A stretch of DNA of 64,000 bases. Origin: an uncultured Clostridia bacterium (lineage in GTDB: Bacteria > Bacillota > Clostridia > TANB77 > CAG-508). This document shows, one piece after another, positions 1 through 64,000 of the stretch. The position numbers and the translations under genes are program-made. Within the stretch, counting starts at the first letter, position 1, and each line of letters begins with the position of its first letter. The notes beneath the pieces are model-generated. The model was not told the DNA's origin. It worked only from the letters and a program-made list of their open reading frames with translations, and did not search any database. The stretch is from contig CALXVG010000001.1 in assembly GCA_944391955.1 (NCBI GenBank), forward strand, positions 249,916-313,915. The letters are read 5' to 3'.

Positions 1-382
1 AATTTTTTATTTCTTTTACTTTACATTCAATTGTTACAGGGCTTTCTTTTATTCCTGGAGCCTTTATAAATTTTAATTTTTCTTTTGTTAAATTCATTTC
101 TTTAAATTTATCAACTTTTGCTCCTGTTTTAACTCCACACCAGTCTGTTGCATATGCTAATTCTGAATTAGTTAAATTTATTGCAAATTCTCCAGTTTCT
201 CTTATTATTTTATTTGAAAATCTTTGTGGTCTTACTGAAATATATACCATTGCTGGGTCTGTATTTAATATTCCTGTCCATGCAACTGTTATAATATTTG
301 ATTTTTCCATGTCTCCGCAAGTTACCATTACTGCTGGAATTGGATAAACAAAAGTCCCTGATTTCCATACTACTTTACTCAT
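1..382 (-). CDS. Flavin reductase-like domain protein (flavoredoxin type); C-terminus cut by window edge
   Basis: Minus-strand ATG at 380-382; translation MSKVVWKSGTFVYPIPAVMVTCGDMEKSNIITVAWTGILNTDP matches flavin reductase-like FMN-binding fold. Confidence 0.6.
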   Translation of the reverse strand, partial: MSKVVWKSGTFVYPIPAVMVTCGDMEKSNIITVAWTGILNTDPAMVYISVRPQRFSNKIIRETGEFAINLTNSELAYATDWCGVKTGAKVDKFKEMNLTKEKLKFIKAPGIKESPVTIECKVKEIKN

Positions 383-547
383 ATATGTTTTCTCCTTTTA
401 AAAAATATTTTTGTATAATAATTATAGAAGATGAATGACCACAGAGTGGCGTGTCGCTAAAAACGTATTAGAAAATACATCTCTAATGGTCAAAAAGTCA
501 ATGTTAAATAGTCGAACTTTTAAAGTTCGACTATTTTTATAGATTAA

Positions 548-3187
548 TTATGCTCTTGGATTTTTGATTGCTGCTTGTGCTGCTGCTAATCTTGCGATTG
601 GCACTCTAAATGGTGAACATGATACATATGTTAATCCTACATTATGGCAGAATTCAACACTTGATGGTTCTCCACCATGCTCTCCACATATTCCTAATTT
701 AATATCAGGTCTTGTTGTTCTTCCTTTTTCTACAGCCATTTTTACTAATTGTCCTACACCATTTTGATCTAATCTTGCAAATGGGTCTGACTCATAAATT
801 TTTGTTTTGTAGTATGCATCTAAGAATTTTCCTGCATCATCACGACTAAATCCAAATGTCATTTGTGTTAAGTCGTTTGTTCCGAATGAGAAGAATTCTG
901 CTTCTTCTGCAATTTCATCTGCTAATAATGCAGCTCTTGGAATTTCAATCATTGTTCCGATATGATATTTTATATCTGAACCTTTTTCCTTTTTAACTTG
1001 TTCTGCAACTTCTACTACTATATCTTTTACGAATTTTAATTCTTTCTTTTCTCCTACTAAAGGAATCATTATTTCTGGAACTATATCGCATCCATCTTCT
1101 TCTTTAACTTCAATTGCAGCTTCCATTAATGCTCTTGTTTGCATTTTTGCTATTTCTGGATATGTTACTGCTAAACGGCATCCTCTGTGTCCCATCATTG
1201 GGTTGAATTCATGTAATTCTGTACATTTTTCTTTTAGATGTTCTACTGTAACTCCCATTTCTTTAGCTAATGCTTTGATGTCTTCTTCCTCTGTTGGTAA
1301 GAATTCATGTAGAGGTGGGTCTAAATAACGAACTGTCATTGGTAGACCTTTTAGCTCTTTGTACATAGCTTTGAAGTCACCTTTTTGGAATGGTATTAAT
1401 TCATTTAAAGCTGCTTCACGAGCTTCAACTGTTTCAGATAATATCATTTTTCTTATTTTTGGTATTCTGTCTTCTTCAAAGAACATATGCTCTGTACGGC
1501 AAAGTCCTATACCTTCTGCTCCAAGATGTACAGCATTTTTTGTGTCTCTTGGGTTATCAGCATTTGTACGAACTTTTAATGTTCTATATTTATCTGCCCA
1601 GCCCATTATTCTTCCAAAGTTTCCACTAACTGATGCTTCAACTGTTTTTATATCTCCTTTATAGATTTTTCCTGTTGTACCATCTAAAGAAATATAATCT
1701 CCTTCATGGAATTTGTATCCACCAAGCTCAAATTCTTTAGCTTCTTCATTCATTTTGATATCTCCACATCCAGATACACAGCATGTACCCATACCACGTG
1801 CAACAACAGCTGCATGTGATGTCATACCTCCACGTACTGTTAAAATACCTTGTGCTGCAACCATTCCTTCGATATCTTCTGGTGTTGTTTCTAGACGAAC
1901 TAATATAACTCTTTCGCCTTTTCCACCTTTACCTAATTCTTTAGCTTCTTCTGCTGTAAATACTACTTTACCTGCAGCAGCTCCTGGTGATGCTGGTAAT
2001 GCTTCTCCAATTACTTCTCCTGCTTTTAAGCTATCTTTATCAAATGTTGGGTGTAATAACTGGTCTAATGATTTAGCATCTATTCTTAAAACAGCTTCTT
2101 TTTCATCTATCATTCCTTCATCAACTAAATCACATGCGATTTTAATTGCTGCTGGAGCTGTTCTTTTTCCATTTCTTGTTTGTAGGAAATATAATTTTCC
2201 TTCTTGAATTGTGAATTCCATATCTTGCATGTCTTTGTAATGATTTTCAAGTTTGTTTGCAATTTCCATGAATTCTTTATAACATTCTGGTAAATCTTCT
2301 GCTAGTTTTGAAATTGGTTGAGGAGTTCTAACACCTGCAACAACGTCTTCTCCTTGTGCATTAATTAAGTATTCACCAAATATTCCTTTTTCACCTGTTG
2401 ATGGGTTTCTTGTAAATGCAACACCTGTTCCTGAAGTTTCTCCCATGTTTCCAAATACCATTGCTTGTACGTTTACAGCTGTTCCCCAGTCTCCTGGTAT
2501 ATCATTCATTCTTCTGTAAACTATAGCTCTTGGGTTGTCCCAACTTCTAAATACAGCTTTAACCGCACCCATTAATTGTTCTGTTGGGTCTTGTGGAAAT
2601 TCTTCACCATTCATATTTTCTTTATAAACAGCTTTGAATCTTTTTACTAATTCTTTTAAGTCTTCTGTTGTTAAGTCTGTATCATAATGAACTTTCTTTT
2701 CTTCTTTTAATTCATCTATAATTTTTTCAAAGAATGATTTTGGAACTTCCATAACAACATCTGAATACATTTGTATAAATCTTCTATATGAATCATATGC
2801 GAATCTTGGATTTCCTGTTTTTGCTGCAAATCCTTCAACTGCAACATCATTCAAACCTAAGTTTAATATTGTATCCATCATACCAGGCATTGATGCTCTA
2901 GCACCACTTCTTACTGATACTAATAATGGATCATTGTTATCTCCAAATTTTTTTCCTTGGATTTCTTCTAATTTCTTTAATGCGGTAAATATTTGCTCTT
3001 GAATTTCAGCATTGATTTTTTTACCATCATTGTAGTATTCTGTACAAGCTTCTGTTGATACTGTAAATCCTTGTGGTATTGGTAAACCTAAGTTTGTCAT
3101 TTCTGCCAAGTTAGCACCTTTTCCACCTAGTAATTCACGCATATTTGCATTTCCCTCTTTAAAAAGGTATACATACTTTTTGCTCAT
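548..3187 (-). CDS. ppdK: Pyruvate, phosphate dikinase
   Basis: MSKKYVYLFKEGNANMRELLGGKGANLAEMTNLGLPIPQGFTVSTEAC is the canonical PPDK N-terminus. Catalytic His region GGMTSHAAVVARGMG and PEP-utilising C-terminus present. RBS AGGAAGG upstream of ATG at 3187; upstream in-frame extension in the track lacks an RBS. Confidence 0.95.
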   Translation of the reverse strand: MSKKYVYLFKEGNANMRELLGGKGANLAEMTNLGLPIPQGFTVSTEACTEYYNDGKKINAEIQEQIFTALKKLEEIQGKKFGDNNDPLLVSVRSGARASMPGMMDTILNLGLNDVAVEGFAAKTGNPRFAYDSYRRFIQMYSDVVMEVPKSFFEKIIDELKEEKKVHYDTDLTTEDLKELVKRFKAVYKENMNGEEFPQDPTEQLMGAVKAVFRSWDNPRAIVYRRMNDIPGDWGTAVNVQAMVFGNMGETSGTGVAFTRNPSTGEKGIFGEYLINAQGEDVVAGVRTPQPISKLAEDLPECYKEFMEIANKLENHYKDMQDMEFTIQEGKLYFLQTRNGKRTAPAAIKIACDLVDEGMIDEKEAVLRIDAKSLDQLLHPTFDKDSLKAGEVIGEALPASPGAAAGKVVFTAEEAKELGKGGKGERVILVRLETTPEDIEGMVAAQGILTVRGGMTSHAAVVARGMGTCCVSGCGDIKMNEEAKEFELGGYKFHEGDYISLDGTTGKIYKGDIKTVEASVSGNFGRIMGWADKYRTLKVRTNADNPRDTKNAVHLGAEGIGLCRTEHMFFEEDRIPKIRKMILSETVEAREAALNELIPFQKGDFKAMYKELKGLPMTVRYLDPPLHEFLPTEEEDIKALAKEMGVTVEHLKEKCTELHEFNPMMGHRGCRLAVTYPEIAKMQTRALMEAAIEVKEEDGCDIVPEIMIPLVGEKKELKFVKDIVVEVAEQVKKEKGSDIKYHIGTMIEIPRAALLADEIAEEAEFFSFGTNDLTQMTFGFSRDDAGKFLDAYYKTKIYESDPFARLDQNGVGQLVKMAVEKGRTTRPDIKLGICGEHGGEPSSVEFCHNVGLTYVSCSPFRVPIARLAAAQAAIKNPRA

Positions 3188-3374
3188 AAAATTTTCCTTC
3201 CTTCCTTTATATAAAATTACTCGTACATTATATATCACATTTTGCCAAATGTAAAGATATTTTTGCATTTTTTTCATAGTGGATTAGCTTAATTGTTGCC
3301 ATTTAGAGTTAAATGTAAGAAAAGTTGAAAGCCACATTAGCAAATATAAAGCGGGTCTTTTATATGTTACTTTT

Positions 3375-3440
3375 CTTGTTGTATACGGAAAAATCTTATA
3401 TAAAGCTAAGATAAAAGCCCATTTTTCCTATACAATAAAA
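3375..3440. repeat. Palindromic intergenic repeat, copy A (15-bp arms TTGTATACGGAAAAATC / GATTTTTCCTATACAA around a ~30-nt loop)
   Basis: 21/21 and 22/22 nt identical to the copy at 36375-36438; loops differ but share AAGCTAA. Lies just downstream (minus sense) of a short terminator hairpin CTGCCAAAGGCAG plus T-run. Confidence 0.6.
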
Positions 3441-3675
3441 AACTGCCAAAGGCAGAAGCATTTGTTATTTTGCTCCCGCCTTTGTCTATAAAATATACTT
3501 TTATTCAGGGAAATCTTTGCGAGCATCTACTAATAATAGATTCGTTCCGTCTTGAAACATTACTCTTACATTTTTTCTAGTTCCAATATTTGTTTTTTGC
3601 TTCTCTTCCACTACTTCTGTAACTGTTTTGTTTATAGCTTTTTCGTATGGCTTTGCTATAACATTTCTATAACCA

Positions 3676-4566
3676 TCAAAATATAATAATTCCTCGTTCT
3701 TTGTTACAATAAATATTCTCGTACCTACGCCGCATTTCTGCTAAATCATTAGCGCTTGTACTTGTTTGAGTAAATCCTTCCTTGATTATAACATCATTAC
3801 CATTTTCATCTTTTATTGTAACATATTTTCTTGTAACATCATTATAATATGCTATTTTATTATCTTGACTTATAAATATATATCCTTCAATACTTCCAAA
3901 ACTTTCTTTAAAGTTTCCTTCAAGTTCTTCATAGCTACTTCCTTCTGCATTAATTAATTCTCCTGTTGATAGTAAAAAATATGGTGGTTCAGTTATTCTT
4001 GTTGCAGCATCCCCATTTGTCATGTTAATTACTCTACCTTGAATGTTAATGTTTTCAAATATGTCATTAAAGCCATCTGATTTTTCTCTTGTCTCACTAC
4101 ATACGCTCATCCAAATTTTTCCATCATCTGTTAGTGCATAAACGCTTTCTAATGTCTGCTCCACCTGCATTGTTATGTATTTTACTTTTCCTTCAATTGT
4201 TTCTATTTTTTTCTTAGTGCCATCCTCCTCTAGAAAAGCAACTCCATCTTCAACTACTATTTTGCTACCCAAAAATTCTATTTCAGTATTATATTCATCA
4301 TCTCCAAATAACCAATATAAATCTTTATATTTTTCATATGCGTCTTCTTCATTGTATGTATTTTCTTCTTCATCCTGTATAACAGTATTTGGACTATTTG
4401 CCACCTCGTTAGATGTATCAGTGTCTTTTATATAGTAAGCATATATTATTCCTATAATAACTAATAAAGCAATTATTACAACTATACAGATTGCTACTCC
4501 TAAACTAACTTTTACTGTTTTTTTATCTTCCACACTTTTCACCCCCCTTATTCTTTTGTTTTTCAT
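3676..4566 (-). CDS. Hypothetical membrane-anchored protein (one N-terminal TM helix, acidic extracellular domain); C-terminus probably frameshifted
   Basis: 296-aa ORF with TM segment LGVAICIVVIIALLVIIGIIYAYYI. The +1 frame continues protein-like for ~75 more codons to 3493 (IFIVTKNEELLYFDGYRNVIAKPYEK...VDARKDFPE) with no start codon. Confidence 0.55.
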   Translation of the reverse strand: MKNKRIRGVKSVEDKKTVKVSLGVAICIVVIIALLVIIGIIYAYYIKDTDTSNEVANSPNTVIQDEEENTYNEEDAYEKYKDLYWLFGDDEYNTEIEFLGSKIVVEDGVAFLEEDGTKKKIETIEGKVKYITMQVEQTLESVYALTDDGKIWMSVCSETREKSDGFNDIFENINIQGRVINMTNGDAATRITEPPYFLLSTGELINAEGSSYEELEGNFKESFGSIEGYIFISQDNKIAYYNDVTRKYVTIKDENGNDVIIKEGFTQTSTSANDLAEMRRRYENIYCNKERGIIIF

Positions 4567-4644
4567 GTTTTCATTATAATATATATGTTTATTTTTTTCA
4601 ATTTTATTCGCAAAATTTTTACATTTTTTTAATATACTTTTGCT

Positions 4645-6189
4645 TTATTCCCATTCAATAGTAGCAGGTGGTTTGCTTGTAATATCATAGACTACTCTAT
4701 TTACATTTGGTACTTCATTTACAATTCTACTAGATACTTTTTCTAATATTTCATATGGGATTTTGCTCCAAATACCTGTCATAAAATCTGTTGTTTCAAC
4801 AGCTCGTAGTGCTATTGTATAGTCATATGTTCTTTCATCCCCCATAACTCCAACTGTTTTTAGATTTGTTAGAATTGCAAAGTATTGATTTATACTTTTG
4901 TGTAAGCCATGATTTGCAATTTCTTCTCTGAAAATACTGTCTGCTTCTTTTAATATTTCTAATTTTTTATCTGTTACTTCTCCTATAATTCTTATTGCTA
5001 GTCCTGGGCCTGGAAATGGTTGTCTAAATACTAAATTTTCTGGCATGCCTAGTTCTAGTCCGGTTTTTCTTACTTCATCTTTAAATAAGCTTCTAAGAGG
5101 TTCAATTATTTGTTTAAAGTTCACATGTTCTGGCAGACCACCTACATTGTGATGGCTTTTTATAACAGAACTTTTGCCTAATCCACTTTCTATAACATCT
5201 GGATATATTGTTCCTTGTACTAAGAAATCAACTTCTCCTATTTTTCTTGACTCTTCTTCAAAAACTCTTATAAATTCTTCTCCTATAATCTTTCTCTTTT
5301 TTTCTGGTTCTGTAACTCCTGAAAGTTTTTCTAAAAACCTTTCTTTTGCATTAACTCTAATTAGATTTATATCATATTCTTCTTTAAATACTCTTTCAAC
5401 TTCATCTGCTTCATTTTTACGAAGAAGTCCATGGTCAACAAAAATACATATAAGATTTTTTCCTATTGCCCTGTTTAATAGAATAGCAGCAACAGAAGAA
5501 TCTACACCACCTGATAAAGCACATAGAGTTTTTTTATCTTTAATTTTTTCTTTCAAAGTTTTAATTGATTCATCTACAAAAGATGTCATTGTCCAGTCTC
5601 CTGTGCATTTACAAATATTGTATAGAAAATTTTTTATAACTACTGTTCCATTTATAGAATTGTTAACTTCTGGGTGAAATTGTATTCCATATAACTTTTT
5701 ATCTTGATTCTCAATAGCTGCATTTGGGCATGTTTCTGTATGTCCAATATTTTGAAATCCTTCTGGTATTTTTTCCACATAATCTGTATGGCTCATTAAG
5801 AATTTGTTTTTATTTTCAAAAGTTTCGAATAATAGTGATGTGTTATTAATTTCTACATCTATTGTTCCATATTCTCTCTTATCTGCTTTTTTTACATTTC
5901 CTCCTAACAAGTGTACCATAAGTTGCATTCCATAACAGATGCCAAGTATTGGAATTCCTAATTCAAAAATTTCTTTAGGACATTTTGGTGAATTTTCTCC
6001 ATACACACTTGCAGGTCCTCCTGTAAAAATTATTCCTTTTGGTTTTCTTTCTCTTATTTTCTCAATTGAAATATCATAAGGTACTACTTCTGAGTATACA
6101 TTGCATTCTCTAACTCTTCGTGCAATTAGTTGATTATATTGCCCGCCAAAATCTAAAATAAGTATTAATTCATTTTCTTTCAAAACCAT
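4645..6189 (-). CDS. guaA: GMP synthase (glutamine-hydrolysing)
   Basis: N-terminal class-I amidotransferase [22 protein letters not shown]-PPase motif SGGVDSSV and C-terminal dimerisation domain ending IEWE. Start chosen at second ATG (MVLKENE) with GGAGG 5 nt upstream. Confidence 0.95.
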
Positions 6190-6293
6190 TACCTCCATTT
6201 TTTATTATTTTATCATATAATTATAAAAAAACATATACAAATTTTATTTCTTATAGTAAAATGTATTTATATTTTATTTTAGGAGATGCCATT

Positions 6294-6863
6294 ATGGAGA
6301 AATTAAAAGAAAAAATTTTGTCTGAAGGAAAAGTTATATCTGATTCTATATTAAAAGTAGATAGTTTTTTAAATCATCAAGTAGATGTAAATTTAATGAA
6401 AGAAATTGGAGAAGAATTTGGTAAATATTTTAATAGTAAAAATATAACAAAAGTTGTAACAATAGAAAGTTCTGGAATATCTCCTGCTACAATGACAGCT
6501 TTATACTTAAATGTGCCTTTAGTTTTTTTAAAAAAGCAGAAACCTAATACTTTAAATAATGATATTCTGCAAACTACTGTAAAGTCGTTTACAAAGGGGG
6601 AAACTTATGAGCTTACAGTTTCTAAAAAATATTTACAAAAAGATGATAATATTTTATTAATTGATGATTTCCTTGCAAATGGTGAAGCTGCTAGTGGTGC
6701 TATAAGATTAATTGAAGCTCTTGGCTCAAATGTTTCTGGAATTGGAATAGTAATAGAAAAATCTTTTCAACCTGGAAGAAAATTATTAGAGAGTAGAGGT
6801 TACGATATCTATTCATTGGCACGAATAAAGCAATTATCAGATGGGAAAATTTATTTTCTATAA
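6294..6863 (+). CDS. xpt: Xanthine phosphoribosyltransferase
   Basis: [31 protein letters not shown] and PRPP-binding [14 protein letters not shown] are typical Xpt. AGGAGA RBS 7 nt before ATG 6294. Confidence 0.9.
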
Positions 6864-6898
6864 ATTTATGGTTGACTTAAATTGTTTCTAATTTTAAA

Positions 6899-6931
6899 TC
6901 CCAGTATTGATATCAATACTGGGGTTTATTT
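6899..6931. terminator. Bidirectional intrinsic terminator between xpt and dxs
   Basis: Perfect 11-bp stem CCCAGTATTGA/TCAATACTGGG flanked by an A-run upstream and T-run downstream. Confidence 0.8.
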
Positions 6932-8780
6932 AAATAATAGAAATATCTTTTGCTATTTTTTGTGCTGATATCCCATATTTTTCTTCTAGTTCTTCTACTT
7001 TCCCATGTTCTACAAATATGTCATCATATCCATATGTTTTCACTTTAACATTTTCTATTTTGCTTTTGTTTATGAGTTCTATAACAGATGTACCTAGTCC
7101 TCCGTGTAATAAATTGTCTTCAATTGTAATAACATTTTTTGTTTTTTCAATTGATTTTATAATTGTTTTCTCATCTAGTGGTTTTAAAAATCTAGCATTT
7201 ATTATCTCTATACTTTTTTCTGGTAATAATTCTGCTATTTCTTTTGCCCTTCCTACCATTTTTCCTATTGCTATAATAGTTACATCTTTTCCTTCTTGTA
7301 TGATTTCTGATTTACCTATTTCTATTTTTTCAACATGGTCAAATTTATAATTTTCTCCTCCTCGAGGATATCTTATAAATACTGGTTTATTTTCATTTAC
7401 CGCAAATTCTAACATTTTATCAAGTTCTTCAAAATTCTTTGGTGCCATAACAACTATATTTGGAATTGAAGATAAAAATGATAAATCAAATATACCTTGA
7501 TGCGTTTCTCCGTCATTTCCTACTATTCCTGCTCTATCAATACAAATTGTAACTGGTATTTTAGCAATTGCTATATCATGTATAACTTGATCATATCCTC
7601 TTTGTAAGAATGATGAATAAATTGGAAATACTGGCTTTAATCCTGCTTTTGCCATTCCTGCAATTAATCCAATTGCATGTTGTTCTGCAATTCCCACATC
7701 AAAAAATCTGTCTGGAAATTTATTTGCATATTCCTTAAGTCCTGTGCCATCTTTCATCGCGGCTGTTACTGCAACTATTTTTTCATCTTTTTGAGCCAGT
7801 CTAATTAAAGAATCGCCAAATGCTTTTGAATAGTCTTTTTCTTTTTGTTTTGTAGGTTCTCCTGTTTCTATATTAAAACTTGATACCCCATGAAATTTAT
7901 CTGGATTTTTTTCAGCTATTTCATATCCTTTACCTTTTTTTGTAACAACATGTATAAGGACTGGTCCTTTTATTTCCTTGCTATATTTCATTATTTTTTC
8001 TAAGTCCTCTATATTATGTCCATTTACTGGTCCTAAATATGTAAAGCCTATATCTTCGAAATACATATTATGAATAACTGCCCTTTTTATAACTTGTTTT
8101 GTATAATGTGCTATTTTTACAATAGGTTTTCCGATTATTGGAATTTTATTAGTGAATTCTTTAACCTTTTTATTAGAACTTGTATATCCTCTTCTTGTTC
8201 TTATTTTACTTAAGTATAATGGAATTCCACCAACATTTTTAGAAATGCTCATTTCATTATCATTTAGTATTACTTTTAAATTTGTTTTTGTAGTTGCTGC
8301 ATCATTTAAAGCTTCTAATGCCATTCCACCTGTTAATGAACCATCACCAATTACTGCTATCACTTCATGTTCTTGTTTTAAAATGTCTCTAGCTCGTGCC
8401 ATTCCTGTTGCAACAGAAATAGATGTACTACTATGTCCTGTGTTAAAACTATCATACTCTGATTCTGAAATTTTGGGGAATCCAGCTATCCCACCAAATT
8501 TTCTAATAGTATCAAATTTATCTTTTCTGCCTGTTAATATTTTATGAACATAGCATTGATGTCCAACATCCCATATAATTTTGTCCTCTGGAGTATTAAA
8601 AACTGAATGAAGTGCTATTGTTAATTCAACTATACCCAAATTAGAAGCTAAATGTCCTCCATTTCTCGAAACAACTCCTAATATTAGTTCCCTTATTTCT
8701 TCTGATAATTGTTTTTTTTCTTGTATGTTTAATTTTTTTAAGTCTTCTGGATTATTAATCCCATCTAAAATTTTTGCCAT
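6930..8780 (-). CDS. dxs: 1-deoxy-D-xylulose-5-phosphate synthase
   Basis: MAKILDGINNPEDLKKLNIQEKKQLSEEIRELI, thiamine-PP motif GDGSLTGGMALEALN and transketolase-like C-terminus. Confidence 0.95.
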   Translation of the reverse strand: MAKILDGINNPEDLKKLNIQEKKQLSEEIRELILGVVSRNGGHLASNLGIVELTIALHSVFNTPEDKIIWDVGHQCYVHKILTGRKDKFDTIRKFGGIAGFPKISESEYDSFNTGHSSTSISVATGMARARDILKQEHEVIAVIGDGSLTGGMALEALNDAATTKTNLKVILNDNEMSISKNVGGIPLYLSKIRTRRGYTSSNKKVKEFTNKIPIIGKPIVKIAHYTKQVIKRAVIHNMYFEDIGFTYLGPVNGHNIEDLEKIMKYSKEIKGPVLIHVVTKKGKGYEIAEKNPDKFHGVSSFNIETGEPTKQKEKDYSKAFGDSLIRLAQKDEKIVAVTAAMKDGTGLKEYANKFPDRFFDVGIAEQHAIGLIAGMAKAGLKPVFPIYSSFLQRGYDQVIHDIAIAKIPVTICIDRAGIVGNDGETHQGIFDLSFLSSIPNIVVMAPKNFEELDKMLEFAVNENKPVFIRYPRGGENYKFDHVEKIEIGKSEIIQEGKDVTIIAIGKMVGRAKEIAELLPEKSIEIINARFLKPLDEKTIIKSIEKTKNVITIEDNLLHGGLGTSVIELINKSKIENVKVKTYGYDDIFVEHGKVEELEEKYGISAQKIAKDISII

Positions 8781-8888
8781 ATCTGCCTTCTTTCTCCCCT
8801 AACTATTGTAATCGCAAACTATTTAATTGTCAACTTCTTGTTTTTTTTTAAATTCTGTGATAATATTTTATGCGAAAGAGGAGATTTT

Positions 8889-9614
8889 ATGGACGGAATT
8901 TTTTCTAAAAAATTTGAAATAACAATGTCAGATATCAGTGAAGTTAATGAACTTTCTAATAAAGGAATTTTAAGATTTTTACAAGAAATTGCTTGTCTTC
9001 ATTCAGATAGTTGTGGCTCTAGTGTATCTAATCAAGATGAAATTGGAATTGCATGGATTCTTTTAAATTGGAAAGTTCGCGTTTTTTCTAGACCACATTG
9101 GAATACCCCTGTCATGGTAAAAACTTGGTCTAGTGGTCAAAAGCATTTGAGTTTTTACAGGGATTTTGAAATAACTGATGAAAATAACAATTTAGTTGCA
9201 ATTGCAACATCTAAATGGCTTCCTTTAGATATTTTTAATAAAACATTTGCAAAGATAACACCTGAACTTTTAGATCGTTATCATATAATAGATAAAAAGG
9301 TTTTTGACGAGCCTATGAAAGAAAAGTTCTTAGAACCTGAAAATTCAGTATTTGTTAAGGATTATACGGTATTACGTAGGGATTTAGATACTAATCATCA
9401 TATGAATAACCTAAATTATTTAGATTTAGCTTATGAAGCTATACCAGATAATATTTCTTCTGATTTTTCTGATATTGAAATAATGTATAAAAGTGAAGCT
9501 AAATTGGGAGATGTTTTAGAATTATATTGTTATAGTTTTGATAATAACGAATATACTATTACTATAAAAGATAAAAATACTAATGCATTGCATTGCATTA
9601 TAAAACTATATTAA
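8889..9614 (+). CDS. Acyl-ACP thioesterase
   Basis: GIAWILLNWKVRVFSRPHWNTPVMVKTWSSG and hot-dog double-domain layout of the FatA/FatB-like family. AGAGGAG RBS before ATG 8889. Confidence 0.85.
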   Translation: MDGIFSKKFEITMSDISEVNELSNKGILRFLQEIACLHSDSCGSSVSNQDEIGIAWILLNWKVRVFSRPHWNTPVMVKTWSSGQKHLSFYRDFEITDENNNLVAIATSKWLPLDIFNKTFAKITPELLDRYHIIDKKVFDEPMKEKFLEPENSVFVKDYTVLRRDLDTNHHMNNLNYLDLAYEAIPDNISSDFSDIEIMYKSEAKLGDVLELYCYSFDNNEYTITIKDKNTNALHCIIKLY

Positions 9615-9650
9615 AAAGCGGATGACTCCTGTTGGAGTCATCCTTTTTGC
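9615..9650. terminator. Bidirectional intrinsic terminator
   Basis: GGATGACTCC-tgtt-GGAGTCATCC stem followed by TTTTT; A-run on the other side serves the minus-strand gene 9666-10019. Confidence 0.8.
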
Positions 9651-9665
9651 TGGGGTTACCGTTCC

Positions 9666-10019
9666 TTAGTCCTCAAAGTTCATTTCAGGAGCAAGTATAA
9701 TGGTATACTTGAACGGCTTAAACTCAATGTCATGCCTTACCAGAATAGCAATGTCCTTGCGTGAAAGCTTTTTGTAGAGCTTCCTTTTGCCGTGGCAGAA
9801 AGCACTGTTTATCTGCCTAAGCAGATAGTTGTCCCTTGTCCCAGTTAACCGCTTCGTTGTAATGATATACAAAAAAGGTTTTACCGGGAAGTGCAAAACA
9901 TATGCCACATAGGAGACTTGCTCTTCTGTCAGCACTCTCACCGTGCTCTGCTGTCCGTGTTTTTTCTTTTCCCTGAGCTGTTGCTCAAGTTTCTTGCACG
10001 AGTTCCGATTGTTACTCAT
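9666..10019 (-). CDS. Hypothetical 117-aa basic protein in a GC-rich (~45%) islet
   Basis: Open frame MSNNRNSCKKLEQQLREKKKHGQQSTVRVLTEEQ...ILAPEMNFED. Codon usage (CTG, GGC, CCG, CAG) unlike flanking genes. No family recognised. Confidence 0.5.
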   Translation of the reverse strand: MSNNRNSCKKLEQQLREKKKHGQQSTVRVLTEEQVSYVAYVLHFPVKPFLYIITTKRLTGTRDNYLLRQINSAFCHGKRKLYKKLSRKDIAILVRHDIEFKPFKYTIILAPEMNFED

Positions 10020-10090
10020 TGTCTGTATCCCCAATCGTAATATATTGTATCGCCTACCGGCAAATACTAAAATATTTTATCACATTTTTG

Positions 10091-11407
10091 CTATTTTGTA
10101 AACATTTTAATGACTTTTTCTAGATTTTCCAGAGATTTTTCACTTAAGATTTCATATCTTTTCCATTTGTCTTTTATTTTTGTTTCCAATGCAGGAAGTA
10201 TTCCAAAATTTGCATTCATAGGCTGGAATTTTTCATTTTCTGTTGATATATATTTTGATAAAGCTCCAATTACTGTCTGCTCCGGAAAAATCACTTCTTT
10301 TTCATTTTTTATTTTTGCTACTGCATTTATTCCTGCAACTAATCCAGATGCAATTGATTCTACATATCCTTCTACTCCAGATATTTGTCCTGCAAAAAAT
10401 ATATTTTCATTTTCTCGTAAATTATATTTTTCTGTTAATAATTTAGGTGAATTTATAAATGTATTTCTATGCATTACACCATATCTTGCAAATTCTGCAT
10501 TTTTTAATCCCGGAATCATTGAAAAGACTCTTTTTTGTTCTCCAAATTTTAAGTTTGTTTGAAAACCTACCATATTATATAATGTTCCTTGCTCATTATC
10601 TTGTCTTAATTGTACTAATGCATATGGTCTTTGATTTGTTCTTGGATCTATAAATCCCACAGGTTTTAATGGTCCAAACCTTATTGTATCTATTCCCCTT
10701 TTTGCCATTATTTCTATTGGCATACAACCTTCAAATATTTCTCTTTTTTCAAACTCGTGTAAAGTTACTATTTCAGCATTTATTAGTTCATTATAAAAAT
10801 TTTCATATTCTTCTTTATTCATCGGTAAATTAATGTAGCTATTATCACCTTGTTTCCCATATCTGTCTCCATAAAATGCTATATCAAAATCTATACTGTT
10901 TTTCTCTATAATAGGTGCTGCTGCATCATAAAAATATAAATTATTATTATTTGTTAATTTCATAATTTCTTTTGTTAAATTTTCTGAAGTAAGTGGTCCT
11001 GTTGCTATAATTGTTATGCCTTCATCATCTAGCTTTGTTACCTCATTTCTTATAATTTCAATGTTAGGATTTTCTTCAATTTCTATTGTAACCAATTTTG
11101 AAAATGTTTCTCTATCAATTGCTAAAGCTTGTCCAGCTGGAACTGCAGTTTTATCTGCTATTTTTATTAATAAAGAATCTAATCTTCTAAGTTCTTCTTT
11201 TAAAAGTCCACATGCATTAGTTAAGTTATTGGATTTAAAAGAATTACTACAAACAATTTCTGCTAAATTTTGATTTGAGTGTGCTGGTGAATATTTTTTC
11301 GGTTTCATCTCATATAATTTTACTTTTATTCCTCTTTTTGCAATTTGATAAGCAGCTTCACAACCTGCTAATCCTCCTCCAATTACAGTTATATATTCTC
11401 TCATCAT
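10091..11407 (-). CDS. trmFO: Methylenetetrahydrofolate--tRNA-(uracil54-C5)-methyltransferase
   Basis: [39 protein letters not shown]-binding N-terminus and length typical of TrmFO/Gid. Confidence 0.9.
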
Positions 11408-11546
11408 AAAATCTCCTTTGTCTTATATTATAACATTTAAGTCAAGAGTAATTTATAGTTTATAAAATTCTATATTTTTTTATATTTTTTTAGTTTTTTC
11501 CTTTACAAATTGACCATTCTAATATAAAATATGTACAGGTGAAATC

Positions 11547-12002
11547 ATGTTAAAATTTGTTTCAAATAGTGAGAATGAAACTAAAGATATAGCCAAAAGT
11601 CTAGCAGCAAAAGTATCCAAAGGAGATGTTATTATTCTTACTGGAGAGTTAGGCAGTGGAAAAACAAAATTTACAGAAGGTTTTTTATCTTTTTGGGGAT
11701 TAGAAAATGAAATTTCTAGTCCAACATTCACAATTGTTAATGAATATTCAAAAGACACTATAAATATATTTCACTTTGATGTTTATAGATTGGCTGATAT
11801 AGATGAATTTTATGCAATTGGTGGAACAGAATATTTTGATAAAGGAATTTCCATAATAGAATGGGGAAATTTAATTGAAGAAATATTGCCAAAATATATT
11901 AAAATAGACATTTCTAAAGATAGTAATAATTCAAATATCAGATATATTAATATAGAATTTAAAGGAGATTTTGATGATAAATTTAGCCATTTCAACATCT
12001 AG
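11547..12002 (+). CDS. tsaE: tRNA threonylcarbamoyladenosine biosynthesis protein TsaE
   Basis: Walker-A GELGSGKT, ~150 aa, followed by tsaB and rimI as in the Firmicute tsaEB-rimI cluster. Confidence 0.85.
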   Translation: MLKFVSNSENETKDIAKSLAAKVSKGDVIILTGELGSGKTKFTEGFLSFWGLENEISSPTFTIVNEYSKDTINIFHFDVYRLADIDEFYAIGGTEYFDKGISIIEWGNLIEEILPKYIKIDISKDSNNSNIRYINIEFKGDFDDKFSHFNI

Positions 12003-12642
12003 TGATACTTGTTCAGTTTCCCTTTTAGAAAATGATAAATGTATCAAAGAATTAAATATAAAAAATGAAAAAACACATTCTGAAAAATTAATGCCCTTAA
12101 TTGATGAATTATTTAATTCTACAAATCTCTCTCTTAAAGATGTTAATTTGATTTCATGTGATAATGGTCCTGGTTCTTTTACGGGACTTCGTATAGGAAT
12201 TGCTACTGTTAAAGCATTTGCCGAAGTTCAAAATATTCCAGTTATAGCATGCTCTTCATTAGATGCACTTAGCTATAATATACAAAATGCAGAACATATA
12301 TGTTCTTTAATAGATGCTAGAAATAATCAAGTATATTGTGCCATATATGATAATAATCACAACTTGATTTCTGATTATATGGCTAATGATATAAATAATT
12401 TATTACCTATTTTTGCAAATTATAATAATCTAAAATTCGTTGGAGATGGATATAATAGGCATCAAGATTTATTTAGTCAAACTGATATCTATGATGATAC
12501 AATTTATAGCAAAAATATTGGAATATGTGGATATAAAAAATTTCTTTTAGGAGAAACTACTACTGCTGACTTACTTTCTGTTATGTATTTGCGAAAATCA
12601 CAAGCTGAAAGGATGTTAGGTAATGGAACCATTAAACATTAA
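11974..12642 (+). CDS. tsaB: tRNA threonylcarbamoyladenosine biosynthesis protein TsaB
   Basis: MINLAISTSSDTCSVSLLEN ... GPGSFTGLRIGIATVKAFA (YeaZ/TsaB signature). AAGGAG RBS 8 nt before ATG 11974; overlaps tsaE end. Confidence 0.85.
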   Translation: MINLAISTSSDTCSVSLLENDKCIKELNIKNEKTHSEKLMPLIDELFNSTNLSLKDVNLISCDNGPGSFTGLRIGIATVKAFAEVQNIPVIACSSLDALSYNIQNAEHICSLIDARNNQVYCAIYDNNHNLISDYMANDINNLLPIFANYNNLKFVGDGYNRHQDLFSQTDIYDDTIYSKNIGICGYKKFLLGETTTADLLSVMYLRKSQAERMLGNGTIKH

Positions 12643-13063
12643 AGATATGTATTTATCTGATTTTAAAAAAATTGAAAATATATATGATACAGAATTTCCA
12701 AACACCTGGAAAATAAGTATTTTAGAGAGTGAACTTAATAACTCCTCTTCTAAGTATATTGTAGCATATATGTCAGAAAAAATTGTTGGCTTTGCCGGTG
12801 TATTATTTTCTGTTGATACAGCAGATATTACAAATATTGTAGTAAGAAAATCTTATAGGCATATGGGAATTGGCAGTAAATTATTAGAAGAATTGATAAA
12901 TTTAACAAAAGAAAATAATAAAGCTTGTTTAACCTTAGAAGTTAATATAAATAATGTTTATGCCCAACAGCTTTATAATAAATATAATTTTAAAAATTTG
13001 GGTATAAGAAAAAAATATTATAATGGAACAGATGATGCTTATATTATGACTTTATATTTATAA
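12623..13063 (+). CDS. rimI: Ribosomal-protein-alanine N-acetyltransferase (GNAT)
   Basis: GNAT motifs VRKSYRHMGIGSKLLEEL. Position after tsaB as in conserved cluster. Overlaps tsaB stop. Confidence 0.8.
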   Translation: MEPLNIKDMYLSDFKKIENIYDTEFPNTWKISILESELNNSSSKYIVAYMSEKIVGFAGVLFSVDTADITNIVVRKSYRHMGIGSKLLEELINLTKENNKACLTLEVNINNVYAQQLYNKYNFKNLGIRKKYYNGTDDAYIMTLYL

Positions 13064-13079
13064 GAAAAGAGGAATACCA

Positions 13080-15464
13080 ATGAGAAAAAATGAATTATCT
13101 TACAAAGATTTAAGAAGTAATTGTAATCCAAACAGTTTTAACTTTGAAACTACTGAAGAACTTGATAATGAAGGTCTTATCTATGGCCAGGAACGTGGAA
13201 TTGCAGCATTAGAATTTGGATTAAAAGTTACTTCTAAAGGTTACAATTTATATATTGAAGGTCCTAGTGGTGTGGGAAAAACAATGTATTCAAAAAAATA
13301 TGTTACCGAAATTGCTCATAAAGCTAAAACTCCTAATGACTGGTGTTATATATATAATTTTAATGAACCAAATGAACCAATAGCTGTTTCTCTTCCTGCA
13401 GGACAAGGAAAAGAGTTTAAACAAATAATGGAATTACTCGTTGAAGATGTAAAAAAATCTTTAAAAAGAACATTTAATAACGACGATTTTGAAAAAGAGA
13501 AAAAATCTATTAAGCAAAAATTCCAAGAAAAACGTGAAAAGATTTTGGAACACTTAAATAAAGAAACTATGAAATTAGATTTTCAAATCAAAGCTGCACC
13601 TAATGGAATTTATATGCTTCCAATTTTAGAAGGAAAAGTCATTGACGAAGATGATTTTGAAAAATTAGATGATACTATTAAACAAAAATTTGAGGCAAAT
13701 TCTGAAATAGTTCAAACACAAATAATGCAAGTTATTGGTCAACTAAAAAATATTGAACGCGAAGCAGACCAAAAAGTAGAAGAATGGCAATCTAACATAG
13801 CATTGTTAACTATAAATACTTATATTAACCCTATTCGTAATAAATATAAAAAATATACTAAAATTGTTACATTTTTAGATGATATTAAAAAAGATATATT
13901 AAAAAATATACCTGCATTTATAATTGAAGAAGCTCAGACTCCTTTTGGTCCACAATCTCCAAAACCAGATGCTGTAAAGCCTTGGTTAAATTACAGAATA
14001 AATCTATTTATTGACAATAGTAATTTAGAGGGTGCTCCTGTTATAATGGATTCTAACTATGCATATCATAACTTATTTGGTAAATTAGAATATGAAAATC
14101 AATATGGTATGCTAAAAACAGACTTTACAATGTTAAGACCTGGTGCACTTCATAAAGCTAATGGTGGTTATATAATATTGCAAGCTCAAGATTTATTGGT
14201 AAATCAGGCTTGTTATGATGCATTAAAAAAAGCCTTATTAATAAAACAAGTTAATATAGAAAACAATTTTGACCAACGTTCTTCTATGGTTATGATTGCA
14301 TTAAAACCTGAACCAATCCCTTTAAATGTTAAAGTATTACTTATAGGTGATGCAAATATTTATCATACATTACTTGATCTAGACCCTGATTTTAAAAAAT
14401 TATTTAAAATAAAAGTAGAATTCGAGGAAACTGCACCTCGAAACGATGAAAATATGTTAAAATTAGCAAAATTTGTTCATAGTTTTTGCGAAAAAGAAGA
14501 TTGTTTACCACTTGATAAATATGCAATGGCAAAAGTTGTTGAATATACTTCTTCCTTAGCCGAAGATAAACAAAAACTTTCTACACATTTTAATGAAATA
14601 GGTGAAATAATTTCTGAGGCATCTACTTGGGCAAAAATTTCAAGAAAAAAACTTATATCTGCAGATTATATTCAAAAGGCTTTAGATAAAAGAATTGAAA
14701 GAATAAAGAAATATGATTCTCAATATACAGAACTTATAAAAGAAAACACTTTATTAATAGATACTGATGGTTATAAAGTAGGTGAAATAAATGGTTTAAC
14801 AGTTATGACAATAGGAGATTATACTTTTGGAAAACCTGCTAAAATAACCGCAAATACCTATATTGGTAAAACAGGATTAGTTAATATAGAACGTGAAGTT
14901 GATTTATCAGGTTCTACTCACTCAAAAGGAGTTCTTATATTAACAGGGTATTTAGGTGAAAAATTTGCTCAGAAATTCCCTCTTTCCCTAACTGCTAGTT
15001 TATGTTTTGAGCAGTTATATAATGGTGTGGATGGAGATAGTGCATCAAGCACAGAAGGATATGCCATTCTTTCTAGTCTTTCTGAGATACCTATCAATCA
15101 GTCTATTGCTGTAACAGGTTCTGTAAATCAAAAAGGAAATATTCAACCTATTGGTGGTGTAAATGAAAAGATTAAAGGATTTTATAGTGTTTGTAAACAA
15201 CGCGGTTTAAATGGTGAGCAGGGTGTTATAATACCTATACAAAATGTACGCAATTTACATTTACCTGATGAAATTATTGAATCTGTAAAAGAAAAGAAGT
15301 TCCATATCTATGCAGTATCTACACTTGATGAAGGAATTGAAATATTGACTGGTGTTCCAGCAGGAAAGAAAAATAAAAATGGTGAATATCCAGCTGGTAC
15401 TATTAACTATCTAGTTTCTAAAAAATTAGAACAATATTATAAAAATAGTATAACTAAAAATTAA
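13080..15464 (+). CDS. Lon-like ATP-dependent protease (AAA+ ATPase N-terminus, S16 peptidase C-terminus; COG1067 type)
   Basis: Walker-A GPSGVGKT and C-terminal Lon catalytic region GVDGDSASS ... KGFYSVCKQRGLNGEQGVIIP. Occupies the slot where tsaD usually follows rimI. Confidence 0.8.
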   Translation: MRKNELSYKDLRSNCNPNSFNFETTEELDNEGLIYGQERGIAALEFGLKVTSKGYNLYIEGPSGVGKTMYSKKYVTEIAHKAKTPNDWCYIYNFNEPNEPIAVSLPAGQGKEFKQIMELLVEDVKKSLKRTFNNDDFEKEKKSIKQKFQEKREKILEHLNKETMKLDFQIKAAPNGIYMLPILEGKVIDEDDFEKLDDTIKQKFEANSEIVQTQIMQVIGQLKNIEREADQKVEEWQSNIALLTINTYINPIRNKYKKYTKIVTFLDDIKKDILKNIPAFIIEEAQTPFGPQSPKPDAVKPWLNYRINLFIDNSNLEGAPVIMDSNYAYHNLFGKLEYENQYGMLKTDFTMLRPGALHKANGGYIILQAQDLLVNQACYDALKKALLIKQVNIENNFDQRSSMVMIALKPEPIPLNVKVLLIGDANIYHTLLDLDPDFKKLFKIKVEFEETAPRNDENMLKLAKFVHSFCEKEDCLPLDKYAMAKVVEYTSSLAEDKQKLSTHFNEIGEIISEASTWAKISRKKLISADYIQKALDKRIERIKKYDSQYTELIKENTLLIDTDGYKVGEINGLTVMTIGDYTFGKPAKITANTYIGKTGLVNIEREVDLSGSTHSKGVLILTGYLGEKFAQKFPLSLTASLCFEQLYNGVDGDSASSTEGYAILSSLSEIPINQSIAVTGSVNQKGNIQPIGGVNEKIKGFYSVCKQRGLNGEQGVIIPIQNVRNLHLPDEIIESVKEKKFHIYAVSTLDEGIEILTGVPAGKKNKNGEYPAGTINYLVSKKLEQYYKNSITKN

Positions 15465-15513
15465 AATGGGCGGTTTAAAACCGCCTTTAGTTTAAGAAAA
15501 AGGAGATGTTATA

Positions 15514-16203
15514 ATGACTGCATTTTTATTAAAAATAATTGCATGTATTACAATGTTTATAGACCACATAGGCTATGTTATTTTTGATGGTTCTTCTTTT
15601 TTTAATTGGATTGGTCGTTTAGCATTTCCTATCTTTGCTTTCCAAATCTCTCAAGGTTATATTCATACAAGAAATTTGAAAAGATATGCAATACGTTTGT
15701 TTATATTTGCACTAATTTCGCAAATACCTTTTACCATTTTTTATAAGAATATCTTTGACGCTTTTGCTATTAATGTAATTTTCACACTTCTATTTGGACT
15801 TATCAGTATTATTGTTTATGATAAAGTAAATAAAATTTTGGGACTTTTGGTTACAATATGTTTAGCTGTAATTGCACAAATTTGTGATTTTGATTATGGC
15901 TTTTATGGAGTTGCAATTATACTACTATTTTATATGTTTAGAAATTCTAAACCATTACTTATTTCTGCATTCTCATTCGCAACAATTATAAGGTATGGTT
16001 ACCATATTGTATATTATTTAGTACAAACAAGCATAAAGCCTTCTATTATTTTCGAATTTTATATGCCTTCATTAATAGCTACTCTTCTATCTGCTGTATT
16101 TATTGGGTTGTATAATGGTAAAAAAGGTCGTGATTCTAAGTATCTTTTATACTTATTTTACCCTTTACACCTTCTACTTATCTATTTTATTAACGTATTA
16201 TAA
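15514..16203 (+). CDS. TraX family polytopic membrane protein
   Basis: MTAFLLKIIACITMFIDHIGYVIF...RLAFPIFAFQISQGY resembles the TraX family signature; about 6 TM helices. Confidence 0.65.
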   Translation: MTAFLLKIIACITMFIDHIGYVIFDGSSFFNWIGRLAFPIFAFQISQGYIHTRNLKRYAIRLFIFALISQIPFTIFYKNIFDAFAINVIFTLLFGLISIIVYDKVNKILGLLVTICLAVIAQICDFDYGFYGVAIILLFYMFRNSKPLLISAFSFATIIRYGYHIVYYLVQTSIKPSIIFEFYMPSLIATLLSAVFIGLYNGKKGRDSKYLLYLFYPLHLLLIYFINVL

Positions 16204-16244
16204 TTTAATAGAATTACACAAAATTTAGATATTACATATAATAT

Positions 16245-17180
16245 CTAAACCGCAAAATTAATACCTCTTGCTACAACATCTTTCATGTTTTCTATTAATT
16301 CATCTATCTCTTTTGGTGTTACTATTAAGTTATAATCTTTTGGAATTAATGCTTCTCTTATTAAATCATATTTATTTGTTTCTTTTAATTGATTTAAATA
16401 TTCATTTGATTGTGCTTCATTTTGCAATTTCTCTATAAATAAATCTATACTATCAGATGCAATAGTAGCTGCATCTACAACCATTGGAACACCAATTGCT
16501 ATTACTGGTATATTCAAAGTTCTTTCACTTATTTCATTTCTTGTATTCCCTACTCCAGCTCCTGGAACGATACCTGTATCTGCAATTTGTACTGTACTGC
16601 TAATTCTTTCAATACTTTTTGAAGCTAAACTATCTATTACAATTATAAGTTTTGGTTTAATATTTTCTACAATTCCTTTTATAACTTCCATTGTCTCTAT
16701 TCCTGTTGTTCCTAAAACTCCTGGTGCTATTGCACTTATCGGTCTTGTATCTTTTTCTAAATATTGTGGTGCATATCTAAGTAGGTGCCTTGTAATATCA
16801 ATATCTTTAACCACTTTAGGTCCTAAAGAATCTGGTGTTACATAAACATTTCCAAGTCCTACAATTAATATATCCCCTTCTTTATTCGTATGTTTATCTA
16901 TTAAATTTTTTAATTCTTTTGTAACAATCTCTGATGCTTGTTGTATTTCATCATTACCCGCAATTTTTAAATTTTTCATATCAATTGTTATATACGTTCC
17001 AATAGGTTTTCCTATTGCTTGCTCACCTTTTTCATTTGTTACTTTTACTCTTGTTGTTGTAATATTTTCATTATTTTCTTCTCTTTCAGTTTCTATTCCT
17101 TCAATTTCATTTTCTATATTATTTGCACTACGGTATAAGTCCCTTCTTTCTATTGCCAAATCTGTTCTAAAATTATACAT
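16245..17180 (-). CDS. gpr: Germination protease (spore protease GPR)
   Basis: MYNFRTDLAIERRDLY N-terminus and ILIVGLGNVYVTPDSLGPKVV are characteristic of GPR; indicates an endospore former. Confidence 0.9.
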   Translation of the reverse strand: MYNFRTDLAIERRDLYRSANNIENEIEGIETEREENNENITTTRVKVTNEKGEQAIGKPIGTYITIDMKNLKIAGNDEIQQASEIVTKELKNLIDKHTNKEGDILIVGLGNVYVTPDSLGPKVVKDIDITRHLLRYAPQYLEKDTRPISAIAPGVLGTTGIETMEVIKGIVENIKPKLIIVIDSLASKSIERISSTVQIADTGIVPGAGVGNTRNEISERTLNIPVIAIGVPMVVDAATIASDSIDLFIEKLQNEAQSNEYLNQLKETNKYDLIREALIPKDYNLIVTPKEIDELIENMKDVVARGINFAV

Positions 17181-17261
17181 AAAAACCTCCTATAATATAT
17201 TTATATATAGTTTTAGGATTTTTTATTTTTATATGCATCTATCTTAAAAACTTCCAAAAGT

Positions 17262-17289
17262 TGAGAAATTCGGACATTTATGCTATAAT
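17262..17289 (+). promoter_or_regulatory. Near-consensus sigma-A promoter for the GC-rich gene 17449-18465
   Basis: TTGAGA-16-TATAAT, followed by a ~160-nt leader with hairpins (TGTTAGgcgatgtgCTAACA; CACATTAAGAGG/CCTCTTATGTG). Confidence 0.55.
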
Positions 17290-17448
17290 ATAATTATGAT
17301 TTTATATCATGTTAGGCGATGTGCTAACATCGTTAAACTCCCACATTAAGAGGTGGAACTGAAAGTAACTCCCTCTTATGTGTTTACATATATAGCAAGT
17401 TCCCACTGCAAGTATCCACTAACGACATTTTATTAGGAGGTCAAAGTC

Positions 17449-18465
17449 ATGAAAAAAATCGTATCCCTCATTATGGCAGTCATTATGATTGCTGGTATTT
17501 GCACTACAGGTGCAAGTGCTGTGAGCGATATCCATCTGGATATCGGAGAGGCCGTCATCTATAAGGATGACCGCAAAGTTTCCGGTATCGACGCATACCT
17601 GGACGGCTTCGGAGAAATCCGGGTCAGCGACGAGTCTGACATTTGCACAATTTTTGCAGATGAATTGGACGGCGTTGTTCGTCTTCCCCTCACGACCCTG
17701 ATTGTTACCGGATGGGCGGACTACTATGGTTACGCCTGGAGCCAGTCTGGCAACACTCTGTATATTTATACAGGGACCCTCGATTTAATCGAGGGAGACG
17801 AACTCATCTATAATCCGGACTCCAGTGGTCCTGCAGATCCTACCACAAATGGTAAGGTATACGTGAACGGTATCTACCGTAGCAACTTGAGTGGTGTTAC
17901 CACTTACGGTGGAGAAGCTTTTATTAGTAGCTATGCTACTTTGAAGGCAATTTTTCCCACCGAGGCAGCCAAAGTGAATACCTCTGCTTATATGCCTACC
18001 AGTTCTCTGAGAATGTGGGCAACACAGTATAAGTATTCCATGGTTGTTTCCGACAACAGGGTATATCTCAACAACGATGGGAAAACTCCCATTGAGATGA
18101 CTCTGGATGGAGTTCTCATCGATTTTCCTGACCAGCAGCCTTTCGTGGTTGCACCGGGAAGAACGATGATTCCCATCGCTACCTTCTCTGAAAACCTTGG
18201 TTTCAAGGTAACTTGGGAAGGGAAGGTAAGTGCTACTTCCACTTATGACAGAGTTAAAATGGAATACAACGGAAAGACTCTGTATCTGTGGATTGGTAGC
18301 AATCAGTACTGGATTGGAGGTAAGTATTACACCATGGATGTAGCACCCTATGTCACAAACGGCCGCACTATGGTGCCTGTCTACTTCATTGCTGAAGCCC
18401 TTGGCTACACTGTGAAGTGGGATCCGTCGACACAACCGTCGACGGTAAGAGTTACAAGTAAGTAA
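17449..18465 (+). CDS. Secreted copper amine oxidase N-terminal domain repeat protein (stalk-type), GC-rich (~50%)
   Basis: Signal peptide MKKIVSLIMAVIMIAGICTTGASA. Two repeats VAPGRTMIPIATFSENLGFKVTWEG and VTNGRTMVPVYFIAEALGYTVKWDP match the copper amine oxidase-like N-terminal domain. GGAGG RBS. Confidence 0.8.
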   Translation: MKKIVSLIMAVIMIAGICTTGASAVSDIHLDIGEAVIYKDDRKVSGIDAYLDGFGEIRVSDESDICTIFADELDGVVRLPLTTLIVTGWADYYGYAWSQSGNTLYIYTGTLDLIEGDELIYNPDSSGPADPTTNGKVYVNGIYRSNLSGVTTYGGEAFISSYATLKAIFPTEAAKVNTSAYMPTSSLRMWATQYKYSMVVSDNRVYLNNDGKTPIEMTLDGVLIDFPDQQPFVVAPGRTMIPIATFSENLGFKVTWEGKVSATSTYDRVKMEYNGKTLYLWIGSNQYWIGGKYYTMDVAPYVTNGRTMVPVYFIAEALGYTVKWDPSTQPSTVRVTSK

Positions 18466-18483
18466 GTTCCAAACATGACTTAA

Positions 18484-18527
18484 GAGAGACCCACCGGCTT
18501 TATAGCTGGTGGGTCTTCTCTTTTTAT
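18484..18527 (+). terminator. Intrinsic terminator after the GC-rich gene
   Basis: GACCCACCGGCT-ttat-AGCTGGTGGGTC stem then TCTCTTTTTATT. Confidence 0.8.
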
Positions 18528-19153
18528 TGTATTTTTTTTATGCAATATTCTTTAACAGGACATTCCGTGCAGTTTGGATTTCTTGCTGTGCATATTTTTC
18601 TTCCATGCCATACTAGTAAATGATTTACATCTTTATAATATTCTTTTGGAAGTAATTTTAACAAATCTTGTTCTATTTTTTCAGGTAAACTATTTTTAGA
18701 CAATCCTAGTCTATTTGAGATTCTTTTTGCATGTGTATCAATTGCAATTCCTTGAGGATTATTAAAAGCTTCTAACATTACTACATTGGCGCTTTTTCTT
18801 CCGACTCCTGGCAGGCCCATTAAATCCTCCATATTTTCTGGAACTTGTCCATTATATTTTTCTAATAGTACTTTTGTCATTGCTTTTATATTTTTAGATT
18901 TATTTTTATAAAATCCACATGGGTATATTATTTTTTCTAATTCTTCTATGGGCATTTCATTAATTTGCTGTGGTGTAGAATATTTTTTAAATAAATTCGG
19001 TGTAACTTTGTTTACTCTCTCATCAGTACATTGTGCTGATAACATTACTGCTATTACCATCTCATATGGTGTTTCAAAATCTAAACTACATGTTGCATCT
19101 GAATAGTATTCTTTTAAAATTCTTATTATTTTTATTGCGTCTTCTTGTTTCAT
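18524..19153 (-). CDS. nth: Endonuclease III
   Basis: HhH-GPD motif LMGLPGVGRKSANVVM and C-terminal 4Fe-4S Cys cluster CTARNPNCTECPV. Confidence 0.9.
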   Translation of the reverse strand: MKQEDAIKIIRILKEYYSDATCSLDFETPYEMVIAVMLSAQCTDERVNKVTPNLFKKYSTPQQINEMPIEELEKIIYPCGFYKNKSKNIKAMTKVLLEKYNGQVPENMEDLMGLPGVGRKSANVVMLEAFNNPQGIAIDTHAKRISNRLGLSKNSLPEKIEQDLLKLLPKEYYKDVNHLLVWHGRKICTARNPNCTECPVKEYCIKKIQ

Positions 19154-19168
19154 ATTTTACTCCTACAT

Positions 19169-20134
19169 TTATTTTAGTATATACATCATATAAAATACAT
19201 ACAAAACTAACAGCATTCCTGCTTTATACCTCGTAATTGTATTCTTTTTTCCAATAAAATTGAAGAGCATTATTAAACCTATTACATCACTTAAAATAAC
19301 TAAATCATATACATTTTCTATTGAAAATGGTAGTGGTGTTATCATAGCTCCTGTTCCTAATATTAAGAATGAATTTATAATGCATGAACCTAGTAGATTT
19401 CCTACTGCTAAATCTTGTTCCGCTTTTATACTAGCTATTATTGAAGTTATAAGTTCTGGCAAAGCTGTTCCTATAGCTACAACCGTTAATCCTATTATTC
19501 TTTCTGAAATACCATATATATTCGCAATTTCAGTTGCTTCATCTACAACTAAATCTCCGCCATATTTTAATAATACAACACCTATTATAATATAAATAAA
19601 TGATAATAAAATACTTATTTGTGGTTTTGTATGTTTCTTTTTTTCATCTCTCATTGATACTATTATATCTTTTAATTCAATTAAGATAGGATATAAAAAA
19701 TATATTCCATAAAGTATTACAAGTATCATTCCTTCTTTACTAGTTATAGCTGTGTTTGAATCTTTGAAAACTCTAAACCCCACAAACAGTATAACCAAAC
19801 TTGAAAGCAATGCTACTGGTAAATGCACTCTTTTTGTGTCTTTATCTATCACTACTGGCCTTAAAGTAGCTGTAATACCAAGTATCAGTAGTAGATTAAA
19901 TATATTACTTCCTATTGCGTTCCCCAATATTAAATCTGTAGAGCCTTTTTGAGCAGAAGATATTGTTATCATAAGTTCTGGCATAGATGTACCAACAGCT
20001 ACTATAGTAAGTCCTATTAACATTTCTGGAATATGAAATCTTTGTGCTATATTGCTTGAACCTCTGACAAGTAAATCTGCTCCTAATACTAATAATAAAA
20101 ATCCTATTATCATAAATATTATTAATAGTATCAT
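19169..20134 (-). CDS. Ca2+/Na+ antiporter family membrane protein (CaCA, YrbG-like)
   Basis: Two internal alpha-repeats GTSMPELMITISSA and GTALPELITSIIAS, ~10 TM helices. Confidence 0.85.
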   Translation of the reverse strand: MILLIIFMIIGFLLLVLGADLLVRGSSNIAQRFHIPEMLIGLTIVAVGTSMPELMITISSAQKGSTDLILGNAIGSNIFNLLLILGITATLRPVVIDKDTKRVHLPVALLSSLVILFVGFRVFKDSNTAITSKEGMILVILYGIYFLYPILIELKDIIVSMRDEKKKHTKPQISILLSFIYIIIGVVLLKYGGDLVVDEATEIANIYGISERIIGLTVVAIGTALPELITSIIASIKAEQDLAVGNLLGSCIINSFLILGTGAMITPLPFSIENVYDLVILSDVIGLIMLFNFIGKKNTITRYKAGMLLVLYVFYMMYILK

Positions 20135-20277
20135 ATGTTCTCCTTTTTCATATGTATTGTTTTAACATTATAACATATAAATATTTTTTTAACAAATAAA
20201 ATTTTATTTAATATGTTTATTTTGAAGAAGGGAACAATTAATAATCGTTCCCTTCTTTGAGAATATTTCAAAATATT

Positions 20278-21024
20278 TTATTTTCCAATAAACATTTGTA
20301 CATAAATTTTTCCATATTTTGGACTATTTACTACCCCTATTCCTGTATAATTATAATTATTGCTTAAGATATTAGCTTTGTGCCCTTCTGAGTTCATCCA
20401 TGCATTTACAGCTCCTTGATTGGTAGAGTTTCCAGCTATATTTTCTCCTGCTGCTTTATAACTAATTCCATAGCTTTTTAACATATCAAATGGTGAACCA
20501 TATGTTGGAGAAGTATGTGAAAAATAATTATTATTTACCATATCTTGAGCTTTAGCTCTTACAACATTTTGCACTTCTGCATCTATCTGTAAAGCTTGTA
20601 AACCTGCTGATACTCTTTGATTATTTATTAAGTCAAATACTTCTTGTTCATCTGCTGTTAATCCATTATTATTGATATTTTCTATGTTTTGCTGTGTTTC
20701 TCCACTATCATCTGTTGCCCCTTGTGTTGGATATATAAGTTTTACATAGTTCTTACTTACCATTCCTACATAGTCGTTATCTGTTTGTATTACATACCAA
20801 TCTCCTATTTGTGCAAATACCCTTATATATTCATTTTTATAAATTAATGTAACAACTTTATAGTTTGTTCCTGGACCTTGTCTTACATTTAATGCTGTTG
20901 CTGTAACAAGTCCTGTTGTTGTTCCTACTGTTTGATAATGAGTCATTGCTATCGTTTTTACTGAAAAACTACATAATAGTACGAGTAAAATTATTATCAA
21001 TATTGCTAATCTCTTTATTTTCAT
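20278..21024 (-). CDS. Secreted SH3b + CAP/SCP (YkwD-like) domain protein
   Basis: Signal peptide. SH3-like ALNVRQGPGTNYKVV...GDWYVIQTD, then CAP domain HTSPTYGSPFDMLKSYGISYKAAGENIA...WMNSEGHKANIL. Confidence 0.75.
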   Translation of the reverse strand: MKIKRLAILIIILLVLLCSFSVKTIAMTHYQTVGTTTGLVTATALNVRQGPGTNYKVVTLIYKNEYIRVFAQIGDWYVIQTDNDYVGMVSKNYVKLIYPTQGATDDSGETQQNIENINNNGLTADEQEVFDLINNQRVSAGLQALQIDAEVQNVVRAKAQDMVNNNYFSHTSPTYGSPFDMLKSYGISYKAAGENIAGNSTNQGAVNAWMNSEGHKANILSNNYNYTGIGVVNSPKYGKIYVQMFIGK

Positions 21025-21085
21025 TTTATCACTCTCCCAATACTATTATTTATTTTTTCTTGGAATTTTATTCAAATAGTTTTTT

Positions 21086-21135
21086 ACAAAAAAATACCGC
21101 CGTGCTGTTATCATTTCAGCACGGCGATCGAGATT
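21086..21135 (-). terminator. Intrinsic terminator for the small gene 21147-21362
   Basis: GC-rich stem CCGCCGTGCTG/CAGCACGGCG followed on the minus strand by TATTTTTTT. Confidence 0.8.
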
Positions 21136-21146
21136 TTGCAGAGGAG

Positions 21147-21362
21147 TCATTTGAACATGAGCCAAATCCAAAAAATGGAGGCTAGAATTGCTAAAATGTT
21201 CCAGTAGACACCTACAGCAAGGTCCTCCTTGTGGTTAACAATCCGGTCAATTAGACTTATTAGACTGCCTATCAAAAAGAGTATGCCAACTACCCCACCA
21301 ATCCAAGCGGGAATGTGGAACAAAATCCACATAATGATGCAGAATCCAATGAACTTCAACAT
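21147..21362 (-). CDS. Small (71-aa) two-TM membrane peptide in a GC-elevated (~41%) cassette
   Basis: MLKFIGFCIIMWILFHIPAWIGGVVGILFLIGSLISL ... VYWNILAILASIFWIWLMFK. Own consensus promoter and terminator. RBS AAAGGTGG. Confidence 0.5.
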   Translation of the reverse strand: MLKFIGFCIIMWILFHIPAWIGGVVGILFLIGSLISLIDRIVNHKEDLAVGVYWNILAILASIFWIWLMFK

Positions 21363-21398
21363 ATCTTTTTACCACCTTTACAAAAGTTTTATACTTTA

Positions 21399-21427
21399 AT
21401 TATACCATTTTTATTGATATTATTCAA
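21399..21427 (-). promoter_or_regulatory. Consensus sigma-A promoter with extended -10 for the 71-aa gene
   Basis: Minus strand reads TTGAAT-17-TGGTATAAT. Confidence 0.6.
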
Positions 21428-21428
21428 T

Positions 21429-22802
21429 TTAATGGCTTCTTCTTGGTCCTATATCATCATCCCATGGAACTTTTGCACTATTACCTTCATTTTCCTCATT
21501 TGCATCATTAGTGCCCATTTTTTTGTCTAATTCTTCTTCTATTTCTTGATTAACTTTTTCTTTTGCTTCTTCTCTTCCCATTTTTTCTGGGCCTATCATG
21601 TAATTCACTACTCTTGCCGCTTCATTTTTATTATATCCTTCATCCATTAATTGTTCGAATACTTTTTTTGGACTAAGTTCATCCATTGTAATACCTTCTT
21701 CTTTAAAGCCTGTATCCTCTATTTTATCATAACTTTTGCTAATTGTTTCTGAGTTGTCTTGTTTGTTTGTTGTATCACTTTTAGCATTTACTTGTTTACT
21801 ATTATAGTCTGTTCTTGTCCTTTCAACTTCATATCCTACCCATTGTCCGTCATCTCCAAGTCTAGTTTCTTCCATTCGGATTTCGCCGCCTTCTATGTAC
21901 ATAGCCATTCTAATATCTCTTATTCCATGTTGATATCTACTTAATTCTTGTGTTTGCATAACTTGATATGGTTGTTGTTTTTTTACATCTTGTCCGTCTT
22001 TTCCAACACTTATCACTGGTTCTGTTAAATGAGTGGTAGAATCTTTAAAAAATGGCGATGGTTGTATTATTCCTTGTTTATCAACATATTCTGCCTTCAT
22101 TTTACCATCATTATCTCTATAAAAATATGTTGATTTATCAACCATTGGATAATTTTTGAAAAATTGACTATCTGGTCTTATTCTATATACATTTTTTTCT
22201 GGAATGCCTTTTCTTTGTGCTATTTTTTTTGTTTCTTCATCATCATTTTTTTCTTCTTCGTCTTTTTCATCTTCGCCTTCTTTATTTTGTGCTTTTTCGT
22301 CTTTTTCATCTTGTGTTCTTTCCTTATCTCGTTCTTCCTTTTGTTTTTCCAAATCTTCTTTTGTTTTGCCTTCCATTTCTTTTAAAACTGATAAATCAGG
22401 TTTTTCTTGTTCTCCTAACTCTAAAAGTCCTAATTGATTATCAGGGTCTATCTTTTGAACTGTTTCTTTATTTACTTTTAAAGTTCCTTTTTCATCAATG
22501 TTCGCAATTAATACATCTTGACCCTGAAATTTCATATATACTTCGTATGTTGTTTTACTTTGCTCTTCTTCTTTATCATCTAAAAATTTCTCAGTTATTT
22601 CTGCGATTGAAACTTTTAAAATATTATTTCCTAATTTCAAATTGGCATCTTCATAATATTTAACATTTACATCATTATTTCCTGTTTCTTCTGCTCTTCT
22701 TTCTTCTATTCCCTTTATTTTTTCTAGAAGTTCTTCATCTCTTGTCATTTTTTCCTTTTTCATATCTGCTGCTAAATCTTGTCCTGAATTTTCTTCACCC
22801 AT
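21429..22802 (-). CDS. Hypothetical highly acidic/charged soluble protein (457 aa), first gene of the T4SS-like island
   Basis: Long ORF with Glu/Asp/Lys-rich tracts (EKDEEEKNDDEETKK); no TM, no NTP-binding motif. Confidence 0.6.
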   Translation of the reverse strand: MGEENSGQDLAADMKKEKMTRDEELLEKIKGIEERRAEETGNNDVNVKYYEDANLKLGNNILKVSIAEITEKFLDDKEEEQSKTTYEVYMKFQGQDVLIANIDEKGTLKVNKETVQKIDPDNQLGLLELGEQEKPDLSVLKEMEGKTKEDLEKQKEERDKERTQDEKDEKAQNKEGEDEKDEEEKNDDEETKKIAQRKGIPEKNVYRIRPDSQFFKNYPMVDKSTYFYRDNDGKMKAEYVDKQGIIQPSPFFKDSTTHLTEPVISVGKDGQDVKKQQPYQVMQTQELSRYQHGIRDIRMAMYIEGGEIRMEETRLGDDGQWVGYEVERTRTDYNSKQVNAKSDTTNKQDNSETISKSYDKIEDTGFKEEGITMDELSPKKVFEQLMDEGYNKNEAARVVNYMIGPEKMGREEAKEKVNQEIEEELDKKMGTNDANEENEGNSAKVPWDDDIGPRRSH

Positions 22803-22813
22803 ATTATTACCTC

Positions 22814-24229
22814 CTATTCACCTTCTTTTTGTATTTCTATGCTAATAATCTTATACTCCTGTCCTTCACCTAATTCAAGCTCTATTTTTACTGTTATTTC
22901 ATCAGAATTAATCACATTACCATCTGTTATTGTTAAAGAATATGATGTTTTTTCATCGTTTGATGAATAAGTACCAAACTCTAATTTATTATTTCCAAAC
23001 AGGTTATTTTCTAGATAATCTACCATATTTTGATAATCTGTAAAAGTATCATTATTTGCTAATTTATTATATACATATGTGTAGTCTCTATTGTTTATTG
23101 CTTCAAACATTCTCTCTATATTAAGTTGTGTCTTTGTTGATGCTGATGCATCATTATATTTACTTGTAAAATAGTTTAAATCTACTGTATATGTATCTAA
23201 GTATAATTTGTAATTCATAACACCATCTATTTCAAATATATAGTAATTTCCATATGGGTCTAAGCATATACAGTATTGTTGACCATTTTCTATATACATC
23301 TGATACTTCTCTAAAGATTTTTGAGGAGTTCTTGATAAATATTCATTATATTCATCATCACTTGCAAATTCTTCTCTATCTCTGATACTACTTGGGTCTA
23401 AACTTGCTAATTGAGATGCTTTACTTTCTTCATTCAAATATGCTAAAAATGCATTATAACTTCCAAATCTATTCTCCCTATACTCTTCATCTAATGAATT
23501 ATATGCTTCTTCTGAGTTATATCTAGCATTTTGGATATAATCTCTTAAATACTTATTAGCCATTTCTTCTTCTGTTAATGTTGTACTTGAAATTTTATTG
23601 TATGTGTCTAATTCTATTTCTTGATTATATGTTTCTGTTATTTGTTCTGTTGTATAATTATTATATTCGGCTAAGGTTATAGGCTTAATTGCATATGACA
23701 TATTTACTGAATCATAATACATAACTAAATAATATGGTGTTTTCTGAAAATCTTTTGTTAATGTACCATAAATATAATATATGGTTTTATCTGATTTATA
23801 ACTATACATTTCTTTTGCTTTGTATGTTCCGTCATATGGTATGTTTGCTCGCATAGTTTCTAATACGTTTGCACTATTTATAGAGTTTTGTGATATAAAG
23901 TTATCATCTAACAATTGCAAGACTGCATCTGCATTTCCAACTCTCAAATATAAAAAATATTTACTTATCATTGTTTCTGTTGAAAAGAATATATTTCTAT
24001 TTGTTACTTTTTTTAGTTTTTCTTCTGTATTATTTTCTACTTCTACTGGAAAGGTTTGATTATAGCTTGTGATATTGTTATTTATCACATTATTTAATAT
24101 GTTATTTGTAGCAATATTATTATTTGTCTGTTCTTCATCCGTTTTAAAAGTAGTAATTACTAACATTGAAATAACTATTATCATGATAGCAACAATTAAA
24201 ATAATAACTATTTTTTTTATATTATTCAT
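22814..24229 (-). CDS. Membrane-anchored hypothetical protein (471 aa), T4SS-island component
   Basis: N-terminal TM IVIILIVAIMIIVISMLVITTF then Asn/Tyr-rich extracytoplasmic domain. Confidence 0.6.
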   Translation of the reverse strand: MNNIKKIVIILIVAIMIIVISMLVITTFKTDEEQTNNNIATNNILNNVINNNITSYNQTFPVEVENNTEEKLKKVTNRNIFFSTETMISKYFLYLRVGNADAVLQLLDDNFISQNSINSANVLETMRANIPYDGTYKAKEMYSYKSDKTIYYIYGTLTKDFQKTPYYLVMYYDSVNMSYAIKPITLAEYNNYTTEQITETYNQEIELDTYNKISSTTLTEEEMANKYLRDYIQNARYNSEEAYNSLDEEYRENRFGSYNAFLAYLNEESKASQLASLDPSSIRDREEFASDDEYNEYLSRTPQKSLEKYQMYIENGQQYCICLDPYGNYYIFEIDGVMNYKLYLDTYTVDLNYFTSKYNDASASTKTQLNIERMFEAINNRDYTYVYNKLANNDTFTDYQNMVDYLENNLFGNNKLEFGTYSSNDEKTSYSLTITDGNVINSDEITVKIELELGEGQEYKIISIEIQKEGE

Positions 24230-24241
24230 TTATATCTCCTT

Positions 24242-25060
24242 TTAACGTGAATATGTTACTTTATTATATTGGTTACTTCTTATTACTGCAGATTTGCTGA
24301 TTCCCTCTGATGGTGTTACAATTAGAGTATTATATCTATTTGCACTAATTGGCATAATTGAAAAACTATCTGTTGTTATATCCATATTTACTATAAAAAA
24401 TATATATGCATTTCCTAATTGATATCTTACATAATATATTGAATATGTACTTCCTGTTATTTGGTAAATTTCGTTTATTTCACTCATATCACTTTGATTA
24501 TAATTAGGAACATTGCTTAATACATTATCTTGTGTAACACTATTATTTTGTATATATGTGCTATCTAATACAGCATATACTGCATTTTCATTAGAATCTT
24601 CTACATAATTTAAATATTTCTTAATACAATTTTGTATTGTATTTATTATTGCTGTACGTGTAGCTTTTGTTGGTGTTACCCCTGTTAGTTCTATATCCTT
24701 ATTTACATTTTCTTCATTACTTTGTGCCTGATTATTTAAAATTTCTGTATCATCTATTATATTTTCCGTTGTACTATTGTTTGTATTATTACTTGTTGGA
24801 TTATTGTTAACTATATTTTCTTTCACCGTATTATCTCCTACAATATTGTTTTCTATTTGATTATTATTTATTTCATTACTTATATTATTTATAATAATAT
24901 TATTCTGAACACTACTAGCAGTGTTATTTTGTGTTGCTATGCTATTTGGTATTACTGTTTTTTCTTCTGTGTCTTTGTTTAAAATCATTAAAATTACCAA
25001 CAATACTATTAAAATAATACATATTATAACTAAAATTTTAATTATTTTTTTTATATCCAT
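24242..25060 (-). CDS. Membrane-anchored hypothetical protein (272 aa), T4SS-island component
   Basis: N-terminal TM ILVIICIILIVLLVILMIL; Asn-rich; operonic spacing. Confidence 0.6.
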   Translation of the reverse strand: MDIKKIIKILVIICIILIVLLVILMILNKDTEEKTVIPNSIATQNNTASSVQNNIIINNISNEINNNQIENNIVGDNTVKENIVNNNPTSNNTNNSTTENIIDDTEILNNQAQSNEENVNKDIELTGVTPTKATRTAIINTIQNCIKKYLNYVEDSNENAVYAVLDSTYIQNNSVTQDNVLSNVPNYNQSDMSEINEIYQITGSTYSIYYVRYQLGNAYIFFIVNMDITTDSFSIMPISANRYNTLIVTPSEGISKSAVIRSNQYNKVTYSR

Positions 25061-25095
25061 TTTTTAATATTTCCTTTCTTAAAATATTAATTACT

Positions 25096-26682
25096 TTACA
25101 AAGAATAATATCCATAAATTTCTGAATAATCTATATTTATCTCTTTTCTTTCTACTTTACTGCCTTTCCAATATGGGTTTGTTGATGAACTACCTGTATT
25201 TCCTTCTATAGTATATACTTTTATTCCATCACTGTCAACAACAATACCTGTGTGATCAATTGAACCATCATTTTCCCAATCATAAAATATAATATCTCCC
25301 GATTTTGGTACATAATTTGGATAGTCTTCTTGTGTTCTTCTTCTGCTCTCATCCATAAGTCTAAATTCTTCACACCCTCTAAATGGATTTGACAATACAT
25401 CTGGTATTAATCCGCAATTATAATAACAATATGAAACAAACATTGCACACCAATCCGCCTCTATTGAAGGTTCATTACCATAAAATGTACGAATTCCTTC
25501 TGGTATTGTATATGATGTAAATCTAGAATGTCCTTCTCCTTCAAATTGTAATGCAAATTCTGCAACATCTGATGTGGCAATAAATCCTCCGTTTTCTTCA
25601 TATGTAAAAATCTCTTCCTCATTTTCTGATGTTCTTGTTACTTCTTTATCTGGAACAGTATTTCCTTCTTTCATATCATTATTTTGTAACCATTCTAATT
25701 GTTCTTGCGTATAATATATATAATAGCTTCTTCCAAATACTTCTCCTGCGTCTGAATATGTAAAATCATATATTCCTTTTACATATGTTTCGAAAGCTGC
25801 ATCTCTTGCTGGAACATGTCCTGCATATCCTCCACCTACTTTACTCCACCATTTATCCCAAATATGCTTGTTATGTTCCCATGAATTTATTTCATATAAC
25901 CCTGCACCTTCTTCATATACTTCTTTAAATGTATATCCATTTCTTGTTGGTAAATGTCCAAAGTTATATTTTATTGTAGTTAATGCATATAATTGTTGTT
26001 GTGATAAGTTTAATCCTTCTGTTTCCTCTAATACACTTTGATATGATGCTTCTGCTACTTGTCCTCCAATCTGATCTACTAATTCTTTTTCAATATATAT
26101 TTCCATTGCATCTATTTCTTCATCTGTATATGTAGCAGTATGTCCTCTAGTTAAGAAATTTTCAACATATTCTGCTACATTTTCTTCTGTATATTCTCCA
26201 TCTGATTTTAATACTTTTCCTTTACACTCAAAACTAGGATAGTGTGATTTCCACTGTAAATCTGAATTGCCTATTGTTGGCCATCCTGCTCCATCTCCAT
26301 ACATTTTATAAAACCTGCCATCTTCAGTTTGAGGGGCTTCTGTAGTGTGAGAAAATTGTCTTAAATAATCTACTAATGATAATTCTTGAGATGCATTATT
26401 CATATCTTCATCATTTAATCCATTTTCAGTATCTCCACCAAATAAAGCCGTAATAATTGCTGCTATAATAACTGTTACAATTATTATAGGAAGTAAATAC
26501 ATCATTATTTTTGCAACTACTGTAGCTATAATCTTTATTATTGCTTTTACCAATTGTTTTTTTGCATTTTTCTTTGCTTGTCTTTTAAATGCCTCTTTTC
26601 CACTTTTTAATGCTAGATTATTTTGTCTGTTAGCTTCAACTTCATCTAATTGATTATTTTCTTCTTCATTCATTTTACTCAC
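25096..26682 (-). CDS. Conjugation-type cell-wall hydrolase (N-terminal TM, glycosidase-like middle region, C-terminal CHAP amidase/peptidase domain)
   Basis: TM IIATVVAKIMMYLLPIIIVTVIIAAI. C-terminal CHAP catalytic Cys/His context WCAMFVSYCYYNCG ... GSIDHTGIVVD; analogous to TcpG/PrgK/CwlT/Orf14. Confidence 0.75.
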   Translation of the reverse strand: MSKMNEEENNQLDEVEANRQNNLALKSGKEAFKRQAKKNAKKQLVKAIIKIIATVVAKIMMYLLPIIIVTVIIAAIITALFGGDTENGLNDEDMNNASQELSLVDYLRQFSHTTEAPQTEDGRFYKMYGDGAGWPTIGNSDLQWKSHYPSFECKGKVLKSDGEYTEENVAEYVENFLTRGHTATYTDEEIDAMEIYIEKELVDQIGGQVAEASYQSVLEETEGLNLSQQQLYALTTIKYNFGHLPTRNGYTFKEVYEEGAGLYEINSWEHNKHIWDKWWSKVGGGYAGHVPARDAAFETYVKGIYDFTYSDAGEVFGRSYYIYYTQEQLEWLQNNDMKEGNTVPDKEVTRTSENEEEIFTYEENGGFIATSDVAEFALQFEGEGHSRFTSYTIPEGIRTFYGNEPSIEADWCAMFVSYCYYNCGLIPDVLSNPFRGCEEFRLMDESRRRTQEDYPNYVPKSGDIIFYDWENDGSIDHTGIVVDSDGIKVYTIEGNTGSSSTNPYWKGSKVERKEINIDYSEIYGYYSL

Positions 26683-26778
26683 TTCCTATCTTTATGTAAA
26701 AAGATGTAAATCTATTATCTCATTTTGCTATAATAGGCAGATATAAAATCTGCCTATTTCGTAATATATTATACAGGT

Positions 26779-29406
26779 TTATACAAAATCATTTATATCA
26801 TTAAATAGACTTTTTGCTTGATTTGCACTTAAGCCATATCTACCTGCATATCTTATAAATGCATTTTCATTATCATATAATTCTGCTGGCATATTTTTTG
26901 CAATTGCCATTCTTGCTGCAACTTCTTGTCCTGATAGGTTTTTACTTGTTTTTAATGATGAGAATTTCTTTACATCTGTTACTCCTAACTTATCTAGGGT
27001 TTTATATTCATCTCCATTTACACCAGCTTCTAAAGCCTCTTGTATTTTACTTGCATCTGTTATTCCATTATCTAAGAATATCTGTGTTTGGGCTCTTATT
27101 TGGTCACTACTATATTGTGATTTTAACTGGCTACTTGATGCAATTTTTTTGTATCCAGAACTTTTATAAAATTCTTGGTCAAATTTCATATTTTGGAATG
27201 CTTCTTCTCCCATTATACTTCTTTGTACTGCATCTGAAGCTTTTCCTACAAGATTGGCACCTTTATCTGGTAGTCCTGCAATTGAATTTCCTAGAACACT
27301 ACCTGCTGCAATTCCTGTAAATAAGTCTGCACCTAAATGGTCAAGATTTCCATCTGCCATGTCTGCTGCAAGTGCTGCTGTTGTAGCTGTTGCTACACCT
27401 AAAGTTTTAGCTGCTGCTTTTCCACCAGCAAGCAATCCTTTTCCAGCAAATTTACCTGCTGACCTTAATATATTAACACCACTGATATTTCTTCTACTTC
27501 GTCCTGTAGAACCAGATGCTCCGCCACTTGCACTACGTGACCCACTTGAGCCAGATCCGCCTCCTGAACCAGCGCCACCACTTGAACCAGAGCCACCACT
27601 TGAACCAGAACCGGCACCTCCTGTTGCAACACCTGCCACAGCTCCGCCATTAGCATCCGATGATGCTGAACCATTTCTTGTTGCTGTTCTTACATATGCA
27701 TTTGAATTGTCTGAACCAGAATTTGCTCCTCCTTTGCCAGAAGAACCACCTTTTCCTCCCATACCTTTTACTTTATTTAACATATTCATTACCATTGCTC
27801 CACCTGCTGCTGCACCTAAAGTATTGAAGCTTGATTGTTGTGAATTTATTCCAAACATTTGCTTAATTATTTTTTCTGCTGGCATCATAAATGTTAATGC
27901 AACAATTGAATATAAAATATTTTCTGCTGCAAAATCTATTGCATTTGTAATTAATAATGTATATAAAAGTAAATGTACTGGTTGTATTAAGCAATTAACT
28001 ACATATTCTTTTAGCCAGAAATTAAATGCTTGTGCTTTTCCATCTCGTACTTTATCTATAGGGTATGTTAAGGCTATAAGTGGTGCTATCATTGTTAAAA
28101 ATGCCATATATACAACCCTTTTTAAGTATTGAAATGTGAACGAAATCGTTAGAATAACTAATACGAAATACATTATAGTGAAACCTGCTGTATTAAAAGC
28201 ATTATCTAAATCTTCTCCTACTTTTTCTCTAACAGTATTCATTATTTGATCTGTTGGAAATCCACCTGTTTCAGCTACTTCTATTACATTGCTTGCAAGC
28301 ATTGAATTTATTCTTTCCGTAAAAGTTGTTAAGAATGCCATTACATAATGTAATATAAATAAAATACATATTGCAACTAACCAATCTTTTAACATGTTTT
28401 TATATTTTGCTTTATCTTGTGCTGAGGCACTACTTAAAATTATTCTAATACCTAAATATAGCAACACTGATAATAATCCAACTAATGCAAATGTTCTTAG
28501 TGCGATATACCATCTTGCTATATTATCTTTCAATTTCCATGCTGTTGATGTAAGCTGTACAGAATTTATATCAGTATCAGGTATTCCTTGTAATAATGTT
28601 TCAACTGAAGTAGTACATTCATATAATGTAATTCCTGTGTTTTGTCTTACTTCAAATTTATATAATTTTGTCACTCCGCTTTCATCTTGTTTTGTATATA
28701 AAGTTACATGGTGTAAATCAGGATCATATCTTCCAAAGAATCCTTTTGTTCCATTATATGGTTCTGATAATATAGGTTCAATCGTCTCCATTGCACCCCA
28801 CCAACCAGAATCTGAACACGTATATTCATATATATTATTATTTATTCTTTCTTTATATACATATTTGATTCCTCCGCTATTGTGAATACTGATTTTATAA
28901 TTATATGCAGAAAAAATCTCATTAACTTCTTCAATTTTAGTTTCATCTGGATTAATATATTTTTCTGTACTTCCAATTACTGTAAAATCTGTTCTGCCTA
29001 AAGGATTTCCATCTGCTTTTCTTCCATCTTCAATCAAAGCTAACATATCAGTTCTACTATCTATATCTATTGTAAGCTTATTATATTTTGCGTTATCAGA
29101 CTCTGTTGCTGTTATAAAATTAACATCTAAAGCTGGAACTACATTTGCAAATATTATTCCTGGTGAATATCTTATTGTATATTCGCCATTTGTATATATA
29201 TCTGATGTTCCAATCATCATCCATTGTATTATTCCTAAGAAAGCATCTCCTACATAAGCAACTAAATAAAAAATTCCTGATACCAGCTTATGTCCTACAG
29301 ATTCCCCAAAAGCATATACATATTTTGGCATAATAAAATTGGTTGACATTACTATTAATATTATTACAACTAACAATTTTTTTAATATGCTATTTTTCGT
29401 TCTCAT
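26779..29406 (-). CDS. VirB6/TcpH/Orf15-like polytopic T4SS channel protein, paralog 1 (875 aa), with Gly/Ser-rich linker
   Basis: Signal peptide and extracytoplasmic domain. Conserved WYIALRTFALVGLLSVLLYLGIRI multi-TM core. 90-aa G/S low-complexity tract GSGSSGGSGSSGGAGSGGGSGSSGS. C-terminal domain ending LFNDINDFV shared with paralog 2. Confidence 0.75.
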   Translation of the reverse strand: MRTKNSILKKLLVVIILIVMSTNFIMPKYVYAFGESVGHKLVSGIFYLVAYVGDAFLGIIQWMMIGTSDIYTNGEYTIRYSPGIIFANVVPALDVNFITATESDNAKYNKLTIDIDSRTDMLALIEDGRKADGNPLGRTDFTVIGSTEKYINPDETKIEEVNEIFSAYNYKISIHNSGGIKYVYKERINNNIYEYTCSDSGWWGAMETIEPILSEPYNGTKGFFGRYDPDLHHVTLYTKQDESGVTKLYKFEVRQNTGITLYECTTSVETLLQGIPDTDINSVQLTSTAWKLKDNIARWYIALRTFALVGLLSVLLYLGIRIILSSASAQDKAKYKNMLKDWLVAICILFILHYVMAFLTTFTERINSMLASNVIEVAETGGFPTDQIMNTVREKVGEDLDNAFNTAGFTIMYFVLVILTISFTFQYLKRVVYMAFLTMIAPLIALTYPIDKVRDGKAQAFNFWLKEYVVNCLIQPVHLLLYTLLITNAIDFAAENILYSIVALTFMMPAEKIIKQMFGINSQQSSFNTLGAAAGGAMVMNMLNKVKGMGGKGGSSGKGGANSGSDNSNAYVRTATRNGSASSDANGGAVAGVATGGAGSGSSGGSGSSGGAGSGGGSGSSGSRSASGGASGSTGRSRRNISGVNILRSAGKFAGKGLLAGGKAAAKTLGVATATTAALAADMADGNLDHLGADLFTGIAAGSVLGNSIAGLPDKGANLVGKASDAVQRSIMGEEAFQNMKFDQEFYKSSGYKKIASSSQLKSQYSSDQIRAQTQIFLDNGITDASKIQEALEAGVNGDEYKTLDKLGVTDVKKFSSLKTSKNLSGQEVAARMAIAKNMPAELYDNENAFIRYAGRYGLSANQAKSLFNDINDFV

Positions 29407-29526
29407 TGGGCATAAATTCCCCTTTCTAAAGGTTTACTTTTATTTTATTATACCATATTATGGTAATTTTTAAAAGTTTTTTATGTGAAATTTATATGTT
29501 AAAACTAATTTTTTTGTCTAAAATAT

Positions 29527-29835
29527 CTAAGTCAATACATCATAATTAAAAATTATAGTTTTTGCATTAAATGAAGTGGGTAAAATCGTTGATTCCTTTT
29601 CGTCTTCAATCTTTAATATATACCATGCTGCTGTGCATAGGAAAATAATTCCTAATGACACTATCAGTATAATTAAAATTGTTATTTTTATTTGGTGTAT
29701 AAGTCCATTTATTGCCTCTTTTAATAATGTTTTTCTTCTTTCCTTCTTTTTTGCCTTTTTTTCTTTATGCTGAAAGTTTGTTATTTCTAATCTGTTTTTT
29801 CTATCCTCATCATCCCAATTAGAATTTAAATTCAT
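29527..29835 (-). CDS. Small single-TM protein (102 aa) between the two VirB6-like genes
   Basis: Basic N-terminus KKAKKKERRK, TM ITILIILIVSLGIIFLCTAAWYIL. Confidence 0.5.
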   Translation of the reverse strand: MNLNSNWDDEDRKNRLEITNFQHKEKKAKKKERRKTLLKEAINGLIHQIKITILIILIVSLGIIFLCTAAWYILKIEDEKESTILPTSFNAKTIIFNYDVLT

Positions 29836-29858
29836 CTATTTTACTCACTTTCTTTATT

Positions 29859-32690
29859 TTAGAAAAAATCATTTAGTTCTTTGAATATTGCTTCTGCATC
29901 TTTTTCTGTTATTTTTTTACCATAAAACACTTTATTTACCATTATTTTTTTAAATTCTGGTAAAGTTTTTGGAACATTTTTAGCTAATTTAAACATATCT
30001 GCCAGTCCTTCATGAGAGTATTCTGGATGTTTTTTCTTTACTTCAATAATTTTTTCCAGGTCTGTTTCATCTCTATCTTTAAAGTACTTAACATCTTCAG
30101 GTAATATCTTTTCTTTTTTCAAATTAATCATTTCTTTTACTGTTTTTATTCCTAAACTTTCATATTCTTTAAATTCATCTTCTGTTATTTCATTTTCTTT
30201 TAACTGAATTATATCCGATATTCCCTCTACTCCAGATTCTTTATATGCTTTATATTCTTGACCTGTTATACCATTTTCCATTGCCATATTTAGCTTATCT
30301 GGATTTGTTAGTATATCATCTGAAAATCCTCTAATATTTTCTGTCATATTTTGTTTTATTTCATCTATATTTATTTCATGTTCATTATTTTCATTATTTG
30401 TTGAGTTAGAATCTCTTCTTCCTAATAAACTTCTTCTATGTGTTCCATATGCATGTTTTGCTTGGCTTTGTATTTTTCTGTTTATTCCAGAAGCAATATT
30501 GGCTCCTGCTATTGCACCGGCTCCTGTGTATTTTGCTGTATTTCCTAATTCCCCTGAAGCAACTCCAGCTCCTAAACCAATAGTTGCACCTCCAAATGCT
30601 CCTGCAATTTTTGCCGCATGATTAGTTGCCCATTTACCTGTTTTTGCTATCCATCTTCCTGTTGATTTCAATGTACTAGGTCCTAAAATTTTTCTTCTAT
30701 TTGTTCTGGATACTTTATTTCCTTTCATACTGCTATAATTTTCATTTGAATTGCTAGTATTTTTACTTTTATTTTGTGAATTAGTTAAAACGATATTTCC
30801 TGTGCCACTAGTTACATTCTCATTGTTTGATTCTATTTCATTTTTCTTCTGTTCATCTTCATTAACTGTTCTTACTCTATTATCATTACTTTGTTTTTCT
30901 TCTAAATTGGCATGCTTTGCTTTACCTTGTATTTTATTCATCATATTCATTAGCATAGCACCACCTGCTGCTGCCCCCACTGTTCCCACTGTGCTAGCTT
31001 TTTCAAATCCAAACATTTTTCTAATAAATTTTTCAGCTGGTATGAAAAATGCTAATACAATAATTGCATATACAGGATTTACATTTACTAGCTTACTAGC
31101 ACTTTCAATAAAAATTGTATATAGCAATAAATGTACTGGTTGTAATAGACAATTAAATATGTATTCTCTAATCCAAATAGAAAATGCTTGAGCTTGTCCA
31201 TCTTTAATCTTATCAATAGGATATGTAAGTGCTATTAGTGGTGATACCATTGTTAAAAATGCTATAAACACTAACCTTTTTATATATTGGATTGTAAATA
31301 TTACTGTTAAAATAGCTAATGCAATATACATTATTACATATCCAAAATATGTAAAATAAGAATCATTGTTATTTCCTGTTGCCATATTTCTAATATTAGT
31401 TATGAATTTATCTGTACCATCAATTGAAATAGTACTTACAGTAAAAAGATTGGTTAATCTTTCTGTAATACTTAATATAAATACCATTAGATAATGCAAA
31501 ACAAATAATATAGCTATTGCAATAAGCCAATCTAATAACATTTTTTTGTATTTTGCTTTATCTTGTGATGTACTGCTCATTAATATCCTAATTCCAACAT
31601 ATAGTAGTACAGATAATAGCCCTACTAATGCTAAATTTCTTAAAGCTATATACCAAGAAGCAATTATAGGTCTTAATGTATATGCTGTTGATGTTTTTTC
31701 ATATACTTCGTCAGTTGTTGTTTCACCAATTTTGTATAAGGTGCCTGACAAAGTATCCCTTGAGTTTTTATCCATCCACTCTTCTGAATCACAAATATAG
31801 AAGTATGTTTCATTATTATATTGCCATTGCATATAGTATAAGTTCTTATCTTTTAATCTATCTGCTATTGCTACGCCTTCGGCTCCTGCCGCTGCTGCTA
31901 AAAATATTGCAACTGATATTGCACCTGCATCGGCTGGCATTGGTATACTTGCTATTCCTTCAACTTCAACTACCATACCTACACCGCCACCATATGTAGC
32001 ATACTCCCAATCCGTATTAGCTAATGCTTCTACTGCATTCATAACAGATACTAATGCAATTCCATGAGCAAAAAGTTCTGTTAAACTCATGTTGTCTCTA
32101 ATTGATTGTAAAGGATTTGTTGCTCCATAATCTGTTTTACATTGTTCATATGTAATACTGTCAGAAACAGTAATATATTCTATCTTTGTTTTATAAAACT
32201 TTGTTTTTCCTTCTTCATCTCCAAGAGGTGAGAAAAAATTTATATCAAATGCTGGTATCTGTCCAGAGAAAATTGCTGCTGGTGAATATTTTATTCTGTA
32301 TATTGTTGCTCCTTTTCCTCCTTTGTTTCCTGGTGTTTCTTCTTTGATAGCATCAGATGTTATAATATTTGAAAATTTTTCATCCCCTATAAATGTCGAT
32401 TGTAATGTTGACATTACTCCATCTGCTATTCCTAGTATAAACTGACTTATTGGAGTAAATAATGCACCACCTTCTTCTTCTGTATTTTCTTCTTCTTCAG
32501 TTGAATCTAATATAGATTGCATTATATTTGTTAAATCATCCTGACTAACTGAGCTTCCCGGATCATATTCTGGTATTGATTCTATGTCTGATGCCGTTTC
32601 TGCATATGACCACTTAGGAATTATAAATTCTGCCAAGATTATTAAACTTATTATTGTTAATAATATCCTTTTTTTAAAACCAATTTTCAT
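29859..32690 (-). CDS. VirB6/TcpH/Orf15-like polytopic T4SS channel protein, paralog 2 (943 aa)
   Basis: WYIALRNLALVGLLSVLLYVGIRI core and same TM layout as paralog 1. Asn/Ser-rich linker. C-terminus IFKELNDFF. Confidence 0.75.
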   Translation of the reverse strand: MKIGFKKRILLTIISLIILAEFIIPKWSYAETASDIESIPEYDPGSSVSQDDLTNIMQSILDSTEEEENTEEEGGALFTPISQFILGIADGVMSTLQSTFIGDEKFSNIITSDAIKEETPGNKGGKGATIYRIKYSPAAIFSGQIPAFDINFFSPLGDEEGKTKFYKTKIEYITVSDSITYEQCKTDYGATNPLQSIRDNMSLTELFAHGIALVSVMNAVEALANTDWEYATYGGGVGMVVEVEGIASIPMPADAGAISVAIFLAAAAGAEGVAIADRLKDKNLYYMQWQYNNETYFYICDSEEWMDKNSRDTLSGTLYKIGETTTDEVYEKTSTAYTLRPIIASWYIALRNLALVGLLSVLLYVGIRILMSSTSQDKAKYKKMLLDWLIAIAILFVLHYLMVFILSITERLTNLFTVSTISIDGTDKFITNIRNMATGNNNDSYFTYFGYVIMYIALAILTVIFTIQYIKRLVFIAFLTMVSPLIALTYPIDKIKDGQAQAFSIWIREYIFNCLLQPVHLLLYTIFIESASKLVNVNPVYAIIVLAFFIPAEKFIRKMFGFEKASTVGTVGAAAGGAMLMNMMNKIQGKAKHANLEEKQSNDNRVRTVNEDEQKKNEIESNNENVTSGTGNIVLTNSQNKSKNTSNSNENYSSMKGNKVSRTNRRKILGPSTLKSTGRWIAKTGKWATNHAAKIAGAFGGATIGLGAGVASGELGNTAKYTGAGAIAGANIASGINRKIQSQAKHAYGTHRRSLLGRRDSNSTNNENNEHEINIDEIKQNMTENIRGFSDDILTNPDKLNMAMENGITGQEYKAYKESGVEGISDIIQLKENEITEDEFKEYESLGIKTVKEMINLKKEKILPEDVKYFKDRDETDLEKIIEVKKKHPEYSHEGLADMFKLAKNVPKTLPEFKKIMVNKVFYGKKITEKDAEAIFKELNDFF

Positions 32691-32718
32691 ATATACACCC
32701 CGGCTATTGTGTATTTTT

Positions 32719-34674
32719 CTATGCGTTTTTCTCGGCTATTTTGTTTAAATTTGTTTCCATAAATTCAAATTCTCGTTTTGTTGGTGTTATTTGTAGTATT
32801 GCTGTATCTGCACCAACCTTAAATAATCCTTCTCCTATTAAACATGTTACTAGGAAATTTGCTTCACCTTCACTTAATTTGAATACTTCTTTTAAGTATG
32901 CAATTTCAGATTTATCTTGTGCCAAAAATAGCTTTGTTTCTGATGATGTTAGTACTGCTTGTGCTTCTGGTTTTTCGTAGAAGTCTTGGAATCTTTGTGA
33001 TACTATTGCAAGTGATACATTTCTTTTTCTTGCACGTCTTGCCATTTTATTTAAGAATTCTACAGCTTCTGGGAATGGTAGCAACATCCATGCCTCGTCT
33101 ACTAAAACTCTTTTCTTTACTGCTTTTGTTTTATCTTCACTATTTTTCTTAACAAATTTTTCCCATATCCATGATAATAATATTTGTTGTGCAAGTGGTC
33201 TTGCAAATCTTTCTTCTAGCTGTGAAATATCTAGATTTATAAATGGTACTGAATCTAATAAATCAAATGTTGACTGTCCATCAAAATATGCCATTTGTCC
33301 ATTTAGTTCTCTTACATATTGTTTCATAACTTTACTTAAATAACTATAATGGAATGTATAGTTACTATCTTGATTTTCCTTTGCTTTTCTTAATAATGTT
33401 TTATACCATGAACCAATTGTTGGCATTGCTTTCTTTTCTCTTGAGATTTTACCTAACTTGCCTAATGTATTTGGTTCATATAAGCTTTCTGGGTCTGCAG
33501 TTATACCACATCTTGCATATTCTTCTGCTACTGCTTCTGCTATTATTTGTTTTGTTAATTCATTTACTTCTTCACTTCTTGTACTACCTCTTGCCATTGT
33601 AATTAATGCTTGTGTTACGTCTTCTATTTTATTTTCTACGTTTAAAACTGTTCTTTCTCTTCCTGTTATTTCATCTCTAACTTTTTCTTCTTCTATATCA
33701 AATAAATTTATTACTGTTTGTGATGTTGGTCCTAATACAACATTTATTCCACCTAGGGCTTCAGCCACTATTTTATACTCACCTTCTGCATCTAGTGCCA
33801 AACTTTCAATTCCCATCAATACAGCTGAACGAGATATTAAGGTTTTCATTGTAACAGATTTACCTGCACCAGATTTAGCAAATATAACCATATTGTAATT
33901 TGCTAAAGTTGGATGGAAATTATCAAATAATACTGGTACACCAGTTTGTTTGTTTATTCCTATTGGAATACCTGTTAAATGTCCAACTTCTGAAGTTGTA
34001 AATGGGAAAACTGTTGCCATTGAATTTCTATCAAATGTATGTGTTGTTTTTATTTGATTTTTCATTAATGGCATATTTGATTGCAATGCTTCATCTTGAA
34101 TTCCCCATGCTGATTTTATTCCAACTAATGTTTTTGACATTTCTGTTGCTAATAATTTTGTATATGCATCTAATGATTGTAAATTATATGAATATAGTGT
34201 TGATATTATTGAAGCTTCAAATAATTTATTAAATCCTGATGCAATTTCATCTCTTAATCCTTCTGCTTCTAATCTTTTTTGTGCTAATATACTTTCTCTG
34301 TTTATATTTCCTCTATCTGCTGCTACGATTCTTTCTGTTTCTAATTGGTTTATTACTTTATTTAATTCATTTTGAGATCTTGCTTCTGGAACTGGTCTTA
34401 TGTATATGGATGTATTTATATCTCCAAATAAATACATATCTCTAAATAATTCTGGGAATGTACACATTCTAGGAAGACTTGATACAAAGAAACTTCTTGC
34501 ATATCTTGTTGTGTTTGATATTATTTCCAAATGGTCTATATTTGAAGCATCTATACCTGCTGGAGCAATTAATTCTTTTATAGACTTTTTTCTTAGAATA
34601 TTATATTCTGGTTCTTGTCTACTTAGATTATTCTGCTGTGTTCTTGATTCTAGCTCTCTTGTTTTTTTGCTCAT
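32719..34674 (-). CDS. VirB4/TraE/Orf16-like conjugal transfer ATPase
   Basis: Firmicute VirB4 N-terminus IKELIAPAGIDASNIDHLEIISNTTRYARSFFVSSLP. Walker A FAKSGAGKSV. Walker B RVLVDEAWMLL. C-motif AIVSQRFQDF. Confidence 0.85.
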   Translation of the reverse strand: MSKKTRELESRTQQNNLSRQEPEYNILRKKSIKELIAPAGIDASNIDHLEIISNTTRYARSFFVSSLPRMCTFPELFRDMYLFGDINTSIYIRPVPEARSQNELNKVINQLETERIVAADRGNINRESILAQKRLEAEGLRDEIASGFNKLFEASIISTLYSYNLQSLDAYTKLLATEMSKTLVGIKSAWGIQDEALQSNMPLMKNQIKTTHTFDRNSMATVFPFTTSEVGHLTGIPIGINKQTGVPVLFDNFHPTLANYNMVIFAKSGAGKSVTMKTLISRSAVLMGIESLALDAEGEYKIVAEALGGINVVLGPTSQTVINLFDIEEEKVRDEITGRERTVLNVENKIEDVTQALITMARGSTRSEEVNELTKQIIAEAVAEEYARCGITADPESLYEPNTLGKLGKISREKKAMPTIGSWYKTLLRKAKENQDSNYTFHYSYLSKVMKQYVRELNGQMAYFDGQSTFDLLDSVPFINLDISQLEERFARPLAQQILLSWIWEKFVKKNSEDKTKAVKKRVLVDEAWMLLPFPEAVEFLNKMARRARKRNVSLAIVSQRFQDFYEKPEAQAVLTSSETKLFLAQDKSEIAYLKEVFKLSEGEANFLVTCLIGEGLFKVGADTAILQITPTKREFEFMETNLNKIAEKNA

Positions 34675-35821
34675 TTTCTTCTCCTCCTTCTTCTTGTGTT
34701 TTTCTTATTCTTTGTATAGATTTTTCTGTTACATCTTTTCCAACATATTTTTGGTTTTCTCTTAACATATCTTCTGCCATTTTTTGAACTAATTTTTCAA
34801 AATCCTGTTCTTTCTTTTTTATTTTTCTTTCCTTTTCTGCTCTTACAACACTTATTGTTTCTTTTGCTAATTTTAATGCTTCTTTTTCTATTTTTTCGTC
34901 TATTGCCTGCATTTTCTTATCTAATACATCTGGTGCTGTTGAAAATAGTTCGTTATAACCTGATCTTATTGCCTTTTGTACACTAAATATGTCTGAATCA
35001 TCTCTGTTATATGCAATATACAATAGTTCAACTAATTCATTAGAATTTAGAACTCTACTTTTTATACTACATGCTGATAATGTTCTTATAAGTGATTGTG
35101 CCCTTGTATATAATTCTGAAAATATCATACTTTTTCTTTCTTCTTCATCTAGCAAATCTCCACCTAGTTCTGCAGAATAGTATGGAACTATTATATAATA
35201 GTGTTTTCTCAAAACATTTTTATTTTGACTTGTTTTTTGTATGCTATCTATTACATCACTACCATATTCGTACAAGTTTTTCAATCTTAATATTTCCATT
35301 GATAAAGCATCTGCTTGTTTTTCATTATAATTGTCTGCTTTTATTAATCTTGCATACATTGCTTGTTTTGTGTCTAATTCTTTTTTGGTAATTTCTAGTT
35401 TTTCGTTGTATTTAGAAAGACTTTCTGATATATTTATTGTTCTTGTTTGTGTATATATTTGTATTGGATGTCTTAGAGTATTTAAAAACTGAACAAATCC
35501 TGCTTCTACTGCTGTTTTTTCTACATGTGACATTAGGTCATAGTTTATTCCTTCACATTCTATAACCATTAAATATCTCTTACCTTCATCTTGTACTATC
35601 ATATTATCTTCTATCTTATCAAATTGCATATATTGGAAGATAGATTTTTTTGTGTATTCCTTTGCTACTTTTGTAGTAGTTCCCACTGTAGCTCCATCTT
35701 CACTAATGCTATGTTTATTTTTGTATGACATGTACCATGCTACAAAAAGCAAAATTATTATTGCAAATACTAAAAAAATCAATAAAATTGTTAATAGGCT
35801 CATTATACTATCCATTTTCAA
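34628..35821 (-). CDS. Membrane-anchored T4SS-island protein with coiled-coil C-terminus (397 aa)
   Basis: N-terminal TM LLTILLIFLVFAIIILLFVAWY. Soluble domain; 47-nt overlap with VirB4-like gene and ATGA overlap with upstream gene (translational coupling). Confidence 0.6.
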   Translation of the reverse strand: MKMDSIMSLLTILLIFLVFAIIILLFVAWYMSYKNKHSISEDGATVGTTTKVAKEYTKKSIFQYMQFDKIEDNMIVQDEGKRYLMVIECEGINYDLMSHVEKTAVEAGFVQFLNTLRHPIQIYTQTRTINISESLSKYNEKLEITKKELDTKQAMYARLIKADNYNEKQADALSMEILRLKNLYEYGSDVIDSIQKTSQNKNVLRKHYYIIVPYYSAELGGDLLDEEERKSMIFSELYTRAQSLIRTLSACSIKSRVLNSNELVELLYIAYNRDDSDIFSVQKAIRSGYNELFSTAPDVLDKKMQAIDEKIEKEALKLAKETISVVRAEKERKIKKKEQDFEKLVQKMAEDMLRENQKYVGKDVTEKSIQRIRKTQEEGGEENEQKNKRARIKNTAE

Positions 35822-36111
35822 TTTTCCCCCTTATCTTCTGTATATGTGTATATTATATTTTTTTTCTTTTTAAACTTATACCATTTTAGTATAGCTTCAT
35901 CTATTTTTTCTCCGCCTGCTCTTTTGGTAAATGTAAATGAATTATTTTCTGGAATCCTAAATGTTGCAACAGCAAAGCCTATTCCTGCAAAGGCAAGTGC
36001 TATTATTATTCCTACTATATGCATTCCTAATGACATAAATAAATAGAAGAATATCAAACCTATTACACCTGTTGCACATGTATATATCAACGATTTTGCT
36101 GTAAATATCAT
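35818..36111 (-). CDS. Small two-TM protein, VirB3/Orf17-like candidate (97 aa from ATG; GTG alternative at 36129)
   Basis: MIFTAKSLIYTCATGVIGLIFFYLFMSLGMHIVGIIIALAFAGIGFAV then cytoplasmic tail. GGAAG RBS before ATG 36111. Confidence 0.5.
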   Translation of the reverse strand: MIFTAKSLIYTCATGVIGLIFFYLFMSLGMHIVGIIIALAFAGIGFAVATFRIPENNSFTFTKRAGGEKIDEAILKWYKFKKKKNIIYTYTEDKGEN

Positions 36112-36374
36112 TAATATTCTTCCGTTCACCCTTCACATCTCTTGGAATTTTATGTATTGCCACAGTTATTCCCCCTTTTATGGTATTTATTTAGTTTATT
36201 ATATCAGATTTTGGAGGTAATTGTAACTATTTGTATATATGTAATTAAAACTTAATTTTTTTGTAATATTTTTGTAATATATGCCATAAGAAAGGCGTTT
36301 TGCTAAGTTAGTCTCCGAAGCAAGTGCAAAACACATGTCACTCGCTTTGCTCGGACGAATTAAGGTAGCCTAAC

Positions 36375-36438
36375 CTTGTTGTATACGGAAAAATCCAAAT
36401 AAGGTCAAGCTAAAAGTCGATTTTTCCTATACAATAAA
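36375..36438. repeat. Palindromic intergenic repeat, copy B
   Basis: Arms identical to copy A (CTTGTTGTATACGGAAAAATC ... ATTTTTCCTATACAAT), loop divergent. Again lies directly after an intrinsic terminator in minus sense. Confidence 0.6.
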
Positions 36439-36467
36439 AAAAGATATCAGATTTATTCTGATATCTC
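36434..36467 (-). terminator. Intrinsic terminator after pilin-like gene 36484-36840
   Basis: AGATATCAG-atttatt-CTGATATCT stem followed on minus strand by TTTTTTTAT. Confidence 0.75.
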
Positions 36468-36483
36468 TCTATTAATATAATTA

Positions 36484-36840
36484 TTATAGTGCAAATGTAT
36501 CAAATAATAATTTAGCAATTGTTGTTGCACTCATTACTACTACTATACCTATAATTAAAGGAACCATAGATTTTTTGTATTCTGATTTTTCTTCTAAGCT
36601 TCCCATCATATATTTAACACCTAAAATAGCTATAATAACTACACCACCTATTATTGCAACATTTCTGATAAATCCTAAGATTTTACCTGCAATAGTTTGC
36701 ATTGAGGTTGAATCGCCATATGTAATAGCTCCTTCTACGCCATCTACAGTTGCTTGAGTTGCAAATACTGGTGAAGCTACTGTTATTGTTAAAATTGCTA
36801 TCATCATTAGTACAGAAAGTAATTTAACTGATTTTCTCAT
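36484..36840 (-). CDS. VirB2/TrbC-like pilin-type protein, paralog 1 (118 aa)
   Basis: Signal peptide ending VFATQA. Two hydrophobic helices separated by KYMMGSLEEKSEYKKSMVP, motif shared by all three paralogs. Confidence 0.65.
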   Translation of the reverse strand: MRKSVKLLSVLMMIAILTITVASPVFATQATVDGVEGAITYGDSTSMQTIAGKILGFIRNVAIIGGVVIIAILGVKYMMGSLEEKSEYKKSMVPLIIGIVVVMSATTIAKLLFDTFAL

Positions 36841-36950
36841 ATTTTTCCCCTTTCTTTATAATATTTATATTTTGCACTTTCTTAAGTTGAGAACCTATTA
36901 AAAGATTCTCCGGAACCTTGTTGCTTCCGCAATAAGAAAATGTTAAAGAC

Positions 36951-37391
36951 TTAAATTGTTATATTCTTGCTGCTTATATATGCTGTGTCTGTTGATTCTA
37001 CATTATTTCCTATTTCTATAACTATTTTCCATATTGTAAATGCTGAAAATATTACTACACATCCAACAATATATGGTACCAATGTTTCTTTTATCTTTGC
37101 TTTCTCATCAACACTTCCTGTTATGAATTGAATACCAATTACTAATCCTACACCTATTGCAAGTATTGCTGCAATTGCAAATAGTACATTAAATATCTCT
37201 TTTGATGTTATATTTAATTCTCCTTCATCAAGTGGTTTATTGTTTGCATATGCACCTTTGCCTATATCTAAAAAACCTTCTCCTCCGCCTATAATTTCAC
37301 TTGATATAGTATCATCTGCATATACTTGTGTAGAACAGCATAGCAATATTGTTATTATTATAACTGTTAAATTTAGAATGATTTTTTTCAT
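36951..37391 (-). CDS. VirB2/TrbC-like pilin-type protein, paralog 2 (146 aa from MKKIILNL)
   Basis: Signal peptide ...TQVYA. Helices flanking QFITGSVDEKAKIKETLVP. AGGTGA RBS 4 nt before ATG 37391; longer ORF in track has no RBS. Confidence 0.6.
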   Translation of the reverse strand: MKKIILNLTVIIITILLCCSTQVYADDTISSEIIGGGEGFLDIGKGAYANNKPLDEGELNITSKEIFNVLFAIAAILAIGVGLVIGIQFITGSVDEKAKIKETLVPYIVGCVVIFSAFTIWKIVIEIGNNVESTDTAYISSKNITI

Positions 37392-37405
37392 TTTATCACC
37401 TGTTT

Positions 37406-37750
37406 TTATAAATTTAATTGTTCTATTAATCCTACTAATAATGATACTCCCATTAACATAAAGCAACCTACAACAAATGGTATCATTTCTTTTTTATAAT
37501 CTGCTTTTTCTTGTACACTCAAAAACATATATTTTAGTCCGATTATTGCTAAGACTACTATAGATATCATTATTCCTACGGTTCTTATGGCGCCTAAAAC
37601 TGGTCCTGCTTTTTGAACAAATGATTCTGAACCAGCTAATGATGGTTCGGGATTATAATTTTCTGGATTTTCTAATGCAAATACATTATTTGAAAATAAT
37701 ATAAGCATAATGCTAATTAATGGGACTATTATTTTTAATGTTCTTTTCAT
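37406..37750 (-). CDS. VirB2/TrbC-like pilin-type protein, paralog 3 (114 aa)
   Basis: Signal peptide ...NNVFA. Motif KYMFLSVQEKADYKKEMIP between two hydrophobic helices. Confidence 0.65.
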   Translation of the reverse strand: MKRTLKIIVPLISIMLILFSNNVFALENPENYNPEPSLAGSESFVQKAGPVLGAIRTVGIMISIVVLAIIGLKYMFLSVQEKADYKKEMIPFVVGCFMLMGVSLLVGLIEQLNL

Positions 37751-37977
37751 TAATTTAGCACCTCCTTATGCCTACTATCACTAATATTATAGCATTTTTT
37801 GATATTTATTGCAACTTTTTATGTTTATTTTTCTTTATATTTCTACATTTTTAATATAATTTTAATGTTTTTTTCAAAATTTGTCAATATCTTCTTGTAA
37901 AATTATTTTTAAATCCCAATTGGGGACGTATTTAAATTGAGAAAAATTTTCCAATTTGGGACAGGTTTGATTTAGCG

Positions 37978-38020
37978 GAGGTTGAAAGTTGGATGTTGGA
38001 TGTTGGAGGTTGGAAGTCTG
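37978..38020. repeat. Short tandem repeat (G/A)GTTGGA x5
   Basis: GGAGGTTGAAAGTTGGATGTTGGATGTTGGAGGTTGGAAG read directly; adjacent palindromes TCCCAATTGGGGA and CCAATTTGGGAC at 37915-37965. Confidence 0.5.
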
Positions 38021-38039
38021 TTTTCTGATTTCGGGGCAA

Positions 38040-38090
38040 TAAAAAACCTTGTAAGTACTTTAAAATCAATACTTACAAGGTTTTTACGGT
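38040..38090 (-). terminator. Intrinsic terminator downstream of tRNA-Gly(TCC)
   Basis: CCTTGTAAGTAtt...aaTACTTACAAGG stem, followed on minus strand by TTTTTTATT. Confidence 0.75.
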
Positions 38091-38092
38091 TT

Positions 38093-38166
<74 letters not shown>

Positions 38167-38173
38167 TTGCTCG

Positions 38174-38202
38174 CTACGAATATAGATTATAGACTATTTT
38201 TT
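38174..38202 (-). promoter_or_regulatory. Consensus sigma-A promoter (TTGACA-17-TATAAT) with A/T UP element driving tRNA-Gly
   Basis: Minus strand reads AAAGTATTGACA-17-TATAAT about 7 nt before the tRNA 5' end. Same TGTCAATACTTTTTTTAAAATTT block is reused at 58586. Confidence 0.75.
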
Positions 38203-38229
38203 TTAGTTTGTCAATACTTTTTTTAAAAT

Positions 38230-38913
38230 TTATTCAATTAATTCAAATCCCATATGTTTTTGTAGTTCTATGTCTATAGTTTTTCTTACATACAAGCCGT
38301 TTTCACGACAATACCTTTGTACTGCTAATTCTGTTTCTGAACCAAATTTTCCGTTTGGTATTCCAGTGAAAAAACCTAATTTTTTTAATTTTTTTTGTAT
38401 TTCTAATACATCTGAACCATACATTCCTGATTTTAGATGTCTAAAACCTTTTCCGAATGCTCCATATGGTCCATCTACTATTGTTATTTTTGTGCCTATT
38501 GGTATTATTTTATATAATTCTGCTACTTCATCATTGTTCATTCTTATGCATCCATGTGAACTTGGCCAACCTAAAGAGTTTGGCTCTAATGTTCCATGTA
38601 TTCCAAAGTTTCCCCATGGCACATTAAATCCTAACCAACTTCCTCCAAATCCTTCTCCCCATTTTGCCTTTTGCACTATTTGCCATGTTCCTATTGGTGA
38701 AGGTGTTGACCATTTTCCTCCTGAGCATTTATATGTTTTTGTTATTTCACCATTTTCTAATAAATATAATTTAGATTCCTCTACATCAACAAATATACTG
38801 TATTCTATATTTTGTTGTGTACTTGTTGCTATTGTTTTTTCTTTAGGCGTGTATATGTGTAATGATGATATATATAGTATTAAAATAATTATTGATATAC
38901 ATAGTTTTTTCAT
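38230..38913 (-). CDS. L,D-transpeptidase (YkuD domain) with C-terminal peptidoglycan-binding domain
   Basis: Catalytic motif PSSHGCIRM. PG-binding repeat GSDVLEIQKKLKKLGFFTG...GKFGSETELAVQRY. Signal peptide. Confidence 0.85.
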   Translation of the reverse strand: MKKLCISIIILILYISSLHIYTPKEKTIATSTQQNIEYSIFVDVEESKLYLLENGEITKTYKCSGGKWSTPSPIGTWQIVQKAKWGEGFGGSWLGFNVPWGNFGIHGTLEPNSLGWPSSHGCIRMNNDEVAELYKIIPIGTKITIVDGPYGAFGKGFRHLKSGMYGSDVLEIQKKLKKLGFFTGIPNGKFGSETELAVQRYCRENGLYVRKTIDIELQKHMGFELIE

Positions 38914-38940
38914 ATTTAATACTATGTTATATTTATTTTT

Positions 38941-39978
38941 TTATTCTTCTATTTCTATATAGTTATATGCACATGCCCTTAATAGTCTATTCATTATTGC
39001 TAGTCCTAGTCCGTCTTTTTGTACACCTTCAATTAAAACTATTTCTGCATTATATTTATCTACTTTTCTAAGTAGTGTAAATATATTATTACATATTTCT
39101 TCTAAAGTATTTCCCATTGCTAATTTATTTGTAGCATTGTATTTTTCTAGGTTTGATGTTCTGCATAGTATAACTGCATTTTTTTCATTTGATACCTCAT
39201 TTATTTTTTCTACCATTTTTTCATTATTATTGCTATATACTAAAATGCATTTTGTATTTGGTGCATAATGCTTGTATTTTATTCCTGGTGATAGGACTTT
39301 TTCTCCTTCTTCATATTTCCCTAAAATTTGTTTTTCAATTTCAACTTCTATTCCTAGGCTTTCTATGTCTTCCTTAGTTATTTTGCCTGGTCTTAAAATG
39401 TGTACTTTTCCGTCTATTACTCGTATTACTGTTGATTCTAGTCCTATATCTACCATTCCACCATCAATTATATACTCTACTTTTCCGTCTAATTCTTCAA
39501 GTATATCCTCTACAATTGTTCCGCTTGGTTTTCCTGAAATATTGGCACTTGGTGCAGCTATTGGTACTCCTGAATATTCTATTAATCTTTTGGCAATTTC
39601 ATTGCTTGGCATTCTTATAGCCACTGTTTCTAGACCTGCTGTTATTATATTTGGAACAATATTTGATTTATTAAATATAATTGTTAATGGTCCTGGCCAA
39701 AATTTTTCTATTAGTTTTTTTTCTCTTTCTCCTATTTCTGTTACTAGTTTTTTTAACATTTCTAAGTTTGATATATGTGCTATTAAAGGATTATCACTTG
39801 CTCTACCTTTTGCTTCATATATTTTTTTTACAGCTTTTTCATCTAATGCATTTGCTCCTATTCCATATACTGTTTCTGTTGGAAATAGTACTAAATTTCC
39901 TTGTTTTATTGCTTGAGCTGGTTCTTTTATTTTTTCATAGTTTTGATTATCTTTTAGGTTTATATATTTTGATTTCAT
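38941..39978 (-). CDS. tsaC: L-threonylcarbamoyladenylate synthase (Sua5/YwlC family)
   Basis: YRDC domain LVLFPTETVYGIGANALDEKAVKKIYEAKGRASDNPLIAH plus Sua5 C-terminal domain. Confidence 0.85.
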   Translation of the reverse strand: MKSKYINLKDNQNYEKIKEPAQAIKQGNLVLFPTETVYGIGANALDEKAVKKIYEAKGRASDNPLIAHISNLEMLKKLVTEIGEREKKLIEKFWPGPLTIIFNKSNIVPNIITAGLETVAIRMPSNEIAKRLIEYSGVPIAAPSANISGKPSGTIVEDILEELDGKVEYIIDGGMVDIGLESTVIRVIDGKVHILRPGKITKEDIESLGIEVEIEKQILGKYEEGEKVLSPGIKYKHYAPNTKCILVYSNNNEKMVEKINEVSNEKNAVILCRTSNLEKYNATNKLAMGNTLEEICNNIFTLLRKVDKYNAEIVLIEGVQKDGLGLAIMNRLLRACAYNYIEIEE

Positions 39979-39991
39979 GTTTTATCCTCTT

Positions 39992-41050
39992 TTAATCATC
40001 TAAGAATTCCTTGTATGTTTTTAAAATTTTTAAATTAAATTTCCCTGGTTTTATTTCTTCATTTTGTTTTACTTGTATTGATACTTCGTAAAGATCTTTC
40101 ATTTTTTCTAAATTTTCTTTTTTATGTCCTATTACATTATTTGCATCTGCAGGGTTTATTTCTATTTCTATCTCTGCTACTTTTGTATTTATTTTTTTGA
40201 TTTCTGCTAAGATTTTGTCATACCAAATACTGTCATCTACAAGCTGTCCAAATGCTTCATGATATGGTCCTGCAACTACTTCGCTTTGAATATTTTTAGG
40301 ATTTGATATTATATCTGTATTTTGTAGTCCTACTCTTATTACTTTTATTTTTTTATTTTCAAATAGATATCTCAATTCTTTGCATCTTTCAACAGCTTGT
40401 TCTACTGTTATTGGTTCATATTCTTTTTTATAGTATTCTTTTTCTAATTCTGTATTTTTTATAACAAGTACAGGATATAGTCTTATCATTTTTGGTTTTA
40501 ATTTTATTAAATCTTTTGCTGTATTAAGTTCATCTAGTCTTGTGCTATCTGGTAGTCCTACCATCATTTGATGTCCTAAGTTAAATCTATGTTTTCTAAT
40601 TAATTTTGAAGCTTTTACAACATCTTGAAAAGTGTGTCCTCTTTTGCATCTTTTTAAAATATAGTCATTGGTTGATTGTACTCCCAATTCTATTGTTTTT
40701 ACACCATATTTTTTTAGTAGCTTTAATTTTTCTTTATCTATATAATCTGGTCTTGTTGATACTCTAATTCCGTCTACTTGTTTGCTTTGTATGTATTTAT
40801 ATGCTATTTTAAGTAATTTTTCTTGTGTTTCTGTGTCTATTCCTGTAAAGCTTCCTCCAAAAAAAGCAATTTCTTTATATATGTCTTTTTCTTTAAATCC
40901 TTTTAGGAATTCTTTTATAGTCTTATCTACCTCTTCTTCTGTTATTTGCTTCATTTGCCCACTAATACTTTTTTGATTACAGAATGTACACTCATTTGGA
41001 CATCCTAAATGTGGCACAAATATTGGTATAATATATTGTTTTGACATCAA
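39992..41050 (-). CDS. Radical SAM family protein
   Basis: CxxxCxxC cluster motif HLGCPNECTFCNQ near the N-terminus; ~350 aa. Subfamily not assigned. Confidence 0.7.
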   Translation of the reverse strand: MMSKQYIIPIFVPHLGCPNECTFCNQKSISGQMKQITEEEVDKTIKEFLKGFKEKDIYKEIAFFGGSFTGIDTETQEKLLKIAYKYIQSKQVDGIRVSTRPDYIDKEKLKLLKKYGVKTIELGVQSTNDYILKRCKRGHTFQDVVKASKLIRKHRFNLGHQMMVGLPDSTRLDELNTAKDLIKLKPKMIRLYPVLVIKNTELEKEYYKKEYEPITVEQAVERCKELRYLFENKKIKVIRVGLQNTDIISNPKNIQSEVVAGPYHEAFGQLVDDSIWYDKILAEIKKINTKVAEIEIEINPADANNVIGHKKENLEKMKDLYEVSIQVKQNEEIKPGKFNLKILKTYKEFLDD

Positions 41051-41062
41051 ATCAATCCTTCC

Positions 41063-41734
41063 TTATATATTTTCTAATGCTTGTTTTGCTGCTTGCATTT
41101 CTGCTTCTTTTTTTGTTTTTCCGACTCCTCTTGCTAGACATTTACCATTGAATTTAACTTCTGCTATAAAGCTTTTGTCATGGTCTGGACCTTTTTCATC
41201 AATTATGTTGTATTGAATATCTACATTTCCATTTTTTTGGAGTTCTTCTTGTAATACTGTTTTATAATCTTTTTCTCCCGCATTTCTACTTTCTGTTGCT
41301 ATTACAGTTTTTAAATTGTCTAAAATAAATTTTTCTGCTTGTCTTAATCCTGCATCTTCATATATTGCTGCAATTACAGCTTCAACACTATCTGCTAATA
41401 TTGCAGGCTTTTTATCTCCATTACTTTTCTTTTCGCTTTTTCCTAAATATAGTAGTTGTCCAAAATCATATTTTAATGCTACTTTATATAAACTTTTTTC
41501 ACATACTACTGCTGCTCTTACTTTTGTCATATTTCCTTCTTTTAAATTATGATAATTATTAAATAAGTAATTACTTATAACAAATTCTAATATTGCATCT
41601 CCTAAAAATTCTAATTTTTCATTACTTTCAACTCTATTTTCATTTGCATATGATGTGTGTGTGAATGCTTTTTTTAATAGTTTGATATTTTTAAATTTGT
41701 ATTCTATTTTTTCTTGAAATTCTTCTAAGTTCAT
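41063..41734 (-). CDS. rnc: Ribonuclease III
   Basis: Signature ERLEFLGDAILEFVISNYLF and C-terminal dsRBD. Confidence 0.9.
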   Translation of the reverse strand: MNLEEFQEKIEYKFKNIKLLKKAFTHTSYANENRVESNEKLEFLGDAILEFVISNYLFNNYHNLKEGNMTKVRAAVVCEKSLYKVALKYDFGQLLYLGKSEKKSNGDKKPAILADSVEAVIAAIYEDAGLRQAEKFILDNLKTVIATESRNAGEKDYKTVLQEELQKNGNVDIQYNIIDEKGPDHDKSFIAEVKFNGKCLARGVGKTKKEAEMQAAKQALENI

Positions 41735-41756
41735 ATTCTCTCCCCTTTATACTGTG

Positions 41757-42398
41757 TTAATCTTTAGATTTTATCATTATTAGAATTCCTTTTTCTAATA
41801 ATATTTCTGCTTCTGGTTCTATTTGCTCATTGCTTATTCCTAAGCTGTCTCCTATATTTAATGTTGAATTTGTTAATAGATATTTAAACCCTTTTAATGT
41901 AAGATTTTCTACTTTTGTTGTTAATGGAATTAATGATATATATTTATATTTCTCATCTTTGCATATCTTTACATTCTTATCTATTAAAGTTATTTCATTG
42001 TTTTCATCTATTATTTTTATATCTATATTTTTTTGGATTGCTATTTTTAATATATGTATATTTGCAATTGTGTGATCTATTCTAGTCCCTATTGCTCCTA
42101 GGATAGTTATTTTATCACTTTTTAGGCTTATTGCTAAATTTATAGCTGAATGAGTATCTGTTAAGTCTTTTTCTGGATTTAATTCTGTTATATTTATATT
42201 TTCTTTTTTATATTTTCTCAATACATCTTGATTTACTGAATCAAAATCTCCTAATATGTAATCAGGCTTTATAGTTAAAGTATCTAATATTTCTAGTCCT
42301 CTATCAACAGCTATTATTATATCATATTTGTTTGTATTTAGATATTCTTTTACAAAATTTTTGGTTGTTTTTCCTCCAGTAATTATAATTGCATTCAT
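41757..42398 (-). CDS. thiN: Thiamine pyrophosphokinase
   Basis: IIAVDRGLEILDTLTIKPDYILGDFDSV resembles the TPK catalytic-domain signature; ~210 aa. Confidence 0.8.
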   Translation of the reverse strand: MNAIIITGGKTTKNFVKEYLNTNKYDIIIAVDRGLEILDTLTIKPDYILGDFDSVNQDVLRKYKKENINITELNPEKDLTDTHSAINLAISLKSDKITILGAIGTRIDHTIANIHILKIAIQKNIDIKIIDENNEITLIDKNVKICKDEKYKYISLIPLTTKVENLTLKGFKYLLTNSTLNIGDSLGISNEQIEPEAEILLEKGILIMIKSKD

Positions 42399-42500
42399 AT
42401 TTAATTACATTCCTTCCTATTGTAATTATTTTTCAACCTTTATCCTTATATTTACAATTTTAGAGGTTAGCATATCTAACCTCTAATTTTAAACATAATT

Positions 42501-43700
42501 TTATTTAACTAGTTTCATTGTCTCTCTTGCAATTTCTAGTTCTTCGTTTGTTTGTATTACTATCATTTTTATTTTTGATTCTGGTTTGCTAATTACACCT
42601 GAATAGTTTTCATCACTATTGTGTGAACTGTCAAATACTATTCCTAATGGTTCTAATCCTTCTACACATTTATTTAAAACATCTGGATTATGTTCTCCTA
42701 TTCCACCTTCAAATATGATAGCATCTACTTTTCCTAGCACTGCCATATATGAACCAATATATTTTTTTACTCTATATGCAAACATGTTTATTGCAAGTTC
42801 TGCTTGTGTATTTCCTTCATCAATTAATCCTTTTAGATCTCTTATATCTCCTGTTGCTTGTGATATTCCTAATAATCCTGATTTTTTATTTAATACTGTC
42901 ATCATTTCATCAATTGATAAGTTTTCTTTTTTCATAACAAATTCAAGAACTGCTGGGTCTAAGTCTCCTGATCTTGTTCCCATAATTAGTCCTTCTAATG
43001 GAGTTAATCCCATTGATGTATCTACACATACTCCACCTTTAATTGCTGCTATGCTTGAACCATTTCCTAAGTGGCAAGATATTATATTTATATCTTCTTT
43101 TTTCTTTCCTAATTGTTTTGCAGCTTCTTCTGCTATAAATTTATGTGAGCTTCCATGTGCTCCATATCTTTTTATTGCATATTTTTCATAATATTCATAT
43201 GGTATTGCATATAATGCTGCATAATCTGGTATTGTTGTATGGAATGCTGTATCAAATACTAGTACTTCTGGTACATTTGGCATTAATTTCATACATGCAT
43301 TTATTCCTTGTAAATGTGCTGGGTTATGTAGTGGTGCATATTCAATTGATGTATTATATTCTTCCATTACTTCATCTGTTACTAGTACAGATTTTGTGAA
43401 ATTTGGTCCTCCATGTACTATTCTGTGTCCTATTGCATCTATTTCACTTACATCTTTTATTGCTCCTACTTTTTCGTCTAATAAGTATTTCATTATGGTT
43501 TCAAATGCTACTGTATGGTTTGGCAGTGGCAATTCTTCTTTTATTTTTTGTCCTTTGCTTTTGTATTCTATGAATGGGCTTTCTATTGCTTTTACCCCTA
43601 TTCTATCACATTTTCCTGATGCTAATACTTCATTATTGTCCATATTAATTAATTGATATTTTAATGATGAACTTCCACAATTTACTACTAATATTTTCAT
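42501..43700 (-). CDS. ackA: Acetate kinase
   Basis: MKILVVNCGSSSLKYQLI N-terminus, VHGGPNF, and C-terminal ATP-binding motifs. Confidence 0.95.
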   Translation of the reverse strand: MKILVVNCGSSSLKYQLINMDNNEVLASGKCDRIGVKAIESPFIEYKSKGQKIKEELPLPNHTVAFETIMKYLLDEKVGAIKDVSEIDAIGHRIVHGGPNFTKSVLVTDEVMEEYNTSIEYAPLHNPAHLQGINACMKLMPNVPEVLVFDTAFHTTIPDYAALYAIPYEYYEKYAIKRYGAHGSSHKFIAEEAAKQLGKKKEDINIISCHLGNGSSIAAIKGGVCVDTSMGLTPLEGLIMGTRSGDLDPAVLEFVMKKENLSIDEMMTVLNKKSGLLGISQATGDIRDLKGLIDEGNTQAELAINMFAYRVKKYIGSYMAVLGKVDAIIFEGGIGEHNPDVLNKCVEGLEPLGIVFDSSHNSDENYSGVISKPESKIKMIVIQTNEELEIARETMKLVK

Positions 43701-43743
43701 TTCTATTCTCCTTTATGAATTAAATTTTATTTCTATACATGTT

Positions 43744-44739
43744 TTATTCTAATGCTTGCAGACATGTAATTGCAACTGCTCCTACTATGTCATCTGCCTT
43801 GCATCCTCTTGACAAGTCATTTACTGGTTTTGCTATACCTTGGCAGATAGGACCATATGCTTCTGCTTTTGCTAATCTCTCTACTAATTTGTATCCTATA
43901 TTTCCTGCATTCAAATCTGGAAATACTAGTATATTTGCATGTCCTGCAACTGGACTACATGGTGCTTTTGATGCTGCAACTTTTGGAACTATTGCTGCAT
44001 CTAATTGTAATTCTCCATCTATGCTTAATTCAGGTGCTTTTTCTTTTGCAAGTCTTGTTGCTTCTTGTACTTTTTCTACATCTTCTGATTTTGCACTTCC
44101 AAGTGTTGAATATGATAGCATTGCTACTTTTGGTTCTTTTTTTACTAACTTTTTAAAACTTTGTGCTGAAGATATTGCTATTTCAGATAATTCTTCACTA
44201 TTTGGTTTTGGATTTAATCCACAGTCTGCAAACATTAATACACCATCTTCTCCATAATCTTTGTGTGGAAGAATTAATAAGTTAAATGTTGATACTATTG
44301 TGGTTCCTGGTTTTGTTTTTAATATTTGTAGTGCTGGTCTTAAAGTGTCTGCTGTTGAATGCGCTGCTCCTGAAACTAGTCCGTCTGCTTCATCTTTTTT
44401 TACCATAATCATTCCAAAATATACAGGATCTTTTACTAATTCTTTTGCTTGTTCTAATGTCATTCCTTTTGCTTTTCTAAGTTCATATAAAAATGTTGAA
44501 TATTCTTCATGTTTTTCAGAATTTATTGAATCTATTATCTCTGCTTTTGATATATCAAAATTATATTCCTTTGCTAATTTTAAAATTTCTTCTTTATTTC
44601 CTATTAATACTATTTTTGCAAATCCTTCTTTTGTAATTTTTGCTGTTGCTTCTAGTGTTCTTATATCTGTTGCTTCTGGTAATACTATGGTTTTTACTTT
44701 TGTTTTTGCTAACTCCTTTATTTCATCAATAAAACTCAT
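43744..44739 (-). CDS. pta: Phosphate acetyltransferase
   Basis: MSFIDEIKELAKTKVKTIVLPEATDIRTLEA ... GAAHSTADTLRPALQILKT; classic Pta, adjacent to ackA. Confidence 0.95.
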   Translation of the reverse strand: MSFIDEIKELAKTKVKTIVLPEATDIRTLEATAKITKEGFAKIVLIGNKEEILKLAKEYNFDISKAEIIDSINSEKHEEYSTFLYELRKAKGMTLEQAKELVKDPVYFGMIMVKKDEADGLVSGAAHSTADTLRPALQILKTKPGTTIVSTFNLLILPHKDYGEDGVLMFADCGLNPKPNSEELSEIAISSAQSFKKLVKKEPKVAMLSYSTLGSAKSEDVEKVQEATRLAKEKAPELSIDGELQLDAAIVPKVAASKAPCSPVAGHANILVFPDLNAGNIGYKLVERLAKAEAYGPICQGIAKPVNDLSRGCKADDIVGAVAITCLQALE

Positions 44740-44856
44740 CTTTTATTCCTCCTAATCAACTTTATAATTATATAACAATTTCTTAGCAAATACAATATTT
44801 TGGGCGAAAAAACTAAAACAAAAGAGAGCTTTATCTCTCTTTTGTTTCTGTATTTA

Positions 44857-46585
44857 TTATATTACAAATTTCTTTATCAAACCTATTCCTATCGCTAAAC
44901 ATATTAATACTGTTAATGTTATTCCCGCATAATCTTCGAAAGCACCTGTATGTATTTCTAATATTACTAATGCTTTGTCATCATCATCTTCTTGTTGTTC
45001 ATCATAACCATCTGGTTTGACATTGTCTGGTACAGAATCTATGTCTGGTGCATCTTTATCGTTATAGTCTTCACTTATTTCTGCTATATTTGTTTTTAAC
45101 CCTAAATTGTCTGAACCATTTATCCATGTAAATATTACTTCAACTTCTGCTGATTCACCTGGTTGTAATAATGTTCCTTCTAATGCTCTTGTTGCAATTG
45201 TATTATCCCCTGTTTTTGTCCATAATGGGTTATCTTCTTGAACAAATGTTAATCCTGCTGGTATATAATCTGTAATTTCAGTTGCATATCCTGCAATTTC
45301 ACCTTGGTTTATTATTCTTATTCTATATACAAATTTTACAACTGTGCTGTCTATTTTTTTCTTGTCGATTACAACTTTTGCAACTGGTTCTGGGTCATCT
45401 TCTGGTGTAAATCCTGTTTCTGTTATTACTGTTACTCCATCTACTGTTACTATTGTTTTTGTTACCCATTTTAATAATGCTAAATCAAAATATTTTACAT
45501 AGATATGTTCAACATCTTGGTCATCTTCGCCTTCATTCCATTCGTTTGGTATTGAGTCGTCATCGTCAATGTCTATTTCGTTTCCGTCTTCATCTACTGC
45601 TTTGTCTGCTGTAATATGTGCTTTGTTTGTAATTATTCTATCTGCTGATGTTATGTTTTGTTCTACAACTTGGAATACTACTTTTACTTCTGCATAATCT
45701 GGATTATATGGTTCTGTTGTGCTTATTGCTTTTGTTGAATCAAACGGTTGTAATAATTCATCTTTTAAATAATCTGTTCTTATTTCAACTGCTTGTGTTG
45801 GGTCTGCTGTTTCATTTCCACTTGCATCATACATCTTCCAACCATATTGCACGTTTGTTTCGTTTGTTGGAAGGAATATTACTCCGTCTGGAATATCATC
45901 AGCTATTTCTGTTGCGTATCCTAAAACTGTTCCTTCATTATATACTCTGATTGTATATGTTACTAAATCACTATTTGCTACTAGGAGAGGTGTTTTGTCA
46001 TGCTCGTATTTTATTTCTCCATTTTCATCTAGTGTTGGTTGTGGTATTCTTGTTGTTACTGCTTCATCATTTACACTTGTTATGAATTTTCTTAGTGCTA
46101 AATCAAATATGGTTAATTTTTCATTTGGTATAATTATTGTTATAACATCTGTTCCTTTTTCGCATATTACTTCTGCACCGTAAAAACTCATTTCCTTCCA
46201 TGTCTTCAAGAGTTGCTTCATATATTATATATGCTGTTTTATCATGATTTAATCCAGTTTTTACTCTTAACCTAAATGGATTATTTAATTTTACATAACC
46301 TGATGGTGCTGTTATTTCTGTGATTTCAAATACAAACTCTTGATTCTCTGATGTAATTGTTATTTCTTCTGATGTAAACGTTCCATTGTTATCAGTAGTG
46401 ATTGATAATGTGTTTGCATCTTGAACAATTTCAAATATTCCTCCTGCAATTTTATTATAGTCTTCATCCACTTTATTGATTTCTATTGAAAATTTTGTTT
46501 GTTCTACTGCATATGATTGAGTTTGTAATATTAATATTAACAGAAATATAATCGCACATATCAATATTACATTTCTTATCTTCAT
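44857..46585 (-). pseudogene. Surface adhesin paralog (signal peptide + Cna-B-like + DUF11-like repeat domains + C-terminal sorting-signal-like tail) interrupted by a frameshift at an A5/T5 run near 46180
   Basis: ORF 46121-46585 (MKIRNV..., signal peptide) and ORF 44857-46221 are in different frames overlapping by 100 nt. Both halves are homologous to contiguous parts of the 1227-aa neighbour; the frame switch maps to CCGTAAAAACTC. Confidence 0.65.
44949..46110. repeat. Segmental duplication copy 1 (about 1.16 kb, near-identical to 46699-47860)
   Basis: Direct comparison: about 1 kb essentially identical (one mismatch seen), then ~95% identity. The identical antisense ORFs 45648-45950 and 47396-47698 in the track confirm it. 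Confidence 0.9.
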
Positions 46586-46604
46586 AATTTCTCTACCTTT
46601 TCTA

Positions 46605-49600
46605 CTATACTACAACCTTCTTAATTAGCACTATTCCTCCTGCTAATATAGTTAATACAACTAATACTAACCACATATATGATGTATTTCCACCTGTTTG
46701 TATTTCTAATATTACTAATGCCTTGTCATCATCATCTTCTTGTTGTTCATCATAACCATCTGGTTTGACATTGTCTGGTACAGAATCTATGTCTGGTGCA
46801 TCTTTATCGTTATAGTCTTCACTTATTTCTGCTATATTTGTTTTTAACCCTAAATTGTCTGAACCATTTATCCATGTAAATATTACTTCAACTTCTGCTG
46901 ATTCACCTGGTTGTAATAATGTTCCTTCTAATGCTCTTGTTGCAATTGTATTATCCCCTGTTTTTGTCCATAATGGGTTATCTTCTTGAACAAATGTTAA
47001 TCCTGCTGGTATATAATCTGTAATTTCAGTTGCATATCCTGCAATTTCACCTTGGTTTATTATTCTTATTCTATATACAAATTTTACAACTGTGCTGTCT
47101 ATTTTTTTCTTGTCGATTACAACTTTTGCAACTGGTTCTGGGTCATCTTCTGGTGTAAATCCTGTTTCTGTTATTACTGTTACTCCATCTACTGTTACTA
47201 TTGTTTTTGTTACCCATTTTAATAATGCTAAATCAAAATATTTTACATAGATATGTTCAACATCTTGGTCATCTTCGCCTTCATTCCATTCGTTTGGTAT
47301 TGAGTCGTCATCGTCAATGTCTATTTCGTTTCCGTCTTCATCTACTGCTTTGTCTGCTGTAATATGTGCTTTGTTTGTAATTATTCTATCTGCTGATGTT
47401 ATGTTTTGTTCTACAACTTGGAATACTACTTTTACTTCTGCATAATCTGGATTATATGGTTCTGTTGTGCTTATTGCTTTTGTTGAATCAAACGGTTGTA
47501 ATAATTCATCTTTTAAATAATCTGTTCTTATTTCAACTGCTTGTGTTGGGTCTGCTGTTTCATTTCCACTTGCATCATACATCTTCCAACCATATTGCAC
47601 GTTTGTTTCGTTTGTTGGAAGGAATATTACTCCGTCTGGAATATCATCAGCTATTTCTGTTGCGTATCCTAAAACTGTTCCTTCATTATATACTCTGATT
47701 GTATATGTTACTAAATCACTATTTGCTACTTCAACAGGTGTTTTATCATGCTCATATTTTATTTCTCCATTTTCGTCTAATGTTGGTTGTGGTATTCTTG
47801 TTGTTACTGCTTCATCATTTACACCTGTTATGAATTTTCTTAATGCTAAATCAAAATGTCTTAATACTAATGGTTCATAGTCATCATCATCTTGTTGATA
47901 AGAACTATTGTCTGATGGTGGATTATAGTTATCTATATCTACATTGTCTGGTCTTGAATCTCTATCATCAATATTTAAAATGTTTCCATCTTCATCTAAA
48001 ACTTTATCTTCTTTTATTTCTGCTATATTTCTTAAAATTCCTTCATAAGTATTTTCTGCTAATACTATACATGTTACTTCAATTTCTCTATAGTATAATC
48101 CATCTGTTCCATTTATTGATTGTTGCCATGTATCTGTTGCTTCTATATCTGCTGCTGTTTTTTCTGGGTCATATGCTTTTATTATTGAGTTTTCTAATGC
48201 TGTTGAATAAATTTGTGCTTTTCCTGCCAATATTCTTACATCACTTAGTGTTGTTACATTGTTAAAGTCGGTTACTGCCAAGTTTGTTACAAGATCTTCT
48301 GTCGCATATAATCCATCAGTTCCAACTAGATTTACAGTTTGATTTGTTCCATCTACCACTGGATGCCAGAAGTTATTTGTATTTTCTTTATAATCCATTA
48401 GATATCCTAATCCTTCTGGTATATAATCTGCAATTTGTGTTGCATATCCATCTAGTTCCCCTTCATTATAAATTCTTATTTTATATGTAACTATGTCACC
48501 TTGTTTAACTACTACTGGTGTTTTTGGATGTATATATTTTGCTGTTGTTATCTTTTCGCCTGTTGTAGCATCTACTCCGTTTAAATCTGTTGTATCTACT
48601 TTTGGTGTTCTATCATCATCACCTGTTAATGATATTCCATTTATTTTTGTTATATATTTTCTTAATGCTAAATCAAATTCTTTTGTCTTACTATTTTCTA
48701 CTGTTATTGTTACAATATTTCCATCTACTGTAAAGCTTGGTTGTACTCCTGGTACATCTACTATTGCTCCTGTTGAATCTACTATTTCAACTTTTTCTAT
48801 AACATATGTTGTACCATCATCACTTAATTTAGTAGTAACTTTTATTCTGAATGGTCCGTTAATTCCTACATATCCTGATGGAACTGTGGTTTCTTCTATA
48901 TTAAATGTAAATGTTTGTCCTTCATCTGTTATTGTTATTTCAACTGTTTCAAATGTTCCGTCTCCATTATCTCTTAATATTATTGTTTCTCTTCCTTCTG
49001 TTTCATCTATTACTGTAAATCCTGCACCTATTAAAAGATTTCCGTCAGGGTCTACTTTTCTTATTTGTAATTTTAGATTACCTGTAATTCGTTTTGTTGT
49101 TATTTTATCTGTTTCTGTGATTTTTTCTTTTTCTACTTTTAATATAGGTTGTTGATCAGCTTCATCTGCTGTCCATAAACTTGCTGTTGTTTTGAAATAT
49201 GTTGTTGTTGTTTCAACTGTTATTTCTGATAAATCATAAACTGAAGCATATAAAGATGGTATATATACATATACATCGCCATTTCCTATTAAATCATCTA
49301 AAGTTATCTGTAATCCTTGTTCATTAAATAGTACTGGTAAATCTTCTTCTGTTTTTTCTGGTATTTCTACATTTTGTCCATCTTTTATTTTTACTGTTAC
49401 ATCAAAGTCATCTGTTACATCTGTTTTCTTTATGTTGATTGGTCCTATTACATAATCTCCTTGTGCGTTTGTTGTTATAGTTAATGGATTTGTTTTATCT
49501 ATTTCTACTCTTTGTAATCCGACATTTAAATCTCTTACTACTGCATTTCCATATTGTGCTGCATTTGCTTTTGCATTATCTATAAAATATCTATATAATG

Positions 49601-50270
49601 CATCTATTTGATCTACTTCACTTACTGTGCTGTATGAATTTCCATTTTTCTTTAGTATTGAACTTATATATACTGAATCTGCTAATGATAATGAGTAGTC
49701 TTGTCCGTTTAAATCATAGTTTGCAAAATACCATAATGCCATTTGTTGTATTACTTCAATTTCATCATCTGTTAAAGTAGAATTCTCTAATCCTGCTTTC
49801 TTTAGAAAAGCTGCTCTATCCATGTCTGGATTTTCTGGTAAATACATATTATCTACAATCCACAATATTGCATTATATGAATTATCAGTATCAATATTAG
49901 TATATCCAATTACATTTTGATAGTAATCTATGATTCTATCTGATTCTTGTTTTAAATCTCCATATTTTGTGTATGTTACTGGATCTGTTGTTCCTGTTAG
50001 GTCTATACTTCCAAATCCTAGTCCACTTCTTAAACAATATAATGCAAAATAATCATCTACAGTGTATACACCATCTTTTAAGACTTTAAATACTCTTGCA
50101 TCTTTCTGAGTTCCTTGCCCTCCAACTGTTGCTGTAAAACTTGAATTTGTGTATGGTCTTTCATCTACAATGTTTAAATTCATCGTATCAGTTGCATAAG
50201 CAATATTTGATAAAATTAATAAAATTAAAATAATACTTGTGGTAATTAGTGATATTTTTAATCTTTTCAT
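46605..50270 (-). CDS. Giant cell-surface adhesin (signal peptide, Cna-B-type and DUF11-like Ig-fold repeats, C-terminal sorting-signal-like motif + TM + KK tail)
   Basis: 1221 aa from MKRLKISL (AGGAGAGG RBS). Repeats FDLALRK(F/Y)IT. C-terminus LEIQTGG + hydrophobic helix + KKVVV. Confidence 0.8.
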   Translation of the reverse strand: MKRLKISLITTSIILILLILSNIAYATDTMNLNIVDERPYTNSSFTATVGGQGTQKDARVFKVLKDGVYTVDDYFALYCLRSGLGFGSIDLTGTTDPVTYTKYGDLKQESDRIIDYYQNVIGYTNIDTDNSYNAILWIVDNMYLPENPDMDRAAFLKKAGLENSTLTDDEIEVIQQMALWYFANYDLNGQDYSLSLADSVYISSILKKNGNSYSTVSEVDQIDALYRYFIDNAKANAAQYGNAVVRDLNVGLQRVEIDKTNPLTITTNAQGDYVIGPINIKKTDVTDDFDVTVKIKDGQNVEIPEKTEEDLPVLFNEQGLQITLDDLIGNGDVYVYIPSLYASVYDLSEITVETTTTYFKTTASLWTADEADQQPILKVEKEKITETDKITTKRITGNLKLQIRKVDPDGNLLIGAGFTVIDETEGRETIILRDNGDGTFETVEITITDEGQTFTFNIEETTVPSGYVGINGPFRIKVTTKLSDDGTTYVIEKVEIVDSTGAIVDVPGVQPSFTVDGNIVTITVENSKTKEFDLALRKYITKINGISLTGDDDRTPKVDTTDLNGVDATTGEKITTAKYIHPKTPVVVKQGDIVTYKIRIYNEGELDGYATQIADYIPEGLGYLMDYKENTNNFWHPVVDGTNQTVNLVGTDGLYATEDLVTNLAVTDFNNVTTLSDVRILAGKAQIYSTALENSIIKAYDPEKTAADIEATDTWQQSINGTDGLYYREIEVTCIVLAENTYEGILRNIAEIKEDKVLDEDGNILNIDDRDSRPDNVDIDNYNPPSDNSSYQQDDDDYEPLVLRHFDLALRKFITGVNDEAVTTRIPQPTLDENGEIKYEHDKTPVEVANSDLVTYTIRVYNEGTVLGYATEIADDIPDGVIFLPTNETNVQYGWKMYDASGNETADPTQAVEIRTDYLKDELLQPFDSTKAISTTEPYNPDYAEVKVVFQVVEQNITSADRIITNKAHITADKAVDEDGNEIDIDDDDSIPNEWNEGEDDQDVEHIYVKYFDLALLKWVTKTIVTVDGVTVITETGFTPEDDPEPVAKVVIDKKKIDSTVVKFVYRIRIINQGEIAGYATEITDYIPAGLTFVQEDNPLWTKTGDNTIATRALEGTLLQPGESAEVEVIFTWINGSDNLGLKTNIAEISEDYNDKDAPDIDSVPDNVKPDGYDEQQEDDDDKALVILEIQTGGNTSYMWLVLVVLTILAGGIVLIKKVVV
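46699..47860. repeat. Segmental duplication copy 2
   Basis: See copy 1; offset exactly 1750 bp. Confidence 0.9.
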
Positions 50271-50572
50271 AAAACCTCTCCTTATCAAAGTAGTATGTTT
50301 ATTATATATTTTTTTTCAAAAAAATCAACTGTCATTTTTTTTGAGTTATTTCAGCCGATTTTTTTCTCTTTACGGAACTACTCTTTACATGTTCCTATAT
50401 AGTATTTTTTGAAAATTATTACATTTTCTTTACATTTTTGTTTATATTAATTTCTTTTGCATTTTGCATTTTCTTATATTTCTTGTATTTGCTAACTCTT
50501 TAATTATACTATAAATAATTCATTTTTTCAACTAATTATGTAAAAATCTTGATTTTTTTGTCTGTTTTCTAT

Positions 50573-50603
50573 TGACTTTTATTAATAATTTTGCTATTAT
50601 AAT
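50573..50603 (+). promoter_or_regulatory. Sigma-A promoter for tRNA-Gly/Cys/Lys cluster
   Basis: TTGACT-16-TATTAT(AAT) about 45 nt upstream of the first tRNA. Confidence 0.55.
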
Positions 50604-50650
50604 ATTGCTTTTATCAAATACAGTTTTATTCTTATTTTAAACTTATATTT

Positions 50651-50724
50651 GCAGATATAGTTTAGTGGTAAAACATAACCTTGCCAAGGTTGAATCGCGG
50701 GTCCGATTCCCGCTATCTGCTCCA
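50651..50724 (+). tRNA. tRNA-Gly (anticodon GCC)
   Basis: Acceptor GCAGATA/TATCTGC, anticodon loop TTGCCAA, T-arm GCGGGTCCGATTCCCGC, encoded CCA. Confidence 0.85.
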
Positions 50725-50812
50725 TTATAATAAATTAGTTATAATGAATAATTTTTTTATTATAATTATTCATTTTTTATTTTAGCTAGCATACAATATA
50801 ATATTGAAGTAT

Positions 50813-50886
50813 GGCGACATAGCCAAGTGGTAAGGCACGAGTCTGCAAAACTCTGATTCCCCGGTTCAAATCCGGGTGTCGCCTCC
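50813..50886 (+). tRNA. tRNA-Cys (anticodon GCA)
   Basis: Acceptor GGCGACA/TGTCGCC, anticodon loop CTGCAAA, T-arm CCGGTTCAAATCCGG, CCA encoded. Confidence 0.85.
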
Positions 50887-50903
50887 AATTTTTTTTGATA
50901 CAA

Positions 50904-50979
50904 GCACCATTAGCTTAGTTGGTAGAGCAGGGCACTCTTAATGCCAAGGTCCACAGTTCGAATCTGTGATGGTGCACCA
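50904..50979 (+). tRNA. tRNA-Lys (anticodon CTT)
   Basis: Acceptor GCACCAT/ATGGTGC, anticodon loop CTCTTAA, T-arm CACAGTTCGAATCTGTG, CCA encoded. Confidence 0.75.
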
Positions 50980-51081
50980 CAAAATGCTTACGGAAGATTA
51001 ACTTTCGTAAGTTTTTTTATAAAAAAACTTATTTGTTACATAATGGAAATATAGTTAAATATCTTTATGGGAGTGGTAATA

Positions 51082-51625
51082 TTGAAAATAATGTGTATTT
51101 CTGATATTCATCGGTAATATAGCCTCTTTAAAAAAAGCTATAAATAAATTTCAAGAAGAAAAAGCAGAAAAGCTTCTTATTCTGGGAGATTTTTCTAGTT
51201 ATGGTTTCTTTTCTTCTTCTGATTTTGAAGTTGCAGAAATTTTAAATAATATGGCTGGAACCCTTATTGCCGTAAGAGGAAATTGTGACAGTTCACGAAC
51301 TGAAGAATTATTTAATTTCGCCTTACCAATTCAAAGAACAATATCAATAAATAATATTTTTATTACTTTGACACATGGCCATGTTTATAATAGAAATAAT
51401 TTGCCTGAAAATTGTGGTAAAATTTTTCTTTCCGGTCATACTCATGTTGGTTTAATAGATAAACTTAATAATAAAATTATTGCCAATCCCGGTTCTATTT
51501 CAAAACCTCGTAATGGTAGTAAAAAAAGTTATATTATTATAGATGAACAGTTTGTAATATTAAAAACATTAGATGGAGAAGTAATAAAAAAAGTTGATAT
51601 AAAACAAATCGACCATTCACTATAA
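51082..51625 (+). pseudogene. YfcE-like metallophosphoesterase (phosphodiesterase) disrupted by a 1-nt frameshift at about 51112
   Basis: Frame 1 reads (L/M)KIMCISDIH then stop (CAT CGG TAA). Deleting one C gives SDIHGNIASLKKAINKFQEEKAEKLLILGDF continuing into the 124-aa ORF with GNCDSS ... LTHGH ... SGHTH motifs. Confidence 0.7.
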
Positions 51626-51648
51626 GTGTCTGGTCGATTTGTTTTTCT
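51602..51648 (+). terminator. Intrinsic terminator overlapping the phosphodiesterase stop
   Basis: CAAATCGACC-loop-GGTCGATTTG followed by TTTTTCTG. Confidence 0.65.
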
Positions 51649-51679
51649 GTAATACAGAACATTTGCTAAAACCTATGAA

Positions 51680-52294
51680 CTATTCATTACCTCTCTCATT
51701 TGGAGTATCTGTATTTTTTATACCTTGATGGTATAAGTTGCCTAATTGGATGTTTTCTTGCCCTACAATGCAGTACACAATGTTACCGCTATGAATATTG
51801 TTTCTTCCATAGATTGCAAGTGTTTCTCCATTTTTGTAGATGCTTACATTTGCTTCTATTCCTGTATATCCTTCGCCCACATAAGCTCTGTTCTTTGAAG
51901 TAACACTAAACTTAACCATATTGTCGAAAATATAAATTTCCAAGTAATTCAGCCCATCTTCACTTTGGTAGATTATTCTGCTTTCTTGTCCTCTGTTGTA
52001 GTTTTCTTGTATTCTCATAATGTCTAACCTAACAAACAAAGGCAATCCCGCTTCATATGGTCTTGTGTCCATGTCTTCTGGAATTTCGGGAAGATGATTA
52101 ATGATGTCACTGATGTTTCGGGTAATTTCACCATCTTCCATTTTTGGCAGGTAAAAGTTAATCGTTCTGATAGCCACAAAAAGAATAATCAATGTTGCTA
52201 CCAATAAAGCAATTGCTTTTACCATTATCGTGTTGCGATTTTGGTTAAGTTTTCCTATGAAATCATGAATCCGCTCTTTAATATATTTTTTCAT
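51680..52294 (-). CDS. Hypothetical membrane-anchored protein
   Basis: Start MKKYIKERIHDF with GGAGG RBS 6 nt upstream. Single TM AIALLVATLIILFVAI; slightly GC-elevated. Confidence 0.55.
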   Translation of the reverse strand: MKKYIKERIHDFIGKLNQNRNTIMVKAIALLVATLIILFVAIRTINFYLPKMEDGEITRNISDIINHLPEIPEDMDTRPYEAGLPLFVRLDIMRIQENYNRGQESRIIYQSEDGLNYLEIYIFDNMVKFSVTSKNRAYVGEGYTGIEANVSIYKNGETLAIYGRNNIHSGNIVYCIVGQENIQLGNLYHQGIKNTDTPNERGNE

Positions 52295-52440
52295 GTTAAT
52301 CCTCCTTGCTGATAATTGATATTTGCGATTATTGTCCATAAGTTTTACCTTTGTAAAGGATACTGTACTCCTTACATCTTAAATATTAACATAATTATTA
52401 TAGCATGAAATATCGAGTTTGTGAAGTTTTACATAATTCT

Positions 52441-53025
52441 TCATTCAAAATCTTCTAACTTTTTACTAACTTCTGCTTTATTATATACAATAATTCCTTC
52501 TTCTAACTTTTCTATATCTTCTTCTGCTAAATATTGAGTTTGTATATCTGTTTCTTCTATTAATTCTTTTTCCTTACCATATTTATCTAGCTTATATACT
52601 GTTATTGTTCCATTGTTATCTTTTATGCAATAATGTTCATCACAAAAATCGTATATTTCTTTGTAAACTACTACTTCTGTATTTGTAAATTTTTGTATTT
52701 CCCACCCTATATATTCTGCTTGGAATAAGTCTTTTGTTTCGTTTACCATTTCTTCTGGTGCTTGTTTTTCTGTTTGAACTATATGATTACAGTCATTGTA
52801 ATACACTTTTTCTATTATTTTTGTGTCTGGATTTATTTTATCTTCACTGCTACTAGTTCTTTGCAATATTTCTTCTGCTTGATTTATAGCATTTTCTGCT
52901 TTGTTTGTTGTATATTCAACTTCAAATGCTAATTCTTCATTGATTTTATCTAATTTATAAAGATATGTTCCTAAGAAGAAACTTAATGCTATTGCCAAAA
53001 CTACTAATACTATATATTTTTTCAT
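52441..53025 (-). CDS. Hypothetical membrane-anchored protein
   Basis: MKKYIVLVVLAIALSFFLGTYLY signal-anchor followed by charged soluble domain. Confidence 0.55.
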   Translation of the reverse strand: MKKYIVLVVLAIALSFFLGTYLYKLDKINEELAFEVEYTTNKAENAINQAEEILQRTSSSEDKINPDTKIIEKVYYNDCNHIVQTEKQAPEEMVNETKDLFQAEYIGWEIQKFTNTEVVVYKEIYDFCDEHYCIKDNNGTITVYKLDKYGKEKELIEETDIQTQYLAEEDIEKLEEGIIVYNKAEVSKKLEDFE

Positions 53026-53056
53026 TTATATCACCAATATTATTTTAACCAGATTC

Positions 53057-55318
53057 TTACATATTCATACAATTTATTTTAATTCTTGCATTTTTATCTA
53101 CTTTTATAGTTATTTCTCCATTTATGTCTGTTCTGAAAATTTTGCTTTTAATTTTTGTTAGATTTTCAATAACACTTTCATCTGGATGCCCAAATTTATT
53201 ATTTTTTCCAACTCCAATAATTGCAATTTGTGGCATTACTGTATTTAAGAAATTTATATTTGATGATGTTTTTGCTCCATGATGTGCTACTTTTAAAATT
53301 GTTGATTTTAACATATTTTGTGAATATATTTCTAATAGCTTATTTTCTGTTTTTTCTCCTATATCTCCTGTAAATAACATACTAAAATTTTTATATTCTA
53401 ATTTAGCAACTATTGAATTTTCATTCATTGAGTTATTTGAAACTTTTGTTGTCCAAAGAATTTTTAATGTTACTTCTTTGTCTATTTTTATAGTTTGTCC
53501 CGCTTCCACTACAATTATATTTACATTTTGTCTTCTAGCAGTTCCTATTATTTTTTTAAACAATTCTGTTTCTTCTGTTTGCTTGCTGATTAATATATTA
53601 CTTACTTTTAAATTTTCAATAACTTCTATTAAATTAAAACAATGATCTGAATCAAAATGTGATATTAAAGCATAATCTATTTCTAATATTTGTCTATCTA
53701 ATAAATACTCTAGCAATGTATTTTCTTGTTCTCCTGTATCTATTAATAATGTTTTTCTGTTAGGTGTTATAACTAAACTACTATCACCTTGCCCTACATC
53801 TATGATATGTATTTTTAAATTTTGCGGAATTTGTTTTTGAATAAAATTTATAGTTAGAATTATTAGAAATGTAATTATTAGAATTCTTCGAACTTTTTTC
53901 TTTTTTAAATTTATTAAGATTAGATAATATATTAAAATATATATTAAATGAGGTGTTGGAATAATAATATTTGAAAAAGGCATATTGCCTACTATTTTAG
54001 CTGTAATTATTAATATGTTCAGTAAAAGACTGAGACCTATTGCCAGAAAACTAGCAAATTCTATTGATACTATCCCTATGATACTGGTTATATAACCATA
54101 TATCATTATTATACCTGATATCGGAACTGCAATTATATTTGATATTAAAAAAGTTAATGAAACTGTATTAAAATTTAGCATAATAATTGGTAATATTAAT
54201 ATTTGTGCTGATATTGTTATAGCCATCATTTCTGATATTTTTTTTGGAATCTTTTTTGAGATTTTATTTGAGATTGGTTTGCTAAATATAACTATTCCTA
54301 ATGTTCCTAAATATGATAATTGTAATCCTATATCATAAATTGCAAATGGATTATCAATAAAAATTATAATTAAGCTTATTGCTATTGAATTAATTATATC
54401 TGGTTTTCTATATACTAATTTTGCAGAAATCAATAATATGCCCATTGTACTTGCCCTTACCACTGATGCACTAAAACCTGTTATGAACATAAAAAATATG
54501 AGAACTAAATTGGTTATAATGTATGCTATTCTCCTTGGAATTTTACTTTTTAATAGTATATATGTTACTCCTAAAATTATATATGATATATGACTTCCTG
54601 ATATGGCTAAAATATGTGATAAACTGCTTTTGCTAAAATCTTGTGTTAATTCTTCTGGGATATTTGTTCTGTCTCCAATTAATATTCCTACTAATAATCC
54701 TTGTGTGTTTTGTGGTAATATTGCAATTGCTATTTCTTTTATTTTATTTCTTACTGTTTGTCCGCTTTTTTGTATTATATTTATTTTATTGTTTTCTATA
54801 ATTTCTATTTCTTCACTTTTTATGCTTCCATATATCTTTTTAGATTTCAAATATTGTTCATAATTGAACCCTTTATAATTTCTTGCACCTTCTGGTTTTA
54901 TAAAGTTTCCTTTTATTTTTATTAATGTTCCATATTTTAAATCTTGCTTAGTATATAATATGAATTTTTTATTATTTGTTTTTATTTCATATGATTTATA
55001 ATAATCTCCTTGTTTTGCATCACTTACAACAATTGCATTTATCTCTATTTTCTTTTCACTATATCTATAATAATTTTCATATTGGCTACCTATAATTTGA
55101 ACATAGATAATAAATACTAATATACTTGCAGACATAAGTAATATGGCTTTTTTATTTATATATTTATTTGTTTTTTTATTTTTCATAATTGCAATTATTA
55201 AGAAACTAAAAAATAGGACCATACTTATTTTAAAGTATAGCCCTATTATTATTCCTATTATCATTCCTATTATCATTCCTATTGCAATTACTAATAGCGG
55301 TCGTTCTATATTTTTCAC
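53057..55318 (-). CDS. comEC: DNA internalisation competence protein ComEC/Rec2
   Basis: N-terminal polytopic competence domain and C-terminal metallo-beta-lactamase fold HxHxDH-like LISHFDSDHCFNL ... KVAHHGAKTSS. Confidence 0.85.
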   Translation of the reverse strand: MKNIERPLLVIAIGMIIGMIIGIIIGLYFKISMVLFFSFLIIAIMKNKKTNKYINKKAILLMSASILVFIIYVQIIGSQYENYYRYSEKKIEINAIVVSDAKQGDYYKSYEIKTNNKKFILYTKQDLKYGTLIKIKGNFIKPEGARNYKGFNYEQYLKSKKIYGSIKSEEIEIIENNKINIIQKSGQTVRNKIKEIAIAILPQNTQGLLVGILIGDRTNIPEELTQDFSKSSLSHILAISGSHISYIILGVTYILLKSKIPRRIAYIITNLVLIFFMFITGFSASVVRASTMGILLISAKLVYRKPDIINSIAISLIIIFIDNPFAIYDIGLQLSYLGTLGIVIFSKPISNKISKKIPKKISEMMAITISAQILILPIIMLNFNTVSLTFLISNIIAVPISGIIMIYGYITSIIGIVSIEFASFLAIGLSLLLNILIITAKIVGNMPFSNIIIPTPHLIYILIYYLILINLKKKKVRRILIITFLIILTINFIQKQIPQNLKIHIIDVGQGDSSLVITPNRKTLLIDTGEQENTLLEYLLDRQILEIDYALISHFDSDHCFNLIEVIENLKVSNILISKQTEETELFKKIIGTARRQNVNIIVVEAGQTIKIDKEVTLKILWTTKVSNNSMNENSIVAKLEYKNFSMLFTGDIGEKTENKLLEIYSQNMLKSTILKVAHHGAKTSSNINFLNTVMPQIAIIGVGKNNKFGHPDESVIENLTKIKSKIFRTDINGEITIKVDKNARIKINCMNM

Positions 55319-55323
55319 CTCTT

Positions 55324-56217
55324 TTAGTTTGCTTGAAGTAATGTTTTTAACATGTATCCTTCATAAATTGTTCCATCTACATCTGTATATATTACCTTAT
55401 ACCATTCTCCACTTTCTGCTGTTATTTCAACATCTGTATCTCTTGTTAAAGTTGTAACTATTTCTGAAGATGTTGAAGCTTCTTTTCTAACATTTGCTGC
55501 TCCTACATTTACTACTCCTCTTGTAACTGTTGTTTCTGTTTGTGTAGGTGTTTGCTCTTCTGGCTCAGTAGGTGTTTCAACTGGTGTTTGTTCTTCCGGC
55601 TCAGTAGGTGTTTCAGCAGGTGTCTGTTCTTCTGGCTGTGTTGGTGTTTCTTCTGTTGGTTGTTCTTGTACTGGATTTTGAGTGTTTTCTGGTGCTGTTG
55701 TTCCTCCATTTATTGCATATGTTCTAACCCAACCTTCATTTATTCCATCTGTTACATAAGACCAGTTTGTAATTTCTTTTATCACTGTAACTGATGTTCC
55801 CTGTGCTATTGTTCCTATAGGTGTTGATGTTACTAGTGGCATCATATATATTTTTATTTCACTTTGTGTTTGCATATTGTTTGTATTTGTATTTTCTTGG
55901 TTTTGATTTTCTGCATCTGGATTTTCTTGTGTTTCTGTTGATGGAGTATTAATTTCCTCTACTCCTTCTACATATTCAGCAAATAAATATCCTTCTTGCC
56001 CATTATATGTAACTTTGTACCATTCTCCACTTTCTTCTATTACTTCTACTGTTGCATCATCTGGCACAGTTGTTATGGGATTACTCGTTCTTGAAGGTTC
56101 TTCTCTTAGAACTAATCCACTTGGTGCGTTAACTGTTCCTGATACTGCTAAAGTTACTGTTGTTAACATCACTATAATCATTATTATAATTATTGGCAGT
56201 TTTTTTATTTTTTCCAT
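55324..56217 (-). CDS. Secreted tandem SH3 domain protein with Pro/Glu/Thr-rich linker
   Basis: Two SH3-like segments (GEWYKVTYNGQEGYLFAEYV; GEWYKVIYTDVDGTIYEGYMLK) separated by EEQTP(A/V)ETPTEP repeats; signal peptide. Confidence 0.7.
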   Translation of the reverse strand: MEKIKKLPIIIIMIIVMLTTVTLAVSGTVNAPSGLVLREEPSRTSNPITTVPDDATVEVIEESGEWYKVTYNGQEGYLFAEYVEGVEEINTPSTETQENPDAENQNQENTNTNNMQTQSEIKIYMMPLVTSTPIGTIAQGTSVTVIKEITNWSYVTDGINEGWVRTYAINGGTTAPENTQNPVQEQPTEETPTQPEEQTPAETPTEPEEQTPVETPTEPEEQTPTQTETTVTRGVVNVGAANVRKEASTSSEIVTTLTRDTDVEITAESGEWYKVIYTDVDGTIYEGYMLKTLLQAN

Positions 56218-56266
56218 AAAAAATCGCTCCTTTATGGAGCAATTATATATATATTTATTTTATTTG

Positions 56267-57271
56267 TCAAGATGTAATTGTTTCTTTTGGTTTGTTATTT
56301 TCTATGTAATCATCTAGCATCATTTTTATTGTTGCTACAATTGGTACACCTAAGAACATTCCTAAAACTCCAAAATATGCACCTGCAATTGTTACTGAAA
56401 AGATTATTAATATTTTACTTATTTCTAATGCATCTCCAACTATTTTTGGATTTATTATGTTTGCATCTATTTGTTGTAAAATTACTAATACAACTACAAC
56501 CCAAATGGCTTGACTTAATCCACCTGTAAATATTGTAATTATCCCGGTTAAGCCAACGGCAACAATTGCACCAAAGAATGGTATTAAATTAAATATACCA
56601 ATTATAACTCCTAGTAATAATGCATAATTTACTTTCATGATTGTTAATGCAATTGTCATGATTATACTTACTAGAATTGCGTCAAGTACTTGACTTGATA
56701 CATATTTAAAAAATATTGTATTTCCATTTATGAAGTATCTATCTAATCTGTCATATGTGTCTTTTGAAAACATTGCACGACTTAGTTTCCTAAAATAATT
56801 TAATATAGCTGTTCTTTCTAATAATATATAAATTGAAATGATTATTGTAACAAATATATTAAATACTCCACTTGCTATTCCAACTGCTTTTTCTATATAC
56901 ATAGTAATATTATCTACTGTAAATATTTCTTCGAAATTTATGCCTTCTACCTTGCTAATTATATTTTTTACTGTTTCTTTGCTTATAACACTATCTTCTG
57001 GTATTTCTTCAACAAATTGTATTGCTCTATTATAATATGACGGAATGCTTCGCGCCAAACTTTCTACACTATCTTTTAATGTTGGTATAATTAAATTTAC
57101 TAAAAGTATTATAAGTATTACAACCATAATGTAAACTGTTAGTACTGATAATCCCCTTGCTCTCTTTTTTAAAAGTTTATTTCTTTTAAACAGCCCTTCT
57201 ATTTTTCTACATGGTATATATAATAAGTAAGCCATTAAAATTGCCATTATAAACGGATTTAATACTTTCAA
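56267..57271 (-). CDS. AI-2E family transporter (UPF0118/YtvI-like)
   Basis: 8-TM layout with motifs FGAIVAVGLTGIITIF and GVPIVATIKMMLD typical of the family. Confidence 0.8.
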   Translation of the reverse strand: MKVLNPFIMAILMAYLLYIPCRKIEGLFKRNKLLKKRARGLSVLTVYIMVVILIILLVNLIIPTLKDSVESLARSIPSYYNRAIQFVEEIPEDSVISKETVKNIISKVEGINFEEIFTVDNITMYIEKAVGIASGVFNIFVTIIISIYILLERTAILNYFRKLSRAMFSKDTYDRLDRYFINGNTIFFKYVSSQVLDAILVSIIMTIALTIMKVNYALLLGVIIGIFNLIPFFGAIVAVGLTGIITIFTGGLSQAIWVVVVLVILQQIDANIINPKIVGDALEISKILIIFSVTIAGAYFGVLGMFLGVPIVATIKMMLDDYIENNKPKETITS

Positions 57272-57412
57272 TAAATTTCCTAACCATACTGATATTCCTG
57301 TAAAGTTATCTAATATTTTATATATTATTACAAGAGCAACTGCAAGTGTAAACCAATAAACTCCTTTAGTTCCGCTTTTTCATTTTTTCCATTTTTTTCC
57401 TTCTTCCTTTTA

Positions 57413-58168
57413 TTATATTTCTATTTCTAATCCTACTGGACAATGATCACTACCCATAATTTTATCATATATGTATGTTTCTTTTATTTTACTATTTATT
57501 TTGTCAGATGTCAAAAAATAGTCTATTCTCCAGCCCACATTCTTTTCTCGTGCTTTTCCCATATATGACCACCATGTGTATGCGTCTTGTTTGTCTGGAT
57601 ATAATTTTCTATATGTATCTGTAAAACCTGATGATAATAATTGTGTCATTTTGCCTCTTTCTTCATCTGTAAAACCTGCATTTTTTCTATTAGTCTTTGG
57701 ATTTTTTAAATCTATTTCTTTATGTGCTACATTTAAGTCTCCACATATTATTACTGGTTTTTTATCATCTAATTTTTTTAAATATTCTTTAAAGGCATCT
57801 TCCCACTGCATGCGATATTCTAAACGTGCAAGCTCTCTTCCAGAATTTGGAGTATAACAATTTACAAAATAGAATTTTTCAAATTCAAGTGTTATTACTC
57901 TTCCTTCTTTATCATGTTCTTCTATTCCTATACCATATGTTACATTGTTTGGTTTTATTTTAGTAAATATTGCTGTTCCTGAATATCCTTTTCTTTCTGC
58001 ATAATTAAAGTATTTTTCATAATCTGGCAAATCTAATTCAATTTGTCCTTCTTGCATTTTGGTCTCTTGTATACTAAATATGTCTGCATTGATTTCTTTA
58101 AAAAATTCTAAAAAACCTTTTTTATAAATTGCTCTTAATCCATTTACATTCCATGAAACTAATTTCAT
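57413..58168 (-). CDS. xth: Exodeoxyribonuclease III
   Basis: MKLVSWNVNGLRA ... IQETK ... GDLNVAHKEIDLKNPKTNRKNAGFTDEER ... SDHCPV; AGGTGA RBS. Confidence 0.9.
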   Translation of the reverse strand: MKLVSWNVNGLRAIYKKGFLEFFKEINADIFSIQETKMQEGQIELDLPDYEKYFNYAERKGYSGTAIFTKIKPNNVTYGIGIEEHDKEGRVITLEFEKFYFVNCYTPNSGRELARLEYRMQWEDAFKEYLKKLDDKKPVIICGDLNVAHKEIDLKNPKTNRKNAGFTDEERGKMTQLLSSGFTDTYRKLYPDKQDAYTWWSYMGKAREKNVGWRIDYFLTSDKINSKIKETYIYDKIMGSDHCPVGLEIEI

Positions 58169-58279
58169 ATATTTTTCACCTGCCTTTAAGTTTACCATAA
58201 ATTAGAGTTAAAGGCAATAAATTGGCGTAAAAATAAAACAAAACCCTAGACAATCCTTTGAAAGTCTAAGGTTTTGTAT

Positions 58280-58355
<76 letters not shown>

Positions 58356-58357
58356 AT

Positions 58358-58432
58358 TGGTGACCCCGACGGGAATCGAACCCATGTCTCCGCCGTGAAA
58401 GGGCGATGTCTTAACCGCTTGACCACGGGGCC
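58358..58432 (-). tRNA. tRNA-Glu (anticodon TTC)
   Basis: Reverse complement GGCCCCGTGGTCAAGCGGTTAAGAC ... loop CTTTCAC ... GGGTTCGATTCCC ... CCA. Confidence 0.85.
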
Positions 58433-58437
58433 GTTAA

Positions 58438-58513
58438 TGGTGAGCCATCCGCGACTCGAACGCGGGACAACTTGATTAAAAGTCAAGTGCTCTACCACCT
58501 GAGCTAATGGCCC
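58438..58513 (-). tRNA. tRNA-Lys (anticodon TTT)
   Basis: Reverse complement GGGCCATTAGCTCAGGTGGTAGAGC ... loop CTTTTAA ... CGCGTTCGAGTCGCG ... CCA. Confidence 0.85.
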
Positions 58514-58564
58514 ATAATTAATTTTGAATTATAGAAGCAGTCGTTTGGAAACAACTGCTTTTCT

Positions 58565-58593
58565 ATAATACAACATTTTTTTTCGTCTGTCAA
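58565..58593 (-). promoter_or_regulatory. Sigma-A promoter (TTGACA-17-TATTAT) for the Lys-Glu-Thr tRNA operon
   Basis: Minus strand reads TTGACA-17-TATTAT. Same UP/-35 block as the tRNA-Gly promoter at 38197; leader contains hairpin GCAGTTGTTTCCAAACGACTGC. Confidence 0.7.
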
Positions 58594-58622
58594 TACTTTT
58601 TTTAAAATTTCTTAAATATTCC

Positions 58623-60239
<1,617 letters not shown>

Positions 60240-60377
60240 CTATAAACCAAAAAAAGATTTAAAAAATCGCCTCGTTTTTTGAGGTTTTTTTTAAATCTAC
60301 CTTAATAGTATAGCATTTTTTGACAGTTTCTGCAATAGTTTTTTGAAAATTTTTTAAGTAAAATGTGTATTATCCTA

Positions 60378-60410
60378 AAAATGCAAGACCACCCCAATGG
60401 GGTGGTCTCG
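60378..60410 (-). terminator. Intrinsic terminator of the GC-rich HD gene
   Basis: Palindrome GACCACCCCAATGGGGTGGTC followed on minus strand by TTGCATTTTT. Confidence 0.8.
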
Positions 60411-60416
60411 TGAGAA

Positions 60417-61655
60417 TTGGCATTATTTCATGAAGACTTCCTTAAACCGCTTCAGCCCGGCCATGGCATCTCCATTTCCACATTCTTTGAAAAATGCGTA
60501 GAATTCTTTGGAGAATTCTTCTTGCTTGATTTCTTCCACGAACTCATCGAAGAGTTCCTTGAACAGAGGTGTAATGAAAGATTTGCCAGATGCCAAATCT
60601 TCAGTTCTCCGCTGGAAAACATCTGCGTAGTACTCATCCTTGCTTCCGGCTCGGAACAGTCTCCAGCATTCCATATCGGCGGAGATATAATCTGCCCCTT
60701 TAAGGAATCTTTTGTGATGAGCGTTCTGTTCGTCTTCCATCATAACTTCTTTGACGGCTCTTACAAGGTAGTTAGGCAGAACATTATAAAAGTTCTCCTC
60801 AACTTCCTGCTGTTCATACTCCTCAGTGGCTTTCCTAAAGCCCTTAATCCTGTCCTTGACAGGAGAGGGAATATCCTTAGTCCATGTCTCTGCCACATCA
60901 TGAAAGATTCCCATAAAGAACATCTTCGTTGCAGTCAGCTCATCATCTGGATGCAGTTCCAGATGCATGAAGTAAGCACAAACTGCAGTGTCGAAAAGAT
61001 GCCTGAGAACAGGACAACCCTGATTGCGAATTCTGGTCTGCCATCTGTCCTGATACCGGAGCTTCATGAACTTTCGAATGAGCTTGAAGAGCTTCGACTC
61101 CGGATTAGAGAATTCCTTCACCCCCGGAATGTCAAAGTAGGCATTTAACGAGTTCGTGATTTCCTGCACTTTCATCATAAACTCGTCCTCAATCTTGCGT
61201 TCGTTCTCGAAGAGCTCCGCATAAGTGACAATCTTCGTTGCTGCCTTGTACAACCTATTTTCATAGGTGCCGATACCTTCACAAATAAAGGTTGCAAAAG
61301 CCTCATCGGTTTTTTCTCCAATCATCGTCTTCGTCTCTTGGTCGAAGACGTCCATGTCAATGTTGCCGAGATTGCAAATCTTCTGGAGCGTATGCTCCGG
61401 AATGTCGAAGTTCATGGAGATTTTTTGGAATCCCCTGTAAATCGCGATTTTGGGAAACCGCGTCCACTGAATGGTTTTTCCCTTGCTTTCTACATGCTTG
61501 GCAAGCAAGTATGCAGTCACACAGTTCAGAGCCTGCTTGTTCGCTTCATCGATGTTGTGGACGTTAAGCAGTCCCGTCCACCGATCCAGATAGCCAAGGC
61601 GTTCCAGCATGCTGTTAACCGCCTTCACATGTTCAAATGTCAATTTCATATTCAT
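60417..61655 (-). CDS. HD-domain metal-dependent phosphohydrolase (YfbR-like HD core in C-terminal half), GC-rich (~48%) foreign-looking gene
   Basis: H...HD...D motifs: VLRHLFDTAVCAYFMHLELHPDD and MGIFHDVAETWTKDIPSPVKD. RBS AAAGGAGGA. Codon usage (CTG, GAC, CGG) unlike host. Confidence 0.75.
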
Positions 61656-61729
61656 TTCCTCCTTTAAATTATTGTCTCTTGCTATAACCTGTTGCTATGC
61701 AAAGAGGACGTATGAATGAATATGTATAT

Positions 61730-61758
61730 ATTATATAATCTTTTTATGTTAATTTCAA
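61730..61758 (-). promoter_or_regulatory. Perfect consensus sigma-A promoter for the HD gene
   Basis: Minus strand reads TTGAAA-17-TATAAT, about 60 nt upstream of the start codon. Confidence 0.65.
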
Positions 61759-61789
61759 GTAATTTGACATTTTTTGCTATTTTAAATAA

Positions 61790-64000: not shown

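Follow-up and report, generated by a model that had tools for sequence, protein, structure and literature searches.

According to two 2025 reviews, VirB2 pilins are absent from Gram-positive type IV secretion systems (T4SSs), with Patescibacteria as the sole exception (PMC12102498, PMC12857230). The patescibacterial (CPR) system combines TrsD, VirB4, PrgI and VirB6 with arrays of 2-11 VirB2 genes that average 25% identity, and has no relaxase (PMC12102498); the pilin array of S. epibionticum is essential (PMC12857230). Whether the CPR pilins were borrowed from Gram-negative systems is left open by both reviews (PMC12102498, PMC12857230). Here, we analyzed a locus from the Clostridia in which a unit of three pilin genes stands directly upstream of VirB3/PrgI-like, TrsD-like and VirB4 genes, two VirB6-like genes, a CHAP hydrolase gene and a probable VirB8-like gene. 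Coordinates refer to the window, by which we mean the whole 64-kb stretch of DNA that was analyzed. Judged by their sequences, these putative VirB2-type pilins are present in a group said not to have them. A sequence-only reading of the same DNA had called multiple pilins unusual for a Gram-positive T4SS, a statement that agrees with both reviews (PMC12102498, PMC12857230) but must be qualified by an NCBIfam family of pilin-like proteins in Mycoplasma ICEs.

Layout, family identity and conservation of the pilin array

The array spans positions 36484 (the final base of the pilin C stop codon) to 37750 (the A of the pilin A ATG), and its three genes are read from the minus strand. Pilin A (37406..37750, 114 aa) is the first gene; it is preceded by a strong Shine-Dalgarno sequence (AAGGAGGTG) and encodes a signal peptide, with cleavage between VFA and LE, and two TM segments. 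Pilin B (36951..37391, 146 aa) has a signal peptide cleaved between VYA and DD, also followed by two TM segments, and its start ATG at 37391 is the one chosen in independent metagenome gene calls. Pilin C (36484..36840, 118 aa) is the last gene in the direction of transcription. The three adjacent small proteins of 118, 146 and 114 aa described in the sequence-only reading are exact in coordinates and size.

In Kyte-Doolittle profiles, A, B and C share a K/R-rich N-terminus, a hydrophobic h-region and a V-F/Y-A cleavage motif at residues 25-27, and their mature parts consist of two hydrophobic segments of ~30 residues each with a charged loop in between. The signal peptides, of the Sec type, were called from hydropathy and the -3/-1 rule. 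An AlphaFold model of pilin C (pLDDT 77.8) places helices at residues 45-79 and 82-117, so that the proposed signal peptide plus two hydrophobic helices is seen in all three hydropathy profiles and, for C, as a predicted hairpin. Pilin B additionally has a longer acidic mature N-terminus and a hydrophilic C-terminal tail of ~20 aa. A (KYMFLSVQEKADYKKEMIP) and C (KYMMGSLEEKSEYKKSMVP) have the full KYM-type loop motif that had been described as common to the three, whereas in B (IQFITGSVDEKAKIKETLVP) it is degenerate; in an alignment of the motif and the stretch just after it, the residues common to all three are limited to G, S, E, K, K, P and G. Pairwise identity is 33% between A and C and 19% between A and B.

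Searches with pilin profiles support the assignment of these proteins to the VirB2/TrbC-like pilins, with matches at or above gathering scores. All three exceed the gathering cut-off of 26.6 bits for PF18895 (T4SS_pilin), at 29.5 (A), 35.4 (B) and 41.7 (C) bits; with PF04956 (TrbC/VirB2), C scores 44.4 bits, B lies exactly at the cut-off with 27.9, and A falls below it with 24.7. Each of the three joins a pilin-family match to the topology expected of a pilin. A search of PDB sequences with a profile of the pilin family returned a sole match, to TrwL (the R388 VirB2 pilin, 8s6h), at a marginal E = 0.045, and the loop motif of the family aligns with TrwL. Foldseek comparison of the pilin C model with the PDB gave generic helical hairpins (ATP-synthase c subunits, EsxB), none of them significant (E > 0.7). 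The family is large, since at E <= 1e-3 it takes in 5583 cluster representatives (50% identity), and the array adjoins virB3-like and virB4 genes, as genes of the VirB2 family do. The array is real and far beyond chance. Within it, C is the pilin nearest to the canonical VirB2/TrbC type and the one that shows the strongest conservation between species.

Hundreds of small-genome, uncultured gut Clostridia, some of them at least members of the order TANB77, carry the system as a conserved part of the chromosome and not as a plasmid or transposon. Up to ~480 stretches in species-representative genomes match the VirB4 protein; the best 80 of these are 77-94% identical and all come from uncultured gut Clostridia. 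The hosts include CAG-452 (o__TANB77; f__CAG-508; taxonomy per the supplement of PMC13106387), and the two complete chromosomes among them measure 1.6-1.7 Mb. After removal of same-species duplicate contigs, 62 of 74 species loci had exactly three pilins in the order A-B-C. A raw tally of 88 loci with pilin-like ORFs gave four in 19 loci, five in two and six in one, although some of the extras are weak matches in long non-pilin ORFs. The best cross-species match came from the same array position for A in 55/62 cases, for B in 58/62 and for C in 62/62, which together with the fixed A-B-C order indicates that the paralogs are old and specialized. All three are under purifying selection, and they evolve faster than VirB4 (dN/dS 0.34-0.56 vs 0.07-0.13). 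Most variation falls in the mature N-terminus, where alignment entropy reaches 2.69 bits vs 0.34 bits in the loop. These data support the earlier suggestion of old, diversified paralogs as opposed to a recent duplication. They do not favor its other suggestion, antigenic variants, because A, B and C each belong to a separate, conserved group of orthologues and no invertible or switchable element was found: a search for inverted repeats flanking an invertible promoter yielded only AT-rich imperfect pairs, and we therefore reject phase or antigenic switching as unsupported.

Transcription signals and the downstream machinery genes

Upstream of pilin A are two sigma-70-like promoter candidates on the minus strand, a TTGACA-17-TAAAAT (37887..37859) and a TTGCAA-17-TATAAT with an extended -10 TG (37814..37786); both are consensus matches, and the number of such matches in the region is not above shuffled expectation. 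Directly after pilin C, a terminator-like hairpin of 14 pairs followed by a T-run (36438..36470, minus strand) closes the pilin transcription unit. The sequence-only reading had placed an intrinsic terminator immediately behind its paralog 1, which is pilin C; the element lies there, at 36470..36438, and 79/81 related loci have an equivalent hairpin and T-run after the last pilin gene, with unrelated stem sequences. The promoter-like site, A, B, C and the terminator form a unit of their own. A further promoter-like site, the consensus match GTTACA-18-TATAAT with TG (36198..36227, minus strand), precedes the machinery genes. Neither the 300 nt that separate the terminator from virB3 nor the B-C spacer matched an RNA family in Rfam, whether at the gathering threshold or, for 35700-38300, at E <= 1.

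The machinery genes are likewise on the minus strand. The first is a VirB3/PrgI-like gene (35818..36163), which is split by a conserved extra C (GAA-C-GGA); the frameshift-corrected protein scores 29.8 bits with PrgI against a cut-off of 27. Its reading passes from MAIHKIPRDVKGE in frame 0 to GRILMIFTAKS... in the +1 frame, which makes the gene a candidate for conserved +1 programmed frameshifting and, if confirmed, a rare bacterial example besides prfB.

The gene at 34628..35821, which shares 47 nt with virB4, encodes a TrsD-like protein, a stand-alone version of the VirB4/TraC N-terminal domain that has a TM helix at its N-terminus. The protein had no match in our own Pfam scan, and phmmer against PDB sequences gave nothing useful; the assignment is based on a precomputed match to PF26593 (TraC-like) on the corresponding 395-aa protein in related loci L001-L006. 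Consistent with a separate N-terminal domain, the VirB4-type ATPase itself (32719..34674, 651 aa) matches positions 182-729 of the CD1110 profile and lacks positions 1-181. This ATPase carries PF19044, PF12846 and PF01935, and matches PDB VirB4 4ag5 (E = 8e-27) and NCBIfam conju_CD1110 (196 bits).

Two polytopic proteins follow. Copy 1 (29859..32690, 943 aa), of the extended VirB6 type with six to seven TM segments, has weak matches to TrbL_4 (19 bits) and MMCAP2_0566, and copy 2 (26779..29406, 875 aa), its tandem duplicate, scores 23.6 bits with TrbL_4. We call both VirB6-like from their topology and these sub-threshold TrbL_4 and MMCAP2_0566 matches. The duplication is visible in direct repeats D1-D3 and D6, which are 71-85% identical and ~3150 nt apart. 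Between the copies lies a gene for a small protein of 102 aa with a single TM segment (29527..29835).

Beyond the second copy, the cluster encodes a membrane-anchored CHAP cell-wall hydrolase with one TM segment (25096..26682; PF05257, 40.6 bits), a VirB1 analogue, and a bitopic membrane protein of 272 aa (24242..25060). The next product (22814..24229, 471 aa) is bitopic, combines a TM helix at the N-terminus with three NTF2-like domains in tandem, and has homologues in 54 related loci. Its AlphaFold model (pLDDT 87) matched NTF2 folds in Foldseek at probability 0.99-1.0 and VirB8-like OrfG (8s7l, 7pkw) at E = 0.02-0.04; the modeled fold points to a probable VirB8-like component of the OrfG/TcpC type. 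A soluble acidic protein of 457 aa (21429..22802) is the last that we place in the cluster, by position. No VirB5-like tip protein was recognized in the cluster.

Function of the locus and alternative explanations

We consider it likely that A, B and C are VirB2/TrbC-family propilins of a domesticated, vertically inherited, non-conjugative T4SS. Once the signal peptide is removed, the mature subunits of roughly 90-120 aa would sit in the membrane as hairpins, from which the VirB4/TrsD/VirB3/VirB6 complex would extract them and polymerize them into a pilus or stalk. This structure would cross the peptidoglycan, opened locally by the CHAP hydrolase. On the basis of its conservation and profile scores, we propose C as the major subunit, and A and B may be accessory, for instance in initiation, tip or adaptor roles. 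By analogy with solved VirB2/TraA pili, the hypervariable acidic N-terminal segments may face outside and the conserved loop may line the lumen. The terminator, we infer, sets the high ratio of pilin to machinery expression that the sequence-only reading had in mind, and would do so by letting pilin transcripts outnumber machinery transcripts. The machine may serve contact or exchange with other cells, as opposed to plasmid or ICE transfer, and would in this resemble the Patescibacteria T4SS and Bartonella Trw.

It is possible, though in our judgment unlikely, that the proteins are genuine VirB2 homologues that make no extracellular pilus and contribute only a short stalk or channel component spanning membrane and wall. 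Gram-negative VirB2 is needed for substrate transfer even without pili (PMC12857230), and the failure to recognize a VirB5-like tip protein would fit such a role; an abundant exposed polymer, however, better accounts for three specialized paralogs in their own terminated unit with a hypervariable, surface-type N-terminus.

We give somewhat less credence to a DNA-uptake (competence) machine like Helicobacter ComB or archaeal Ced/Ted, in which a pilin structure brings DNA to the membrane and ComEC imports it. ComB is composed without a relaxase or T4CP, and the window resembles it in having neither. A ComEC gene is present in the same window (53057-55318), VirB4 has faint NCBIfam matches to CedB and CedD, and the small genome suggests dependence on imported nucleotides. 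However, ComEC is common in Firmicutes and is here 15 kb away among unrelated genes, the CedB and CedD scores of 23-27 bits against cut-offs of 600-700 reflect generic P-loop similarity, and the essential role of the S. epibionticum T4SS is separable from ComEC (PMC12857230).

A pilin array serving mating-pair formation in the transfer module of an ICE, active or decaying, inserted at tRNA-Gly is very improbable. A tRNA-Gly gene does lie 340 nt upstream of pilin A, and the nearest relatives on plasmids (VirB4 42% identity) occur in the same gene order on large plasmids of Clostridium, of which one encodes a T4CP. But no relaxase, T4CP or integrase was found among the sizeable ORFs of the 64-kb window or in precomputed Pfam tables for three other species within +/-10 kb, a search with a Clostridium T4CP seed gave one weak match in 95 loci, and no att-like direct repeat of the 3' end of the adjacent tRNA-Gly was found. 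Housekeeping genes flank the cluster in the window, with a GC content equal to that of the cluster; in other species it adjoins different housekeeping genes (PPDK, DXS) and no tRNA. VirB4, as described above, shows 77-94% identity in 80 or more species, where the ORFs are intact and dN/dS is low (0.07-0.13). In Patescibacteria, the T4CP is often encoded far from virB4. The missing mobility genes and att repeat, housekeeping flanks, VirB4 conservation and matching GC content largely refute an ICE transfer module. Across the window and the +/-10 kb of related loci searched for a T4CP or relaxase, the system does not look conjugative. The sequence-only reading overlooked this point: in place of a mobile conjugation system, the genes appear to encode a chromosomally conserved machine that has neither a relaxase nor a coupling protein in the regions searched.

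Least credible of all are three unrelated small membrane proteins (holin-like, immunity) whose hydrophobic hairpins mimic pilin profiles by composition, since, generic as the hairpin fold is by Foldseek and prone as short hydrophobic proteins are to compositionally biased HMM scores, matches above threshold come from two independent pilin profiles, TrwL can be aligned with the conserved loop motif, and the position directly upstream of virB3 and virB4 is fixed in ~80 species.

Returning to a domesticated T4SS with three pilins, we advance a broader hypothesis as a speculation that is probably wrong in its full form: that TANB77-type gut Clostridia depend on a core T4SS and its filament of three pilins for an obligatory contact, either with partner bacteria or with a host surface, a solution of lifestyle as in Patescibacteria; that the VirB2 array is ancestral to the monoderm MPF-FATA TrsD-type machine and not a Gram-negative loan; and that the hypervariable, abundant pilins are major surface antigens of an immunotherapy-linked clade. 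With this locus, a domesticated T4SS would accompany genome reduction and unculturability in a second lineage that is independent of Patescibacteria. TANB77 is the gut taxon most consistently tied to checkpoint-blockade response, and immune activity has been reported for one other (Tad) pilin of TANB77; a second abundant, variable surface filament, if the array forms one, would therefore be of practical interest.

Comparison with known systems

A literature search on TANB77 and type IV secretion retrieved no relevant paper, and none was found that describes such a system in Clostridia. The 'conserved pilin' cluster of TANB77 reported by Kim et al. 2024 (PMC11680825) comes from the same order, and there too several small pilin-like genes belong to a conserved locus for a surface filament. 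However, that cluster encodes a Tad/Flp (type IVc) pilus, with CpaB, TadZ, CpaE, CpaF, TadBC and single-TM pilins, and is unrelated to the T4SS described here. Kim et al. never mention a T4SS, and the TANB77 organisms that they treat are uncultured (PMC11680825).

In Mycoplasma ICEs, the 'Mbov_0395 family pilin-like conjugal transfer protein' (NCBIfam NF045849) is, as here, a two-helix pilin-like protein of a monoderm T4SS, and the window's VirB4 and VirB6-like proteins match companion Mycoplasma ICE models in NCBIfam. A, B and C score 15-24 bits with NF045849, far below the family cut-off of 40, so that they are not members; the Mycoplasma proteins, unlike the window pilins, also belong to mobile elements.

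The closest annotated VirB4 relatives, at 42% identity, are on large Clostridium plasmids (C. botulinum pINGR16-02E1, C. beijerinckii p1), where the gene order matches the one here: a small two-helix protein, PrgI-like, TrsD-like, VirB4, a large VirB6-like protein and a peptidase/hydrolase. These clusters differ in being plasmid-borne, with a T4CP on the C. beijerinckii plasmid, and in having a single pilin candidate (138 aa) that scores 19 bits with T4SS_pilin, below threshold. A tblastn search with pilin C against 72,556 plasmids returned no match. An hhalign comparison of the TANB77 pilin family with the 138-aa protein of the C. botulinum plasmid was weak (probability 4.9%), and the loop motif aligns.

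The Trw system of Bartonella has an amplified VirB6-type gene and no coupling protein, and its task is adhesion to host cells and not DNA transfer. The VirB6-like gene of the present cluster is duplicated too, much like the amplified one of Trw. In Bartonella, Anaplasma and Rickettsiales, the VirB2 copies are more numerous and more alike, and the systems act on eukaryotic host cells. Their VirB2 arrays (cited in PMC12102498) consist, as here, of tandemly amplified and diversified genes.

The closest analogue is the chromosomal T4SS of Patescibacteria (CPR), such as the six-pilin array of Ca. Southlakia epibionticum (PMC12102498, PMC12857230). Common to both are a monoderm, MPF-FATA-type machine with separate TrsD-like and VirB4 proteins and with PrgI/VirB3-like and VirB6-like components, tandem diverged VirB2-like genes (19-33% identity here, mean 25% there), a chromosomal location with no relaxase nearby, and small-genome uncultured hosts. 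The two differ in that the host here is a spore-forming member of the Clostridia, with Spo0A and the germination protease present, and in that a fixed three-gene A-B-C set with positional orthology replaces a variable 2-11 genes. In addition, the cluster includes genes for a CHAP hydrolase and a probable VirB8-like protein, whereas in CPR both VirB1 and VirB8 mostly go undetected. Since the host is of Clostridium type, the kinship that we would claim is one of analogous architecture and not of VirB4 clade membership. This Patescibacteria-like architecture (TrsD-like and VirB4, PrgI-like, VirB6-like, a diverged VirB2 array and no relaxase) is thus found in hundreds of species of true Clostridia. 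With a chromosomal system in Clostridia and a single-pilin version of the same gene order on Clostridium plasmids, the question of where such pilins originated becomes testable by phylogeny.

Three tandem pilin genes and their operon signals

The interval 36484-37750 is filled by three consecutive minus-strand open reading frames (ORFs), pilins A (37750..37406, 114 aa), B (37391..36951, 146 aa), and C (36840..36484, 118 aa), with gaps of 14 nt between A and B and 110 nt between B and C. In six metagenome contigs from the window's species, independent gene calling produced the same three proteins. The sequence-only reading had identified these proteins as pilins of a type IV secretion system (T4SS), and profile searches supported this assignment, since all three scored above the Pfam gathering score of PF18895 T4SS_pilin (26.6 bits; A 29.5, B 35.4, and C 41.7 bits). 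Pilin C also scored 44.4 bits on PF04956 TrbC/VirB2. With a profile of 72 C-type homologues, the sole PDB sequence at E <= 10 was TrwL, the VirB2 pilin of plasmid R388, at a marginal E = 0.045 and with an alignment spanning the hairpin and loop. A, B, and C gave sub-threshold NCBIfam matches to a Mycoplasma ICE "pilin-like conjugal transfer protein" model. Foldseek was uninformative on the pilin C model because a two-helix hairpin resembles ATP-synthase c subunits and EsxB as well.

The proposed topology, a signal peptide followed by two helices, likewise held for all three proteins. Each begins with a K/R-rich N-terminus and a hydrophobic h-region, continues with a V-F/Y-A motif (residues 25-27) compatible with signal peptidase I and a hydrophilic acidic stretch, and then has two hydrophobic segments of ~30 residues with a charged loop between them. 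In an AlphaFold model of C (72-sequence alignment, pLDDT 77.8), helices 45-79 and 82-117 pack as a hairpin. The loop motif that had been described as shared by the three paralogs is found in full in A and C and in degenerate form in B; pairwise identity is 33% for A and C and 19% for A and B. The pilin family is large, with 5583 representatives of 50%-identity clusters gathered by the C-type profile (E <= 1e-3). Some predicted proteins in the database, namely P0241 (450 aa), P0242, P0245, and P0360 (1147 aa), carry 2-10 consecutive pilin-profile matches each, and are either genuine polyproteins of fused pilins or tandem arrays that gene callers with another genetic code have read through.

Sites resembling the sigma-70 consensus occur upstream of A, and there is also one upstream of the next gene after the pilins. 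A tandem repeat at 37977-38017, which can be read as ~5.4 copies of the 7-nt unit GGAGGTT or 2.9 copies of a 14-nt unit, is located between the terminator of tRNA-Gly and the candidate pilin promoters and may be an array of regulator-binding sites or a tract prone to slippage. Directly 3' of C is a 14-pair hairpin with a T-run (36470..36438). In 79 of 81 loci a hairpin and T-run come after the last pilin gene, with stems that are unrelated in sequence, and therefore it is the structure, not the sequence, that is conserved.

The spacer from this terminator to virB3 (36130-36440, minus strand) is unusually long in the window, at ~320 nt to a GTG at 36163 or 355 nt to the called ORF, compared with ORF-based distances of 110-250 nt in most species. 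It contains two good hairpins and has the 10-mer CAACAAGGTT in common with the B-C spacer at 36841-36950 (2 matches vs 0.2 expected); neither spacer had an Rfam match. One related species (L007-L010, ~10514-12968) carries two extra genes between the last pilin and virB3, encoding proteins of 590 and 226 aa that had no Pfam match, and the spacer after the terminator is therefore an insertion hot spot.

Secretion machinery and a candidate frameshift in the virB3-like gene

The pilins are followed on the minus strand by a PrgI/VirB3-like gene (36163..35818), a TM-anchored TrsD-like protein (397 aa; precomputed PF26593 TraC-like), and a VirB4 ATPase (651 aa; PF19044, PF12846, PF01935) that matched PDB 4ag5 with E = 8e-27. 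The match of VirB4 to the NCBIfam CD1110 VirB4 model is confined to positions 182-729, which is consistent with the VirB4 N-domain being the separate TrsD-like protein. Two VirB6-like proteins (943 and 875 aa), with 6-7 TM segments and weak TrbL_4 and MMCAP2_0566 matches, are encoded by tandem duplicates at 29859-32690 and 26779-29406 that are 71-85% identical in nucleotide sequence over several hundred bases at a spacing of ~3150 nt. Most related species have a single copy, and the tandem pair is found in the window's species. The cluster also encodes a small TM protein (102 aa), a membrane-anchored CHAP hydrolase (528 aa), and proteins of 272, 471, and 457 aa to which no function is assigned. 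The 471-aa protein (22814-24229, minus strand) had no sequence-family match in Pfam or NCBIfam. Its predicted structure (pLDDT 87) comprises a TM helix and three tandem NTF2-like domains, and Foldseek recovered NTF2 folds at a probability of ~1 and VirB8-like OrfG of ICESt3 at E = 0.02-0.04. Because of these folds and the OrfG match, we consider it a probable, not proven, VirB8-type component, similar to OrfG and TcpC, which are multi-domain VirB8-like proteins of Gram-positive T4SSs.

The VirB3/PrgI-like gene is split in the window. A strong ribosome-binding site and a GTG at 36163 start MAIHKIPRDVKGE-R, the transmembrane part (GRILMIFTAKS...) lies in the +1 frame, and the shift site, GAA-CGG-AAG, is at ~36125..36117. 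The gene is uninterrupted (...KGEGRILF...) in 68 loci. The other 24, from about a dozen species of the subclade nearest the window, contain one extra C that creates GAR-CGG-(A/T)AG; they include L007-L019, L022-L024, L026, and all six independent contigs of the window's species. Synonymous third-position changes support selection on frame 0 as far as GAR and on the +1 frame starting at GGN. Near the shift site, two species (L022, L023) lack a +1-frame start codon, and in one species a TAG stop comes immediately after CGG. Correcting the frameshift raised the PF12666 score from 18.3 bits for the unfused ORF to 29.8 bits (profile positions 1-89), above the Pfam PrgI threshold. Together, these observations argue that both halves are still translated and under selection. 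Every other sense codon in the window is more frequent than CGG (7 of 18,244), and the GGA that overlaps it is the most used glycine codon; this is the classic "hungry codon" setting for +1 frameshifting. We regard the virB3-like gene as a candidate for programmed +1 ribosomal frameshifting.

Distribution, age, and rates of change

A contig search with a VirB4 alignment, using one genome per species, returned 480 confirmed stretches. The best 80 of these were 77-94% identical and came exclusively from metagenome-assembled genomes of uncultured gut Clostridia (human, mouse, rabbit, and goat). They include Clostridium sp. CAG:452 as well as two complete chromosomes (1.57 and 1.70 Mb); CAG-452 is classified as o__TANB77; f__CAG-508 in GTDB (supplement of PMC13106387). 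The window probably belongs to TANB77 too, an order to which its CAG-452 relative is the one member assigned directly. We searched all ORFs of 95 loci with A, B, and C using phmmer. Once same-species duplicate contigs were removed, 62 of 74 species loci had three pilin ORFs, no more and no fewer, arranged A-B-C upstream of virB3. The raw tally for the 88 loci with any pilin-like ORF (three in 62, four in 19, five in 2, and six in 1) includes same-species duplicates and some weak matches in long VirB6-like ORFs. Within the three-gene species loci, the best cross-species BLAST match was at the same position for 55 (A), 58 (B), and 62 (C) of 62, and the pilin triple is thus ancient. Across the 62 three-pilin loci, A and C of the same genome scored a median of 85 bits against each other, compared with 76 bits between different genomes and 79 bits among A orthologues, which is about equal to the same-genome A-C likeness. 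This slight excess hints at some concerted evolution, or occasional gene conversion, between A and C.

The components differ sharply in rate of change. Across species, the median identity to the protein of the window was 79% for VirB4, 46-47% for the PrgI-like and TrsD-like proteins, and 39-44% for the pilins. Nei-Gojobori dN/dS against four species was 0.07-0.13 for VirB4, 0.15-0.21 for the TrsD-like protein, and 0.34-0.56 for the pilins, values that are rough because dS is partly saturated. Within the C family, the loop is nearly invariant (entropy 0.34 bits) and the mature N-terminal segment is hypervariable (2.69 bits; 18-32 aa in length).

Genomic setting, proposed function, and comparison with known systems

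Pfam searches of essentially every ORF of at least 100 aa in the 64-kb window found no relaxase, VirD4/TcpA coupling protein, or integrase, and a Clostridium type IV coupling protein used as a seed gave one weak match among the 95 loci. On the left, the cluster is flanked by genes for a Na/Ca exchanger, endonuclease III, germination protease, LonC, and TsaBDE, and on the right by genes for tRNA-Gly(tcc), a YkuD transpeptidase, Sua5, and RNase III. The GC content stays uniform, at ~29%. The tRNA-Gly gene has a promoter and terminator of its own, and no repeat of its 3' end was found at the far side of the cluster. In other species the cluster directly follows PPDK and DXS, with no mobility genes within 10 kb. 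Across the window and these related loci, the cluster does not look like a mobile conjugation module. Amid housekeeping genes ~20 kb from the pilins is a gene for a TraX-family membrane protein (PF05857, 148 bits; 15514-16203, plus strand); the F-pilin N-acetylase belongs to the TraX family. A 1227-aa protein encoded at 46605-50288 (minus strand) combines a thioester domain (TED) with DUF11 repeats and probably acts as a surface adhesin of the covalent-binding type. Downstream of it is a 454-aa ORF (44857-46221); at the corresponding position, contig L001 of the window's species has a 444-aa gene with a CLIPPER (PF01345) domain in the precomputed table.

The family, topology, operon layout, neighbourhood, conservation, and selection of the pilins are established by these data. 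By analogy with VirB2/TraA pilins (PMC12857230), the proteins would be exported by Sec and their leaders cleaved, leaving a membrane pool of hairpin subunits to be extracted and polymerised on a VirB6/VirB4 platform into a filament with the pilin N-terminus outside and the loop toward the lumen. We propose C as the major subunit because it is the most canonical and best conserved pilin and has a strong Shine-Dalgarno sequence; A and B would be specialised accessory subunits, and the terminator after C may uncouple pilin from machinery expression. Since the cluster lacks a coupling protein and relaxase and is a conserved chromosomal locus in a reduced genome, we favour a contact or exchange function over conjugation. 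The main rival function is DNA uptake, as in the ComB or Ced systems; a ComEC gene at 53057-55318 (minus strand; Competence and metallo-beta-lactamase domains) bears on this idea, although ComEC is common in Firmicutes.

We found nothing relevant in the literature on TANB77 and type IV secretion. According to PMC11680825, TANB77 is an uncultured order whose genome is reduced and whose GC content is distinctive; the "conserved pilin" locus of that paper, which nowhere mentions a T4SS, is a Tad pilus and differs from the T4SS of the window. Among annotated sequences, the closest T4SS clusters are carried by large plasmids of C. botulinum and C. beijerinckii, with a VirB4 that is 42% identical; they have a gene order in common with the window's cluster and one small candidate pilin that scores below threshold. 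Two publications (PMC12102498, PMC12857230) hold that, apart from Patescibacteria, Gram-positive T4SSs lack VirB2 homologues. As far as the searchable literature shows, the lineage and setting of A, B, and C are unreported. The architecture of the cluster matches the Patescibacteria T4SS, which has TrsD, VirB4, PrgI, and VirB6, no relaxase, and VirB2 arrays of 2-11 genes with a mean identity of 25% (PMC12102498); A, B, and C are members of a known protein family in a known kind of array.

Follow-up and report, generated by a model that had tools for sequence, protein, structure and literature searches.

The defining features of TIE proteins, including the motifs of their thioester domain (TED), have been described (PMC4450167). 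Such proteins, represented by SfbI and Cpa of Streptococcus pyogenes and Cpe0147 of Clostridium perfringens, comprise a secretion signal, an N-terminal thioester domain, an Ig-like stalk and a sorting-signal-like tail. Their thioester domains carry a [YFL]C-hydrophobic-hydrophilic motif and a helix of the TQxx-hydrophobic-W type, and their stalks are built of tandem Ig-like domains of cross-link-forming families. CLIPPER domains (DUF11, PF01345) form tandem stalk repeats between the adhesive tip and the anchor of fibrillar adhesins, and some DUF11 domains are devoid of the intramolecular Lys-Asn isopeptide bond (PMC12617251).

Exchange of sequence between related surface-protein genes is also well documented. 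The adhesin paralogs babA, babB and babC of Helicobacter pylori share extensive sequence and undergo RecA-dependent intragenomic gene conversion, which gives rise to chimeras (PMC5483490). They encode outer-membrane proteins from dispersed loci, and conversion between them switches binding specificity and expression. In Neisseria, the expressed surface gene pilE is accompanied by non-expressed partial copies, pilS, with which it engages in non-reciprocal exchange; these cassettes, numerous and varied in sequence, serve as donors to pilE. The locus described here differs from the bab genes in that its two genes are in tandem, the stalk rather than the binding tip is exchanged, and one partner is a predicted pseudogene. 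It differs from pilE/pilS in that there is only a single, nearly identical copy, and the transfer that can be demonstrated runs from the expressed gene to the putatively silent one.

The locus lies on the minus strand of the 64,000-nt stretch of DNA analysed here (the window), which originates from an uncultured Clostridia bacterium. Its first gene (46605..50270; hereafter gene 1) encodes a protein of 1221 aa when read from an ATG, the length also given by the gene caller for this gene in another assembly (L001); with the TTG at 50288 as start codon, the length would be 1227 aa. The predicted product is composed of a signal peptide, a thioester domain, a SpaA/CnaB-like domain, three CLIPPER/DUF11 stalk domains that open with FDLALRK motifs at residues 532, 806 and 1012, and a tail made of LEIQTGG, a membrane helix and KK. 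The match to the Pfam TED profile (PF08341; 27.7 bits, cutoff 22, E=3.7e-6), together with the motifs YCLR (residues 78-81) and QQMALW (residues 175-180), which correspond to the two TIE motifs, places this protein among the predicted TED adhesins of the TIE class, and its thioester domain probably binds a ligand covalently. Assignment of the stalk to the CLIPPER/DUF11 family is supported by tandem profile matches above the curated cutoffs (PF01345, 32.9 bits, cutoff 24.6; TIGR01451, 49.5 bits in three stretches, cutoff 24) and by its position between tip and anchor, while the SpaA match (21.7 bits) is just under the cutoff of 23.1.

In the AF2 model of residues 395-1221, three beta-sandwich domains with pLDDT >90 are followed by a C-terminal helix. 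A phmmer search of the PDB returned no sequence match to the large protein, and exact look-up found no record of the 1221-aa sequence. Foldseek comparison of the three-domain model with the PDB gave only generic multi-Ig matches (the Ig-like domains of PrgB, integrin legs; TM ~0.2), which indicate nothing more specific than an Ig-like stalk. The large protein resembles TIE proteins in its predicted N-terminal secretion signal, in its thioester-domain motifs, in the sorting-signal-like look of its tail and, as judged by sequence, in its tandem Ig-like stalk domains of cross-link-forming families. It differs from them in that the stalk consists of CLIPPER/DUF11 (CnaA-like) domains and one SpaA domain, in that LEIQTGG contains no proline and follows the last beta-strand directly with no wall-spanning linker, and in that no sortase gene lies nearby.

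Self-comparison of the window revealed a direct repeat of 1165 bp, the copies of which (44943-46107 and 46691-47855) are offset by 1748 bp, lie 583 bp apart and differ by 12 mismatches (98.97% identity). The mismatches are confined to the edges (10 at 45983-46095, and two at 44950 and 44974) and enclose a perfect core of 1008 bp (44975-45982 and 46723-47730); a perfect match of this length cannot have arisen by chance. Copy 1 (46691..47855) lies within gene 1 and encodes residues 806-1194 of its product, that is, exactly the second and third CLIPPER domains through the TG of LEIQTGG, while copy 2 (44943..46107) lies within the downstream gene, its 5' edge being the region of the 10 sites unlike copy 1 (45983..46095). 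The earlier note on this DNA had located the repeat inside two tandem surface-adhesin genes, at 44949-46110 and 46699-47860 with a spacing of 1750 bp; the repeat and its genic context are borne out by our analysis, with slightly corrected coordinates and spacing. The identical antisense ORFs of 100 aa that the note had cited as a further sign of the repeat are indeed present, one in each copy (45648-45950 and 47396-47698). Self-BLAST of the whole window detected no second repeat of at least 150 bp at at least 93% identity, which makes the 1.17-kb repeat exceptional against otherwise unique sequence and supports, within the window, the view that everything else there is unique.

The downstream gene, which starts 19 nt after the stop codon of gene 1, had been described as a single gene at 44857-46585. 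Our analysis shows that it consists of two overlapping ORFs in different frames, separated by a 1-nt frameshift that had been overlooked. The 5' ORF (46121..46585, 154 aa) encodes a predicted signal peptide and a SpaA/CnaB-like domain (Pfam SpaA, 36.6 bits, cutoff 23.1) and ends prematurely after the frameshift. The 3' ORF (44857..46221, 454 aa; begun at 46191 by gene callers in the scaffolds L089-L091, which gives 444 aa) has no signal peptide of its own and encodes two CLIPPER domains (PF01345, 42.1 bits, cutoff 24.6; TIGR01451, 41.6 bits in two stretches, cutoff 24) identical to those of gene 1, followed by its own tail, LEIHTGA with a membrane helix and KK. The lesion is a single C inserted at 46180 (gene strand GAGTTTTTA[C]GGTGCA, where orthologs have GAGTTTTTAGGTGCA), between A and GG and outside any homopolymer or other repeat tract. 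Removal of one base restores a protein of 575 aa that aligns end to end with intact orthologs (P0001-P0003). Each of the 10 contigs examined at this site agrees with the window, and the three scaffolds that span the locus show no difference either (13/13 assemblies); the exact 154-aa product is present on 16 independent contigs from several cohorts and assemblers. Slippage in the T5 run or sequencing error was considered as the source of the frameshift and rejected, since T5 is present in the orthologs as well, the additional base is a C that follows TTTTTA, and the same truncated product recurs on those 16 contigs.

Judged from its reading frames, the downstream gene (gene 2) is a pseudogene in this species, and given the frameshift it is presumably not expressed. 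Its continued expression, whether by programmed +1 frameshifting or by phase variation of a reversible kind, might be considered, as the lesion is single, both ORFs are otherwise open, and a rare CGG codon as well as runs of A5 and T5 lie within their overlap of 100 nt. We regard this as extremely improbable, because the inserted C changes no tract length, the sequence is invariant in every assembly that covers the site, the intact orthologs require no frameshift, and the overlap, in our reading, fits no known +1 slippery-site context. Slipped-strand phase variation in particular would involve a simple-sequence tract, which is absent here. A scan of JGI metagenomes for T4, T5, T6 or intact variants of the frameshift site yielded zero matches of any sort and is uninformative.

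Comparison with related species bears on the origin of gene 2. At the orthologous loci (L011-L016), a 1324-aa adhesin gene is followed by an intact gene of 575 or 577 aa and then by pta, ackA and the genes for TPK and RNase III; the relatives thus carry a large TED fibrillar adhesin and an intact 'stalk-only' paralog of 575-577 aa upstream of pta-ackA. The two paralogs of these relatives are only 71-75% identical in protein sequence over 420 aa, and their DNA identity is typically 60-90% per 60-nt window. Identity of 97-100% is reached only in short patches at the very 3' end, in L013 and L016, a pattern that points to separately converted tracts with different limits. The intact small-gene orthologs share 63-65% amino acid identity with the repaired protein of the window over 100% of its length. 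Outside the tract, the small gene of the window is still diverged from gene 1, both in its SpaA domain and in its tail (32% amino acid identity, and 53% nucleotide identity in the last 60 nt).

These comparisons bear on the rival reading, that of the earlier note, in which a recent segmental duplication copied the last third of the large gene (~40% in the note) and fused it to a foreign N-terminus, leaving a downstream paralog that had lost its original N-terminal half. The near-perfect identity, the sharp boundaries and the tandem arrangement would be in accord with such an event. However, the relatives have at this position an intact small-gene ortholog of like architecture, the shared part of which is far from identical to the large gene; the SpaA region and the tail of the small gene are old and diverged; and the edge of copy 2 retains bases of the small-gene type, which in some strains are replaced by large-gene bases. 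The downstream gene is therefore an old, conserved paralog with its own signal peptide, SpaA domain, two CLIPPER domains and tail, and we consider recent duplication very unlikely. The low identity of the intact paralogs of the relatives indicates instead that the identity found in the window results from gene conversion between pre-existing paralogs.

Two lines of evidence support gene conversion. The tract is 98.97-100% identical within the window, well above the values given above for the paralogs of the relatives (71-75%) and for their orthologs compared with the window (63-65%), and the flanks of the tract are diverged. The 10 sites at the 5' edge of copy 2 form four haplotypes across assemblies, and at all 10 the alternative base is that of gene 1, so that the recipient appears to have gained donor alleles repeatedly, with the large gene as donor; since the 5' end of the tract varies among strains, conversion has probably taken place more than once. 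This direction of transfer is demonstrated for the 5' edge only, as the diagnostic sites of the core are mixed (78 with the large-gene state of the relatives, and 52 with the small-gene state), and alleles at the variable core sites show no large-gene versus small-gene pattern. The repeat is also rich in polymorphism, with ~30 variable sites per 1165 bp compared to ~0-1 per kb in the flanks, a roughly 10-fold excess that is distributed as a mosaic among 14 assemblies; among the core sites tabulated as variable, 23 in number, 16 are synonymous.

We therefore favour, with a probability of about 80%, the interpretation of this locus as an old two-gene adhesin operon in which gene 2 has been inactivated by a 1-nt insertion and its CLIPPER domains have been overwritten by gene 1. 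The operon precedes pta-ackA in the genome of this uncultured gut bacterium, a low-GC member of the Clostridia. Its gene 1 would encode a fibrillar adhesin of the TIE kind, the stalk of which combines a single SpaA/CnaB-like domain with three of the CLIPPER/DUF11 (CnaA-like) type, with an anchor formed by xIxTG, a membrane helix and KK; gene 2, in its intact form, would encode a shorter, stalk-only paralog with a signal peptide, a SpaA domain, two CLIPPER domains and an anchor of the same kind. The corresponding segment of gene 1 would have replaced the two CLIPPER domains of gene 2 by non-reciprocal homologous recombination (gene conversion), presumably RecA-type, along a tract that opens with the initial codon of a domain and reaches as far as the TG motif. 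Such events would have recurred, with the 5' end of the tract differing between strains. Recombination between the resulting direct repeats could in turn delete 1748 bp and leave one intact chimeric adhesin with the anchor tail of gene 2.

All comparison assemblies fetched are short-read or k-mer assemblies, and the extent to which they may distort the repeat has to be considered. When a repeat exceeds the insert size, the assembly graph usually represents it by one collapsed edge that is used twice. Both the perfect 1008-bp core and the polymorphisms of the scaffolds L089-L091, which occupy the same positions in both repeat copies, may therefore be by-products of the way the assemblies are built; short-read assembly may have raised the apparent identity of the core, and the dense mosaic of polymorphisms could represent real inter-copy differences arbitrarily resolved by assemblers. 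For this reason we do not conclude from the doubled polymorphisms that the copies are still being homogenised. A stronger version of this argument, that the assembler created copy 2 or made it identical to copy 1, would draw on the same inability of short reads to phase a perfect repeat of this length, on the doubled polymorphisms expected from one edge written twice, and on the numerous contigs that break at the repeat. Against it, all four junctions with unique sequence (gene 1 to repeat; repeat to the tail of gene 1 and the spacer; spacer to the diverged edge of copy 2; copy 2 to the small-gene tail and pta) are recovered in independent assemblies from different assemblers. The scaffolds L089-L091 are collinear with the window across the large gene, the two copies of the repeat, the spacer and pta, and the contigs L001-L004 extend out of gene 1 across the spacer and end in the diverged edge of copy 2. 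In two Logan contigs of 1778 nt, L006 and L007, the first 30 nt equal the last 30, i.e., they represent a 1748-bp loop at k=31; such contigs, like the contig breaks, are what a true repeat gives. The artefact, which the earlier note had named as its possible refutation, is thus hardly credible as far as the two-copy topology is concerned, and this topology is real; what is uncertain is only how exactly the two cores match.

The suggestion that repeats of this kind are substrates for homologous recombination is plausible, as one independent assembly (L092) contains exactly the predicted 1748-bp deletion chimera, in which the body of the large gene is fused to the tail of the downstream gene in an open reading frame; it could be real or a product of assembler collapse. 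One may ask, then, whether the locus is a functional device for variation, in which the silent downstream copy serves as a cassette that swaps stalk sequence with the expressed gene in the manner of pilS and pilE, and in which recombination between the repeats switches the anchor tail or resets the locus. The excess of mosaic polymorphism in the repeat, the open chimera with its alternative tail, and the similar, near-identical tracts in tandem adhesin genes of other species would fit such a device. We nevertheless consider it unlikely: a sole cassette that is (nearly) identical to the expressed copy stores little diversity, the phased edge indicates transfer from the expressed to the silent gene, most of the tabulated core variation is synonymous, both the polymorphism and the chimera may be effects of assembly, and neither a recombinase nor an invertase dedicated to such switching is encoded near the locus. 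In its broadest form, the proposal would make the repeat-spacer-repeat arrangement a working recombination switch in a large family of thioester/CLIPPER adhesins of gut Clostridia, with the exposed stalk diversified by exchange with the silent copy, the tail swapped by deletion as in L092, and the proline-less [ST/E][IV]xTG motif with helix and LIKK[FY]VL as a new sorting signal with its own processing enzyme; this we regard as a speculative proposal with a rather low chance of being correct.

In the preferred reading, the mechanism is ordinary and common for surface-protein genes, while the adhesin family is uncharacterised. The locus would then be a case of concerted evolution in which tandem thioester-domain adhesin genes are homogenised in their stalk module, within a widespread, uncultured group of gut Clostridia. 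It also suggests, with respect to annotation, that a seemingly recent duplication may be an old, homogenised paralog pair and that a pseudogene may look healthy owing to conversion. The phenomenon is not confined to this species, as neighbouring adhesin genes of the family have common tracts of 630-3197 bp at 93-99.9% identity in L025, L029, L039, L047, L080 and L088, which represent other species. As metagenome-assembled genomes from short reads break or collapse at such loci, both the copy number and the diversity of these adhesins are probably under-counted.

The tails of both proteins, LEIQTGG in the large one and LEIHTGA in the downstream one, each followed by a hydrophobic helix (in the large protein, residues 801-826 of the AF2 model) and KK, are non-canonical and sorting-signal-like, as had been noticed before. 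They are not a peculiarity of this locus. Among the 665 relatives found in a family search, a proline-less tail of the [ST/E][IVL]xTG type is the standard C-terminus in most of the best-scoring 120, for which tails were listed, and this poses a testable question of surface anchoring; rare members of the family have SPSTG or NPKTG at the position of this motif (P0097, P0104). Neither LPXTG nor a validated variant is present in the two proteins, both motifs being without proline. Taken by itself, the tail of the large protein matches TIGR01167 (17.0 bits, cutoff 15.9), the tail of the small gene and two other family tails give no match, and the NPKTG variant reaches 15 bits with srtB_target, where the cutoff is 18.15. 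Similar C-termini, with xxxTG, a hydrophobic helix and basic residues, occur in Clostridioides difficile, namely, in the sortase B substrates ((S/P)PXTG) and in CbpA (NVQTG), and NVQTG was not cleaved by C. difficile SrtB in vitro (PMC4155245). In the CbpA motif, as in LEIQTGG and LEIHTGA, a branched aliphatic residue replaces proline. Given the failure of SrtB on NVQTG, we know of no proven sortase motif carrying Ile or Val at this position that could serve as a precedent. Housekeeping sortases are usually unlinked to their substrates. The 64-kb window contains no ORF with the T[LVIFM]xTC signature, and no sortase-like ORF is present at 88 related loci, in contig stretches of up to 10 kb on either side; five matches to the active-site motif were rejected as sortases, being a GGDEF-type regulator and spurious antisense ORFs.

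As regards the organization of the locus, an Rfam scan detected tRNAs only, and no regulatory RNA at the locus itself. The best match to a sigma-70-like promoter, a consensus match only, lies upstream of the large gene (50503..50531, minus strand; TTGAAA, 17 nt, TATAAT; 11 of 12 positions), in a region where promoter-like sites are no more numerous than in shuffled sequence. Directly after the downstream gene, at 44815..44848 of the minus strand, a terminator-like hairpin of 14 pairs is followed by a T-run, and its position suggests that the two adhesin genes form one transcription unit.

Position-by-position comparison within the window matches 44943-46107, in the downstream small gene, to 46691-47855, in the large upstream adhesin gene, at an offset of 1748 bp, with background identity only at offsets of 1746, 1747, 1749, and 1750. 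The repeat is 1165 bp long with 12 mismatches (98.97% identity), which are confined to its edges (44950, 44974, and ten sites within 45983-46095) and enclose a 1008-bp core without mismatches (44975-45982 vs. 46723-47730). The near-identical direct repeat described in the earlier note is essentially right, with coordinates off by 2-8 nt and a spacing of 1748 rather than 1750 bp. The two identical antisense 100-aa ORFs that it listed are present, and the uniqueness of the rest of the window (29.7% G+C) is borne out by self-BLAST of the whole window, in which no further repeat reaches 150 bp at 93% identity or more.

The large gene (46605-50270, minus strand) encodes a protein of 1221 aa with a predicted thioester domain (PF08341, 27.7 bits; motifs YCLR, residues 78-81, and QQMALW, residues 175-180), a SpaA/CnaB-like domain, and three DUF11 domains (PF01345, TIGR01451). 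The latter, now named CLIPPER, are CnaA-like, isopeptide-forming stalk domains of fibrillar adhesins (PMC12617251), and the overall layout of the protein is that of "TIE" proteins (PMC4450167). The repeat tract corresponds to residues 806-1194, beginning where CLIPPER domain 2 begins (FDLALRKF) and extending through the TG of LEIQTGG. In the AlphaFold model of residues 395-1221 (mean pLDDT 82.5), three beta-sandwich domains have pLDDT above 90.

The earlier note attributed the repeat to a recent segmental duplication that left the downstream paralog without its original N-terminal half. Six loci from related organisms (L011-L016) argue for a different origin. Their gene order is that of the window: a 1324-aa adhesin gene, an intact small gene (575/577 aa), pta, and ackA, followed by the genes of thiamine pyrophosphokinase, RNase III, a radical-SAM protein, and Sua5, and the same genes lie downstream of the small gene in the window. 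The small protein is only 71-75% identical to the C-terminus of the large one over 420 aa in these loci, and the DNA identity of the paralogs is typically 60-90% per 60-nt window. In the window itself, the SpaA regions of both genes share 32% of amino acids, and their last 60 nt are 53% identical. This divergence, in relatives as well as outside the repeat, indicates that the pair is old and that the high identity of the repeat is secondary. Patches of 97-100% DNA identity occur only in L013 and L016, at the extreme 3' end, and appear to be separate conversion tracts with other boundaries. Hence, judging from sequence comparison, the proposed recent duplication needs correcting to gene conversion between old paralogs, the downstream one being a probable pseudogene. 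The mechanism is already well known; its closest described analogue is gene conversion between the bab adhesin paralogs of H. pylori (PMC5483490).

The downstream gene (44857-46585), previously taken as a single gene, consists of two overlapping ORFs in different frames: a 5' ORF of 154 aa (46121-46585) with a signal peptide and a SpaA domain (36.6 bits), and a 3' ORF of 454 aa (44857-46221) with no signal peptide of its own. Removal of one base restores a 575-aa protein that aligns end to end with intact related proteins of 575-577 aa (P0001-P0003; 63-65% identity, 100% coverage). The lesion site reads GAGTTTTTAGGTGCA in the orthologs of L013 and L016 and GAGTTTTTACGGTGCA in the window, i.e., a C is inserted at 46180 and the length of the T-run is unchanged, which excludes a slipped-strand switch. 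A sequencing error of the window's assembly is excluded as well, since the same inserted C is found in ten of ten contigs (L001-L010), and 16 contigs of several cohorts and assemblers, the NCBI MAG GCA_947857255.1 among them, encode the exact 154-aa product; scaffolds L089-L091, from other samples, show no difference from the window there. We infer that the downstream gene is a pseudogene in the window's species. The protein database has no record of the exact 1221-aa protein, and its matches to the repaired small protein include neither the window's large adhesin nor the near-identical protein of contig L001, both of which are 95% identical to the repaired protein over 419 aa. The window's own sequences may thus be under-represented there, so that a missing intact close allele carries little weight. 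The gap between the large and small genes is only 19 nt and a strong terminator-like hairpin (44848-44815) follows the latter, an arrangement that suggests a single operon.

The ten edge sites of the downstream copy (45983-46095) fall within 126 nt of the unique spacer, which makes their phasing by short reads possible. Four haplotypes were found at this edge across assemblies. No site is converted in the window, L002, L089, L090, and the Logan contigs extending to these positions; only 45983-45987 are converted in L001, 45983-45987 together with 46027-46095 in L003 and L004, and all sites in L091. Each alternative base is that of the upstream copy, whose own edge is constant across assemblies. 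At this edge, therefore, the large intact gene was the donor, and conversion happened more than once. Diagnostic sites from relatives are mixed in the core (78 of the large-gene type vs. 52 of the small-gene type), and at the 3' edge site 46722 the upstream copy carries the other allele in several assemblies, which makes some exchange from the small to the large gene possible.

The two-copy arrangement is real. Scaffolds L089-L091 run gap-free and collinear with the window through the large gene, both repeat copies with the spacer between them, and pta, while contigs L001-L004, each with the internal repeat offset of 1748, pass from the large gene through the spacer to the diverged edge of the downstream copy and stop there. 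Logan contigs L006 and L007, each of 1778 nt, begin and end with the same 30 nt, as expected of a 1748-bp loop when the graph is built with k=31, and contigs L093-L096 lead from the downstream copy on into the tail of the small gene and pta. Less certain is the perfect identity of the core. When a repeat exceeds the insert size, it normally forms a single collapsed graph edge, written twice by a loop resolver, and the differences of L089-L091 from the window, which occupy the same positions in both copies, are exactly what such an artefact gives. The true identity of the copies lies somewhere between about 97% and 100%. The roughly 30 variable sites of the repeat in 14 assemblies, which form mosaic combinations (the flanks vary at about 0-1 per kb), could represent true recombinational diversity or real inter-copy differences settled arbitrarily by assemblers.

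The same ambiguity concerns the recombination predicted earlier between such repeats. Contig L092 (sample SAMEA6814682; ena:ERZ28614393, scaffold_16753) is collinear with window positions 48897-46691 and 46117-41116, but both alignments share one and the same repeat copy, and 1748 bp are missing. Its ORF joins the SpaA region of the large gene, by way of the repeat, to the small gene's tail (...LEIHTGAFEDYAGITLTVLICLAIGIGLIKKFVI), forming an open chimeric adhesin. This is the form expected of a 1748-bp deletion and equally of an assembler skipping the loop, and we treat it as a lead rather than a result. The locus illustrates well how MAG assemblies can mislead at adhesin repeats.

Relatives of the adhesins are encoded by MAGs labelled uncultured Clostridia or Clostridium sp. 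(e.g., CAG:273), whose names suggest an origin in the gut of humans, rabbits, goats, and sheep. Near-identical tracts between tandem adhesin genes recur in six loci of other species in this family: 3197 bp at 99.9% in L047, 1475 bp at 99.7% in L029 (at the genes' 5' ends), 1238 bp at 98.7% in L088, 898 bp at 94% in L025, 678 bp at 94% in L080, and 630 bp at 93% in L039. Concerted evolution of modules between adjacent paralogs is thus a habit of this family, probably an under-detected one, since short-read assemblies break or collapse such loci. In another species (L023, 1-1984; CALXAT010000005.1), a family adhesin gene contains an internal tandem array with a period of 378 bp (126 aa) and copies 94-95% identical, which suggests that domain number also varies within genes. 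Downstream of the tandem adhesin genes of two other species (L047, 11550-15967; L088, 18257-21973) lies a conserved set, absent from the window's locus, that encodes a protein of about 312 aa, a membrane protein of about 220-256 aa, and a 307-aa GGDEF-like response regulator, followed in L047 by a protein with a type-IV-prepilin-like N-terminus; it is possibly a co-regulated surface module.

The adhesin family and its C-terminal tail are uncharacterised. Most of the best 120 of 665 relatives share one kind of ending: an acidic stretch (EDDxD) leads into a beta-strand with [ST/E][IVL]xTG at its end, and after some four residues a hydrophobic helix precedes LIKK[FY]VL; the exceptions among them are P0092, a truncated entry, and a few different endings (e.g., P0083, P0103). 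In the AlphaFold model, the final domain closes with the strand KALVILEIQT, to which the residues before TG belong, and this may explain why these are aliphatic; the C-terminal helix begins four residues after the strand. Rare members carry a proline at the motif (SPSTG or NPKTG; P0097, P0104), resembling the (S/P)PXTG motifs that C. difficile SrtB cleaves; in vitro, this enzyme did not cleave the proline-less NVQTG (PMC4155245). The isolated tail of the large protein scores just above the cutoff of the TIGR01167 LPXTG-anchor profile (17.0 vs. 15.9 bits), which matches neither the small gene's tail nor two other family tails. No sortase-like ORF was found in the 64-kb window or in the flanks of 88 related loci, covered for up to 10 kb on each side; as sortase genes are unlinked as a rule, this says little. 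Both sortase anchoring and simple membrane tail-anchoring would fit these tails.

Conservation does not extend upstream of the operon: the gap of about 1 kb in the window holds tRNA genes for Gly(gcc), Cys(gca), and Lys(ctt) (50651-50979, plus strand) followed by a terminator-like hairpin (50986-51012), whereas an ATP-grasp gene occupies the matching position in L011-L016. Further on, a Metallophos_2 ORF (51251-51625, plus strand) of only 124 aa covers profile positions 50-150 of 154, and a short form of 118 aa is also called in MAG contig L001; it seems to be devoid of its N-terminal third, for which a truncation or a mis-called start may account.

Just beyond Sua5, which in L011-L016 is followed by RecD2 and RecG, the window contains a type-IV-secretion-like gene cluster (21429-37750, minus strand) next to tRNA-Gly(tcc) (38092-38165). 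It encodes a VirB4/TraG-P-loop ATPase (32719-34674), a CHAP-domain hydrolase (25096-26673), three VirB2/TrbC-like pilins (36484-36840, 36951-37391, and 37406-37750), and a pair of very large proteins resembling TrbL/VirB6 (26779-29406 and 29859-32690). Four of its large ORFs have no Pfam match, and the ORFs scanned yielded neither a relaxase nor a coupling protein. Given its position beside a tRNA gene and in place of RecD2 and RecG, the cluster has the look of a conjugative element, or the remnant of one, that inserted here.
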